Assembly (NCBI GenBank): GCA_002269645.1 | Contig: NIVC01000282.1 | Span: 1 to 64,000, forward strand | Direction of reading: 5' to 3' | DNA: 64,000 bases | Origin: Macrostomum lignano | Taxonomy: Eukaryota | Shown: one piece after another, positions 1-64,000 of the stretch | Numbering within the stretch: the first letter of the stretch is position 1 | Layout: every line of letters starts with the position of its first letter | Position numbers and translations under genes: made by a program | Notes under the pieces: model-generated | Told to the model about the DNA's origin: nothing | The model's input: the letters and a program-made list of their open reading frames with translations, nothing else | Database searches by the model: none

Positions 1-3000
1 GACGTCAATCGAGACGGTGATGCTGACCTCCACGTGCATCGAGGCGTGAGTTCTCTCGCCCTTTGGCTTCCTGGCAGACTTCCTGTACCAGGCATAGTCA
101 GCAGCCATCTTGGTTGAGTTGATGAACTCTTCGTGCTCCTCGCGATCAGACTGTCGAGCGGCACGTAGCAGGTGGCCAGCACAGACTCCTCCTCCGGCGT
201 CAGCTCGATCAGGTCCAGTTTCAGCAGGCGAAACTTCTCGCCGAAGTAGCGGCGCAGAATCTGGAGCTCGGATTTGACCAGGATCTCGCGCTTCTCTCCC
301 TCGAACGTCTCCTCGTTAGAAAATGGATCGGTGCAGAGGGTCTGGCCGAATATGCTGTACCTAACCGCTAACTGTCTGGCTTCATCAGTTTGCTCAGACT
401 CGGGCAGAATCTCATCCAAGAAGCTCATTGAGTACAGGCTGATGCCCAGGTTGTAAGCCGAGGGAGCCGCGAATTTTGAGCCGATTATGAAATATTTGGA
501 CGTCAACCTCGGCTCGAGGTCGTCCTCCTTGGCTTGTTGAGTCTGATTCTCGTCATCGCTTTGAGAATCGTCCTCGTCATTGCTGGCTTCAGTCTTGGGA
601 GCTGCGCCACGCTGACGCGCCACCTCCCGCTGACGTCTGCGCACCAGCTTAGCATTGGCGCTTCGCCAGCGACGGAGTTCAGCAATCTCAAGCACCTCCG
701 TGCCGTCTTCAAGGAACAGCCGCAGCACTGGCTCTTCCGTGTTCAGCTTGAGTGTGCACTGGTCCATCAGGCCGGCAATGCTTGAACCTGTGGCAAGAAC
801 TGGCGGCCGCTGGCGCCCTCGCCGTTGCGGTAGGCCAGCACTCGAATAGGGCGGGGAGTTCGCGCCTCGGACAGTCGCTCGTTGATCGCCTTCAGTGAAA
901 GGTTTTGCCGTCTCTCTTCCAGCTCGCTTTCCCATCGCCTCAGAGTTGCTACATCTTCACCCTCTGTGAGATCGAGCTTTCCGCCGAGTAGGCGATAAGC
1001 GCCGGTCTCTTTCAGGCCGAGCGCGCCAGCCTGAGCGAAAGCGCACGCAAAATCGGCGCCGCGCGCTGCCGCACCGATCCTCTGCAGCTTGTAGCGGCCA
1101 CGAAGCGACTTGGCGCAGCCGGCGCACACCTCACAGCACTTCATCCGCGCTTCGTCGCGTCGCGAATTCTGCAATCGGTGTTCTACAGGCAAGTACACAG
1201 TGTAGCCTGGCTGATCAATTGCGTAGTCCTTCGGCAGCACTACACTGCTTGTACAGCAGCCGCAGTGAATAGCAACAGTAACTGCAATGTCTAATGGGTT
1301 GGAGGCAAAGCATCTGACTGTACTGCTGGCTTCATCGACTGCAAACAGTTGATGCGCGCGACCAAACTGATTTGGAACCTGCGGTTGCACAGTCAATACG
1401 GCGGCCTCGGTGTCCACAGGTTGGGAGGCGGACACTTTAGGCAGCTGCAACGTCAGCGCGCTGCCTGATTGGTATTTTAAAACGATGAAGCCGCTGGGGC
1501 TGAGCTGCCAACGCTGATAGACATTGTCCGGTCGCCGGCGCTGCAGGGTAACTTCCAGGCCGCTTTTGACGCCAGTGTCGACCGCCGTCAGCACGAGGCC
1601 GCAGTCCTCCAATGAATAGATGTAGCCGTCTTCGTAGCCGAACTGCTTCAGCGCATCGCCATCTCGACTGCCGAAGCGGCGACGCCTGGGAGCGCCATCA
1701 TCAAACTCGGTGCTAACTATCCTTTCCCATGGCCAGCGGAGCTTGTTGAGCTTGCCGTCTTCGCTGTCACGAACTCCGTTACCCAATCTGCCGGCAGCAG
1801 CATAGTTTGAGTCGTCGACAGAAGCGACAGAAGCGTCCTTTACGACACAGATTCGAGCACTAGGGGTCAAGCTCTCGGTGCTTAGAGCCAAATTTTGAGT
1901 GCTTTTTCTTAGGGCAACAAAGCACCTTATCTTGTCGACATCATCGGATAGCTTAGAAAGTAGCGATCGTGCTTCCAGCTGCGACTTTGTAAACTTCGGA
2001 TCAATCCAATCCTCGCCGGTCGAGATGTACACTACTTGATCGCTCTCCAGCTGCTTCAGGGACTTGTGCTCAAACCCGTTCCGGTCGAAAAGTCTTTTGG
2101 CCTCAGCGTTCAGTCCGAGCTTCGTAGTGCAGGACTCCAGAAAGATTTGAAATTGCACTTCACTCACTTTCTGCTCGGTTTCGCCAGGCTGAAATTCGTC
2201 AGCCGTCACCGTTGAGGCCGCGTCGCTGAGTAAAGACGAATGTCGGATTCGTCTTGTCTTTGTTGTCTGACGCTTCAGCAGCTGGCGATCCTTTTTCATA
2301 TTTGTGAGATCGGGTGCAGTTATGAAAACCCCGACTTCCTCCTTCCGCTCGCCGTTCTTCAGGCAAAACAATCGTTTCCGCTGCTCCGCTTCAGGCTTGT
2401 ATTTTAATGGCGGCGCGAATGTCAGAATTTGACCTTCGATTGGCCAGTCGTAATCTTCGATCCAGTGGCCCCGCTGATCGGTAGGCCACACGATGGCCAA
2501 CTTGCTCCAGGCTGGGTCCCTGTACCTCGCCGCCTTTCTCAGCTGGCTCAGGTTGCCAAGCTTTTGCAGTCGAATACCGAATCGCTGGTACTTGGCTAGG
2601 CGAGATTCCAGGTGCTCACAGACTGCCAGAAGATTTCGATGTCCAGAATCGCGATCGAGCTCATTCTTCGGACACGAGCTCAACTCGTCAATCGATCCAC
2701 CCAGATAGGTTAGCGCCAGCTCGGGAAACTGTTTGGAATAGACGAGCCCGTCTGTGTGGAAAATCCACCGCTGCGACGCGCGCACCTGAAACTCGTCGCG
2801 TTCGAACGGACAGAACTGCACTAAGCTGCCTCGAATTCGAACTCCATTTAGGTCAGTTTCAATCTCGTAGTCAGTGACGGCAAGAGCAAGGCCGGGAAAT
2901 CCTTTAACAGATATTTGACCTGACTTGTGAATGACCCACGACTGCGCAATACCTGCCTTTGGCCAGACTGGCAGCACAGGGCGAGTCTGTTGATGGTCAT

Positions 3001-5176
3001 CGCTCTTGGCTATCGCCGACTCGTGAGGCACTTTCATGACGCCGACAACGGGCTCGACAAAGAGACACAGTTTCCGATTTCGGCTATGCTGCAGGAAGCA
3101 GCTCTCTATCGGCACTGAACCTTCGGGAGGCTTGATGGGTTCTTTTGTTGCACCAGGTGCAGCCGCAGCAATCTCTTCGCCATCTTCATCTTCAAAGTCG
3201 CAGACATATTCTTCCTCCGCTTCTTCTTCTTCATCTTCTTCAAGCGTCAGTTGTTCGACATCGTCTGGAAGCTGCCATTGAGCATCCCAGGCCGAGGGTC
3301 GTTCCAGAGAGTCGTCAATGTGCGGAATGTCCGATCGGACCGCAAAGCGGGCGGCCCCCTTTTTCCACGCCGTTATTCTGCTGACCTCGGCCTGCAGGCA
3401 GTAAGTGAACGGGTCAATCCAGTTTTCACCGTGCGAGATCCAAATCTCATCATCGTATTGCAGCGTGAGAGCGTCGGTTACCTCCTGACCGGACTTAGTA
3501 AAGATGCGCTGAACGAGGGTACCTTTGGACTTGCTGCTCTGGCCAGCCAACTGTGGATTAGCTGACAAGCTGTCCAGGAAACGCTGGAAGACTATTCGCG
3601 TCCCGTCCCTGTCTTTACCAAGGCCTCTGGATGCCTCGCGCATGTTGAAATACACAGTGACTGGATCGGAGTCTCGTCCGTTGTTGTGGACTTTTAGTCG
3701 GATGCCACGTCTATCGGAGACGAGCCTGTGGTTCTCAGGCAACGCAGATATGTGTTTCATTGTGAACTGACTGCCTTCCTCAAGCTCAGATCTCGCTTTG
3801 GGCTCGACGGCTCTTACTTTGGCTTTGAACTCAGTCAGGAAAGCAACATATTCATCATGATTCTCAGTTTCCTTGGCGATCTTCTGCTCTAACTCCTTTT
3901 TTGATAATGACAGAATTCGCTTGTCTGTCAGTTGGGGATCTCCGGCGAGACTTGATCTGTCGTCACAATAGTAGGCAGCATTCAACTGTGCCAAGTATTT
4001 GTTGCACTGCGACTTTAGCCTTGCAACAAATTCGATCGAATCTCTTAGGTACTCCTCTACTCCCACTGGACTGATATTTTCTCCCTTACTGAGCCACACG
4101 GGGCCTAAAAGTGGTGCACTGGATGAGTTAAAGAAATGATGAAGCATTGGCACAGTGTGCAAGTTGGTAACTTCTTGGCCGTCTAGGAGAAGTACACGAC
4201 GGAACGGCTGGCCGGACTTAAGTTTGAAAGTGCAGCTCTGCAAGAAATCTTCCATGTTGGTCATATCAGCCATTACCTCCACGCCCTTAATGCCCTTACC
4301 GTTCGGAAAGGCTAGAATTCGTCTCTTTGCTGCTCGGTTTCCCTCCAATCTTGTAGAACCAATCAACGGCTTTGTTGTCTCCTTCTCGCGACCACTTGGA
4401 AGATTTAGACCAGTGAGAGTCCACTGCATATCGGCCTTTATACTGAGCTTCTTTTTAAACATCTTTAATGGATCCTTAAAAGGCTCTCCCATAGATGCGA
4501 ATACATCGATTCCTCTAGGCAAAATGCTGTCTTTAGTTACTTCTGCTCCTGAAGACAGAAACAGCTTTCTTGCAGAAGATGGTAAATGCAGACGCTGTGT
4601 ACACTCCTCAAGCAGCCTCTCAAAGTTTGGCGCAGAAACTCTGTGGCTTGTGGAAGTGTCTCCATTCTTGAATGCATTAACGACGTAAACTGCTGGCTTC
4701 AGTAGATAACTAGCTCTTGTCTTTGTCTTTTTTCGACCTGTGGATAGACGACTATGACGAGCAGATTCGTCTTTCGTGGAGTTTAAATCTTGGCTATTTT
4801 GTAGCGGAGTCAAGTCAAGTTCGTCTTTTTCTAAGCCTTTAGCCATAAAATGTCCGCTGGAACCACTGTTTCGCCTATTAGCAGGTATAGGAGCTTGTCT
4901 CAAACTTGCCTCCGATTCCTTTGTTGGAGTGTGCGGTGGTGCTCTTCCAATATCTGTTGACCGCGACCTTTCACTGACAGGTTTTGTTGAGCGCGTTCTG
5001 TGGCTTCTAATCGAGCTGCACGACCCTTGTTGAGTTTTGTACGAAGATAAAATATTTGAGTGACCGAGAGGAAGCTGGTATGGAGAGCGTTCCACTCTTT
5101 TTGACATGGAATGATCAGCACTCAGTTCATTAGCATATCGCTCAAGAATCAAATCTTCAATACTCTTTCCTTCCAT
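1..5176 (-). CDS. DCDC1: Doublecortin-domain-containing protein 1-like (multiple DCX domains + ricin-B/beta-trefoil repeats), intronless, 3' end beyond window; apparent 1-nt frameshifts near 795 and possibly 142
   Basis: The 1484-aa ORF's first ATG is at 5176 (MEGKSIEDL). It has repeated DCX-like units (VYVVNAFKNGD..LLEECTQRLHL..ARKLF..SMGEPFKDP; RILAFPNG..DFLQSCTFKL; RLKVHNNG..IWISHGENWIDP; RLFCLKNG..FLESCTTKLGL..AKRLF..YISTGEDWIDP) and QxW ricin-B motifs (QSWVIH, QRWIFH, QRWQLS). A further DCX unit (RVLAYRNGE...) continues in a shifted frame after about 795 (ATGSSIAGLMDQCTLKLNTEEPVLRLFLEDGTEV), open to the window edge. Confidence 0.85.
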
Positions 5177-6603
5177 TATAAAGCAATAGTAGTTATTTTG
5201 CCGAGAATTGCAGCTCAGCAACTATTTTTTACTAAACCGATCTTTCGAGTGCATTTGGAATGGAATTAAATAATAGCTGGCATGCGACTTCAAAATGCTG
5301 TAATGACACAAACGGAGAAAAAAACTTGGGCTTAATGAAATTTTACCAGACAAAATAAAATAAAAGAAACTTTCATAATAAGTATTTTCGTCAGATATAC
5401 AATTTTGTGTGATGCATTAAAAGACTTTGTTTGTATTCGTTTTCTTTTTACTTTTTTGAATTGTACAGGTCCGCACGCGGCTAGCTGCTAGCACTAGCAC
5501 GAACTTAGCGTTAATCAGAGCTGTGATCAGAACTGTGATCGTGCTAAATCCAGTTTGTGAAATCGTAATCGTAGTTATGTAATATTTGAATTGCCGTAAC
5601 AGAAAATATATTAAGTCCTAGCAATACAGCTGCAGATGCCTGTTTCTGTGTCTACGTCTACATTAAACCCGTATTGCAACTATACATACATTGATAAATA
5701 TGCCAAACTTCCCGTTCCATCCCACCTATGCCATTTAGTCCTTTATCGGTTGACTGCAAATCTACAGGTAGTCTATCTAGTCGTTTCGATTCACTATACT
5801 CATTTCAAATGAGTACTTATCTATAATAATGACTAGATGGATTATTTGTATTTTTTGGTCAGTGTTCATCAATACTCATTCAATTCAACATTGGTATTGC
5901 TCTTTGTCAGTCTTGGACATACTTTGACTATAATCTATACTATAGGCTAAGGCTATAACTATAAGCCTATCTGCTATCTGTTGAATTTGGTAGGATAATT
6001 CAATGAGCCTAACAATGCTAATTACTATACCTACTAGTACTAAAGTATCTTTGCTTTTGATTATCATATTTAATTAATGTACAAAAACCTTTAAAATATC
6101 TAAATTGAAGAATATATGTCAGTATGTGCCCTGGGTTTTTTAAGGTTGAAAATCCAGTTGCCAGCTAGCCCCTGGGGCTCAAAATCCAGTTGCCAATGGC
6201 TTTTTTTGGTTGCCCATTGGCAACTAGCCTAGCCAAATTCTTGTTGAGGATAGATATTTCCAAGGCTACATATATTTGAAAAGCAGAAATTTGTTCTCTT
6301 AACTCTAAGATTGCTATCTATGCTGCAAACAATAACAAACTAACAATTCCATCATATAGATTTATATGGCACTTTTATTATATTTACAAAATCATTTTTT
6401 GAAAATGGCAACTGGCATAGGGGAAATGAAGTTGCCAGGTTGGCCTCTGATGCCAAAAATCCAGTTGGCAATAATATTTTTAAGGTATGGCCCAAAAAAC
6501 CCAATATGTGCCCTTTGTACCATCTCTAAATTATATTGTTTTAAATATAGGCTAAGTTATTTAAAACTCTATAAATGTTGAAATGATACCAGAATGCCCA
6601 ATT

Positions 6604-6714
6604 GGCTATCCTGTAGTTTCGCACGTTAAATTATTACCCCCACCCCCACCACCCTTGAATAGAGGGCGAAATAATTCCGTAAAATAATTTAACGTGCGAA
6701 ACTACAGGATAGCC
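6604..6714. mobile_element. 111-bp non-autonomous DNA transposon (MITE) with 32-bp perfect TIRs and 8-bp TSD
   Basis: GGCTATCCTGTAGTTTCGCACGTTAAATTATT (6604-6635) is the exact reverse complement of 6683-6714. GCCCAATT is directly repeated at 6596-6603 and 6715-6722. Confidence 0.9.
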
Positions 6715-7099
6715 GCCCAATTATACATTTAATCAAATATTTTCATTTCATAAATGCAATTTATAAAATGTACAATAAATAGGCATATAAATTATATAGC
6801 ATTGTGTCATCTGTTACAAAACTTTCTGAAATTTAGTAAGTGAATAGGAAAATTCTGGGTTTATGAACTTTGCCAGCCAAAAATATGTAGTAAGAATTAA
6901 GAAAGAAAGGTATCAGGTAAGAATTTCAGCAGCTGTCTAATTTTAAATTTATAAATAATTAATAGCTATTCTAACAACAACAACAAACTATGCAGCCCTG
7001 TATGCAAGGTCACAGTTAGAGCAGGGCATGCCAGATGGCGACCTGCACAGCCTGAAAGTGGACAAAGCGTCGCACAGCAAGCAGTCCACATATCGACAG

Positions 7100-7690
7100 G
7101 TTCCCGCCTGAATGAGCCCTGCAGCTTGGCCCGATCGTACAGGGCCTCAGTCCCGACGCTCTCGTCAGCTCGAAAGGCCGCATGGAGCAGCCCTGAGTGC
7201 ACCGAGTCCAACTGCCGCTCCAGCGTAGCCGTCAGCTTCCACGTCTCGGTGTTGTAGAGCAGGACGGTTTCGACCACCGCTTGCAGCGCTTTGCACTTGA
7301 GGACGACTCGGATCGAACGAAAGGCCGCCCAGGCAAGTCCTCTGCGCCGCCGGAGGTCCTCCTCCACGTGTGGCACCAGACCGCCGAGGTAGGTGAACCG
7401 GTGGCAGCGTGCGAGCGTGGTCGTCTGCCCGTCTGCGCCGCGGCACATCAGGTCCGCTGGGATGTCGGCCGGCACAGTCAGCACCTCGATCTTCAGCGTG
7501 TTGACGATCAGACCGATGCTCGATGCCACCTCGACCAGCCTGTTGATCTGGCGCTGGGCGCCTTCAACGGACGAGGACAGGAGGGCGCGAGGTCGTCGGC
7601 GTAGCCAAGCACGCTCAGGCGCTTTTCGCCGTGGCGGTGACGATGCTTCTGCGCAGCAGGAAGCCGTCGTCAGCCAAGGGGAGTGCGTCT
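7100..7690 (-). mobile_element. Decayed non-LTR retrotransposon (RTE-like) reverse transcriptase fragment
   Basis: LSVLGYADDL (YADD at 7592-7603), then after a frameshift LSSSVEGAQ..GL.VN..K.EV..FTYLG..AWAAF..VLLYNTETWKLT, typical RT C-terminal/thumb motifs of RTE-clade LINEs. Truncated at both ends. Confidence 0.85.
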
Positions 7691-8096
7691 TAGAAGTCTT
7701 ATAAGAGCTAAAGTATACTAATACTTTATTTAATTGATTATGCTGAATAAAAAATAGCAACTAAATACATGTGGCTAAAAACAAGAGTATGCCTGCATAT
7801 TTTGTTGCAAAATGACTGGAGCGCCCTTTCGCATTCCACCCAGCCGAAGATAAGGGGAGAGGGTCTGAGGGGTTTGTCTAACTGTCCTTTCTTGTCCTTT
7901 CTAAATATAGTACGCTCGTAATATGAATTATTATAATTATTAAAAACTAGTTAAAAACTAAAATTACAATTTTAGGTGCTGAAATTCTGAGCTCCCAAAA
8001 TTTCTTGAATAAGACTTTAAAAGCCTTTTTGCCTTTTCATTAGCATATTTATATTTATAAATATAATATAGAAACCTTACTAGCATCCATGCTTGG

Positions 8097-8229
8097 GCGC
8101 AACCTTGGGATTCCCTCGGCCGTTTCTATCGGCAACACACACATGTAAGTCGCTATTGGACGGATCAGCCAATAGCGACTTACATGTGTGTAGCCAATAG
8201 AAACGGCCGGGTGATTCCCAAAGTTGCGC
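8097..8229. repeat. Foldback inverted repeat (arms of about 60 bp, 9-nt loop)
   Basis: gcgcaaccttggga...cacacatgtaagtcgctattgg (8097-8159) pairs with ccaatagcgacttacatgtgtg...cccaaagttgcgc (8169-8229); the inner 22 bp are perfect. Confidence 0.85.
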
Positions 8230-8798
8230 ATGTATGTCAAATACAGTATCTGTTCTGAGGGTAAGTGCAAATCTCGTGAATTTGCCAAAGCTTTTTTTAA
8301 ACCACAACTTACTGCTTAAGTACACGTATGCAAAGATTTCTCAGGCTGAAACATGTATGTAATCAGATCAGTGAATTTTTTTGAAGATTTAGTCTGATCA
8401 AACCTTTCTATTACATTAATTAGTTAATTTTCACAAGGAACCTTTTCCACCAAAAGCAGAAATTCAACATAACAATACAAACTAGAAACGGTAGTGTTTA
8501 GGGTGCCATGTGCAAGAACAAGATTTACACTGAAGCTTGTCTATTTAGCGTCTATTAAGCATATAGTATTTAAACACTAGTATTATTATCTGCTCGCCTC
8601 TAGACTATAGATACAATATATTGTAGTTAATTGGGAGAAACTACGGAAAAGACTAATAATTATCAGTAACTAGGCAACACACACACTTGTGAGTTCGAGC
8701 TAAACTTAAATTGTTGAATTCTGTCGGGAGGCCACAAAAACTATTTAGATAGGGAGGGGCAAAGTTTCGAGTCATTCAGTATCTAAGGGGAACAATGT

Positions 8799-9320
8799 CT
8801 ACACAGTCCACAAGTCCTTGACAACGCGGATGAAGCCGACGTCAGTGTAGCAAAAGTACACAAAGCCGGCGAATCCGATCAAGGAAATGACCTTCCAGAC
8901 GGCGTAGAGAATCTTCTGCAGCTGGGGTCCGTACAGGCGCTCCATAGCGTAGTCCTTGATCACCGCCTCGATGCCCCAGTAGACGTGCATGGTGATAGCC
9001 GCGCCGACGGCCAGGTTCATGGCCAGGCCGTCCATCATCAGCGCTGCGGGGTACAGCGGCAACATGCCGACTGTGAGCACTCGCTCCACTGTCCAGTGCT
9101 GCGACTTGCTCATCATGCCGCCGTGCGATGGTTCGGGAATTGTCACCCGAGTCGGCTTCTCCTGCAGGCCCAGTACCCCAACTGATGGCGTGGCGTGCAG
9201 GCGGCGCTGCTGCTGCTGCTGCTGCTGGATGGCGGCGGTGGCCGACAGGTGCAGACGACCGCGCAGGAGCATCAGAGCGCGACCGCTGCTGGCTAGCGAG
9301 CCGAGTTTGCCTGTGAGAGC
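8799..9320 (-). CDS. SDHD: Succinate dehydrogenase cytochrome b small subunit (CybS), mitochondrial; start codon unresolved
   Basis: Arg/Ser/Leu-rich presequence followed by SQHWTVER, HVYWG and AVIKDY motifs, three hydrophobic helices and a DLW C-terminus. The nearest upstream ATG (9336) is out of frame; the first in-frame ATG is at 9272; a TTGCAG acceptor lies at 9326-9321. Confidence 0.92.
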   Translation of the reverse strand, partial: ALTGKLGSLASSGRALMLLRGRLHLSATAAIQQQQQQQRRLHATPSVGVLGLQEKPTRVTIPEPSHGGMMSKSQHWTVERVLTVGMLPLYPAALMMDGLAMNLAVGAAITMHVYWGIEAVIKDYAMERLYGPQLQKILYAVWKVISLIGFAGFVYFCYTDVGFIRVVKDLWTV

Positions 9321-9480
9321 CTGCAATTGTTGCCATTGTTGATACCGTATTAATACGCTTCTAGGGAGATTTTGTGGGATGCCTAATGCACTTCAGGATT
9401 CTATGGGATTATAAACTTTGAAACTTCAGGGCGATTCTATAAAACTAACTAACACCTTCAGGGCAATACCATTTAGGGCT

Positions 9481-9790
9481 GTGTGCATCCAGGCGCACTT
9501 TAAGCGACATTGTCGCACAACCGGCGAGAGGCATTGCTGCCCATTCCGCCGACTCCCCTGAGCAGGCACACACTCACACAGGAGTGTACAGCGGCCCTAA
9601 ATTTACTTATCGTTAGGCATGTACACATCACTGTGCCTTGGGGGATCGGCCCTCAAGGGTGTCAACTACACGAGCAGAGCCAAGCCGAGATTCCAATTCA
9701 GCCCCAAATTAATGTGATGACTGCACTTGGAATCGAGCCTGGGCCGCTGGCACATTCCTGCCGCGCTGGACCACTGGGCTACGTCCAGCC
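9481..9790 (-). mobile_element. tRNA-derived SINE, copy 1
   Basis: Minus-strand head GGCTGGACGTAGCCCAGTGG (A box)...GGCTCGATTCC (B-box-like). The roughly 300-bp body recurs at 35665-35975. Confidence 0.7.
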
Positions 9791-10564
9791 TTGGCCTAAC
9801 CATAGTCCTCACTGATAGATTTATGAAATGCTGTCACGGATACCAAGAAATGCTACTAAAAATAAGTAAGATACGTCATAAGCTCAACAGACAGACGCCT
9901 AAAGACAGGATAAATTTACAAATAAAATTAACACTTTTTAGACACATCTTAATTAAGGAAACGATATCAAAATTCAGTTTATTATCTTAAAGTTACAAAT
10001 AGAATGTATAAATAAATATAAATATATGCATGAACATATTGCTACGGTAACATGAACTGATTAGTACAAACAGCAGATAGAATATTGAAAAGCTGGAATA
10101 TGGAAAGCAGTAGCTGGAATCGTCATTCTAATGAATGGAATCAATGGATTCGCTTTATTTGGAATAATTCAGTTTTCAAAGTTTGATCAATTCAGATCAA
10201 AATTAAAAGAATTCGATTTTAGTATTTATCGTTGGATAACAATTAATCATTATTAATGAATGGCCATTCGAAACAGCTGTCTAATTGAGCTGTACTGATT
10301 TAAACAAATTCGAATTACAAAATAATGCAACGCTAACCATGACGCGAAAAAAATAAATTAAAATTTGGCAACAATAACAAATCGTTTTGGAATTTAATAA
10401 CAATTCGACATTTCCGTAGTTTACAAGCCTTCCTGATTAGCTGTTTAAACTAGAATATGTAGAATATAATAATAATAATTACTGGCAAAAGCGAATAAAG
10501 TGTCGTTAGTACTTAGTCAGCAGATTCGGATGGACACTCTTCAACGGCTTATTATTAAAACCGA

Positions 10565-13500
10565 TCATTCCGCAGCTTTCTCGGCAGTGTCGCCGCTTTT
10601 GATCAAGTCTTTGTTGCCGTTCTGAAAGCAGATCAAAAGTTCAGAACTGATGCTGAAGTATGATAATACGAGTAACTAATAACACATAATAAACACACAA
10701 AAACACTAAAACTTTATTTTTATCACTTCATTGCACCCATTGCTATTGAATCATTTCATCGCACCATTGCTATTGCATCATTTCATTGCACCATTGCTAT
10801 TGCATCATTTCATTGCACCCATTGCTATTGCATCACTTCATTGCACCCATTGCTATTGCATCACTTCATTGCACCCATTGCTATTGCATCACTTCATTGC
10901 ACCCATTGCTATTGCATCACTTTATTGCACCATTGCTATTGCATCACTTTATTGCACCATTGCTATTGCATCACTTTATTGCACCATTTATAATGCATCA
11001 CTTTATTGCACAATTGCTATTGCATCAATTCATAGAACCATTTATCATGCATCACGCACCTCATCGCCCGCAGCTGATGGCAGCTGTAGAAACGCGCCGA
11101 CAGTGTCAACCTCGACTGCTTCAGAGAAGTCGTCCCCGTCCTTGGAAAAACAAAAGTACATCTCTGATAAGTGCACGAGTACTTAAAATACTTGTACTAA
11201 TTAAGTAGATAGAAAAACGAGATTAATCGAGTACATAAAACATAAAACATCTTATCAAAAAATGAACTGATTGGAGATAACCAAGAAAGCACATGGACAT
11301 GGAGGGAGGAAGTGGGGGGTAGAATTGATAATATACTCACGCCTAGGTACGCATCATCTCGCATCAGGTGCGGTGGCACCACAGGCTTGCCATGGCTGCG
11401 AGCAGCAGTCTGCATCTGAGCTTTGAGCTCTGCATTGGCGTCATCTGATATGTCAATCTCTTCATATTGTACATTCAAACTGTCCAGAATTCGCTTCACA
11501 TATGCTTGACGTTCTTTGATCTAAAATGTGTATTTGCATAGCCCTGTTTATGAACTTAAAATTTATATTTGTAGAATGGAATACTTTTTTAAATAAACTA
11601 CATCTAGCTTCTGACCTCTCAGCTTTGACATCTCAGTAAGTCCCCCTAAATTAAGTTAAAAGTGTCAATAATGAATAAGTAGTTCCATTCTATTTTTATA
11701 ATTTTCCATTTCCAAAATTTTCCAAAATAAAGTATCCTATAGTTATAGCCAATTATTGAATATTAGCAAGAGTTTCTGTTTTTAGTGTTAAAATGAAAAC
11801 TTCCTCTCTTTTTAAATGTATTTTATTGATAAAAGTGGCCTCTAAAAATTCTTACTTGCTTTTTTTTCTATAAAACAAAACTATATAATACATTATTATC
11901 ATAGTAGTAGCCAATGTTGGGCACCATTAATGAAAATCTTAACTTCTGTTAATGGCAAACACATTAGCATCAAAACAAAAAAATCTTAACTTATTAACTC
12001 CTAATTTTGTTAATGTGGTGTCTGGCCTGTTGAGTGCTCTTGCACTTTTTGAGTTGTTTTTGCATGCACCCTAGGCGGCCATCACCAGACCAGTTCTGGC
12101 TGGTTGGGGGGGGGGGGCGCTTAGCCCAGCTTGAGTCTTTCCCTGCGGCAGCCAATTATTGGCTGGGCTTGTGTTTTTGTGTTTTTCTTTTCTGGCCCAC
12201 AGTCAATCAGATCTGCTTGGCGGGCATCCTGATTGGCTAAGGGGTCATCTCTTTTGTTTGGCGTCTCTCTGGCGCTGTCTGCCCCTCTACCCTGTTAATT
12301 GGTATATAGTGCTCAAGCCTAGCCCAGCCAGCTCCCTACTCTCCGCTCCGTGCCCCATGCCTAGCTTTTCAAACTAACCTAGCAATATTCAAGTGAGCCA
12401 TAAAGATGGTCTCTTACAGCAAAGACTCTAAATTTTGCATGCAATACTCAAGTGAGCTATATCTATATGGTCTCTTATTGTGAGAACTCAATTGATTAGG
12501 AGCAAATAAAGCAGTCAAATGGTGGCAATAGTCAAACGAGCTCCATAGTTTCTGGCACCAATAAGACCCCAAGTTCATTTGCTTCTTTAGCTTTTCCGAG
12601 GCCTTGCTATAGCAGTGATTCCACAGCTAAAGCGTTATCATGCCTGTGACTGTGACCACTGCAGCATAGCAGTGTTGTATATTGTGTATTATTGTAGTAC
12701 TATACTGGTTACTTTATATAGTGTGTACAACCTACAGTATCGAAGCTAGAAGTACTCGAGAGTGTCACCTCACCAGACTGAGCTGCAGCTTGAACTCTGA
12801 GTGTCACAACACCAGAGTGATTGAACTATTATTGCAAAGTGTCATCACACCTACTCATATCCATAAAAGTATGAGCGTTTAGACAGAGCGTCACTACTCC
12901 TGTTATATTATATGTAACATATTTTACTCTAGACTGGGCACCCATACCAACCCGGGTTATGATGTTAAGTTAACTGAAAATTAACTGATAATCATTAATA
13001 TGCAATAATCTAATAAAGTTAACATAGAAAATACAGAAATCGCATTTTTTCCTAAACAAACTTCATAATACATTGTCTTTGCTTTTTCATCTTTTTAGCA
13101 AAACACAGAGGTCATCTAAGCAATTTATACAAGCTAAAAAGGTAATAAAAAATAATCTAAAAACTTATATGTATATTGTATAATATTATTAAAAGTAAGC
13201 ATACAATAAATGTAACTTATTTAGCAATAAAGCTCACAACTTTAATTTATTATTAAAGTTCATTATTAAGAAGTTGTTATATTTTCATGATCATTGTCAT
13301 AAACAAAGAGTTTAATTAGGCATTTAGATAAATTTAAATATGTTTGTAATGTTGTAACTTTTTTTAAACATATATTTTGCTGTTTTTTGCATCTTTAGTC
13401 ATTGACATTGTCATTAATGTTAACAATGAATTTGTTGAAAGGGCAGATTTTAGGTAAGGACCCAAGAGGGTGGATGGGATGCAGCTCTATATTGTGGCAA

Positions 13501-15420
13501 AAATTCACTTGGTCTCTCTCTTGATTTTTTCTAGTCACTACCTAAAGGGAGAGCAACTGCTCCCTCCCTAGTTGCACAAGGGGGTTAGTTTATTTGTTAT
13601 TTTATTTTTTATTTGTTATTTGCAATCCAGAATGTAATTCATGCACAAAAGTTGTTACGCATTTGTGCGCACTTGTCAAATTTGTGCACGCTGAAAAGGA
13701 GCCTTCTTGCGCACTCTTAAGAAGTGTGTGCGCGCTCCATTGTATGCGCTTGCGCAAGAAGCTTTTTGCCACAGAATCACAGACAGGATTTGACTTTTAT
13801 ATGCATTTAACATGGTTATGTGCCATGTAGCATATGTGTGCTCGTTTTCCTACTTTTCATAGTCTAGGTTGTTTTTACGTTGGAAAATTTCAAAACAAAA
13901 AAAACAAAGAATAATAGTTTTTAGCAAAAACAGTTACTTTAAAGTTTAGTAAAACTCTTATAATTTTTAAAGGATAAAATTATAAGAATAAAGAATAAAA
14001 AAGAATATTTTTTCTTAAAAAAATATAGTGTTCAAGCTACTTTACACTTGAAGTACAATTTTTTAATTTACATTGGCATAGAATTCAAAAACTAGAAAAA
14101 TGAAATTTCTATTTTTGCGCATGGGTCATGATCCGCATTATGCTTATTTTTATAGCTGGCATACACACTTGCGCGCTGCTACAAAAATATGTGCGCCCAT
14201 TTTCCTACCCCCAAGCAAGAATTCCATCCTAGTTTGCAATAAATGTTGTTTTACATGTGGTAAGTGGAATATGCAACCTTTTTAAATGAAATCATGCATT
14301 TGTAAGTTTTTTATAGTTGCTGCATTACAAAAATTAGTTGCTAAGTTTGATGAAAAAATGAAAAAAACAAAAATGAAAAATGAAAAAAAGAGGTCAAAAT
14401 AATTTAACGAAGCAAAGTAGGACTTTGCCGCAAGTTTTTATTAGTATGCATGAAATATATCTAGGATTTTGTAAAAAAGTTCTATTAATTATTATAGCAA
14501 ATAAAAGTATTTAGGCTCTAAAATCCTTCTTTTATAAATGTCTTTTTTGCATATTGCAAAAGTGTATAATTTTTATATTTGTTAGACCCCATAGGCCTAG
14601 TCCAGATCATGCTAGGTGCATGCTCAAACAAAAATTGAATAATTATAAATGTATGCCAAAAAAAATTTGTGCACACCCATTCTCAAAAATATACCAGTGT
14701 TGCAACAATAAATGAATTTTTTTACATTGTGACAATAAATGACCTTTTTTAAATTGCATAATAGACCCTTATTTGCAATATAAAAATCAACCAAGTAGAT
14801 TATTTGGTTGATTTTTATGCTTTTTGGGCAATACTATTCATAGCAAAAATTGATACATACAAAGTCTTGTTTAAATGCTTCTTTATGAATTATGAGCTTG
14901 AAATTTATGCTTACAAATTAACTTTCTTCATTTTTTCTACTTCACAATAACTTTTATGCGTAATTCTATAAAGTGCATGCATACTATTTTCTCAAGAGTG
15001 ATACATGCCAATGCAACTGTGCATGCCTAATTTTGGCATGCAAGGCCAATGCACACCTGAATTTTCCGGCATATACTACATGATCTGGAGTGTGGGTTAG
15101 GCCTGCAGGAATAATAAATTTAAGAATGAAAAATGCATACAATTTTTCTATACAAAGTTAAAAACTTTTTTTAGTCCTGGTGTACAAATGTGGTTCTTTA
15201 CTTTTTCCCCCACTAGACCTGGCATACACTAATACTAATAGTAATACAAAATCCAAATTATGCCTATGGCATGGGGTTTTAGTTTAGCCACTAGGGCCTA
15301 CGTGAAAATTTCAGGCAAGCATTTGTAGCTCCATACAACAATAATATTGATTGGCAGATGAAAAATTAGACTCACCTTCATATTTCCAGAAACTGAGGAA
15401 ACAAACAACTTTAATGACAT
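10565..15420 (-). CDS. SH3BGRL: SH3BGR-family thioredoxin-fold protein, 4 exons (15420-15376, 11520-11341, 11140-11060, 10621-10565)
   Basis: MSLKLFVSSVSGNMK|IKERQAYVKRILDSLNVQYEEIDIS..KPVVPPHLMRDDAYLG|DGDDFSEAVEVDTVGAFL..GDE|NGNKDL..AAE*. All junctions are GT-AG and phase 0. Unspliced intron 3 would end the protein in VRDA* at 11045. Confidence 0.88.
10725..11035. repeat. 27-28-bp minisatellite (ttgcacccattgctattgcatcacttca) in SH3BGR intron 3
   Basis: Direct tandem copies, period 28 (10813 to 10841). Confidence 0.9.
12398..12497 (+). other. Two tandem degenerate copies of a flatworm spliced-leader-like sequence
   Basis: CCATAAAGATGGTCTCTTACAGCAAAGACTCTAAATTTTGCATG (12398-12441) and ATGGTCTCTTATTGTGAGAACTCAATTGATT (12467-12497), each preceded by aataytcaagtgagc. 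They resemble the Macrostomum SL as I recall it (unverified). Confidence 0.5.
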
Positions 15421-16614
15421 AGCTTTGTCTTTGAAGGTGACTTAAATAATAGTGCAATTTATATCAATTGTATGCGGGTATGCCTTGAGGCGAGGGGCTT
15501 CGCTTAGTAGGGTGGTCTGGGCACGCTCTTGCCTATTGCCTCTTATTACCAAAAATTGCAACAAATTAAACAGCAGTAGCCAATAGTAGAGCGTATTTTT
15601 TAAACTATAAAAAAGCGCTATTTAAAGTCTACGAAAACGGTATTTGTACTTTAACAATTATTCAATTCCATCCGTGAGTTTAGAAAACGTTTCTCAGAAC
15701 GTATTTTATACTTTAAAATCTCAAGAAATAACAAATAGTGGGCCGATAGAATAAAACAGCTGAGTAATAAACACATCTATAGAAGCGCCAATATCACTTA
15801 TTTTATTCTATGTGTTATCACACATATTTAAGGCTCAAAAATTTGATTGTACGTGTATGATACTGCCTGTCCGTGTAACAGTTAATCCGGCGCATATGAT
15901 GTGTCTCAACTGAGTCCAGGGTGCCAGTAGCTTGGCGCCAAGAGCAGAATATGTTTATGTCAACATATAAATATATTGTGAAACTAGTAAAATTACAGTA
16001 ACAGGGGTGCCATGCAGCACCATAGGAGTTGCGCATAGATGGAAGTAGGAGCGAGGCTGCTTCGGCAAACACTTGTGCCAAGAGCATCTCGTGTCGTTGA
16101 TTTCCGATGCCTCTGTGTAAGCTGAATACGCCCGAAAAATTTGTTTTAAGTTATTAATAGCCTAAATTGAATTCCGAACTGTAGCGAATTTTACTGGTGG
16201 GAGGCCAAGGGGTGAAATCTAAAGTTTACCCAAAAGTAATTAGCGAAACTACACTACTGTTCGTAAAAATTAAGTCTTATAAAGTATTGTCCTGCTCGAA
16301 ACATTCTTTTAATGATTATGGGGTGTTCAACAGATCTCTCTCCACTCCATTAAACAAGACTCAAATCTCAGCTTCATACATGTAGGAGCAGGTCAATTAA
16401 CTTAATTAACAGCATCTCAAGAAGTACATGTAATTCACCTTTATTTGTCCCAAAGTTATCACATATATATGTAAAATACAGTTACATTCTATGCAAAACC
16501 TCTCACTGCTGTATGATATTCTGCTACGAGCGTACAAGCCACAAGTAAGTATTATAGTTCTCTAGACGTTTATTAAAAAAGAGTTCTGTGGAAGAGTTTC
16601 TTCACTAGGGAAAA

Positions 16615-19600
16615 TCAGTCCAAAACAAAGTCGGTCTCCTTCAGCCTCATCATTGTGTCGCCCACCAGTCGAATGTCGTTCATGTCAACGACAATGGAGG
16701 CGGCGATGCGGATGAACAGCGAGTCCTCGATGTTGAGAATCAGCAGGTCCATTTTGAGCTTGTAGGCCAGGAATTTCCACATGTTGCTCTCGAATCTCGT
16801 CTCCTCGGCCTGCGATTTCAGGTTGCGGATGGGAAAGTAGAGAAGAAAGAGGAGAGGAGAGGAGAGGAGAGGATAGGAGAAGAGAAGAGAAGAGAGGAGA
16901 GGAGAGGAGAGGAGAGGAGAGGAGAGGAGAGGAGAGGAGAGGAGAGGAGAGGAGAGAAGAGGAGAGGAGAGAAGAGGAGAGGAGAGGAGAGGAGAGGAGA
17001 AGAGAGGAGAGGAGAGGAGAGGAGAGGACAGGAGAGGAGAGAAGAAAAGAGAGGAGGTCACAAACTCGACCTCTCCAAAGAAGAACTCACAAACTTCTTG
17101 ATGGCGGGCCTCTGAAGATGCTGGGGTAGGCGGATGAGGCGCATGAACGGCGCCTGCATGTCAGCCGGCAGGGGCAGCAGGTCGGTGCCCCAGAATCCGG
17201 CCAGATAGCTGCTGGCCTCATCAGCAAGGCTGCGGCAGTATTCGTAAACTCTGTCCTGATGTGCATCGGTGAAGGTAACAGAGGTATGCTTCACTCATTC
17301 AGACAGTTGTTGAGCAGAACCAATTGGCCAGCAGACACTCACCAGACCGCCGCAAATCTCGTCGATAAACTTCAAAGCTTCCGGGATGACGTAGAAGCTG
17401 CTGGTGTCCCTGGTGCCCAGGTAGGAGTACCTGTGCGGCAGCACCTCGTCATGGAGCAGCCAGGAGACAATGTCGGGTTTCATGGTGCTCACGTGAGCCT
17501 CGCTAATCCACATCAGAGCGACTGATTTCGGCAGGAAGTGCCACTTGTTGAGGTTGCCGAGGTAGAAGTCGGCGCCGATGTCCTCGATGTCCAGGTTTGG
17601 CACCTGGCCGATGGCGTGGGCCCCGTCGATGATCACCTTGATGCCCCGGTTGCGGCACAGGGCTGTGAGCTCCTTCACTGGCATCAGGCAGGCCGTGGTG
17701 CTCGTGATATGGTCTAAATAGGGGATGTCGGATAAGCGTTGCTGGGAGCCCTAGCTGCGCAGTACCTGTGTCACCCTACCTGTCCACCTGTGTCACCCCA
17801 CCTGTCCACCTGTGTCACTCTACCTGTCACCTGTGTCACCCTGCCTGTAACCTGTGTCACCCTACCTGTAACCTGTGTCACCCTGCCTGTCACCTGTGTC
17901 ACCCTGCCTGTCACATGTATCACCATACCTGTCACCTGTGTCACCCTGTCTGTCACCTGTGTCACCCTGCCTGTCACCTGTGTCACCCTACCTGTCACCT
18001 GTGTCACCCTGCCTGTCACCTGTGTCACCCTGCCTGTCACCTGTGCCACACTACCTGTAACCTGTGTCACCCTGCCTGTCAACTGTGTCACCCTGCCTGT
18101 CACCTGTGTCACCCTGCCTGTCACCTGTGTCACCCTGCCTGTCACCTGTGTCACCCTGCCTGTCACATGTATCACCATACCTGTCACCTGTGTCACCCTG
18201 TCTGTCACCTGTGTCACCCTGCCTGTCACCTGTGTCACCCTACCTGTCACCTGTGTCACCCTGCCTGTCACCTGTGTCACCCTGCCTGTCACCTGTGCCA
18301 CACTACCTGTAACCTGTGTCACCCTGCCTGTCAACTGTGTCACCCTGCCTGTCACCTGTGTCACCCTGCCTGTCACCTGTGTCACCCTGCCTGTCACCTG
18401 TGTCACCCTGCCTGTCACCTGTGTCACCCTGCCTGTCACCTGTGCCACACTACCTGTAACCTGTGTCACCCTGCCTGTCACCTGTGTCACCCTGCCTGTC
18501 ACCTGTGTCACCCTACCTGTCACCTGTAACCTGTGTCACTCTAACTGTCACCTGTGTCACCCTACCTGTCACCTGTGTCACCCTACCTGTCACCTGTGTC
18601 ACACTACTTGTCACCTGTGTCACTCTACCTGTCACCTGTCACCTGTGTCACCCTACCTGTCCCCTGTGTCATCCTACCTGTCACCTGTGTCACTCTACCT
18701 ATCACCTGTGTCACCCTAACTGTCACCTGTGTCACCCTACCTGTCACCTGTGTCACTCTAACTGTCACCTGTGTCACCCTACCTGTCACCTGTGTCACCC
18801 TAACTGTCACCTGTGTCACCCTACCTGTCACCTGTGTCACCCTAACTGTCACCTGTGTCACCCTACCTGTCACCTGGGTCACCCACCTCATCGCCTGTCC
18901 CCCAGCTACATTCCTAAAATCTCCAGTGGGGTCGCACCGAACACAGCAATTCGAACTTTCGGCCTCCTGTCCAGCTCCTGCTCGACCGCCCGCAGCACGT
19001 CCTCGCCCGACTTCAGCGGCAGTTGAAGCTTCGCTTCGGGCGCCTCCCCGGCCTCCGTGGCAGCCATCCTGACGGCGATGTAGGTCCAGGAGTTGATGAG
19101 CACCTGGGAGCCGGGCGGCTCCAGGGCCAACAGTCGGCGCAGAATGTTGGACACTCCGATGGTGACATTCTCCAGAAGGGCGCACTGCTGCGGCCGCACC
19201 CGAAGGCGCCTGGCGATGGCCTCCAGGCTGCTGTAGTTCAGATCCACCTGGCGGAGTCGAACGAACTCGTCGGCGAACGACTCGAACTCTTCGGTGAGTC
19301 TGCGGGCGGCAGATCAAAGGGAATGCTCAAGTAGGAGGTAGAGCTGTCTTATAAAATATTTGAAGCGGAAGGCTGAAGGCAGTGTCTGAAGGATCCGCTA
19401 AGGGTGTCTGTGCAGGATCCGCTAAGGGTGTCTGTGCAGGATCCGCTAAGGGTGTCTGTGCGATCCGCTAAGAGTGTTTGAGGGATCCGCTAAGGGTATT
19501 TGAGGGATCCGCTAAGGGTGTCTGTGGAATCCGCTAAGGGTGTCTGTGGGATCCGCTAAGGGTGTCTGAAGGATCCGCCAAGGCTGTCTGAGGGATCCGC

Positions 19601-20321
19601 TAAGGGTGTCTGAGGGATCCGCCAAGGCTGTCTGTGGGATCCGCTAAGGCTGTCTGTGGGATCCGCTAAGGGTGTCTGTGGGATCCGCTAAGGCTGTCTG
19701 TGGGATCCGCTAAGGGTGTCTTTGGGATCCGCTAAGGGTGTCTGAGGGATCCGCTAAGGGTGTCTGAGGGATCCGCTAAGGGTGTCTGAGGGATCCGCTA
19801 AGGGTGTCTGAGGGATCCGCTAAGGGTGTCTGAAGGATCCGCCAAGGCTGTCTGAGGGATCCGCTAAGGGTGTCTGGGGAATCCGGTAAGGGATGTCAGA
19901 AGGCCGCCACAAATAATTTTAAGTATTAGAAACGTCCTTAGGACTTTTTAGAATCTCTGAGAACTCTGAGAATTTGAGAAATCTTATCATTTCATGTATT
20001 CATTACTTCAAGGGATCAGGAATCATTTGTACCGCAGTTTGCAATCCAGAACGCTCTTCGGTGCCACCCCGAACGAGCCATTGTTCAGCATGAGGACGCC
20101 ACGGCGAGCCACGTGGGGAAAGTGCTGCTCAAGCATCGGCCTGCCGAACTCAGCGGCTTGGAGCTGGCCGGATGTTTCTAAAAATAGAATTTTGAAGGGT
20201 GGATGAGGGGCGCTAATGAGGGGCGCTAATGAGCGGCGCTAATGAAGGGTTGTAATAAGAGGGGCAGTAATATTTTACTACATTCAAACTTGTTTCACTT
20301 ACCAGCTTCAGTTTCATTCAT
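16615..20321 (-). CDS. Class-V PLP-dependent aminotransferase / C-S lyase (Egt2 hercynylcysteine-sulfoxide lyase / L-cysteine desulfhydrase / isopenicillin N epimerase-like), 6 exons (20321-20303, 20177-20033, 19299-18938, 17713-17343, 17255-17091, 16809-16615)
   Basis: [25 protein letters not shown]|[28 protein letters not shown] (PLP lysine), YLGTRDTS and FIRIAAS. All splice phases are consistent (1,2,1,0,0). Confidence 0.88.
16835..17060. repeat. (GGAGA)n pentamer microsatellite in lyase intron 5
   Basis: Visible tandem array. Confidence 0.95.
17765..18890. repeat. 21-bp minisatellite (cctgtcacctgtgtcaccctg) filling lyase intron 3
   Basis: Roughly 50 tandem copies; source of the VTCVTLP/CHLCHP pseudo-ORFs. 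Confidence 0.95.
19388..19880. repeat. 22-bp minisatellite (ggatccgctaagggtgtctgag) in lyase intron 2
   Basis: Tandem copies with BamHI-site periodicity. Confidence 0.93.
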
Positions 20322-20764
20322 TGCCGTCAGAGTTGAAATAGACTTTGTTAATTTAAACTTAACTTTTTGAACTTTGAAGGCTAAATCGAAGGCTAAAACT
20401 GGCCTTGTGCTGCCGCCTGAAGCAGTGTCGCCTCTTTTAAAAGAAAATTATTCAACAGCTTTGTAACTTCGAACCAGTGTTAAATTTTGTCCGCAGATAG
20501 ATAAAACTGGCAAAAAGGCGTTGCTTTTGATCTTATCTACGACTTCGGCACCATAACTGCATAGCGAGAGACAGCCTGAGCTATCTGTTCACCGAAATCT
20601 ACTACAAACGCGTGAAAAGCTTCGGCTTCTTGATTTCTCCAAGGTTGGCCTGAATTGCGGGAAAGCGCAGGTGAAACCTTAACAGCCAAGGCCATTAACT
20701 TCTGCGGTGCAAGTCAAGGACATTTTTGCTGCTAAAATGATTAAATTGCCCACAAAATGACAGA

Positions 20765-20945
20765 CCCCCGATCCCAGATCCCCGATCCCAGATCCCCGAT
20801 CTCAGATCCCCGATCCCAGATCCCCGATCCCAGATCCCAGATCCCAAATCCTCGATCCCAGATCCCCGATCCCAGATCCCCGATCCCAGATCCCAGATCC
20901 CAAATCCTCGATCCCAGATCCCAGATCCCAAATCCTCGATCCTAA
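20765..20945. repeat. 14-bp minisatellite (ccgatcccagatcc); inverted copy at 27115-27280
   Basis: Tandem array; homology between the two duplicated arms ends at this repeat. Confidence 0.9.
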
Positions 20946-21260
20946 ATAGCATAATAATATACTCGAATATTTTTGAAAATAGACAAGCAAACTTTATTAA
21001 AAATAAACAGCAAGGCACTAATTGTGTTAAGCAAAAGCCAGGATTCACGATGTACTCTAAGAAAAATTGATTGATCAGAAAAGATCTTAATGTATTGGGC
21101 ATAGTTTTTCATGCATAATTTGAATGAGAAAAAGTCAGCAGAAACGTTCTTGTCCACAATAGTAAGGTTGCAGTCGGATTCTGATCAAAACCGCGGTTCG
21201 CAAGTGGCGCTCATTGGATGAAGTCCCGGACAGGACAGAAACGGCAGGCCGTGAACGGAA

Positions 21261-21800
21261 GTGTCAGGCAGTGTCAGGCAGTGTCAGGAAGTTTCAGGCG
21301 TGTCAGGCAGTGTCAGGCAGTGTCAGGCAGTGTCAGGCGGTGTCAGGTAGTGTCAGGCAGTGTCAGGCAGTGTCAGGCAGTGTCAGGCAGTGTCAGGCAG
21401 TGTCAGGCAGTGTCAGGCAGTGTCAGGCAGTGTCAGGCAGTGTCAGGCAGTGTCAGGCAGTGTCAGGCAGTGTCAGGCAGTGTCAGGCAGTGTCAGGCAG
21501 TGTCAGGCAGTGTCAGGCAGTGTCAGGCAGTGTCAGGCAGTGTCAGGCAGTGTCAGGCAGTGTCAGGCAGTGTCAGGCAGTGTCAGGCAGTGTCAGGCAG
21601 TGTCAGGCAGTGTCAGGCAGTGTCAGGCAGTGTCAGGCAGTGTCAGGCAGTGTCAGGCAGTGTCAGGCAGTGTCAGGCAGTGTCAGGCAGTGTCAGGCAG
21701 TGTCAGGCAGTGTCAGGCAGTGTCAGGCAGTGTCAGGCAGTGTCAGGCAGTGTCAGGCAGTGTCAGGCAGTGTCAGGCAGTGTCAGGCAGTGTCAGGCAG
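21261..21800. repeat. Homogeneous decamer array (TGTCAGGCAG)n, about 54 copies, inside the last coding exon of the PCIF1-like gene
   Basis: The unit is the reverse complement of coding CACTGCCTGA; nearly invariant over about 500 bp. Confidence 0.95.
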
Positions 21801-24800
21801 TGCTCCATCCACGCAGCGCGGACGCTGTCCACATCGGTACAGGTGAAGCACTGCTTGATGACCCCGTTCCAATCAGCAATGCTGGGCAGCCGCCGGCCCA
21901 TAGCGAAGATGCTGAGCGCCATACGCGGGAGGAGTACGCTACCGTAGCAGTCCTTTGGAGTTCGAGCAAAAGTTTTTTTGTTTAGGCAGCAAATGCAGCG
22001 GGTGAGCGATTTACCAGCGACATCAGTTATTAGGATTGGAGAAGGGTTCAGAAAACAAAATAGGAACAGAGTGGAAGAGAGTGGAAGAGAGTGGGAGAGA
22101 GTGGAAGAGAGCGGAAAAGAGTGGAAGAGAGTGGGACAGAGAATGGAACAGGGAAAATAATGGAGGGGCGAGTATATCAGAGCGGAGAAAGTCGAGAACG
22201 GGATATAAGTACATACCCTCATGCAAGTATTGATCAGTTAATCAAAAGATTACTGATCAGTGATTCAATTTCAATATCTAGCATTTCGGAGCCCTATAAT
22301 GAGATTTTTACCTGCACCGTGAACTTCCTCGGCGACAGGCAAAGCTGCTGCAGTTTGTGCTTGGACTCTGCGAGCCGCTGCCAGCCCGGGGAGTCACTCC
22401 AGCACGGGAAGGTGACGAAGAACCAGCAAGCGCCGCTGGCATCTCTGGGAATAATCGAGGGGTGAAGGACTGAGATATTGGAACTCATAGTGCTAATAAT
22501 AGTGCTTGACTGTGGAGTGTGTACCTGCAGGCTTCTAGGCAGGAGTACAAAGTTCATGTGATTGAATTACGTGCTCATCGGAGACAAACAGACATATCTT
22601 AATACTGATTTACTACTGTATGTCATCCGGATGTACTAAGCATGTCATCCCGGATGTACTAAAAAAGCATGTCATCCCAGATGTACTAAGCATGTCATCC
22701 CGGGATGTACTAAGCATGCCACCCCATGATGTACTAAGCATGCCACCCCGGGATGTACTAAGCATGCCACCCCATGATGTACTAAGCATGCCACCCCGGG
22801 ATGTACTAAGCATGCCACCCCATGATGTACTAAGCATGCCACCCCGGGATGTACTAAGCATGCCACCCCGGGATGTACTAATTGCATGTAATCCTGGATG
22901 TACTAAGCATGCCACCCCGGGATGTACTAAGCATGTCATCCTGGATGTACTAAGCATGCCACCCCGGGATGTACTAAGCATGTCATCCTGGATGTACTAA
23001 GCATGCCATCCGGATGTATTCAACATTGATACCGGATGCATTCAACATCCGTTCCGGATGTACACATAGAGTATACTCAAACACGTTCAAATACCTGTTC
23101 AAATAGTCCAACACCTTGTTGGCGACTTGCAACATTAGCTCCTCGATAAAAGGTGGATTAACTGTCCAGCCTCCTGGATAGTGGCTGAAGTCCACGGCGA
23201 AGAAGTCGCCAAGGCTGCCAAACGGAGCGTCCGTGTCCGGGAACAGGCTGCAAAATGCGACGCCCGGTTTTCCTAGCAGTTTCGAATTCAAAGGCGATGC
23301 GAATCCTTCATAGCGCACGCCCATGTGTTCGTACAGTGCGTGATGCACTGTGACCGGGTCGCCCCACTGCAGGCTGCCTGTGCCCAGAGTCTCGTACCGT
23401 AACAGCATCCGGGCCGTAGCTTTTAAGCCGAAATTTCTTACCAAAAAGCTGATTCTAGGACAGCATGGACTGGCGTAGCCATCAGACAAACTTAAAGAGT
23501 TTTGGTGACCTGCAGAGAGGTTGAGGTTTGAAAATCAATCAATAAATCAAATCAACTGCCGAACTAAAACAGTCTCAGAAAATATATTAAGTACACAGTG
23601 TGCTTTAACTCACAGCCAATAAGCAGCTGTCCTTCAACCTCCGATTCCTTGCACTCGCTGTCATCTCCGAGGTCACCATTCTGTTGGCGTCGCCGTTCCA
23701 AGAAGACCACACTGACGCCGCCTGCATTGCCTGGCTGCCGATCTGGTGATTGGATCAGCTGGTCGATTGTCTGCTCAAACTGAGACACCGCGTCTACCAG
23801 GACCCGAGCGATTCGCTGCGCGTTGCTTCGGGACGCGCTGAACTTCTTTTCCACGCACTCATCGATCTGTCGGGGAAAAAAGTTTTCTTGCTCAATGGAG
23901 ACAGCCAACTCGGAGAGTAGGCAATTAAGATTGGCCTCTGAGCTGACCTCTAAGCATACAAACATACGAGCGTATACGTATGCTACCAGGCTTGTTCCAC
24001 AGACAGCGATTGGAATATAGGATTCAATACCAAGTATAAATTTGATAAAAACTGCAACCAATCGGCCACGGCTCAGCCTGACGCAGCCGCAGCAATTTTC
24101 CATAGACAGCCACCGCTAGCGGCAACCAATTTGGTAAAAACTGCGAGCTATTTTGCCAGCTTGAAGATAGCAGCTCAATAGCATAACAATAACGATAAAG
24201 AATGTTAACAATACATGCACGAAGTCAGAACATTATGTCCTCAGCATTCAAGCACCGATTGAAGTACGTCTGGGAATGGTTGATCCAGCGCAGGCACTTG
24301 AGAGGCGTGAGAGGCAGTAGGTTGACCTTCGACGAATTGAACAATGGTGTCCACCATAGCCTCCGTCAGCGCCATCCTCTTCACTCCTCCTTTTGGCAGA
24401 GTGCCAACTCTACCAGTTCGTTCATACGTGGTCACGATGTTCCTCACTGTCGGTTTCTTCATCCCCATCATTCTGCCAAGCTCTCCCCAGTCGTCGCCAC
24501 TCCTGTACGCTCTCACGATTCGCTCTCGATCCAGCTGACTTATCTTTTGGTACGGCCCACGATTCGCCATCAGAGCAGCTGCTATCTTCAAGCTGGCAAA
24601 ATAGCTCGCAGTTTTTACCAAATTGGTTGCCGCTAGCGGTGGCTGTCTATGGAAAATTCTATGTCTATGGTCAGGCTGAGCCGTGGCCAATTGGTTGCAG
24701 TTTTTATCAAATAGAACGTAAAAAGGTATATTAAGTAGTATTGTATCATTTGGAGGGGTTTTTAGAGGCATACCAATCAAGCCTGATTGTTGCACGATTC

Positions 24801-26436
24801 AAATGTCTATGGCCGAAACAAACGCTAAGAGGCCAGATATTCAAAGCTATATTTAGCACTGCATAACGTATAACGCAAGCAATAAAAGCAACATTAGAAG
24901 CAACAGCAGTTAAGGCAGTATGCCTCAGTTACCTATTTCTTATGCCTCATGGCTTATTATTAATGTGTACGTGAAATTGGCAGTTGTAGAAAGTACCAGA
25001 AATCGCAGAAGCAAGCGTCTGCTGCGTCTCCAAACTGCGCCCGACGACGGCTATTGGCTGCTCAGTGCATGTGCAGAAGACCTATTGGCACACCAGTAGA
25101 AGCCTCGTAGATCATGGTTCGTTTCAATGGAGCGGCAGATGAGTGGAGTATAAAACGCAGCTAAACCATATTTACGCTCGTAGCTTCAGCTTCTGGCTTT
25201 AAAGACTTTCAAAACCCACTTTTGACCATAGATATTTCTTTTGACCATAGACGTTTCTGACAAGAAACGTATTATTTTTAATGTCGTTGCTCCAATCACT
25301 GTACCACGATATATATTTCTCGTGCATTAAATGGCTTCAGCCAATACGTGATCACGAGCATTTAAGCACGCTTTTACATATTTATATCGTGTTACAATTG
25401 ATATAACACGATTTAAATGTGTAAAAGCGTGTTTAAACGGCTTGTGATCGCGTATTGGCTAAAGTAATTTAATGCATGAGCAATATGGTATCGTGATTTT
25501 AATGCTGCTAAATACGCGTGCACTCGTTGCCTGGACATCCATCTTTTTTCCATATACTAAAAATGAAAATCTTGTATGTGCGCAATCGATTATCTCCCAA
25601 AAGGCTTGACCGATTTTCTTCGAACTTGCACCATTCGATCAGAAATTTTTCCGTGACGGTACATGCATCGTGGCTAAGAAATATGAGCACTAAAAACCGA
25701 CTTTTGAACCCCTCAACGTTGAAATTGAATAGCGATTTGTCAGTTTTGATAGCTCCTATTTCAAAATTGAACGGAAAAATGTGTAGAACGCTCGTTTTCA
25801 TCGATTTGCTAAAGGCCGGCTAAATTACTAAATGAACCAGCGATACGACAACTACATTCTTTACCAGCCCCAGCTCATTTCTAGGAAAATCCAGTGTGCA
25901 CGTAGCGTCCTTTGTACCTTGGGTTCATGGGTCTTGTTTGTATGGAGCACAATATGCAACTTTAGGAGTCAAGGGTCATTGGGGACTGGCTGAAATGCCG
26001 TGGCTTAAGGGGGTTGCTCAGATTTTTTGCTAATTGCTAGGAAACATACAACAAAACAAAAATGGCAGTAAAAATACGCATGACTAATACAGACCAACTT
26101 TTGGCTAGCGAACGTTTCAGTGCCCAATAGACCTGGAAAAATTGGTAGTGGCAGCGAACGAGCTCCACAACCTTCTTCGCTGCGACTCTCCAGTTGAAAG
26201 GACAGGAGCCAGCGATCAAAGATGTTCCTGGCCTCGGCCTGGTCTTTCTCTCGAGTCCGATGCATTGGTCCGTCGCCCACTTGAACAAACACCCGACAAA
26301 GTCGCCGAGTCAGGTGCCAGAGGTTCAACTCGCGGAGCAGCAGCTCGGATGCGGCGATTCGCTCTACCTCGACCAGTTGAAGTTGATCGGCACTGGCAGC
26401 TTTGCTGTTTTGTAACTCAACCGCAGCTTGAGACAT
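21773..26436 (-). CDS. PCIF1: PCIF1/CAPAM-like mRNA cap-adjacent adenosine N6-methyltransferase lacking a WW domain, 5 exons (26436-26095, 23866-23614, 23509-23095, 22444-22312, 21952-21773)
   Basis: Exon 1 has EVERIAASELLLRELNL..NIFDRWLL..PLP (cf. EVELLRSQL..SFNRWML..DPLLP). Exon 3 has MLLRYETLGTGSLQWG..EGFASPLNS..FCSLFPDTDAPFGSLGDFF..WTVNPPFIEELM (NPPF motif IV). Exon 4 has WFFVTFPCW. Phases 0,1,2,0 are all consistent with GT-AG junctions. Orthology versus paralogy is unresolved. Confidence 0.85.
22617..23060. repeat. 24-bp minisatellite (catgccaccccgggatgtactaag) in PCIF1-like intron 3
   Basis: Period 24 (22684 to 22708). Confidence 0.92.
24040..24712 (-). mobile_element. Internally deleted IS630-Tc1-mariner-type transposon enclosed by long bipartite inverted repeats, in PCIF1-like intron 1
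   Basis: From ATG 24570: MANRGPYQKISQLDRERIVRAYRSG..LGRMMGMKKPTVRNIVTTYERTGRV..KGG (paired-like HTH), joined in a shifted frame to LKCLRWINHSQTYFNRCLNAEDI (transposase C-terminus); no DDE core. IR arms are 24094-24175/24577-24658 (perfect) and 24040-24082/24670-24712. Confidence 0.75.
25305..25495. repeat. 191-bp imperfect foldback palindrome (MITE-like)
   Basis: cacgat..tgcattaaat..agccaatacg..cacgcttttaca..atcgtgtta mirrors taacacgat..tgtaaaagcgtg..cgtattggct..atttaatgca..atcgtg about a centre near 25400. Confidence 0.8.
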
Positions 26437-27114
26437 TTTCAATGAGTCAACTTTTCCTGCGCATTCAATTCTTGTCCAGCACAGATTGCTAATCAATATT
26501 ATTTATAGCTCTCCGAGGGGGGCTCGTCTAGCCAAAAAGCGTAGTACATATGCGCGAGCTATAATCACTAAAATAATTCCAGTCTAGGCGCAAAGCTCAT
26601 GTGGCTAACCAGTAAATGGGCGGAATGACTGTTTGTATTCTCAGTGCTCATTTTTTTAGCTGAAAGCACTCTGGCTGTACGCGGGGTTGGCAAGAATATA
26701 CTTGCCTTAGGAGAGGAAGGGAGAGAGAAGGGACAGACGAGACTGCGAGCTCATGGAGCACCGCTTCCTTCCGAAAGAGAGGAGAGCTTACTGTGTTACA
26801 CAAGTACATGTAGTCAAGGCTCGTAGCGCACACTCTCATCTGCAGTTTGTGTCGACATTTCTTTGAAAAAAAGCAGCAAAAGTAACCTACTATAATAACA
26901 TCTGCTTGCGTTTGTCTTGTTTAATGGCTCGTTCAGACCGTTTTTAAATTCGGCCAACGTTTTGCCACTGCGCGGTTTGTCATTTGTTCAGTTCATCGAG
27001 TCGCCTGGTTTTATGGCTCATTCGATGGGGCATTAACGAGCCTTTGTTTAATGAACAGCAGTCTTAACACAATTACAAATGAACACTACTAGGCACCCTC
27101 TTATATTGTATCAT

Positions 27115-27280
27115 CTGGGATCGGGGATCTGGGATCGGGGATCTGGGATCGGGGATCTGGGATCGGGGATCTGGGATCAGGGATCTGGGATCGGGGATCT
27201 GGGATCGGGGATCTGGGATCGGGGATCTGGGATCGGGGATCTGGGATCAGGGATCTGGGATCGGGGATCTGGGATCGGGG
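27115..27280. repeat. 14-bp minisatellite (ggatctgggatcgg), inverted counterpart of 20765-20945
   Basis: Tandem array followed by about 90 bp homologous to the reverse complement of 20645-20735. Confidence 0.9.
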
Positions 27281-27374
27281 AAAAAATCTCTTTGACTTGT
27301 ACCGCAGAAGTTAATGGCGTTGGCTGTTTAGGTTTCAACCGCGGATTTTCCCGCAAATTCAGGCCAATCTCGCA

Positions 27375-28172
27375 GACACAGGTGACAGGTATGGTGACGC
27401 AGGTGACAGTTAGGGTGACACAGGTGACAGGTGACAGTTAGAGTGACACAGGTGACACAAGTGACACGTAGAGTGACATAAGTGACAGGCAGGGTGACAC
27501 AGGTGACAGGTAGGGTGACACAGGTGACAGGTTGGGTGACACAAGTGACAGGTAGGGTGACACAGGTGACAGGTAGGGTGACACAGGTGACAGGTAGGGT
27601 GACACAGGTGACAGGCAGGGTGACACAAGTGACAGGTAGGGTGACACAGGTGACAGGCAGGGTGACACAGGTGACAGACAGGGTGACACAGGTGACAGAC
27701 AGGGTGACACAGGTGACAGGTATGGTGACACAGGTGACAGGCAGGGTGACGCAGGTGACAGACAGGGTGACACAGGTGACAGTTAGGGTGACACAGGTGA
27801 CAGGTATGGTGACACAGGTGACAGGCGGGGTGACGCAGGTGACAGGCAGGGTGACACAGGTGACAGACAGGGTGACACAGGTGACAGGTATGGTGACACA
27901 GGTGACAGGCAGGGTGACACAGGTGACAGGCAGGGTGACGCAGGGGACAGGTATGGTGACACAGGTGACAGGCAGGGTGACACAAGTGACAGGTAGGGTG
28001 ACACAGGTGACAGGCAGGGTGACACAAGTGACAGGCGGGGTGACACAGGTGACAGGTATGGTGACACAGGTGACAGGTATGGTGACACAGGTGACAGGCA
28101 GAGTGACACAGGTGACAGGCAGGGTGACACAGGTGACAGGCAGGGTGACACAGGTGACAGGCAGGGTGACAG
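27375..28172. repeat. 21-bp minisatellite (ggtgacaggcagggtgacaca), inverted counterpart of 17765-18890
   Basis: Same unit, opposite strand. Confidence 0.95.
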
Positions 28173-28224
28173 ATGCTGCGCAGCTAGGGCTCCCAGCAAC
28201 GCTTATCCGACATCCCCTATTTAG

Positions 28225-29610
28225 ACCATATCACGAGCACCACGGCCTGCCTGATGCCAGTGAAGGAGCTCACAGCCCTGTGCCGCAGTCGGGGCATCAA
28301 GGTGATCATCGACGGGGCCCACGCCATCGGCCAGGTGCCAAACCTGGACATCGAGGACATCGGCGCCGACTTCTACCTCGGCAACCTCAAAAAGTGGCAC
28401 TTCCTGCCGAAATCAGTCGCTCTGATGTGGATTGGCGAGGCTCACGTGAGCACCATGAAACCCGACATTGTCTCCTGGCTGCTCCATGACGAGGTGCTGC
28501 CGCACAGGTACTCCTACCTGGGCACCAGGGACACCAGCAGCTTCTACGTCATCCCGGAAGCTTTGAAGTTTATCGACGAGATTTGCGGCGGTCTGGTGAG
28601 TGTCTGCTGGCCAATTGGGGCTGCTCAACAACTGTCTGAATGAGTGAAGCATACCTCTGTTACCTTCACCGATGCACATCAGGACAGAGTTTACGAATAC
28701 TGCCGCAGCCTTGCTGATGAGGCCAGCAGCTATCTGGCCGGATTCTGGGGCACCGACCTTCTGCCCCTGCCGGCTGACATGCAGGCGCCGTTCATGCGCC
28801 TCATTCGCCTGCCCCAGCATCTTCAGAGGCCCGCCATCAAGAAGTTTGTGAGTTTGTGAGTTCTTCTTTGAAGAGGTCGAGTTTGTGACCTCCTCTCTCC
28901 TCTCCTCTCCTCTCCTCTCCTCTCCTCTCCTCTCCTCTCCTCTCCTCTCCTCTCCTCTCCTCTCCTCTCCTCTCCTCTCCTCTCCTCTCCTCTCCTCTCC
29001 TCTCCTCTCCTCTCCTCTCCTCTCCTCTCCTCTCCTCTCCTCTCCTCTCTCTCCTCTCCTCTCCTCTCTTTCCCTCTCCTCTCCTCTCTTTCCCTCTCCT
29101 CTCCTCTCCTTTCCTCTCCTCTCCTCTCCTCTCCTCTCCTCTCCTCTCCTCTCCTCTGCTCTCCTCTCCTCTCCTCTCCTCTCCTCTCCTCTCCTCTCCT
29201 CTCCTCTCCTCTCCTCTCCTCTCCTCTCCTCTCCTCTCGTCTCCTCTCCTCTCCTCTCCTCTCCTCTCCTCTTCTCTCCTCTCATCTCCTCTCCTCTCCT
29301 CTCCTCTCCTCTCCTCTCCTCTCCTCTCCTCTCCTCTCCTCTCCTTTCCTCCCTTTCCCTCTCCTCTCCTCTCCTCTTTCTCCTCTAGTCTCCCATCCGC
29401 AACCTGAAATCGCAGGCCGAGGAGACGAGATTCGAGAGCAACATGTGGAAATTCCTGGCCTACAAGCTCAAAATGGACCTGCTGATTCTCAACATCGAGG
29501 ACTCGCTGTTCATCCGCATCGCCGCCTCCATTGTCGTTGACATGAACGACATTCGACTGGTGGGCGACACAATGATGAGGCTGAAGGAGACCGACTTTGT
29601 TTTGGACTGA
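28225..29610 (+). pseudogene. 5'-truncated inverted duplicate of the PLP lyase gene (exons 4-6 only: 28225-28595, 28683-28847, 29416-29610)
   Basis: Exon lengths equal those of copy A (371/165/195 nt), with about 7 substitutions by eye. Far-upstream sequence (27280-27370) is joined directly to the intron-3 array, so exons 1-3 are absent. Confidence 0.8.
28885..29390. repeat. (CTCTC)n pentamer microsatellite in the duplicate's intron 5
   Basis: About 500 bp here versus about 220 bp in copy A. Confidence 0.95.
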
Positions 29611-30944
29611 TTTTCCCTAGTGAAGAAACTCTTCTAGAGAACTCTAAAGAACTTTAAAGAAGGTACTAAAGGTACGAATAACATCATGCAGCAGTGAGAG
29701 ATTTTAATCAGAATTTTAACACACCTAATCATTTAAAGAATGTTTTGTACAGGAAAATTCACCATAAGCATTCATTTTTACTAAAAGTAGCGTAGTTTGA
29801 CTTTTACTTTCGGGTAGCTTTCGACCCTTCCCCCCCCGCAGTGAGACTCGCTACATTTCGGAATTCAATTTAGGCAATTAATAACTAAACAAGTGGAGCA
29901 ACATTTTCGGACGGATTCAGCTTACACAGAGGCATTGGATTTCAACGGCAAAGTCAACGACACAGGATACTCGTGCTAATTGCTATGACACGAGTGTAAT
30001 TTGCCTGGCACCAGCTTCTTATGCGCGACTCCTGCTCCAATGCACTGGGGGGGGGGCAAAGCACCATCTTTGTCAACAATCTATTAATTCTGTTTATAAA
30101 TCCAAATAAGTTCTTTAAGACCGCGTCGTCAACGAAAAAGTCCTCGGATTGCACTCGGTTAAACTTGAATTTATTTGTTCTAATTATTGCTATGGAAATT
30201 GCGCAGTTGACTGAGATTTGGCATGTAAACCGGTGGAGGCTCAGGGCCTTTAATCTGGCTTTTATTTCTTTTCGCCTTACGTTTCTTATTGCCTACCGGT
30301 AGACACCCCCCAGCTGGTAGGGCGCCGGGCCATGGAGTACTGGGATACTAGAATCTGGTTAGGAAGCATCAATATGGCAAGGAATTTGAAGGCCATCGAG
30401 TTTTAAAGCTTAATCTATAAGACTATCTCCAACTCCAATCCAGTCGGTATGTTTAGCACGCCATGACCGGAGGAGCCGAAGGGAGTGTGGGCTCGGTGGC
30501 CACTGGGTTCGGCTGTCCCAGAAACTGGGCCGCCGCCCGCTGCACGCAGCGCCCCGCCAGAGAGGGAGTTGGAAACGCAGGAGATTAAAGACTGCTACAC
30601 AACAAAGTAATTTTTTCGCACAGCGCACTTGCAATCGCGATAGTTCAACTTTCCAGCCAAGCCACTCCGCCCCGTTTTTCTTCTCTCTAACTTTTCTTGG
30701 ACTAGTGAAAAACAGCACGCTGAAAAATCATCTTGAAATTTCAGCGGCACATGAGTAAGCGCTACTTAAGCATTGGCCCGCGATGCCAGGGGTTACCGGG
30801 TGCTTAGCGGCTTTGTTGGAATTTGAAATTCGAAACAAATATTAAGGTTCTTTCCACTTTCGAATTTTGCACGATTCAGCCTCATCCTGGTATAGGAAAT
30901 GCCTGGCAACCACCAATCCTAGCACATGTTTGAATCTTGGTGTC

Positions 30945-32790
30945 TGCCTTAGTGTCCTAATGTCTGTGACAGGCTGTCTTAATGTCCTAATGTCTGTCAC
31001 AGGCTGTCTTAGTGTCCTAATGTCTGTGACAGGCTGTCTTAATGTCCTAATGTCTGTGACAGGCTGTCTTAGTGTCCTAATGTCTGTGACAGGCTGTCTT
31101 AGTGTCCTAATGTCTGTGACAGGCTGTCTTAGTGTCTTAATGTCTGTGACAGGCTGTCTTAATGTCCTAATGTCTGTCACAGGCTGTCTTAGTGTCCTAA
31201 TGTCTGTCACAGGCTGTCTTAATGTCCTAACGTCTATGACAGGCTGTCTTAATGTCCTAATGTCTGTGACAGGCTGTCTTTGTGTCCTAATGTCTGTGAC
31301 AGGCTGTCTTAGTGTCCTAATGTCTGTCACAGGCTGTCTTAATGTCCTAACGTCTATGACAGGCTGTCTTAATGTCCTAATGTCTGTGACAGGCTGTCTT
31401 TGTGTCCTAATGTCTGTGACAGGCTGTCTTAGTGTCCTAATGTCTGTCACAGGCTGTCTTAATGTCCTAACGTCTATGACAGGCTGTCTTAATGTCCTAA
31501 TGTCTGTGACAGGCTGTCTTTGTGTCCTAATGTCTGTGACAGGCTGTCTTAGTGTCCTAATGTCTGTGACAGGCTGTCTTAGTGTCCTAATGTCTGTGAC
31601 AGGCTGTCTTAATGTCCTAATGTCTGTGACAGGCTGTCTTAATGTCCTAATGTCTGTGACAGGCTGTCTTAGTGTCCTAATGTCTGTCACAGGCTGTCTT
31701 AATGTCCTAACGTCTATGACAGGCTGTCTTAATGTCCTAATGTCTGTGACAGGCTGTCTTTGTGTCCTAATGTCTGTGACAGGCTGTCTTAGTGTCCTAA
31801 TGTCTGTGACAGGCTGTCTTAGTGTCCTAATGTCTGTGACAGGCTGTCTTAATGTCCTAATGTCTGTGACAGGCTGTCTTAGTGTCCTAATGTCTGTGAC
31901 AGGCTGTCTTAGTGTCCTAATGTCTGTGACAGGCTGTCTTAGTGTCCTAATGTCTGTGACAGGCTGTCTTAATGTCCTAATGTCTGTCACAGGCTGTCTT
32001 AGTGTCCTAATGTCTGTCACAGGCTGTCTTAATGTCCTAACGTCTATGACAGGCTGTCTTAATGTCCTAATGTCTGTGACAGGCTGTCTTTGTGTCCTAA
32101 TGTCTGTGACAGGCTGTCTTAGTGTCCTAATGTCTGTCACAGGCTGTCTTAATGTCCTAACGTCTATGACAGGCTGTCTTAATGTCCTAATGTCTGTGAC
32201 AGGCTGTCTTTGTGTCCTAATGTCTGTGACAGGCTGTCTTAGTGTCCTAATGTCTGTGACAGGCTGTCTTAGTGTCCTAATGTCTGTGACAGGCTGTCTT
32301 AATGTCCTAATGTCTGTGACAGGCTGTCTTAATGTCCTAATGTCTGTGACAGGCTGTCTTAGTGTCCTAATGTCTGTCACAGGCTGTCTTAATGTCCTAA
32401 CGTCTATGACAGGCTGTCTTAATGTCCTAATGTCTGTGACAGGCTGTCTTAGTGTCCTAATGTCTGTCACAGGCTGTCTTAATGTCCTAACGTCTATGAC
32501 AGGCTGTCTTAATGTCCTAATGTCTGTGACAGGCTGTCTTAATGTCCTAATGTCTGTGACAGGCTGTCTTAGTGTCCTAATGTCTGTGACAGGCTGTCTT
32601 AGTGTACTAATGTCTGTGACAGGCTGTCTTAGTGTCCTAATGTCTGTGACAGGCTGTCTTAGTGTCCTAATGTCTGTGACAGGCTGTCTTAGTGTCCTAA
32701 TGTCTGTGACAGGCTGTCTTAGTGTCCTAATGTCTGTGACAGGCTGTCTTAATGTCCTAATGTCTGTCATTCTGTTTCTCTTTGTGTCCT
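30945..32790. repeat. 30-bp minisatellite (aatgtctgtgacaggctgtcttagtgtcct), about 61 copies, with 120-bp higher-order period
   Basis: Exact 30-bp register; the variant cgtctatgac recurs at 31231, 31351 and 31471. Confidence 0.95.
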
Positions 32791-32899
32791 AATGTGTGTC
32801 TTAGTGTTTGTGCTAGTGTTGTCTGTTTGTTTTTTGTCTGTCTGTTTTTTAGTGTCTTAGTGTCTTAGTGTCTTAGTGTCTTAGTGTCTTAGTGTCTTA

Positions 32900-33375
<476 letters not shown>

Positions 33376-34309
33376 GGCAAAAGTTATGCAACTCACAATA
33401 GCATATACTAGGGACCCCCTTAGGAATTGCATTACTAGGGTACATTCATAAAATGAATGTTCTATTTTATGTTACAAGCAAGTCGCACCCGAGCAACCTC
33501 CAAGTTTTCATCATTTTAACTTCATTTTATTATCCAGCACAGTTTGCCCACTTGTCACTGTCAGAGTGTGGCATCTGCGTGAGATACCAGAGCCAGTCCA
33601 AGTGACGCCCAGTCTGTGTGTGGGCCCGAGGCCCGTGTCACAATTAGCAGCAGCTCTTCTCATAATTCAGCTAAATATTTTCGCCATCAATTCAACTCGA
33701 GGGCCCAAGCAGGCGGTAACTGGCCACTTGAAGCAAATAGTTGAGATTGAGAATCTTCTCAACAACTTAGCTTATTCTATTCAATAATTTTACTGCAACT
33801 GCATGGGGAAGGCAGCAAAAAAGCATAGTGGGTATGTGGCCCCTGCCGGTGTAACTGGGGTGGGGAGTTCAAACGGGTTCATTGTGCTTTTATTGTTTGC
33901 TTTTGTATCACTCACTGTCTCTCTCGCCTGTCTCTATTTCTCAGATCTGTGCTGACTCTCACACAGCTTGGGAGGTCCCGGGCCGCAGCCGCTGCAGGGC
34001 AGTGCGCCGGTCATTTTCGGTATGCGGCTTGCAATACCGAGTGCAGTTGCGGTCTTCCATCTGCGTACGTCTGGCGCCGCCAATGTACAGTGAACTGATT
34101 TCACCAGCTTTCGCGCTCCAATTGCAACTGAAATATTTAGGCGCCATTTTGGCGTCAAATACACGCAACTTAGCGCCGATTCGAACTGGTCTTGGAAATG
34201 AATTGGCGTCATTTTGGCGCTTTTGTACTGGCGCCAAATCTAGCTGGAGTGGTTGAGTATATTTTTCCCAGCTTCCTAATGTCTTTCTTGGTGTCTGTTT
34301 TAGTGTCCA

Positions 34310-34860
34310 TCTTAGTGCTCTAATTTCTGTCCTAATGACTGTCTTAATGTCCTAATATCTGTCTTAGTTTCCTAATGTTTGTCCTAATATCTGTCTTAAT
34401 GTCTGTCTTAGTGTCCTAATATCTGTCGCAGTGTCCTAATGTCTGTCTTAGTGTCCTAATGTTTGTCCTAATGTCTGTCCTAATATCTGTCGTCCTTAAT
34501 GTCTGTCCTAATGTATGTCTTAGTGTCCTAATGTTTGTCCTAATGTCTGTCCTAATATCTGTCCTAATGTCTGTCCTAATGTCTGTCCTAATGTCTGTCC
34601 TAATGTCTGTCTTAGTGTCCTAATGTCTGTCCTAATGTCTGTCTTAGTGTCCTAATGTCTGTCCTAATATCTGTCCTTAATATCTGTCCTAATGTCTGTC
34701 TTAGTGTCCTAATGTTTGTCCTAATGTCTGTCCTAATATCTGTCCTAATGTCTGTCCTAATGTCTGTCCTCATGTCTGTCTTAGTGTCCTAATGTCTGTC
34801 CTAATGTCTGTCCTAATTTCTGTCCTAATGTTTGTCTTAGTGCCCCAATGTCTGTCCTAA
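34310..34860. repeat. Degenerate 12-bp-based array (cctaatgtctgt), related to the 30-bp array
   Basis: Shares the cctaatgtctgt and cttagtgt sub-motifs with 30945-32790. Confidence 0.85.
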
Positions 34861-35664
34861 TGCCTATCTTAGCGATAGTAAATTGGCAATCAGTGTGGCA
34901 ATAGCGTATCTAGAAAAGGTGTAAAAACTCGTTGTAACATAAAAGTTTTCCCAAGAGTTCTTCGTGTGCGGGCCTCGGGCTGATCCCCAAGTTAAACTTT
35001 TTGCCAGTTCAAAATGCCAGTTTTGCAAATTCCCGAGGCCGTCTCTCTGCAAGGCCCAGACAGACCGGGGTAATAAAATTTTTCTGTGTTTTTTCTTCTT
35101 TTTCTGTTCGCGTTCGCCGCCATCCACCATTCACTTGCCCAGGTGCGTGTCCGGGAGGTGGCGGGAGGAGTAAGATGAGAAGAGGGGAGCGTGGGGTGGT
35201 GGCGTGGGCAATAAAAACTGTATCAAAAGTTCCCACCTAAAAAGGCGCTGATTCCATATTGTTCTTCTTTTTTTATTCTCTTCTTCTGGCGGAACCTCCG
35301 CCGGCTTTTGGAGCAAATCTGGAGCAACTTTAACCCCGAGGCTTAAGTGTTTGGAATTGACTGCACGGGCTCTGGCGGTCTTTAAATTGGGACAGAAAAT
35401 ACCGGCTTTAATAAAAGAGAACAACACCTATTGAACCTGAGGGGTTGACTTTCATTTCTGGGAGACTTGAAGAATTATTGCTGGTAGGTAAAGGTTGCCC
35501 AGCCAGACCTCCACAAAAGGCCAATTGGGGACATTTGCAAGGAAGCCTAGAAGCAGAGGTTTGGAGTGCCAATTCTGCCCGAAATTCCTCCAGTTCCAGA
35601 CACTACAGACTGGGCAAAAGGTTGGGCAATATTCTGTGTAATCATTTATAAAGTTATCGCAGTC

Positions 35665-35975
35665 ACCCTGACGCACTTCAAGCGACATTGTCACACAACC
35701 GGCGAGAGGCATTGCTGCCGGCCATTCCGCCGACTCCCCTGAGCAGGCACACAATCGCGCGGATACGTACGCAGTCATACGCACAGGCACACACTCACAC
35801 AGGAGTGTACAGCAGCCCCTGACTTTTATCGTTAGGCATGTACACTTCACTGTGCCTTGGGGTTGGCCCTCAATGGCGTTAATTGCACGAGCAGAGCCAA
35901 GCCGAGATTCCAATTCAGCCCCAAATCAATGCGACTGCACTTGGAATCGAGCCTGGGCCCCTGGGCTACGGGCCC
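35665..35975 (-). mobile_element. tRNA-derived SINE, copy 2 (deletion between A and B boxes, internal insertion)
   Basis: Long near-identity to 9481-9790 (e.g. cacgagcagagccaagccgagattccaattcagccccaaat; ctgcacttggaatcgagcctgggcc). Confidence 0.72.
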
Positions 35976-36609
35976 TCTTCAGAACTCGATTAAATTGATT
36001 TTAATGCGCTTGATTCACAGCATTTACACTATACAGTTTAGCCTCTAGTTGTCTGTGTGGCTCCGGGTTCCTTTTCTAGCACTCCTTGACTCCTTGTCTA
36101 GACGGGATTGCGGAATTTAAGGGTCATCTAATAGTAGCACAGGCTACAACTATGGGATCCAAGCGGGCACTAGGCCAATAAAATCCCCCCCCGGACTTAG
36201 CCTGTCGAAGACCCTGGGGGTTGGGGGAGAGTAGCGCCCAAGCCGGCAATCTGCACAATAGAAGTAATAATTTAGCAGTAGCAGTTAGTACGGGGTTCTC
36301 AACTTTCTACAGTCAAGTAAAGCGATGAGTGATTTGGTCTCGCTAGTGTTTTTTTTCGCTCGCTAAATTGATAATTTATTGCTTTTAATAGTGTGCACAC
36401 ACTGGGCTGGCGTGTCAGTTGCCTGTGCTGCCGAGGGCTGCTGCAATAACACTATGAATATGATGCAGGATGCCTGATTAAGAATTAGAATTTAGAGAAT
36501 TTATTGCGAATTGTGCGATAGTTCAGAGAATATGAGATATGAGACAGAACATGTGATAGAGTAGAGAGTATGAAATATATTGACTTTGAGATAGAGTGTA
36601 AGATTAGAA

Positions 36610-37945
36610 TGAACGAATTGTAAGATAGGAGTAGACAGAATATGAGATTAGAATGAAGGAATAGTGGAGATAGGAGTAGACAGAATATGAGATTAGAATG
36701 AAGGAATAGTGGAGATAGGAGTAGACAGAATATGAGATTAGAATGAAGGAATTGTGGAGATAGGAGTAGACAGAATATGAGATTAGAATGAAGGAATAGT
36801 GGAGATAGGAGTAGACAGAATATGAGATTAGAATGAAGGAATAGTGGAGATAGGAGTAGACAGAATATGAGATTAGAATGAAGGATTTGTGAGATAGGAG
36901 TAGACAGAATATGAGATTAGAATGAAGGAATTGTGGAGATAGGAGTAGACAGAATATGAGATTAGAATAAAGGAATTGTGGAGATAGGAGTAGACAGAAT
37001 ATGAGATTAGAATGAAGGAGTTGTGGCGATAGGAGTAGACAGAATATGAGATTAGAATGAAGGATTTGTGGAGATAGGAGTAGACAGACTATGAGATTAG
37101 AATGAAGGAATTGTGAGATAGGAGTAGACAGACTATGAGATTAGAATGAAGGATTTGTGAGATAGGAGTAGACAGAATATGAGATTAGAATGAAAGAATT
37201 GTGAGATAGGAGTAGACAGAATATGAGATTAGAATGAAGGAATAGTGGAGATAGGAGTAGACAGAATATGAGATTAGAATGAAGGAATAGTGGAGATAGG
37301 AGTAGACAGAATATGAGATTAGAATGAAGGAATAGTGGAGATAGGAGTAGACAGAATATGAGATTAGAATGAAGGAATTGTGGAGATAGGAGTAGACAGA
37401 ATATGAGATTAGAATAAAGGAATTGTGGAGATAGGAGTAGACAGAATATGAGATTAGAATGAAGGAGTTGTGGCGATAGGAGTAGACAGAATATGAGATT
37501 AGAATGAAGGATTTGTGGAGATAGGAGTAGACAGACTATGAGATTAGAATGAAGGAATTGTGAGATAGGAGTAGACAGACTATGAGATTAGAACGAAGGA
37601 TTTGTGAGATAGGAGTAGACAGACTATGAGATTAGAATGAAGGATTTGTGAGATAGGAGTAGACAGAATATGAGATTAGAATGAAGGATTTGTGGAGATA
37701 GGAGTAGACAGACTATGAGATTAGAATGAAGGAATTGTGAGATAGGAGTAGACAGACTATGAGATTAGAATGAAGGATTTGTGAGATAGGAGTAGACAGA
37801 CTATGAGATTAGAATGAAGGATTTGTGAGATAGGAGTAGACAGAATATGAGATTAGAATGAAGGAATTGTGGAGATAGGAGTAGACAGAATATGAGATTA
37901 GAATGAAGGAATTGTGAGATAGGAGTAGACAGAATATGAGATTAG
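36610..37945. repeat. 44-45-bp purine-rich minisatellite (gagataggagtagacagaatatgagattagaatgaaggaatagtg)
   Basis: Period 45 (36667 to 36712), about 30 copies. Confidence 0.95.
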
Positions 37946-38502
37946 AACAGAAGAAGAGCAAAGTGAAATCGGGAGCAGAAGAAGATAAGCAACAGAAAAA
38001 GAAAGTGGGGAAGGAACAACAGACGCCCCTTGCCGGCTTTTGATCTCCCCCCTCTCTCTCCCGCACCGAACCAGACAAGCCGCAAACAAAACTGCCGGTC
38101 GCACCCAGGCCGAACTTCAAAAGGCTCGACCCCAAGCCAGGCCTCAGACAGGGTCTGGCGGACACATGCACTCAAAGGATGCCGCGAGGGCTTCAACATT
38201 GGAGACAAGTAAACCGAGGCATGGGTTTATTTAAACAAGAAAATCATCAACCAGCAGTTATGAGCTATCTATTCTGTTCCTTTCTTTCAATTCTTTCGCA
38301 CGGGCTTGTAATTTTTTTTTTGGGGGGGGGGGGTTGAGCAATCGTGGGAACGGTTTAAAGGAGCCTTTGTTATATTGCTGAGTCAATTGTGGCTACAAGC
38401 AGCGCTTGGGAACTGTTTGTATAGTGCGTGAAATTAGTGAGAGATTCGGGAAAGTCCCTCTAGCCCCCTGATCATACTTCTTTTCCCTTGAACGTAAGGT
38501 GT

Positions 38503-39133
38503 TAGCGCCAAGTTTGGCGCTGTAGGCTAGATTTTAGCGCCAAGTTAAGCGCCGTAGGCTAGATTTTAGCGCCAAGTTTAGCGCTGCAGGCTAGATTTTA
38601 GCGCCAAGTTTAGCGCTGCAGGCTAGATTTTAGCGCCAAGTTTAGCGCTGTAGGCTAGATTTTAGCGCCAAGTTTAGCGCTGTAGGCTAGATTTTAGCGC
38701 CAAGTTTAGCGCTGTAGGCTAGATTTCAGCGCCAAGTTTAGCGCTGTAGGCTAGATTTTAGCGCCAAGTTTAGCGCCGTAGACTAGATTTTAGCGCCAAG
38801 TTTAGCGCTGTAGACTAGATTTTAGCGCCAAGTTTAGCGCCGCAGGCTAGATTTTAGCGCCAAGTTTAGCGCTGCAGGCTAGATTTTAGCGCCAAGTTTA
38901 GCGCTGTAGGCTAGATTTTAGCGTCAAGTTTAGCGCTGCAGGCTAGATTTTAGCGCCAAGTTTAGCGCTGCAGGTTAGATTTTAGCGCCAAGTTTAGCGC
39001 TGCAGGCTAGATTTTAGCGCCAAGTTTAGCGCTGCAGGCTAGATTTTAGCGCCAAGTTTAGCGCTGCAGGCTAGATTTTAGCGCCAAGTTTAGCGCTGCA
39101 GGCTAGATTTTAGCGCCAAGTTTAGCGCTGCAG
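38503..39133. repeat. 32-bp minisatellite (ttttagcgccaagtttagcgctgcaggctaga)
   Basis: Period 32 (38581 to 38613), about 20 copies. Confidence 0.95.
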
Positions 39134-39378
39134 ACTCACCCTTGCTATAATTAAACTACAGAGCTGTCCAGGAATAGCATCGCTGTCAGTTTGCAAGGCT
39201 ATTTAAGTAATGTAGCTTTGCATTGTCTGCTTCACATCGAGCTCTGCACTGTGCATGCTTTGCAAGTGACAGGAAACATCTGAGCAGCATAAGAGCATTT
39301 CCGTGCACTCCGCGAATCAGTGCGTGCGGAGCGTGCAGCATGTTCACAGAATTATGGAGTCTAAGATTAGCGCAGTCG

Positions 39379-40820
39379 TGTTAGATACAGACACTAGACA
39401 AAGCTTGATCTAACATGGCGTTCTTAAAATGTGTTAGATATAGACACTAGACAGAGCTTGATCTAACATGGCGTTCTTAAAATGTGTTAGATATAGACAC
39501 TAGACAGAGCTTGATCTAACATGGCGTTCTTAAAATGTGTTAGATATAGACACTAGACAGAGCTTGATCTAACATGGCGTTCTTAAAATGTGTTAGATAT
39601 AGACACTAGACAGAGCTTGATCTAACATGGCGTTCTTATAATGTGTTAGATATAGACACTAGACAGAGCTTGATCTAACATAGCGTTCTTATAATGTGTT
39701 AGATATAGACACTAGACAGAGCTTGATCTAACATAGCGTTCTTATAATGTGTTAGATATAGACACTAGACAGAGCTTGATCTAACATAGCGTTCTTATAA
39801 TGTGTTAGATATAGACACTAGACAGAGCTTGATCTAACATGGCGGCCTTATAATGTGTTAGATATAGACACTAGACAGAGCTTGATCTAACATAGCGTTC
39901 TTATAATGTGTTAGATATAGACACTAGACAGAGCTTGATCTAACATGGCGTTCTTAAAATGTGTTAGATATAGACACTAGACAGAGCTTGATCTAACATG
40001 GCGTTCTTAAAATGTGTTAGATATAGACACTAGACAGAGCTTGATCTAACATGGCGTTCTTAAAATGTGTTAGATATAGACACTAGACAGAGCTTGATCT
40101 AACATGGCGTTCTTAAAATGTGTTAGATATAGACACTAGACAGAGCTTGATCTAACATGGCGTTCTTAAAATGTGTTAGATATAGACACTAGACAGCGCT
40201 TGATCTAACATGGCGTTCTTAAAATGTGTTAGATACAGACACTAGACAGAGCTTGATCTAACATGGCGTTCTTAAAATGTGTTAGATATAGACAGCGCTT
40301 GATCTAACATGGCGTTCTTATAATGTGTTAGATATAGACAGCGCTTGATCTAACATGGCGGCCTTATAATGTGTTAGATATAGACAGCGCTTGATCTAAC
40401 ATGGCGGCCTTATAATGTGTTAGATATAGACAGCGCTTGATCTAACATGGTGGCCTTATAATGTGTTAGATATAGACACTAGACAGAGCTTGATCTAACA
40501 TGGCGGCCTTATAATGTGTTAGATATAGACACTAGACAGCGCTTGATCTAACATGGCGGCCTTATAATGTGTTAGATATAGACAGCGCTTGATCTAACAT
40601 GGCGGCCTTATAATGTGTTAGATATAGACAGCGCTTGATCTAACATGGCGGCCTTATAATGTGTTAGATATAGACAGCGCTTGATCTAACATGGCGGCCT
40701 TATAATATGTTAGATATAGACAGCGCTTGATCTAACATGGCGGCCTTATAATGTGTTAGATATAGACAGCGCTTGATCTAACATGGCGGCCTTATAATGT
40801 GTTAGATATAGACAGCGTTA
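39379..40820. repeat. 53-bp minisatellite grading into a 46-bp deletion variant, with an internal inverted repeat per unit
   Basis: Period 53 (39379/39432/39485) and 46 (40326/40372); TGTTAGAT...ATCTAACA within each unit. Confidence 0.95.
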
Positions 40821-42149
40821 AGACTGGAAGGTTTATAACCTCTTTGTCTGACTTTGGGTATAATTAATTTATTGGCACCAATTAGCTGAGAATGTTTGAA
40901 GGTCATCAGGCTGCAAAATTATGATTTCAAAATTCAATGACAAAGAGTCCTTTTTATTGCCAGAGCGCGCACAAGTTGCAGTTCTCAAAGCATTAATTAA
41001 TATCATGCTCGCAATGTGTGGCTGGGCAGCGAGAAGGGCACTTGAAAATCAAAGTGCAAGTTGGCCAGTCATAAATTGGCGAGTTTGACATTTAAAAGTT
41101 TTTCATTGGTGCAGTGTTTATTCAATAATAGGAGAGCCTGGATTTGTTTATGACAGGTGGGGTTCACTCACTCGATCCTCTCTCACAGTGACTCCCTTGT
41201 CAAGTGTTAAAAACTGGCAATAAAATTTGCTTGACTAAAGCTTACCTGCCTTATCTCAGTTTTAAGCTCAAACTAGTTTAATTATTTGTCACCTGGAAAT
41301 CCAGAGCAGTCCTCTAGGGTGAGTGTCTGTGTGAGTGTCTGTGGGGTCTAAGGGTCTGAAGGATCAGAGAGGGTAGCGGGCAGTCAACTGAAGGATCAGA
41401 GAGGGTAACGGGAAGTCAACTGAAGGATCAGAGAGGGTAGCGGGCAGTCAACTGAATGTACAGGACAATTTTCAATGAATCCAACTAGCAGTATTTTTTA
41501 AACGCTCGATTTCTACTTCAAATTTAACAAGTCAAGAGTGCTTCACATTGCAGCATACAAAGTTCTAGAACTATTTAGAAATTACTTGACACATACCCAA
41601 TATTATCTTGTTTACTACAGTCCAAAGTTCTTAATAAATTTAATAGCCAATAAAACTATTCAGCTACACGCATATTAGCTCAGATACAAGACTACTTAGA
41701 TAAAACGCTACACCGCATGGGTGTTTGGGTGCAAAATTCACAGGTTGTTTACTTAAGTAAAGTCGTTAAAGTGATAGATACAACTGTATAAAATGCCATG
41801 GTAACAGAAAACGTGTGTGGGGTTGCCACCTCTTCAGTGTGTTTGTTTACCAGCATGTTAGTTTAGCTGCATTTTGTTGACTTCTATATTGAACTAGAAA
41901 AAACATGCATTGGCGCTGGGGGGCTAAACTGTACAGTTTGGGCGGGTTGGGTGGTGCAGTGACCCCTGCAGAGCTGAACTTTGCAACATGCTTGATCTCA
42001 CTGAGCCACTCAGCGAACTCTGCGAACTGGAATGCGAGATCAGCCTACTGGGGAAGGGAATGATTCACGTGATCAATTTTCATGTACATAGCATTTCATG
42101 TAAAGGTATGGACAGTTTGTACAAATTAAATCTCCTCTGTCTATATCCT

Positions 42150-42385
42150 CTCCTCCCCTCTCCTCTCCTCTCCTCTCCTCTCCTCTCCTCTTCTCTCCTC
42201 TTCTCTCCTCTCCTCTCCTCTCCTCTCCTCTCCTCTCCTCTCCTCTCCTCTCCTCTCCTCTCCTCTCCTCTCCTCTCCTCTCCTCTCCTCTCCTCTCCTC
42301 TCCTCTCCTCTCCTCTCCTCTCCTCTTCTCTCCTCTCCTCTCCTCTTCTCTCCTCTCCTCTCGTCTCCTCTCCTCTCCTCTCATC
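42150..42385. repeat. (CTCTC)n microsatellite
   Basis: Visible array. Confidence 0.95.
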
Positions 42386-42969
42386 TCCTTTTCTCCCAAT
42401 AAGTACAGACAAATACAGGTTTTGAATTTGTAGTCTTAGCAAGTTTCAAGTGTTTAAGCTGTTAAGCCGTCATTCCGACTCACAAGAGCTTTATCTCTGG
42501 ATAGTCAGCCGAATACATGCAATGTTTTAGCTTTTACAAACCATGAGAGCACGGCACAGCATAATCAGTTATCTTAGAGTTACAAATATGAGTTGCCGAA
42601 CTTCAGCAAACCCTTCTGGATCCTAATCTAGCCACCAGCAGTGACACACTCTGTGTGCCTGGGCGTTTAAATTTTATTGCCTGGCAAATTTAGGATGAGA
42701 GCAGTTTTTTTCAAAATATTATCTCTTAGAAGAAACATTATTTGTCATGCTCAAGTAACTCTCCGTTCGAGGTTACTGAGTTCATCTGGGAAAATATCTT
42801 TTATCGCTTGTCAGCAGTTGTGAAACCGCCATTAGCAGCTTTAGTAAGTAAGTAGTTCACGCTGGTGGTGCAAACGAACTGGAGTTATCAGTTATTTTCA
42901 CAGACTTTACCAAGGACTTATAGGCACCAAAACTGACTGACTGAAGGCGTGAAAATGAAATAGCCAGAG

Positions 42970-43615
42970 AGAAGAGAGAAAGCAGAGAGTCAGAGAGGAG
43001 AGAAAGCAGAGCGCCAGAGAGGAGAGAAAGCGGAGCGCCAGAGAGGAGAGAAAGCAGAGCGCCAGAGAGGAGAGAAAGCGGAGCGCCAGAGAGGAGAGAA
43101 AGCAGAGCGCCAGAGAGGAGAGAAAGCAGAGCGCCAGAGAGGAGAGAAAGCAGAGCGCCAGAGAGGAGAGAAAGCAGAGCGCCAGAGAGGAGAGAAAGCG
43201 GAGCGCCAGAGAGGAGAGAAAGCAGAGCGCCAGAGAGGAGAGAAAGCAGAGCGCCAGAGAGGAGAGAAAGCGGAGCGCCAGAGAGGAGAGAAAGCGGAGC
43301 GCCAGAGAGGAGAGAAAGCGGAGCGCCAGAGAGGAGAGAAAGCGGAGCGCCAGAGAGGAGAGAAAGCGGAGCGCCAGAGAGGAGAGAAAGCGGAGCGCCA
43401 GAGAGGAGAGAAAGCGGAGCGCCAGAGAGGAGAGAAAGCAGAGCGCCAGAGAGGAGAGAAAGCAGAGCGCCAGAGAGGAGAGAGAAAGCAGAGCGCCAGA
43501 GAGGAGAGAAAGCGGAGCGCCAGAGAGGAGAGAAAGCGGAGCGCCAGAGAGGAGAGAAAGCGGAGCGCCAGAGAGGAGAGAAAGCGGAGCGCCAGAGAGG
43601 AGAGAAAGCGGAGCC
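42970..43615. repeat. 24-bp minisatellite (gagaggagagaaagcggagcgcca)
   Basis: About 26 tandem copies. Confidence 0.95.
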
Positions 43616-44021
43616 CTAGATAGCAGTTTTGATGTCTTAAGTTTATGTTTTCGAAGAGTAAAAGACAGTGAGCCGATTCTCTTCTTTCAGCAATCACAGG
43701 CATTTTTTTATGCTTATATGAAAATCGTCAATGCACAATGTCTGAATACTGATGGACATCAGTACTATTTTTAGCTACAGTCACTGGTTCTGAGTCAAAT
43801 AAGAGTTAAGCTCCAGTTAAAAAGGATATTGAATGAGCTTCCCATGTAACTAGAATAACACAGAGAGGGTGCAATATGAAGGTCAGCAAGTCAGCTATTG
43901 AAGCAGATAAAGAAGCTACAGTATTTACAACTATTTAGGAGCATGTGGTGTACAGTAGAGGTCAACCGTCAGTCCACGAATAGAAGTTCTTGGGGTTTCC
44001 CTATCTTGGTGTTTGGTCATA

Positions 44022-44187
<166 letters not shown>

Positions 44188-44359
44188 TCTGTCAGACAAG
44201 CCAAGCTAAAATGAACAAACTGGTCAAAAGAGAATTACCATTTATGCTTTTGCTGCTCTTCTGCTAGCCTCTCTTTCACTTGGACCGCTAAAATTGGAGA
44301 GAGAGAGAGAGAGAGAGAGAGTGGAGCGAGAGGCCATGTGACTTCAAGCGGGCCGGGTT

Positions 44360-44450
44360 CGCATTGGTCCAGAGGGGTCCCGAAGCCGGTGCTATATAAA
44401 CAGCCAAAGCCGCGAAGCTGTTTCGAGAACTCTCTCTCTCTCAGTCTCAA
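44360..44450 (+). promoter_or_regulatory. Probable TATA-type core promoter of the ETS gene
   Basis: TATATAAA at 44393-44400, a reverse CCAAT (attgg) near 44363 and GA/CT tracts, about 130 bp upstream of the ATG at 44527. Confidence 0.45.
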
Positions 44451-44526
44451 TCAGGTTGTAGAAGAATCATTTTTATAATTTGTTAATTTTCTTCCAAATA
44501 CGATAGGCAGGAGGTGCACAGCGAGA

Positions 44527-46965
44527 ATGGACAGCGACGACATCATCGAGGAGCTGCTGAATGGCAGCGGTTTATCCAGCTATCCGCCTCAGCAGCAGCG
44601 CATGCAACATTGCAGCGGGGTGCCTGCGGGTACAGCCGTGTTCTCAGCTCTGCAATCGGACGCATTCATGGCGAACTGCTCAGAGAACTACTCAACTGGC
44701 TTAGGCTACTGCAGTTCGGCCGGATTTGAGCAGCAGAAGCGACTGACGTTTGAGTCTGCTACGGTGGTGAGTACGAGCGCTTAGCTTGCTTTGATCGGTG
44801 CTGCTGATTGATGGATTATTGATGTCTTAGTGAGTAAGTGAGGGCGCTAGTGAAGGGGTGCCAGTGAAGGGGCGCTAGTGAAGAAGGGGCGCTAGTGAAG
44901 GGGCGCTAGTGAAAGGGCGCTAGTGAAGGGGCGCTAGTGAAGGGGCGCTAGTGAAGGGGCGCTAGTGAAGAGGCGCTAGTGAAGGGGCGCTAGTGAAGGG
45001 GCGCTAGTGAAGAGGCGCTAGTGAAGGGGCGCTAGTGAAGAAGGGGCGCTAGTGAAGAAGGGGCGCTAGTGAAGAGGCGCTAGTGAAGGGGCGCTAGTGA
45101 AGAAGGGGCGCTAGTGAAGAGGCGCTAGTGAAGGGGCGCTAGTGAAGAAGGGGCGCTAGTGAAGATTGAAGAAGGGGCGCTAGTGAAGATTGAAGAAGGG
45201 CGCTAGTGAAGATTGAAGAAGGGCGCTAGTGAAGATTGAAGAAGGGCGCTAGTGAAGATTGAAGAAGGGCGCTAGTGAAGAAAGGTGTTAGCGAAGGTAG
45301 TGAAGAGACCGATAACCCTGTTGAAAAATTAATTTTCCACACGAGTGTGCTCAAGTTCGGACTCAAACACAACCCCATGGCAACCCACCACCAGGCCGCA
45401 CAGACTGCTGACGATCTGAACGGTCTCAACACCTGGGACTTCGCCGTGATGCGCAGCGAATTCGGTGACCTTCAGTCCATCGACAACGCCAAACTCATTG
45501 ACCTTTACTGTCGGCCCAACTGCGGACCCGACAGTCAGAAACTCATCGATCTCACTGATGAAGATTCGCAGCTTCTGGAGCTGCGGAGTCGCTCCGACTC
45601 GGGCTATTCGACAGCCTCTTGCCAGCAGCAGCAGTTCGTTCCGCCCGTGACGTCCGCAACCACAGCCGCAAGCTTCTGGTGCCAGAGCCCCACCTGCCTG
45701 AGCTGCGCCAGCAGCAGCGATGGAGCCGACAGTCCGTCTCCGCCGTCGCTTCTGTCCTCGCCGATTCCGCAGCAGCAGCTGCAGGAGCGCCAGGAGCAGC
45801 GGAGCCACCAGCTGGCTGCACTGGCGGCCAAGCGGCTGGTCTCGGCTGTCGCTGCTGCACCCGCCGCTGGAGGCGTCGTCAAGAGGGCAAAAAAGCAGCG
45901 AACAAGTGAGTGGCGTAGATGCCTGCGTATGCTCACCTACCCTACCTACCTATCTGACCTTCCTACGTATCTTTCTATCTTTTCTGCCTACGTTTCTGCC
46001 TATCTAACTTCCTTGCCTTACCTATCTACCTTTCTACCTACCTGTTTACCTACCTACCTACCTATCTATCTACCTGTCTACCTACCTACCTGTCTACCTA
46101 CCTGTCTACCTACCTACCTACCTATCTATCTACCTGTCTACCTACCTACCTATCTACCTATCTACCTGTCTACCTACCTACCTGTCTACCTACCTGTTTA
46201 CCTACCTGTCTACCTACCTATCTACCTGTCTACCTACCTACCTGTCTACCTACCTGTTTACCTACCTACCTATCTATCTATCTACCTGTCTACCTACGTA
46301 CCTGTCTACCTACCTATCTATCTACCTGTCTACCTACCTATCTACCTGTCTACCTACCTATCTACCTGTCTACCTACCTATCTTCCTGTCTACCTACCTA
46401 TCTACCTGTCTACCTACCTATCTACCTGTCCACCTATCTACCTGTCTACCTATCTACCTGTTTACCTACCTGTTTACCTGTCTACCTACCTACCTACCTA
46501 CTCATCTACCTTTCTAACTAACTGAATCTATCATCAACCCTGTCTGTATACTTTGCCTGTCTACCTGCCTGTCTACCTGCCTACTTCTCTACGCACCTGC
46601 CCGAACCTATTTGGCTAATTATTAACCTAATTGCAACCCTACCTGCAGAGGTGACCAAGTCCCGCCAGCTGCAACTGTGGCAGTTCCTCTACCAGCAGCT
46701 GGACCTGGGCACCGAGGCTGACTGCCTGGACGAAACCGGCCAGCCGAACCTGCACTGGCTGAACCGGCAGGACGGCGTGTTCCGAATCTCCAACCCGAAC
46801 AACCTGGCCGAGGCCTGGGGCAAGCACCGCAGACGAGACAACATGACGTATGAGAAGATGTCGCGCACACTGAGGTACTACTACGACAGGCGCCTCATCA
46901 CCAAGGTGACTGGCAAGCAGCACACCTACCAGTTCCACTACGATGAGTTCCCCGAGCAGGAATAG
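44527..46965 (+). CDS. ETS-domain transcription factor, 3 exons (44527-44766; about 45350/45400-45905, acceptor uncertain; 46649-46965)
   Basis: Last exon: LQLWQFLYQQL..LHWLNRQDGVFRI..LAEAWGKHRRRDNMTYEKMSRTLRYYYDRRLITKVTGKQHTYQF. Donors GTGAGT at 44767 and 45906; the phase-1 acceptor at 46648 gives KKQRTK|VTK. Gln/Ser-rich N-terminus. Confidence 0.9.
44840..45280. repeat. 14-bp minisatellite (gggcgctagtgaag) in ETS intron 1
   Basis: Period 14; a related 12-bp unit (gggcgctaatga) occurs at 20209-20250. Confidence 0.92.
45930..46600. repeat. (CTAC/CTGT/CTAT)n compound microsatellite in ETS intron 2
   Basis: Visible array; explains the YLPV tail of ORF 45275-46525. Confidence 0.93.
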
Positions 46966-48399
46966 AAAAGCACCCCTCCGGTTGGGTCCTGTTTACTCAA
47001 ATGTTCTCATTCGCTGAACTGTTTTGGTCACAAAAATATTAATAAATCGATTTTGAAAGATTTAGAGACAAAAAATAATGAAACTCAAAGTGCGCTACTT
47101 AATTAAGTAGTAATATGAGAAAATTGCATCCGGATTTTTATGGCCAAAAAAGATTCAACGATGAAGATCAGAATTGAGGAGTGCATTTTTTCTCTGTGGT
47201 TTGTGAAACTTGAGTTCGCGCCCAACTTTCAAGTCATCCGGTGTGTTTCAGATTGCCTGACTAATTTCTTATTTGTTTTAATTTGACTGTTTTTTCTGCG
47301 CAAAAAAACTAGACTAAATGTATTTTGGTTCACCCTCTCACTCTGTCCTGCTCCCATTGACTCCGAAGCTGGTGAAATTCCCGCAGCATTCGGTAATGAC
47401 CATTTTTTTATTGCACCGAACTGTGAATTGTCATTCTCGACATTGTTCCATAGCTCATCTGCGACTGTTTATTCAGTGAGGATACTGTGTACCAAGCAGT
47501 CACGTTTATTTATTTACTGTAAATTCACTGCTATAAACAAACATTCGACTGACGCAGCTGAGGCCAAAAAGTACTCCAGCTTAGCTGTCGTCTAATCATT
47601 TTCGTCAATGCTTATCTCTCCCGATCGTCGCACTACTCTAAGTAGGCAAGTAGCGAATCTGCCACGCCCAATTCCGCGCCGTCTATCGATTCCAACTGGT
47701 TCCTTTTTGAAAGCCTGTTCGATCTGTACCGATTGTAGTTGTTTATTTAGTTGGAGCTTTTGCGTTGAAATGTATTTAATTGTTCCTCGATTGGTGGCTC
47801 TCTAATTCTTTACCGACTGCAAGCGACTCCACACGGAGTCCTTGCTAATCCTGGCACTGCGGCGCACTGAAATTTTATCTTTTTTCATTTGTGCCTTTTT
47901 TGTCCCGGCGGATTTCCCGCCCGGACTTTCTTAATTTTTTTGTTTTTTATTACTCTGGGCGCTCGGTGCTCTACTGACAGTAGCATAAATAGCACCCAGT
48001 TTTGTTTATCGGCGCTCTGGTGCTCGGTAACTGTGCGAGCAAATTCTTTATCTTGTCAAGAAATAAAGCCATCAGACTTTACACCCCAACATCTGCACTC
48101 GTAACTATGCACAAATCGACAAGGCACCAGACGGTGTTGCAATTAAAACAAAAAAATCCGAATATAAATTCAACTGGCATTTCAATTTACGAAACTGGAT
48201 TTACTCATTTTAATAGCTGTATAGGTGATAACTTGCGAGTCAAAACAGTTAATGCAAATAGGGTCCAGACAATGAAGGGCAATTAGTTAGAACCGAGTGG
48301 TGTTTTTTGAAAGTTGAGTTGCTATTTCTTAGAACCGACCGGTATTTCTTGGAATTAAGTGGTATTCTTCAAATCGAGTGGAATACTGGCATTTCTTAG

Positions 48400-48600
48400 A
48401 ATCAACAGGTATTTCTTAGAATCGACAGGTATTTCTTAGAATCGAAAGGTATTTCTTAGAATCGACAGGTATTTCTTAGAATCGACAGGTATTTCTTAGA
48501 ATCGAAAGGTATTTCTTAGAATCGAAAGGTATTTCTTAAAATCGACAGGTATTTCTTAGAATCGAAAGGTATTTCTTTGAATCGACAGGTATTTATTAGA
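48400..48600. repeat. 20-bp minisatellite (aggtatttcttagaatcgac)
   Basis: About 10 copies. Confidence 0.9.
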
Positions 48601-48711
48601 ATCAAGAGGAATCAGAATACGGCTTGAACAATTTCCAAGTACAAACTATAGGCAATATTAACCATCTCAGTAGTTCATATTAATTGAGCATCGTTGAGAA
48701 CAGACTCTGAC

Positions 48712-51700
48712 TCAGCCTCTGTGTTCATTCATGGCCAAAGTTTTCCCAATCGTGATGGCCGACACAGCACAGCCAAAAGCCGTGTCAGCCGGCATCAGCT
48801 CGACCTGCGGGCGCGAGGTTCGGAAAGTTGCGCCTATTCCTCCGATTTATGGATCTATTTTCAGGAAATGTTCTCGGATCGAACTCAGGATTTAATTCAG
48901 TTTTTTTTCTCGAATTTAAGTGCAAGTATTGATTTTGGAGCTGTCGGAGATCAATTTCGTGACTGCTTTGGGATCGATTTTGGGACTTTTTTGGGATCAG
49001 TTTTGGGACCGCTTTGGGATTGAGTTTGAGACTGCTTTGGAATTGATTTTGGGACTGTTTTGGGATCGATTTTGGGACTTTTTTGGGATCAGTTTTGGGA
49101 CCGCTTTGAGATCGATTTTGGGACTGCTATGAGATTGATTTGGGACTGCTTTGGAATTGATTTTGGGACTGTTTTGGGATCGATTTTGGGACTTTTTTGG
49201 GATCAGTTTTGGGACCGCTTTGAGATCGATTTTGGGACTGCTATGAGATTGATTTGGGACTGCTTTGGAATTGATTTTGGGACTGTTTTGGGATCGATTT
49301 TGGGACTGTTTTGGGATCAATTTTGGGACTGCTTTGGGATTGATTTTGGGACTGTTTTGGGATTCATTTTGGGACTGTTTTGGGATCAAGTTTGAGACTG
49401 CTTTGGGATCAGTTTCGGGACTGCTTTGGGATCAGTTTCGGGACTGGTTTGGGATCAGTTTCGGGACTGGTTTTGGATCAGTTTCGGGACTGCTTTGGGG
49501 TCAAGTTTGAGACTGATTTGGGATCAGTTTTGGGACTGCTTTGGGATCAATTTCGGGACTGGTTTGGGATCAATTTCGGGACTGGTTTGGGATCAGTTTC
49601 GGGACTGCTTTGGGATCAGTTTTGGGACTGCTTTGGGATCAATTTCGGGACTGCTTTGGGATCACTTTCGAGATTGATCTTTCTGTGACAAACTTTCGGG
49701 ACCAACAGACGTCTCTCCTCACCTTGAACGGGTAGATGCTGTTGATGGGGCTGGCAAATTCGTCCAGCGTCTCCTGCAGGCTGGGCAGCAGCTGGCCGAT
49801 CTGGAACATGGCCCCGCAGTAGGCCACCACCATTCGTTCGGGCAGCAGCTTGCCGTACACGCGCTGGGCCACCGCCATGATGCAGCTGGCCAGCATGGTG
49901 GCACTGCGCTTCACAATGGCCTGACAGACTTGGGCGAGCTTCTCCGCCTCCTTTGGCTGGATCTGATAGCGCTCAAGCGGGTCGAGGAAAGCCTGATTTG
50001 GAGGGGGGGTTTGGGAACAGGGCAAGTTTGTACCTGTTAGATAATACTAGCTAACCTGTTAGACAGGGTAGTTTAGAATATTTTAGCTAATGTTAGACAC
50101 TAGCTTTTAGACCCAGCTGTTACATATTATAGCTGTTAGACACTAGCTGTTAGAAACTAGCTGTTAGACACTAGCTGTTAGACACTAGCTGTTAAAAAAT
50201 GTAGCTGTTAGACACTATAGCTGTTAGACACTAGCTGTTGGACACTATAGCTGTTAGACACTAGCTGTTGGACACTATAGCTGTTAGACACTATAGCTGT
50301 TAGACACTATAGCTGTTAGACACTATAGCTGTTAGACACTATAGCTGTTAGACACTATAGCTGTTAGACACTATAGCTGTTAGATACTATAGCTGTTAGA
50401 CACTATAGCTGTTAGAAACTATAGCTGTTAGACACTAGCTGTTAGACACTATAGCTGTTAGACACTATAGCTGTTGGACACTATAGCTGTTAGACACTAG
50501 CTGTTAGACACTATAGCTGTTAGACACTAGCTGTTGGACACTATAGCTGTTAGACACTATAGCTGTTAGACACTATAGCTGTTAGACACTATAGCTGTTA
50601 GACACTAGCTGTTAGACACTATAGCTGTTAGACACTATAGCTGTTAGACACTAGCTGTTGGACACTATAGCTGTTAGACACTATAGCTGTTAGACACTAT
50701 AGCTGTTAGACACTATAGCTGTTAGACACTATAGCTGTTAGACACTATAGCTGTTAGACACTATAGCTGTTAGACACTATAGCTGTTAGACACTATAGCT
50801 GTTAGACACTATAGCTGTTAGACACTATAGCTGTTAGACACTATAGCTGTTAGACACTATAGCTGTTAGACACTATAGCTGTTAGACACTATAGCTGTTA
50901 GATACTATAGCTGTTAGACACTATAGCTGTTAGACACTATAGCTGTTAGAAACTATAGCTGTTAGACACTAGCTGTTGGACACTATAGCTGTTAGACACT
51001 ATAGCTGTTAGACACTATAGCTGTTAGACACTATAGCTGTTAGACACTAGCTGTTAGACACTAGCTGTTGGACACTAGCTGTTAGACACTATAGCTGTTA
51101 GACACTGTAGCTGTTATACACTATAGCTATTAGACACTATAGCTGTTAGACACTATAGCTGTTAGACACTATAGCTGTTAGACACTATAGCTGTTAGATA
51201 CTATAGCTGTTAGACACTATAGCTGTTAGACACTATAGCTGTTAGACACTATAGCTGTTAGACACTATAGCTGTTAGATACTATAGCTGTTAGACACTAT
51301 AGCTGTTAGACACTATAGCTGTTAGACACTAGCTGTTAGACACTAGCTGTTGGACACTAGCTGTTAGACACTATAGCTGTTAGACACTATAGCTGTTAGA
51401 CACTATAGCTGTTAGACACTATAGCTGTTAGACACTATAGCTGTTAGATACTATAGCTGTTAGACACTATAGCTGTTAGACACTATAGCTGTTGGACACT
51501 ATAGCTGTTAGACACTATAGCTGTTAGATACTATAGCTGTTAGACACTATAGCTGTTAGACACTATAGCTGTTAGACACTATAGCTGTTAGACACTATAG
51601 CTGTTAGATACTATAGCTGTTAGACACTATAGCTGTTAGATACTATAGCTGTTAGACACTATAGCTGTTGGACACTATAGCTGTTAGACACTATAGCTGT

Positions 51701-54700
51701 TAGACACTATAGCTGTTAGACACTATAGCTGTTAGACACTATAGCTGTTAGACACTATAGCTGTTAGATACTATAGCTGTTAGACACTATAGCTGTTAGA
51801 CACTATAGCTGTTAGACACTATAGCTGTTAGACACTATAGCTGTTAGACACTATAGCTGTTAGACACTATAGCTGTTAGACACTATAGCTGTTAGACACT
51901 ATAGCTGTTAGACACTATAGCTGTTAGATACTATAGCTGTTAGACACTATAGCTGTTAGATACTATAGCTGTTAGACACTATAGCTGTTAGACACTATAG
52001 CTGTTAGATACTATAGCTGTTAGACACTATAGCTGTTAGACACTATAGCTGTTAGACACTATAGCTGTTAGACACTATAGCTGTTAGACACTATAGCTGT
52101 TAGATACTATAGCTGTTAGACACTATAGCTGTTAGATACTATAGCTGTTAGACACTATAGCTGTTAGACACTATAGCTGTTAGACACTAGCTGTTGGACA
52201 CTATAGCTGTTAGACACTATAGCTGTTAGACACTATAGCTGTTAGACACTATAGCTGTTAGACACTAGCTGTTAGACACTAGCTGTTGGACACTAGCTGT
52301 TAGACACTATAGCTGTTAGACACTGTAGCTGTTATACACTATAGCTATTAGACACTATAGCTGTTAGACACTATAGCTGTTAGACACTATAGCTGTTAGA
52401 CACTATAGCTGTTAGATACTATAGCTGTTAGACACTATAGCTGTTAGACACTATAGCTGTTAGACACTATAGCTGTTAGACACTATAGCTGTTAGATACT
52501 ATAGCTGTTAGACACTATAGCTGTTAGACACTATAGCTGTTAGACACTAGCTGTTAGACACTAGCTGTTGGACACTAGCTGTTAGACACTATAGCTGTTA
52601 GACACTATAGCTGTTAGACACTATAGCTGTTAGACACTATAGCTGTTAGACACTATAGCTGTTAGATACTATAGCTGTTAGACACTATAGCTGTTAGACA
52701 CTATAGCTGTTGGACACTATAGCTGTTAGACACTATAGCTGTTAGATACTATAGCTGTTAGACACTATAGCTGTTAGACACTATAGCTGTTAGACACTAT
52801 AGCTGTTAGATACTATAGCTGTTAGACACTATAGCTGTTAGATACTATAGCTGTTAGACACTATAGCTGTTAGACACTATAGCTGTTAGACACTAGCTGT
52901 TGGACACTATAGCTGTTAGACACTATAGCTGTTAGACACTATAGCTGTTAGACACTATAGCTGTTAGACACTAGCTGTTAGACACTAGCTGTTGGACACT
53001 AGCTGTTAGACACTATAGCTGTTAGACACTGTAGCTGTTATACACTATAGCTATTAGACACTATAGCTGTTAGACACTATAGCTGTTAGACACTATAGCT
53101 GTTAGACACTATAGCTGTTAGATACTATAGCTGTTAGACACTATAGCTGTTAGACACTATAGCTGTTAGACACTATAGCTGTTAGACACTATAGCTGTTA
53201 GATACTATAGCTGTTAGACACTATAGCTGTTAGACACTATAGCTGTTAGACACTAGCTGTTAGACACTAGCTGTTGGACACTAGCTGTTAGACACTATAG
53301 CTGTTAGACACTATAGCTGTTAGACACTATAGCTGTTAGACACTATAGCTGTTAGACACTATAGCTGTTAGACACTATAGCTGTTAGACACTATAGCTGT
53401 TAGACACTATAGCTGTTGGACACTATAGCTGTTAGACACTATAGCTGTTAGATACTATAGCTGTTAGACACTATAGCTGTTAGACACTATAGCTGTTAGA
53501 CACTATAGCTGTTAGACACTATAGCTGTTAGATACTATAGCTGTTAGACACTATAGCTGTTAGATACTATAGCTGTTAGATACTATAGCTGTTAGACACT
53601 ATAGCTGTTAGACACTATAGCTGTTAGACACTATAGCTGTTAGACACTAGCTGTTAGACACTATAGCTGTTAGACACTATAGCTGTTAGATACTATAGCT
53701 GTTAGACACTATAGCTGTTAGACACTATAGCTGTTAGACACTATAGCTGTTAGACACTATAGCTGTTAGACACTATAGCTGTTAGACACTATAGCTGTTA
53801 GACACTATAGCTGTTAGATACTATAGCTGTTAGACACTATAGCTGTTAGATACTATAGCTGTTAGACACTATAGCTGTTAGACACTATAGCTGTTAGACA
53901 CTATAGCTGTTAGACACTATAGCTGTTAGATACTATAGCTGTTAGACACTATAGCTGTTAGATACTATAGCTGTTAGACACTATAGCTGTTGGACACTAT
54001 AGCTGTTAGACACTATAGCTGTTAGACACTATAGCTGTTAGACACTATAGCTGTTAGACACTATAGCTGTTAGACACTATAGCTGTTAGATACTATAGCT
54101 GTTAGACACTATAGCTGTTAGACACTATAGCTGTTAGACACTATAGCTGTTAGACACTATAGCTGTTAGACACTATAGCTGTTAGACACTATAGCTGTTA
54201 GACACTATAGCTGTTAGACACTATAGCTGTTAGACACTATAGCTGTTAGATACTATAGCTGTTAGACACTATAGCTGTTAGATACTATAGCTGTTAGACA
54301 CTATAGCTGTTAGATACTATAGCTGTTAGACACTATAGCTGTTAGACACTATAGCTGTTAGACACTATAGCTGTTAGACACTATAGCTGTTAGACACTAT
54401 AGCTGTTAGACACTATAGCTGTTAGACACTATAGCTGTTAGACACTATAGCTGTTAGACACTATAGCTGTTAGATACTATAGCTGTTAGACACTATAGCT
54501 GTTAGATACTATAGCTGTTAGACACTATAGCTGTTAGACACTATAGCTGTTAGACACTATAGCTGTTAGACACTATAGCTGTTAGACACTATAGCTGTTA
54601 GACACTATAGCTGTTAGACACTATAGCTGTTAGATACTATAGCTGTTAGACACTATAGCTGTTAGATACTATAGCTGTTAGACACTATAGCTGTTAGACA

Positions 54701-57700
54701 CTATAGCTGTTAGATACTATAGCTGTTAGACACTATAGCTGTTAGACACTATAGCTGTTAGACACTATAGCTGTTAGATACTATAGCTGTTAGACACTAT
54801 AGCTGTTAGACACTATAGCTGTTAGACACTATAGCTGTTAGACACTATAGCTGTTAGATACTATAGCTGTTAGACACTATAGCTGTTAGACACTATAGCT
54901 GTTAGACACTATAGCTGTTAGACACTATAGCTGTTAGACACTAGCTGTTAGACACTAGCTGTTGGACACTAGCTGTTAGACACTATAGCTGTTAGACACT
55001 ATAGCTGTTAGACACTATAGCTGTTAGACACTATAGCTGTTAGACACTATAGCTGTTAGATACTATAGCTGTTAGACACTATAGCTGTTAGACACTATAG
55101 CTGTTAGACACTATAGCTGTTAGACACTATAGCTGTTAGATACTATAGCTGTTAGACACTATAGCTGTTAGACACTATAGCTGTTAGACACTATAGCTGT
55201 TAGACACTATAGCTGTTAGATACTATAGCTGTTAGACACTATAGCTGTTAGACACTATAGCTGTTAGACACTATAGCTGTTAGACACTATAGCTGTTAGA
55301 TACTATAGCTGTTAGACACTATAGCTGTTAGACACTATAGCTGTTAGACACTATAGCTGTTAGACACTATAGCTGTTAGATACTATAGCTGTTAGACACT
55401 ATAGCTGTTAGATACTATAGCTGTTAGATACTATAGCTGTTGGACACTAGCAGTTAGACAATTATCTGTTAGCTGTTAGACAATCCTTACCTGCAATTCC
55501 TTAGCCAGTTGATCTTTGCTCGGCTCCTTTACAGTCGCGTACCTGTCGCACACGTAGAAGACCTCAAAGCAGTTTGCGGAGCTCAGCAGATCTGGGAAAC
55601 CTGCCCCAACCACTTCAAGTTTGCGCATAGTCTTGATGCTGTTCCTGAGCAGTTGCGGGTACCAGCAGCCCGAGGACAGGCACTCCCAGCGCATCGAATC
55701 GCCGGGTTTGGCTTCCTCCAGCACGTTTTTCTCGATGTTGTTCAGAAAATTGCTCAGCTCGCCCTTCTCCCCGCAGCGCATGCCGGCCTCGGGGTTCACC
55801 ACCACGCAGAAGCCGCCGTTCCTTGGCGACCGCAGCAGCAGCCTGCGGTCAGTGGTGCACGAGTCTAGAAAGTCTTGATCAGTCTCCAGGAAGGACACGT
55901 TCGCGCCGCTGCGCGTTGTGACGACGCTGATTGAGCAGTCCGAGGTGGAGATACGTCTGCTGTACACCGAGTGCACCCCGTAGAGCAGTGTGCAGACTGC
56001 GTCATTGAGCACAGTTACAATCTTCACCTTCAGCCCGTGCTTGTCCATGGATTTCTGCACGAGGGGGGATTTGTGAGGATAAGAAAGAGAACGGGATTTG
56101 TGAGTTGGGGATTCGGGAAACGGGGAAAATACGGGGATTTGGGAAGTGGGGGAGAGACAGGGATTTTGTAAGTGGGATAGAGAACGGGATTTGGGAAATG
56201 GGAAAGAGACGGGGATTTGGGAAATGGGTAAGAGAACGGGATTTGGGGAATGGGGAAGAGACATGGATTCGGGAGGTGGGGAAGAGACATGGATTCGGGA
56301 GGTGGGGAAGAGACATGGATTCGGGAGGTGGGGAAGAGACATGGATTCGGGAGGTGGGGAAGAGACATGGATTCGGGAGGTGGGGAAGAGACATGGATTC
56401 GGGAGGTGGGGAAGAGACATGGATTCGGGAGGTGGGGAAGAGACATGGATTCGGGAGGTGGGGAAGAGACATGGATTCGGGAGGTGGGGAAGAGACATGG
56501 ATTCGGGAGGTGGGGAAGAGACATGGATTCGGGAGGTGGGGAAGAGACATGGATTCGGGAGGTGGGGAAGAGACAGGGATTCGGGAGGTGGGGAAGAGAC
56601 ATGGATTCGGGAGGTGGGGTAGAGACATGGATTCGGGAGGTGGGGAAGAGACATGGATTCGGGAGGTGGGGAAGAAGCCTATCCATATACTAAAAATTGT
56701 CTCATCTATGGATCTCAGCTAAATGACTGCTCGCTCATTTCGGCACCTCAAGGGTTCACACAAGCCAATCACTGATTCGCCCCACCTGAAAGCTGGCCAC
56801 AAAATCGCAGTTGATGAAATTCTCCATCTTGTAGTCTTTGAAAGTTTTCCCAACTCGCGCCTCGGCCGGCGAAATCTGCGGCTTCAGTCGAGCGTCGAAG
56901 CCGGCGACGATGCCCATGTAGATGGGGTCCGCCTGCGCCTGCAGCCCATTCTCCTGCAGCACCTGGCGGACGCAGATCGCAGTGAAGTCGCAATAGACGG
57001 ACATTGGGGCGCGGCGCAGGGAGGGAGTCAGCACGAATGCGCGGCGGTCGACTGGCCGGAATTCGGTGGTGTCGCGACTGGTCTCCGACTGCCGGATGTT
57101 GCAAACGGCCACCTGAACAGCGGGTCAGGCTGGAACTGCTGGCAAGTGAGCTCCTACAATCCTCCCTAATCATATAATCCCACCTGTATGTACTCTTCGG
57201 CGATATTTTAGCAGGCACTCATTTTGGCGCCGCAGGCACTCATTATGACGCCGCAGGCACTCATTTTAGCGCCGCAGGCACTCATTTTAGCGCCGCAGGC
57301 ACTCATTTTGGCGCCGCAGGCACTCATTTTGGCGCCGCAGGCACTCATTTTGGCGCCGTAAACATTCATTTTAGCGCCGCAGGCACTCATTTTGGCGCCG
57401 TAAACATTAATTTTAGCGCCGCAGGCACTCATTTTGGCGCCACAGGCACTCATTTTGGCGCCGCAGGCACTCATTTTAGCGCCGCAGGCAGGCACTCATT
57501 ATGACGCCGCAGGCACTCATTATGGCGCCGCAGGCACTCATTTTGGCGCCGCAGGCACTCATTTTGGCGCCGCAGGCACTCATTTTGGCGCTGCAGGCAC
57601 TCATTTTAGCGCCGCAGGCACTCATTTTGGCGCCGCAGGCACTCATTTTGGCGCCGCAGGCACTCATTATGACGCCGCAGGCACTCATTTTAGCGCCGCA

Positions 57701-59663
57701 GGCACTCATTTTAGCGCCGCAGGCACTCATTTTGGCGCCGCAGGCACTCATTTTGGCGCCGCAGGCACTCATTTTAGCGCCGCAGGCACTCATTTTGGCG
57801 CCGCAGGCACTCATTTTAGCGCCGCAGGCACTCATTTTGGCGCCGCAGGCACTCATTTTGGCGCCGCAGGCACTCATTTTGGCGCCGCAGGCACTCATTT
57901 TGGCGCCGCAGGCACTCATTTTGGCGCCGCAGGCACTCATTTTGGCGCCGCAGGCACTCATTTTGGCGCCGCAGGCACTCAATAATTGCCTCATGGTTTT
58001 TGGTACCCGCCGCGCCCAACCCCACCCCCACACCCCCAGGTGATTGGGGGGGGGGCCGCGGCCGCCCCGGTTCCCACCTGGCTACGCCACTGGTACCAGG
58101 GGCTCGGGAGGGGGGTGGGGCAAGAGTCACTGAGCTGCTCTGTCCTGTCTACCATGCCTCACTAATATATTCAGTAAGTCTTGAATTATGTTTTTATTTT
58201 CTCTTCCTCAACTCCCGAAACTCATTATCTTCCCAGATTAGAAATCCCTTCCCATTCTCTCAGATCCATCACATCCCATCCGATCTAGTCCAATCCCATC
58301 CCATCCCATCTGATCTAGCCAAATCCCATCTCATCCCATCCGATCTAGTCCAATCCCATCCCATCCCATCCCATCCCATTTCATCCCATCCCATCCCATC
58401 CCATCCCATCCCATCCCATCCCATCCCATCTTATCCCATCCCATCCCATCTCATCCCATCCCATCCCATCCCATCCCATCCCATCTTATCCCATCCCATC
58501 CCATCCCATCCCATCCCATCCCATCTTATCCCATCCCATCCCATCCCATCCCATCCCATCCCATCCCATCCCATCTCATCCCATCCCATCCCATCCCATC
58601 CCATTTCATCTCATCCCACCCAGTCCAATTCCATCCCGGAATCCCATACAGTCCAGTCTCACTCCGGAAATCTCATCTCATCTTATCTCACCCCAGAAAT
58701 CTCATCTCATCCTATCTCATCCCGGAAATCTCATCCCATCCTATCTCATCCCGAGAATCTTATCTCAACCTAACTCATCCCGAGAATCTTATCTCATCCT
58801 ATCTCACCCCGGAAATCTCATCTCATCCAATCTCATCCCGGAAATCTCATCCCATCCTATCTCTTCGCATCTCATCGCGCACTTGAAAAAAATTGTCGTT
58901 GCAGCCAAAGTCCAGCGACAGGCATTTCCCGGCCACGCGGCCGACCGGCAGTATGGGGACGTAGGACCAGTGGATCGGGACCCCGTCGGCGCCTCGCTGC
59001 CTGAAGGTGTCAACCAGATCGAAGTCACGAATGATCAACAATATGATTCCGCGAATTTTGACATGATTTCCAGACTGAACTTACTTGACCAGGTCGTCAA
59101 TGTTCTTTTTTAAACTGGCCACCAAGTTCTCCATCTCACTGAGCGACATCGCGAATTCCTTGAGGAAACACTCGACCTGTGGCGTTGTGACAGCAATAAG
59201 CGAATTATTTGGTGCTGAGTATGGGATCGTGGCAGCTGCAGATCTGCTGCTGATGTCAAGCCCACATGCGGATGCAGGAATAGAATGGATTGCTAATCTA
59301 GCCCATATGCGGATGCAGGAATAGAATGGATTGCTAATCTAGCCCATATGCGGATGCAGGAATAGAATGGATTGCTAATCTAGCCCACATGCGGATGCAG
59401 GAATAGAATGGATTGCTAATCTAGCCCATGCGGATGACAGAAACCCTCACCGGGTCCTCAGCCGGCTCGCTTTTGTTAGACTCCGCTACACTGTTCTTGG
59501 CTCGTTTCGCGTCCTGCTCAATGGAATAAACACTTTTATTGATGGAGCTGACATCGTAGGCTGACATGGCGCTGTTGTCCGGCTGAGGCGCTGAGTAGCT
59601 GTTGAGCACTGCGGTTGCAGCCGCCAGAGCACCACCTGACTCTGAAGCCAAGATCGACTGCAT
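48712..59663 (-). CDS. Divergent hexokinase-family protein, 558 aa, 7 exons (59663-59451, 59176-59085, 59000-58883, 57112-56786, 56054-55491, 49992-49723, 48804-48712)
   Basis: The motif order matches hexokinase: WSYVPILPVG..LSLDFGCNDNF; YCDFTAICVRQVL; MGIVAGF; TFKDY; VTVLNDAVCTL; TRSGANVSFLE; VNPEAG; WECLSSG; VCQAIVKRSATMLA; VAYCG; AFGCAVSA. Phases 0,2,0,0,0,0 are consistent and the total of 1677 nt is divisible by 3. Confidence 0.82.
48960..49670. repeat. 11/22-bp minisatellite (tttgggactgctttgggatcaa) in hexokinase-like intron 6
   Basis: Tandem array. Confidence 0.92.
50080..55480. repeat. 5.4-kb 15/17-bp satellite (agctgttagacactat) filling hexokinase-like intron 5
   Basis: About 320 copies between the donor at 55490 and the acceptor at 49993. 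Confidence 0.97.
56250..56675. repeat. 26-bp minisatellite (gagacatggattcgggaggtggggaa) in hexokinase-like intron 4
   Basis: About 16 copies. Confidence 0.94.
57210..57980. repeat. 21-bp minisatellite (ggcactcattttggcgccgca) in hexokinase-like intron 3
   Basis: About 36 copies. Confidence 0.95.
58270..58870. repeat. (CCATC)n and derived ctcatcccgg array in hexokinase-like intron 3
   Basis: Visible array. Confidence 0.9.
59265..59430. repeat. 41-bp repeat, about 4 copies, in hexokinase-like intron 1
   Basis: Period 41 (59281 to 59322). Confidence 0.9.
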
Positions 59664-59789
59664 AACCCTTTTCTATTGGTTTTGACACTGAGCGTTCGAA
59701 TTTAGATTAGCTTTTTTTCAATAATCTTCACAATGTTGATATTGATATAATATTGAAACTTCTACTTGGCAAATTTAAAAAAACAGTTT

Positions 59790-59906
59790 TGTCTATGGTA
59801 AAATCTTCTTTTTGAATAATCTAAAAAAAGGAATAAATATTGTAAAGAACGGACAACATTTTCTAAAAGTTTCCAGAGTGAAATCTTGTATGGATTTGCC
59901 ATAGAC
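59790..59906. mobile_element. Short TIR element (TGTCTATGG...CCATAGACA) upstream of the hexokinase-like gene
   Basis: tgtctatggtaaaatc / gatttgccatagaca. The same GTCTATGG/CCATAGAC termini occur at 24100, 24645, 24663, 24806 and about 25245. Confidence 0.45.
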
Positions 59907-59954
59907 AGATCTTTGAAAAGAAAGAAGGAAGGGAAGAAGAAAGACTGCGACTGA

Positions 59955-60432
59955 GTGATGGAGTGAGGTGGGTGAGGGAGTGAGGTGGGTGAGGAAGTGA
60001 GGTGGGTGAGGGAGTGAGGTGGGTGAGAGAGTGAGGTGGGTGAGGAAGTGAGGTGGGTGAGGGAGTGAGATGGTTGATGGAGTGAGGCGGGTGAGGGAGT
60101 GAGGCGGGTGAGGGAGTGAGGCGGGTGAGGGAGTGAGGCGGGTGAGGGAGTGAGGCGGGTGAGGGAGTGAGGCGGGTGAGGGAGTGAGGCGGGTAAGGGA
60201 GTGAGGCGGGTGAGGGAGTGAGGCGGGTGAGGAAGTGAGGCGGGTGAGAGAGTGAGGTGGGTGAGGGAGTGAGGTGGGTGAGGGAGCGAGGTGGGTGAGG
60301 GAGTGAGGTGGGTGAGGGAGTGAGGTGGGTGAGGGAGTGAGGAGTGTGAGGGAGTGAGGCGGGTGAGGGAGTGAGGACGGTGAGGGAGTGAGGCGGGTGA
60401 GGGAGTGAGGCGGGTGAGGGAGTGAGGTGGGG
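59955..60432. repeat. 17-bp G-rich minisatellite (gggagtgaggcgggtga) between divergently transcribed genes
   Basis: About 28 copies. Confidence 0.93.
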
Positions 60433-61082
60433 GAATGAGTGACTTTGGGGGAATTATTGGCGACTACGAGCTAGCTGTTGTAGGTAGCAGAGTCTCTGCC
60501 GGAGAGGAGAGGTGCAGCTGGCTGTGGCGCAAAGCATTATGCAAATTAAGGCAATGCACTGCTCACACAGTCTCAGCCAGAATCAAAATGAAAGCGAAGA
60601 CTTTGAAAGCATTTATTTGCCAAGGCGGCTTCTCAATTCTGGAACAATCGTGCTCATCTGTCTTGCTCATTCCTATTCTTCTTGTCTTTCTATTTTGCAT
60701 TCCATTTCTGCACAAAATTGGCATCTGTGGCCATCGCACAGTCGGCTGAGCTGGCTTCTGAGGGGCTGAGGGTGGGTGCTACCTGTACGCCGAATATGCA
60801 AATATTTCTCATCCCATCTCTCTTGAGACACAATGAATAGCCAGCCTCAGAGAGGTGAGTTCGGTGCACAAGCGAACTGCGGCATTGCAGCTCCGGGCGT
60901 GTGTCTCTGCTTTAAGACAGCCGCTGAGTCTGCTGCAAAATTTGCATCGGCAACCGAAGCACCGAAAAGCTTTTTTAAAAAGAATATAAAGACGCCAAAG
61001 CACTCAAGATTTTACCTGCCGACAAAGTTACAAGCCTTTAGTCTCGAGCATCAGGCATTGCTGTTAGCGTGTTAACTTTATC

Positions 61083-64000
61083 ATGGCAGACTTTCTCACC
61101 GCGTTTGAGTCAATCGACACCGACTTTAGCGGAGAGATTACCAGAGAGGAGCTGGAGGCCTACTGCAGGAAGCAGAACTTCGATGAAAAGTTTGTACAGG
61201 TAAATCTGCCGAGATATTGTAGCCAGTTGTACAGGTAAATCTGCTGAGATACTGTAGCCAGTTGTACAGGTAAATCTGCTGAGATGCTGTAGCCAGTTGT
61301 ACAGGTAAATCTGCCGAGATGCAGCCAGTTGTACAGGTAAATCTGCTGAGATACTGTAGCCAGTTGTACAGGTAAATCTGCTGAGATGCAGCCAGTTGTA
61401 CAGGTAAATCTGCTGAGATACTGTAGCCAGTTGTACAGGTAAATCTGCTGAGATGTAGCCAGTTGTACAGGTAAATCTGCTGAGATGCTGTAGCCAGTTG
61501 TACTGGTAAATCTGCTGAGATATTGTAGCCAGTTGTACAGGTAAATCTGCTGAGATACTGTAGCCAGTTGTACAGGTAAATCTGCTGAGATGCAGCCAGT
61601 TGTACAGGTAAATCTGCTGAGATGCAGCCAGTTGTACAGGTAAATCTGCTGAGATACTGTAGCCAGTTGTACAGGTAAATCTGCTGAGATACTGTAGCCA
61701 GTTGTACAGGTAAATCTGCTGAGATGCAGCCAGTTGTACAGGTAAATCTGCTGAGATACTGTAGCCAGTTGTACAGGTAAATCTGCTGAGATACTGTAGC
61801 CAGTTGTACAGGTAAATCTGCTGAGATGCTGTAGCCAGTTGTACTGGTAAATCTGCTGAGATGCAGCCAGTTGTACAGGTAAATCTGCTGAGATGTAGCC
61901 AGTTGTACAGGTAAATCTGCTGAGATGTAGCCAGTTGTACAGGTAAATCTGCTGAGATGCTGTAGCCAGTTGTACTGGTAAATCTGCTGAGATATTGTAG
62001 CCAGTTGTACAGGTAAATCTGCTGAGATACTGTAGCCAGTTGTACAGGTAAATTTGCTGAGATGTAGCCAGTTGTACAGGTAAATCTGCTGAGATGCAGC
62101 CAGTTGTACAGGTAAATCTGCTGAGATGCTGTAGCCAGTTGTACTGGTAAATCTGCTGAGATATTGTAGCCAGTTGTACAGGTAAATCTGCTGAGATACT
62201 GTAGCCAGTTGTACAGGTAAATCTGCTGAGATACTGTAGCCAGTTGTACAGGTAAATCTGCTGAGATACTGTAGCCAGTTGTACAGGTAAATCTGCTGAG
62301 ATGCAGCCAGTTGTACAGGTAAATCTGCTGAGATGCAGCCAGTTGTACAGGTAAATCTGCTGAGATGCTGTAGCCAGTTGTACAGGTAAATCTGCCGAGA
62401 TGCAGCCAGTTGTACAGGTAAATCTGCTGAGATACTGTAGCCAGTTGTACAGGTAAATCTGCTGAGATGCAGCCAGTTGTACAGGTAAATCTGCTGAGAT
62501 GCAGCCAGTTGTACAGGTAAATCTGCTGAGATGCTGTAGCCAGTTGTACAGGTAAATCTGCTGAGATACTGTAGCCAGTTGTACAGGTAAATCTGCTGAG
62601 ATACTGTAGCCAGTTGTACAGGTAAATCTGCTGAGATGCAGCCAGTTGTACAGGTAAATCTGCTGAGATACTGTAGCCAGTTGTACAGGTAAATCTGCTG
62701 AGATGCAGCCAGTTGTACAGGTAAATCTGCTGAGATACTGTAGCCAGTTGTACAGGTAAATCTGCTGAGATGCAGCCAGTTGTACAGGTAAATCTGCTGA
62801 GATACTGTAGCCAGTTGTACAGGTAAATCTGCTGAGATACTGTAGCCAGTTGTACAGGTAAATCTGCTGAGATGCAGCCAGTTGTACAGGTAAATCTGCT
62901 GAGATGCTGTAGCCAGTTGTACTGGTAAATCTGCTGAGATATTGTAGCCAGTTGTACAGGTAAATCTGCTGAGATACTGTAGCCAGTTGTACAGGTAAAT
63001 CTGCTGAGATACTGTAGCCAGTTGTACAGGTAAATCTGCTGAGATGCAGCCAGTTGTACAGGTAAATCTGCTGAGATGCAGCCAGTTGTACAGGTAAATC
63101 TGCTGAGATGCTGTAGCCAGTTGTACAGGTAAATCTGCCGAGATGCAGCCAGTTGTACAGGTAAATCTGCTGAGATACTGTAGCCAGTTGTACAGGTAAA
63201 TCTGCTGAGATGCAGCCAGTTGTACAGGTAAATCTGCTGAGATGCAGCCAGTTGTACAGGTAAATCTGCTGAGATGCAGCCAGTTGTACAGGTAAATCTG
63301 CTGAGATGCAGCCAGTTGTACAGGTAAATCTGCTGAGATGCAGCCAGTTTAATTTGATGACTTGACGCGTAAAGCAAATCGCAAAATGCCAAAATTTACA
63401 GAAATGGCTGAACCTGTTTGATGCCGACAACTCAGGCACCATCTCGATTGATGAGTACTGCGATACCCTCGGCCTCAGGCCCAACACTGAGTACATGTGA
63501 GTGCTTGGACTGGGGGGGGGGGGTCAGCCTCACAACCGTTGGAATGGAAGGAGCATGGATATCTAAGTACAAGGACGCTGTTCTCGCTGCACAGTGGGAG
63601 GGGGCAAATCCAAGGATTCTAGATGTACATTATTTTGAGAATCGGTGTTTGTCAGCGCTCATTTTGTCACCCTGAAGCACAATTATTGATTTTCATAACG
63701 GGTCACAACGTGGTGTGGGGGACAAAGCATTGGCATGTCCCCCCATAGCTTTTACGCTCGTACTGGGGGGGGGAACATGTCCCACCTGTCCTTTGAACAG
63801 GTCAAGAATCTTCTTTGACTGAGCCGAAACCACCTGAACTATACCCATCCCGCGCAGGGAAAAGGTGCAGGTCCAACGCTCCAATGCTGCACCAGCAGAC
63901 GATGACTGGATGAACGGCGTCAAGGTAATCGCAGTCGACAAAGCCCTCAACGAGGATCTGATGCGCCTGATCGTCCGGCTGGCCCGGGAGGCTCAGGCCA
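61083..64000 (+). CDS. Two-EF-hand calcium-binding protein with a probable C-terminal dynein-light-chain-like domain (flatworm TAL/Sm22.6-like); exons 61083-61199, 63402-63496, 63858->64000, partial
   Basis: MADFLTAFESIDTDFSGEITREELEAY..FVQ|KWLNLFDADNSGTISIDEYCDTLGL..EY(M)|EKVQVQ..NGVKVIAVDKALNEDLMRLIVRLAREAQA. There are two canonical 12-residue loops and phases 0 and 2 are consistent. The DLC assignment rests only on the first about 30 residues of the domain. Confidence 0.75.
61192..63350. repeat. 31-35-bp minisatellite (ttgtacag|gtaaatctgctgagat[act]gtagccag) that includes the exon-1 donor junction
   Basis: Roughly 60-65 copies; the first unit overlaps the real splice site at 61199/61200. 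Confidence 0.95.

What the first reader, a model, noticed from the sequence alone, without database searches (positions are those of the whole stretch)
21773..26436. WW-less PCIF1/CAPAM-like cap methyltransferase with an intact catalytic motif
Five separate ORF fragments splice in phase into a protein of about 440 aa with the PCIF1 helical region (FDRWLL) and a complete catalytic core (FASPLN, FCSLFPDTD, FGSLG, NPPF). No WW domain is visible upstream as far as the duplication boundary. Canonical PCIF1 uses its WW domain to bind phospho-Ser5 Pol II CTD. The LQWG and WTVNPPF variants differ from animal PCIF1 and recall protist or large-DNA-virus homologues (recollection only). In a trans-splicing animal, a CTD-independent enzyme could methylate SL RNA/snRNA or recapped mRNA 5' ends, which would be an undescribed cap-modification branch. 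Horizontal acquisition followed by intron gain is also possible.
Basis: partly seen in the sequence, partly recalled or inferred. Interest (0 to 1): 0.75.

Follow-up and report, generated by a model that had tools for sequence, protein, structure and literature searches.

The report
Giant-virus-type PCIF1-like methyltransferase in a flatworm
This is a real, intact, five-exon gene of the flatworm Macrostomum lignano for an RNA-cap-type adenosine methyltransferase that lacks the usual RNA-polymerase-docking (WW) domain. It belongs to a small flatworm gene family whose closest relatives outside a small clade of Macrostomum paralogues and a few unidentified sequences are giant-virus enzymes rather than the normal animal PCIF1.

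Summary
On the minus strand, five GT-AG exons (26436-26095, 23866-23614, 23509-23095, 22444-22312, 21952-21773) encode a 440-aa protein. It is identical to GenBank PAA86364.1 (BOX15_Mlig016061g1, Macrostomum lignano), a model from a transcriptome-based annotation. It matches Pfam PF12237 (E=1e-31) and keeps EGFASPLN, FCSLFPDTD, FGSLG and NPPF. An AlphaFold model (pLDDT 84) matches only the CAPAM/PCIF1 crystal structures strongly.

No WW domain occurs in any frame of the 64-kb window or of a homeologous locus, and all paralogues also lack one. The gene is under purifying selection against its homeologue (dN/dS 0.24).

It is not the canonical animal PCIF1 orthologue. It belongs to a large subfamily marked by (D/E)RWL, QWG and GGWxVNPPF. 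Nearly all relatives with a known or inferable source are from giant viruses: Bodo saltans virus, CroV, pithoviruses, a fish poxvirus and giant-virus metagenome genomes. Some of these are fused to a CMTR1-type cap 2'-O-methyltransferase.

M. lignano has at least five paralogue groups. Two are intronless, and the others have introns at unshared positions, which fits horizontal acquisition followed by intron gain.

Its activity and substrate are inferred, not shown. The spliced-leader idea gets no support, because the published leader starts with C. Whether a canonical WW-PCIF1 also exists in this genome could not be determined.

The parts
26095..26436 (-). Exon 1 (ATG at 26436-26434; aa 1-114). 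N-terminal helical region including FDRWLLSFQ and LPIFP. Donor is AAGTTG|GTCTGT.
   Evidence: Junction taken from the transcript-derived homeologue P0173. The product is identical to PAA86364.1. This region is also conserved in paralogues and in giant-virus homologues.
23614..23866 (-). Exon 2 (IDECVEKKF...LLIG). Second part of the helical region plus a low-confidence acidic loop.
   Evidence: Acceptor is TTTTTTCCCCGACAG|ATCGAT. AF2 pLDDT is below 50 for residues 172-191.
23095..23509 (-). Exon 3. Methyltransferase core with LQWGDP, YEGFASPLN, FCSLFPDTD, FGSLG and GGWTVNPPF (N316-F319 of the 440-aa protein).
   Evidence: Pfam PF12237 E=1.4e-25 on this exon alone. Aligns to CAPAM. Invariant family columns are retained.
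22312..22444 (-). Exon 4 (RDASGACWFFVTFPCWSDSPGW...FTVQ). Strands of the Rossmann fold after the catalytic loop.
   Evidence: Junctions confirmed by P0017, P0173 and P0328.
21773..21952 (-). Exon 5 (DCYG...WMEHCLTLPDTA, stop TGA at 21775-21773). C-terminal helices.
   Evidence: The C-terminal W..C motif is shared with paralogues.
26500..26507 (-). TATAAATA about 65 nt upstream of the ATG. Candidate core promoter, consensus-level evidence only.
   Evidence: Read directly from the sequence. No gene is called in the 10 kb upstream.
24040..24729 (-). Copy-specific insertion in intron 1, absent from homeologue L029. It overlaps most of ORF 24241-24795, which carries a Tc1/mariner (Sleeping Beauty-type) HTH remnant.
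   Evidence: Pfam HTH_SB and HTH_28. The segment is absent from homeologue L029.
22629..23008 (.). 24-bp minisatellite (about 16 copies) in intron 3, just downstream of the exon 3 donor.
   Evidence: TRF.
21260..21802 (.). 10-bp minisatellite (54 copies; CTGCCTGACA on the coding strand). It contains the stop codon and the start of the 3' flank.
   Evidence: TRF. Same arrangement in the homeologue.
27375..29645 (+). Inverted, 5'-truncated copy of the aminotransferase class V gene. It bounds the upstream intergenic region (26437-27374).
   Evidence: Self-BLAST, 92-95% to 16580-18579. The copy is full-length in the homeologue.
16615..20321 (-). Downstream neighbour: aminotransferase class V gene (418 aa). 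Synteny is conserved in the homeologue.
   Evidence: PF00266.

Best explanation
This is a functional, expressed host gene of Macrostomum lignano (BOX15_Mlig016061g1). It encodes a 440-aa SAM-dependent adenosine-N6 methyltransferase of the PCIF1/CAPAM superfamily, made only of a reduced N-terminal helical domain and the catalytic Rossmann domain.

It has no WW domain, so it cannot dock on the Ser5-phosphorylated Pol II CTD the way canonical PCIF1 does. It must find its substrate by direct RNA and cap recognition.

The most likely reaction (inferred, not shown) is N6-methylation of a 2'-O-methylated adenosine next to the 5' cap (Am to m6Am), as in CAPAM.

In evolutionary terms it is not the animal PCIF1 orthologue. 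It is one member of a Macrostomum multigene family within the short, WW-less PCIF1-like subfamily typical of giant viruses. The family was most likely acquired horizontally as an intronless gene, then duplicated, with introns gained independently in some copies.
For: Gene reality and expression:
- The five-exon GT-AG model is identical to PAA86364.1.
- That annotation is built from RNA-seq and a transcriptome assembly (PMC5730564).
- Three homeologous copies are all intact at 440 aa.
- Window against homeologue L029: 17 synonymous and 14 non-synonymous differences, no indels, dN/dS 0.24, binomial p=1.5e-4.

Enzyme class:
- PF12237 E=1e-31.
- NPPF and the EGFASPLN, FPDTD and FGSxG positions sit at invariant or nearly invariant family columns.
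- The AF2 model has pLDDT 83.8 and pTM 0.83.
- Its six top PDB matches are all CAPAM (E about 1e-12, TM 0.42-0.51, 430-530 aligned columns spanning the helical and methyltransferase parts). The next hit has E=4e-3.
- The CAPAM WW domain is dispensable for catalysis; the helical and methyltransferase domains form the cap pocket (PMC8287941).

No WW domain. All paralogues start with Met shortly before the helical region.

Cap-directed function:
- Subfamily members are fused to FtsJ domains in 6 of 49 long members. They are also found with the viral poly(A) polymerase catalytic subunit, XRN, RNase III and RNA polymerase subunits.
- The one FtsJ fusion examined, P0061, is a CMTR1-type cap 2'-O-methyltransferase (4N48, E=7e-22).

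Viral affinity:
- The top 150 of 2285 homologues almost all carry G(G/N)Wx(V/I)NPP(F/Y).
- 25 IMG/VR loci lie on 6-957 kb viral contigs, including giant-virus MAGs, with up to 51% identity.
- BFVD structural matches are Bodo saltans virus, pithoviruses, CroV, TetV-1, Hokovirus and Salmon gill poxvirus.

Acquisition and intron gain:
- Mlig030305 and Mlig015920 are intronless.
- Intron positions differ between Mlig016061 (after codons 114, 198.3, 336.7, 381), Mlig008908 (103, 268.7) and Mlig000263 (309.7).
- The Macrostomum paralogues plus four unidentified sequences form one clade, 84% NJ bootstrap. Two of those four look like mRNA-derived contigs.
Against: - No biochemical or cap-mass-spectrometry data exist for this protein or for any member of the viral-type subfamily. 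Activity and substrate are inferred.
- The helical domain is about 100 residues shorter than in CAPAM, and the global superposition is loose (rmsd 14-20 A). I could not check conservation of the m7G-contacting residues.
- RNA-seq reads cannot be assigned among three copies that are 97-98% identical, so transcription of this particular copy is not proven.
- The deep branching of my tree (NJ, 183 columns) is unresolved. The direction of transfer (virus to animal, or eukaryote to virus) is therefore not established.
- Many 'viral-type' relatives come from metagenomes of unknown origin and could include protists.
Confidence: 0.62

Rival explanations
1. It is an active PCIF1-like N6-adenosine methyltransferase, but its substrate is not the cap-adjacent Am of ordinary mRNAs. 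Candidates are SL RNA or snRNA 5' ends, TMG-capped or recapped RNAs, internal adenosines, or DNA.
For: - Without a WW domain there is no co-transcriptional coupling to Pol II.
- M. lignano trans-splices about 30% of its genes (PMC8629364).
- The helical domain that helps define substrate choice in CAPAM is much reduced.
- The wider clade derives from bacterial DNA methyltransferases (PMC4738411).
Against: - The published SL starts with C (CGGTCTC...), so +1 adenosine methylation of SL-capped RNAs is not expected.
- Fusions with a CMTR1-type 2'-O-methyltransferase and other mRNA enzymes in the same subfamily point to mRNA caps.
- The only strong structural matches are cap-specific CAPAM structures.
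Confidence: 0.22
2. It is a non-functional relic: an endogenised giant-virus gene or a decaying duplicate in a repeat-rich region, annotated only because an ORF survives.
For: - The locus is surrounded by minisatellites.
- It has a transposon remnant in intron 1, and its stop codon lies in a minisatellite.
- It sits between inverted duplicates of another gene.
- One paralogue (Mlig015920) has GPPF instead of NPPF.
- ML2-assembly models of related copies look frameshifted (P0001).
Against: - Four spliceosomal introns have clean GT-AG borders, preserved in the homeologue.
- dN/dS is 0.24 with no indels.
- All catalytic and SAM-binding positions are intact.
- The gene model is transcript-derived.
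- No other viral genes lie nearby; the neighbours are ordinary host genes.
Confidence: 0.07
3. It is the ordinary single PCIF1 orthologue of the flatworm, with a WW-encoding 5' exon missed because it lies far upstream or was cut off by the inverted duplication.
For: - Canonical PCIF1 is 'usually' WW-fused (PMC4738411).
- The region upstream of the gene is rearranged.
Against: - No WW-like sequence occurs in any frame of 64 kb or in the homeologous 24.5 kb.
- In the homeologue the upstream neighbour is a complete, divergently oriented aminotransferase copy about 1 kb from the ATG.
- Five paralogue groups all lack a WW domain.
- The sequence is nearer to viral-type proteins than to canonical PCIF1: mean distance 1.32 against 1.58, and all top 150 hits are non-canonical.
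Confidence: 0.03
4. It is the PCIF1-like methyltransferase domain of a DIRS1-type tyrosine-recombinase retrotransposon.
For: DIRS1 polyproteins carry a PCIF1-derived methyltransferase domain (PMC4738411). The window holds transposon debris, including an RT-like ORF at 6966-7760.
Against: - Pfam finds only PF12237 in the protein.
- No RT, RNase H or tyrosine-recombinase ORF adjoins the gene.
- DIRS1 methyltransferase domains are reported as catalytically degenerate, whereas this one is intact.
- The gene has introns and syntenic homeologues.
Confidence: 0.02

Closest known systems
Vertebrate PCIF1/CAPAM (cap-specific mRNA (2'-O-methyladenosine-N6-)-methyltransferase; PDB 6IRV-6IS0)
   Same: - Same Pfam family (PF12237).
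- Same catalytic NPPF loop and SAM-site motifs (ExFASPxN, FPDxD, FGSxG).
- Same order of a helical region followed by a Rossmann domain.
- CAPAM structures are the only strong structural matches.
   Different: - No WW domain and no long linker.
- The helical region is about 100 residues shorter.
- Only 16-18% identity over the structural alignments.
- Signature variants (D/E)RWL, QWG and GGWxVNPPF replace LQG and GSFEANPPF.
- It is not the orthologue and clusters with viral-type sequences.
Short PCIF1-like proteins of Nucleocytoviricota (for example Bodo saltans virus A0A2H4UTM5, CroV E3T4I2, Pithovirus LCPAC101 A0A481Z4I6, Tetraselmis virus 1, Hokovirus, Salmon gill poxvirus A0A0H4XWM9, giant-virus MAGs)
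   Same: - Similar size (about 315-480 aa).
- No WW domain was found: none in the 49 long metagenomic members scanned with Pfam or among the top 150 hits by motif scan. The named viral proteins were not scanned individually.
- Same motif variants, and homology extends into the N-terminal helical region.
- Up to 51% identity in the core.
   Different: - This gene sits in an animal chromosome with four spliceosomal introns, homeologues and paralogues.
- Its neighbours are host genes.
- Viral genes are intronless and are often fused to, or adjacent to, CMTR1-type methyltransferase, GT8 or helicase genes.
- None of the viral proteins is biochemically characterised, as far as my searches show.
Drosophila Pcif1 (catalytically dead, WW-containing)
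   Same: A non-vertebrate member of the PF12237 family whose role differs from that of vertebrate PCIF1 (PMC10158991 and PMC9479742).
   Different: The opposite combination. The fly protein keeps the WW domain and CTD binding but has lost catalysis (NPPH). The flatworm protein keeps NPPF but has no WW domain.
DIRS1 retrotransposon methyltransferase domain
   Same: A PCIF1-clade methyltransferase domain without a WW domain (PMC4738411).
   Different: That domain is embedded in a polyprotein with RT, RNase H and a tyrosine recombinase, and is catalytically degenerate. Neither is true here.

Membership tests
PCIF1/CAPAM superfamily (Pfam PF12237) | Significant match to the PF12237 methyltransferase profile | tested here: met
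   E=1e-31, 110 bits against a gathering score of 31.1, residues 244-392 of the first (455-aa) model.
PCIF1/CAPAM superfamily (Pfam PF12237) | Catalytic NPPF loop and SAM-site motifs (ExFASPxN, FPDxD, FGSxG) | tested here: met
   YEGFASPLN, FCSLFPDTD, FGSLG and N316-P-P-F319 are present. They coincide with invariant or nearly invariant family columns and align to CAPAM.
PCIF1/CAPAM superfamily (Pfam PF12237) | CAPAM-like fold: helical domain packed against a Rossmann methyltransferase domain | tested here: met
   The AF2 model has pLDDT 83.8. The six best PDB matches are all CAPAM (E about 1e-12, TM 0.42-0.51) and the next hit has E=4e-3. Caveat: the helical domain is reduced and the rmsd is high.
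Canonical PCIF1 (Pol II-associated cap m6Am writer) | N-terminal WW domain that binds the Ser5-phosphorylated Pol II CTD | tested here: not met
   No PF00397 match in the protein. No WW pattern or WW homology in six frames of the window or of the homeologous locus; the positive control was detected.
Canonical PCIF1 (Pol II-associated cap m6Am writer) | Orthology with animal PCIF1 (groups with canonical sequences) | tested here: not met
   All top 150 homologues are of the viral type. Distances to canonical sequences are larger than to viral-type ones. The Macrostomum clade is separate. The NJ tree is weak at deep nodes.
Canonical PCIF1 (Pol II-associated cap m6Am writer) | m7G-cap-dependent N6-methylation of cap-adjacent Am | not testable with these tools
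   Only indirect support: CMTR1-type fusions in the subfamily. The m7G-contact residues were not mapped.
Giant-virus-type short PCIF1-like subfamily | Signature motifs (D/E)RW(L/I), QWG and G(G/N)Wx(V/I)NPP(F/Y); length about 300-480 aa; no WW domain | tested here: met
   The protein has FDRWLL, LQWG and GGWTVNPPF and is 440 aa long.
Giant-virus-type short PCIF1-like subfamily | Closest sequence and structure relatives are encoded by Nucleocytoviricota | tested here: met
   IMG/VR and giant-virus MAG loci, up to 51% identity. BFVD matches to named giant viruses. Virus-like gene context of P0024, L002 and P0061.
Giant-virus-type short PCIF1-like subfamily | Encoded in a viral genome (intronless, dense viral gene context) | tested here: not met
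   Host scaffold, four introns, and host neighbours with conserved synteny in the homeologue.
DIRS1 retrotransposon methyltransferase domain | Embedded in or adjacent to RT, RNase H and tyrosine-recombinase coding sequence; degenerate catalytic residues | tested here: not met
   Only PF12237 in the protein. No such ORFs flank it. The catalytic motif is intact.

The most novel reading that the evidence does not exclude
A flatworm lineage captured a giant-virus cap-modifying enzyme and expanded it into a multigene family: at least five paralogue groups, one of them a tandem triplet, each present in several homeologous copies. This would give the animal a Pol II-independent, possibly cytoplasmic or post-transcriptional, m6Am (or related) writer system. 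Such a system could act on RNAs that canonical PCIF1 cannot reach, or could replace PCIF1 if the canonical gene has been lost.
Probability: 0.3. Interest if true: 0.7.

Novelty: new variant of a known kind. Interest (0 to 1): 0.5.

Why it matters
m6Am at the mRNA cap is so far known as the product of one enzyme type, WW-containing PCIF1, recruited co-transcriptionally by the Pol II CTD. Its distribution among invertebrates is patchy: absent in C. elegans, catalytically dead in Drosophila.

An animal with several intact, selected, WW-less PCIF1-like genes of giant-virus type would show two things. Cap-adjacent adenosine methylation can be uncoupled from Pol II in a metazoan. And viral RNA-processing enzymes can be domesticated and expanded in animal genomes.

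M. lignano has RNAi and transgenesis, so the question can be tested directly. The same experiments would give the first functional handle on the large, uncharacterised giant-virus PCIF1-like subfamily, including its CMTR1 fusions.

Tried and rejected
1. My first exon 1/2 junction (26133|23949, 455 aa) was in phase. It was rejected because it put a 28-residue insert where no relative has one. The transcript-derived homeologue uses 26095|23866, and that model reproduces PAA86364.1 exactly.

2. WW search: a regex scan, Pfam on the protein, and phmmer with the verified 2JX8 WW domain all found nothing.

3. Search for a canonical WW-PCIF1 in M. lignano with a zebrafish CAPAM core fragment. The tool returned only short fragments (289 aa or less). 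None of the 120 listed rows that carry a source name is from Macrostomum; most rows are unnamed and 81 further hits were not listed. Even full-length vertebrate PCIF1 was not listed, so the negative is uninformative.

4. Phage collection tblastn: no match, as expected because giant viruses are not in that collection.

5. Literature: no paper mentions these Mlig gene IDs, PCIF1 in flatworms, or characterised giant-virus PCIF1-like proteins.

6. Pfam over all 148 homologues exceeded the size limit. I scanned the 49 long ones instead.

7. A Biopython NJ bootstrap timed out and was replaced by a numpy NJ.

8. The DIRS1 origin, pseudogene or viral-relic, and missed-WW-exon readings were considered and rejected; see the rival explanations.

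Full report
**What is there**

The finding's coordinates, 21773-26436 on the minus strand, hold a genuine protein-coding gene. ORF listing and direct reading of the strand show five open segments joined by GT-AG introns.

My first model (455 aa) used a donor at 26133 and an acceptor at 23949. It put a 28-residue insert where no relative has one. A database protein from Macrostomum lignano, P0173 (BOX15_Mlig021227g1), showed the real junction: donor AAGTTG|GTCTGT at 26095 and acceptor CCCCGACAG|ATCGAT at 23866.

The revised exons are 26436-26095, 23866-23614, 23509-23095, 22444-22312 and 21952-21773, giving 440 aa. This product is 100% identical to GenBank PAA86364.1 (UniProt A0A267GLR6, BOX15_Mlig016061g1). 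That protein is encoded at positions 21773-26436 of scaffold NIVC01000282.1 of assembly GCA_002269645.1. The window is therefore the first 64 kb of that scaffold.

The GenBank annotation of this assembly was built from RNA-seq and a transcriptome assembly, with ORFs called by TransDecoder (PMC5730564). The exon structure therefore rests on transcripts. However, reads cannot be assigned among the three near-identical copies: Mlig016061, Mlig021227 and Mlig007261, all 440 aa.

**Is it a PCIF1-like enzyme?**

- The protein matches Pfam PF12237 at E=1e-31, 110 bits against a cut-off of 31.
- Its only significant PDB sequence matches are human and zebrafish CAPAM/PCIF1.
- It keeps YEGFASPLN, FCSLFPDTD, FGSLG and GGWTVNPPF. 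These fall on the invariant or nearly invariant columns of alignments of 148 and 45 relatives.
- An AlphaFold2 model built on a 45-sequence alignment is confident: mean pLDDT 83.8, pTM 0.83. One disordered acidic loop, residues 172-191, is the exception.
- Foldseek against the PDB returns the six CAPAM entries as the top hits (E about 1e-12, TM 0.42-0.51). Alignments of 430-530 columns cover both the helical and the methyltransferase parts. The next hit, a METTL16 complex, has E=4e-3.
- The helical part is about 100 residues shorter than in CAPAM and the global rmsd is high. The architecture is therefore shared but reduced.

**Is it really WW-less?**

Pfam finds only PF12237. A WW pattern scan of all six frames of the window finds nothing credible.

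I verified that my recalled human PCIF1 WW sequence is identical to PDB 2JX8. I then searched it with phmmer, filters off, against every stop-to-stop segment of 12 aa or more in the window and in the 24.5-kb homeologous locus L029. The best E-value was 2.8. A Pin1-type control sequence, written from memory, scored 7e-9.

The unique upstream sequence runs only from 26437 to 27374. It is followed by an inverted, 5'-truncated copy of the aminotransferase class V gene that also lies downstream of the locus. In the homeologue that inverted copy is complete and lies head-to-head about 1 kb from the ATG, and no gene is annotated in the 10 kb upstream. A TATAAATA lies about 65 nt before the ATG.

All five M. 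lignano paralogue groups also lack a WW domain and start with Met just before the helical region. These are Mlig016061/021227/007261, Mlig000263, Mlig008908, Mlig030305/031925 and Mlig015920.

**Is it functional?**

Compared with the homeologue, whose exon model reproduces P0173 exactly, the CDS has 17 synonymous and 14 non-synonymous differences. There are no indels or stop codons. dN/dS is 0.24, and the excess of synonymous changes has binomial p=1.5e-4. Synteny with the aminotransferase gene is conserved.

The locus is nonetheless messy:
- A 690-bp insertion in intron 1 (24040-24729), absent from the homeologue, overlaps an ORF (24241-24795) with a Sleeping-Beauty-type HTH remnant.
- A 24-bp minisatellite sits in intron 3.
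- The stop codon lies inside a 54-copy 10-bp minisatellite.

None of these disrupts the reading frame.

**What family does it belong to?**

A full HMMER scan of 1.84 billion representative proteins found 2285 homologues. The top 150 are short proteins (mostly 300-480 aa) or fusions. Nearly all carry G(G/N)Wx(V/I)NPP(F/Y) rather than the canonical GSFEANPPF.

Among 49 longer members the fusion partners are:
- FtsJ (6 members), glycosyltransferase family 8 (5) and helicase (5);
- single cases of the viral poly(A) polymerase catalytic subunit, XRN, RNase III and RNA polymerase subunits;
- never a WW domain among the 25 families listed.

The FtsJ part of one fusion, P0061, is a CMTR1-type cap 2'-O-methyltransferase (4N48, E=7e-22). 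It lies on a densely packed, virus-like contig.

IMG/VR holds 25 related loci on viral contigs of 6-957 kb, several of them named giant-virus MAGs. Core identity reaches 51%, and in some loci homology extends into the N-terminal helical region, to residues 18-31 of the query. Gene neighbourhoods of P0024 and L002 are typical of giant viruses.

Foldseek against predicted viral structures returns Bodo saltans virus, three pithoviruses, CroV, Tetraselmis virus 1, Hokovirus and Salmon gill poxvirus proteins of 315-480 aa, with one of 1040 aa.

**Origin**

In an NJ tree of 192 methyltransferase cores, the six Macrostomum paralogues form one clade with four unidentified sequences (84% of 200 bootstraps). 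These are P0018, P0019, P0174 and P0021. The contigs behind P0018 and P0019 look like single-gene mRNAs; no contig was available for the other two. P0018 pairs with Mlig008908 (97.5%), so the family diversified before that split. Deep nodes are unresolved.

Mlig030305 and Mlig015920 are intronless. The intron positions of the others are not shared:
- Mlig016061: after codons 114, 198.3, 336.7 and 381.
- Mlig008908: after codons 103 and 268.7.
- Mlig000263: after codon 309.7.

The nearest pair lies three codons apart. This pattern fits an intronless ancestor, either a horizontal transfer from a giant virus or a retrogene, followed by duplication and independent intron gain. It does not prove the direction of transfer.

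**Mechanism**

*Shown:* an intact, selected gene that is transcript-annotated, has a CAPAM-like fold and catalytic site, and has no WW domain.

*Inferred:* SAM-dependent N6-methylation of the cap-adjacent 2'-O-methyladenosine. In CAPAM the WW domain is dispensable for catalysis, and the helical and methyltransferase domains form the cap pocket (PMC8287941). In the viral-type subfamily the enzyme is repeatedly fused to a CMTR1-type methyltransferase, which makes the Am substrate.

Without a WW domain, targeting must be independent of the CTD.

The published 35-nt SL begins with C. Ordinary A-initiated, non-trans-spliced mRNAs are the simpler candidates.

**Not settled**

- Whether M. lignano also has a canonical WW-PCIF1. 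The one search I could run was uninformative.
- Which of the three copies is transcribed.
- Whether the m7G pocket residues are conserved.
- The identity of the organisms behind the closest non-Macrostomum relatives.

**Novelty**

The gene is already in GenBank and UniProt as a hypothetical 'PCIF1 WW domain-containing protein'; that name comes from the Pfam family, not from an actual WW domain. WW-less PCIF1-like proteins are annotated in many giant viruses.

I found no publication on these flatworm genes, on PCIF1 in flatworms, or on the biochemistry of the viral-type subfamily.

I rate it a new variant of a known kind: moderately interesting and directly testable in a tractable animal.

Noticed in passing
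window 16580-18579 and 27375-29645; L029 2834-8967: The PCIF1-like gene lies between two inverted copies (92-95% identical) of an aminotransferase class V gene. The upstream copy is 5'-truncated in this window but complete in the homeologous scaffold, so a roughly 3.4-kb deletion distinguishes the two homeologues.
   Followed up: partly
window 24040-24729 (ORF 24241-24795, minus strand): A copy-specific 690-bp insertion in intron 1 overlaps an ORF with a Tc1/mariner (Sleeping Beauty-type) HTH remnant. An older UniProt model (A0A1I8JIN4, P0168) wrongly fuses this ORF to exon 2.
   Followed up: partly
window 21260-21802: The stop codon and the last residues (…CLTLPDTA*) are encoded by the first units of a 54-copy 10-bp minisatellite. 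In this frame every second unit of the repeat gives a stop. The homeologue has the same arrangement.
   Followed up: partly
L033 3001-9499 (Mlig000263, scaffold NIVC01002568.1): Three tandem copies of a paralogous unit of about 420 aa are annotated as one 1283-aa fused ORF. Each unit's last exon runs in frame into the next unit's first exon. The M. lignano SL ends in ATG, so this could be a polycistron resolved by trans-splicing into three separate mRNAs. This was not tested.
   Followed up: no
P0020 / L034 (Mlig015920): An intronless paralogue has GPPF instead of NPPF and GGESGMC instead of QWGDP. It is a candidate catalytically inactive family member. Mlig030305 shares the GGES variant but keeps NPPF.
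   Followed up: no
P0061 / L035; P0036, P0045, P0060; L001 8892-10999: In virus-like relatives the PCIF1-like domain is fused to a CMTR1-type cap 2'-O-methyltransferase, or fused or adjacent to a glycosyltransferase family 8 (glycogenin-like) domain. The GT8 association recurs in five proteins and is unexplained.
   Followed up: partly
window 30944-33373, 36589-37947, 50118-about 51100, 61110-63496 and others: The window is exceptionally rich in long minisatellite arrays with periods of 10-45 bp. These create many spurious long ORFs on both strands.
   Followed up: no
window 767-5221 (minus strand); 6966-7760 (minus strand); 8799-9326 (minus strand): Three further features: an uninterrupted 1484-aa ORF (a large host gene or exon, not characterised), a reverse-transcriptase-like fragment, and by eye a succinate-dehydrogenase-subunit-like ORF. 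No giant-virus hallmark genes were seen.
   Followed up: no
window about 26457-26462 (minus strand): A GCGCAG acceptor-like site lies 21 nt upstream of the ATG. If the SL were spliced there, the SL's own ATG would be out of frame and hit a stop after five codons, so the genomic ATG would still be used. This is pure sequence reading.
   Followed up: no
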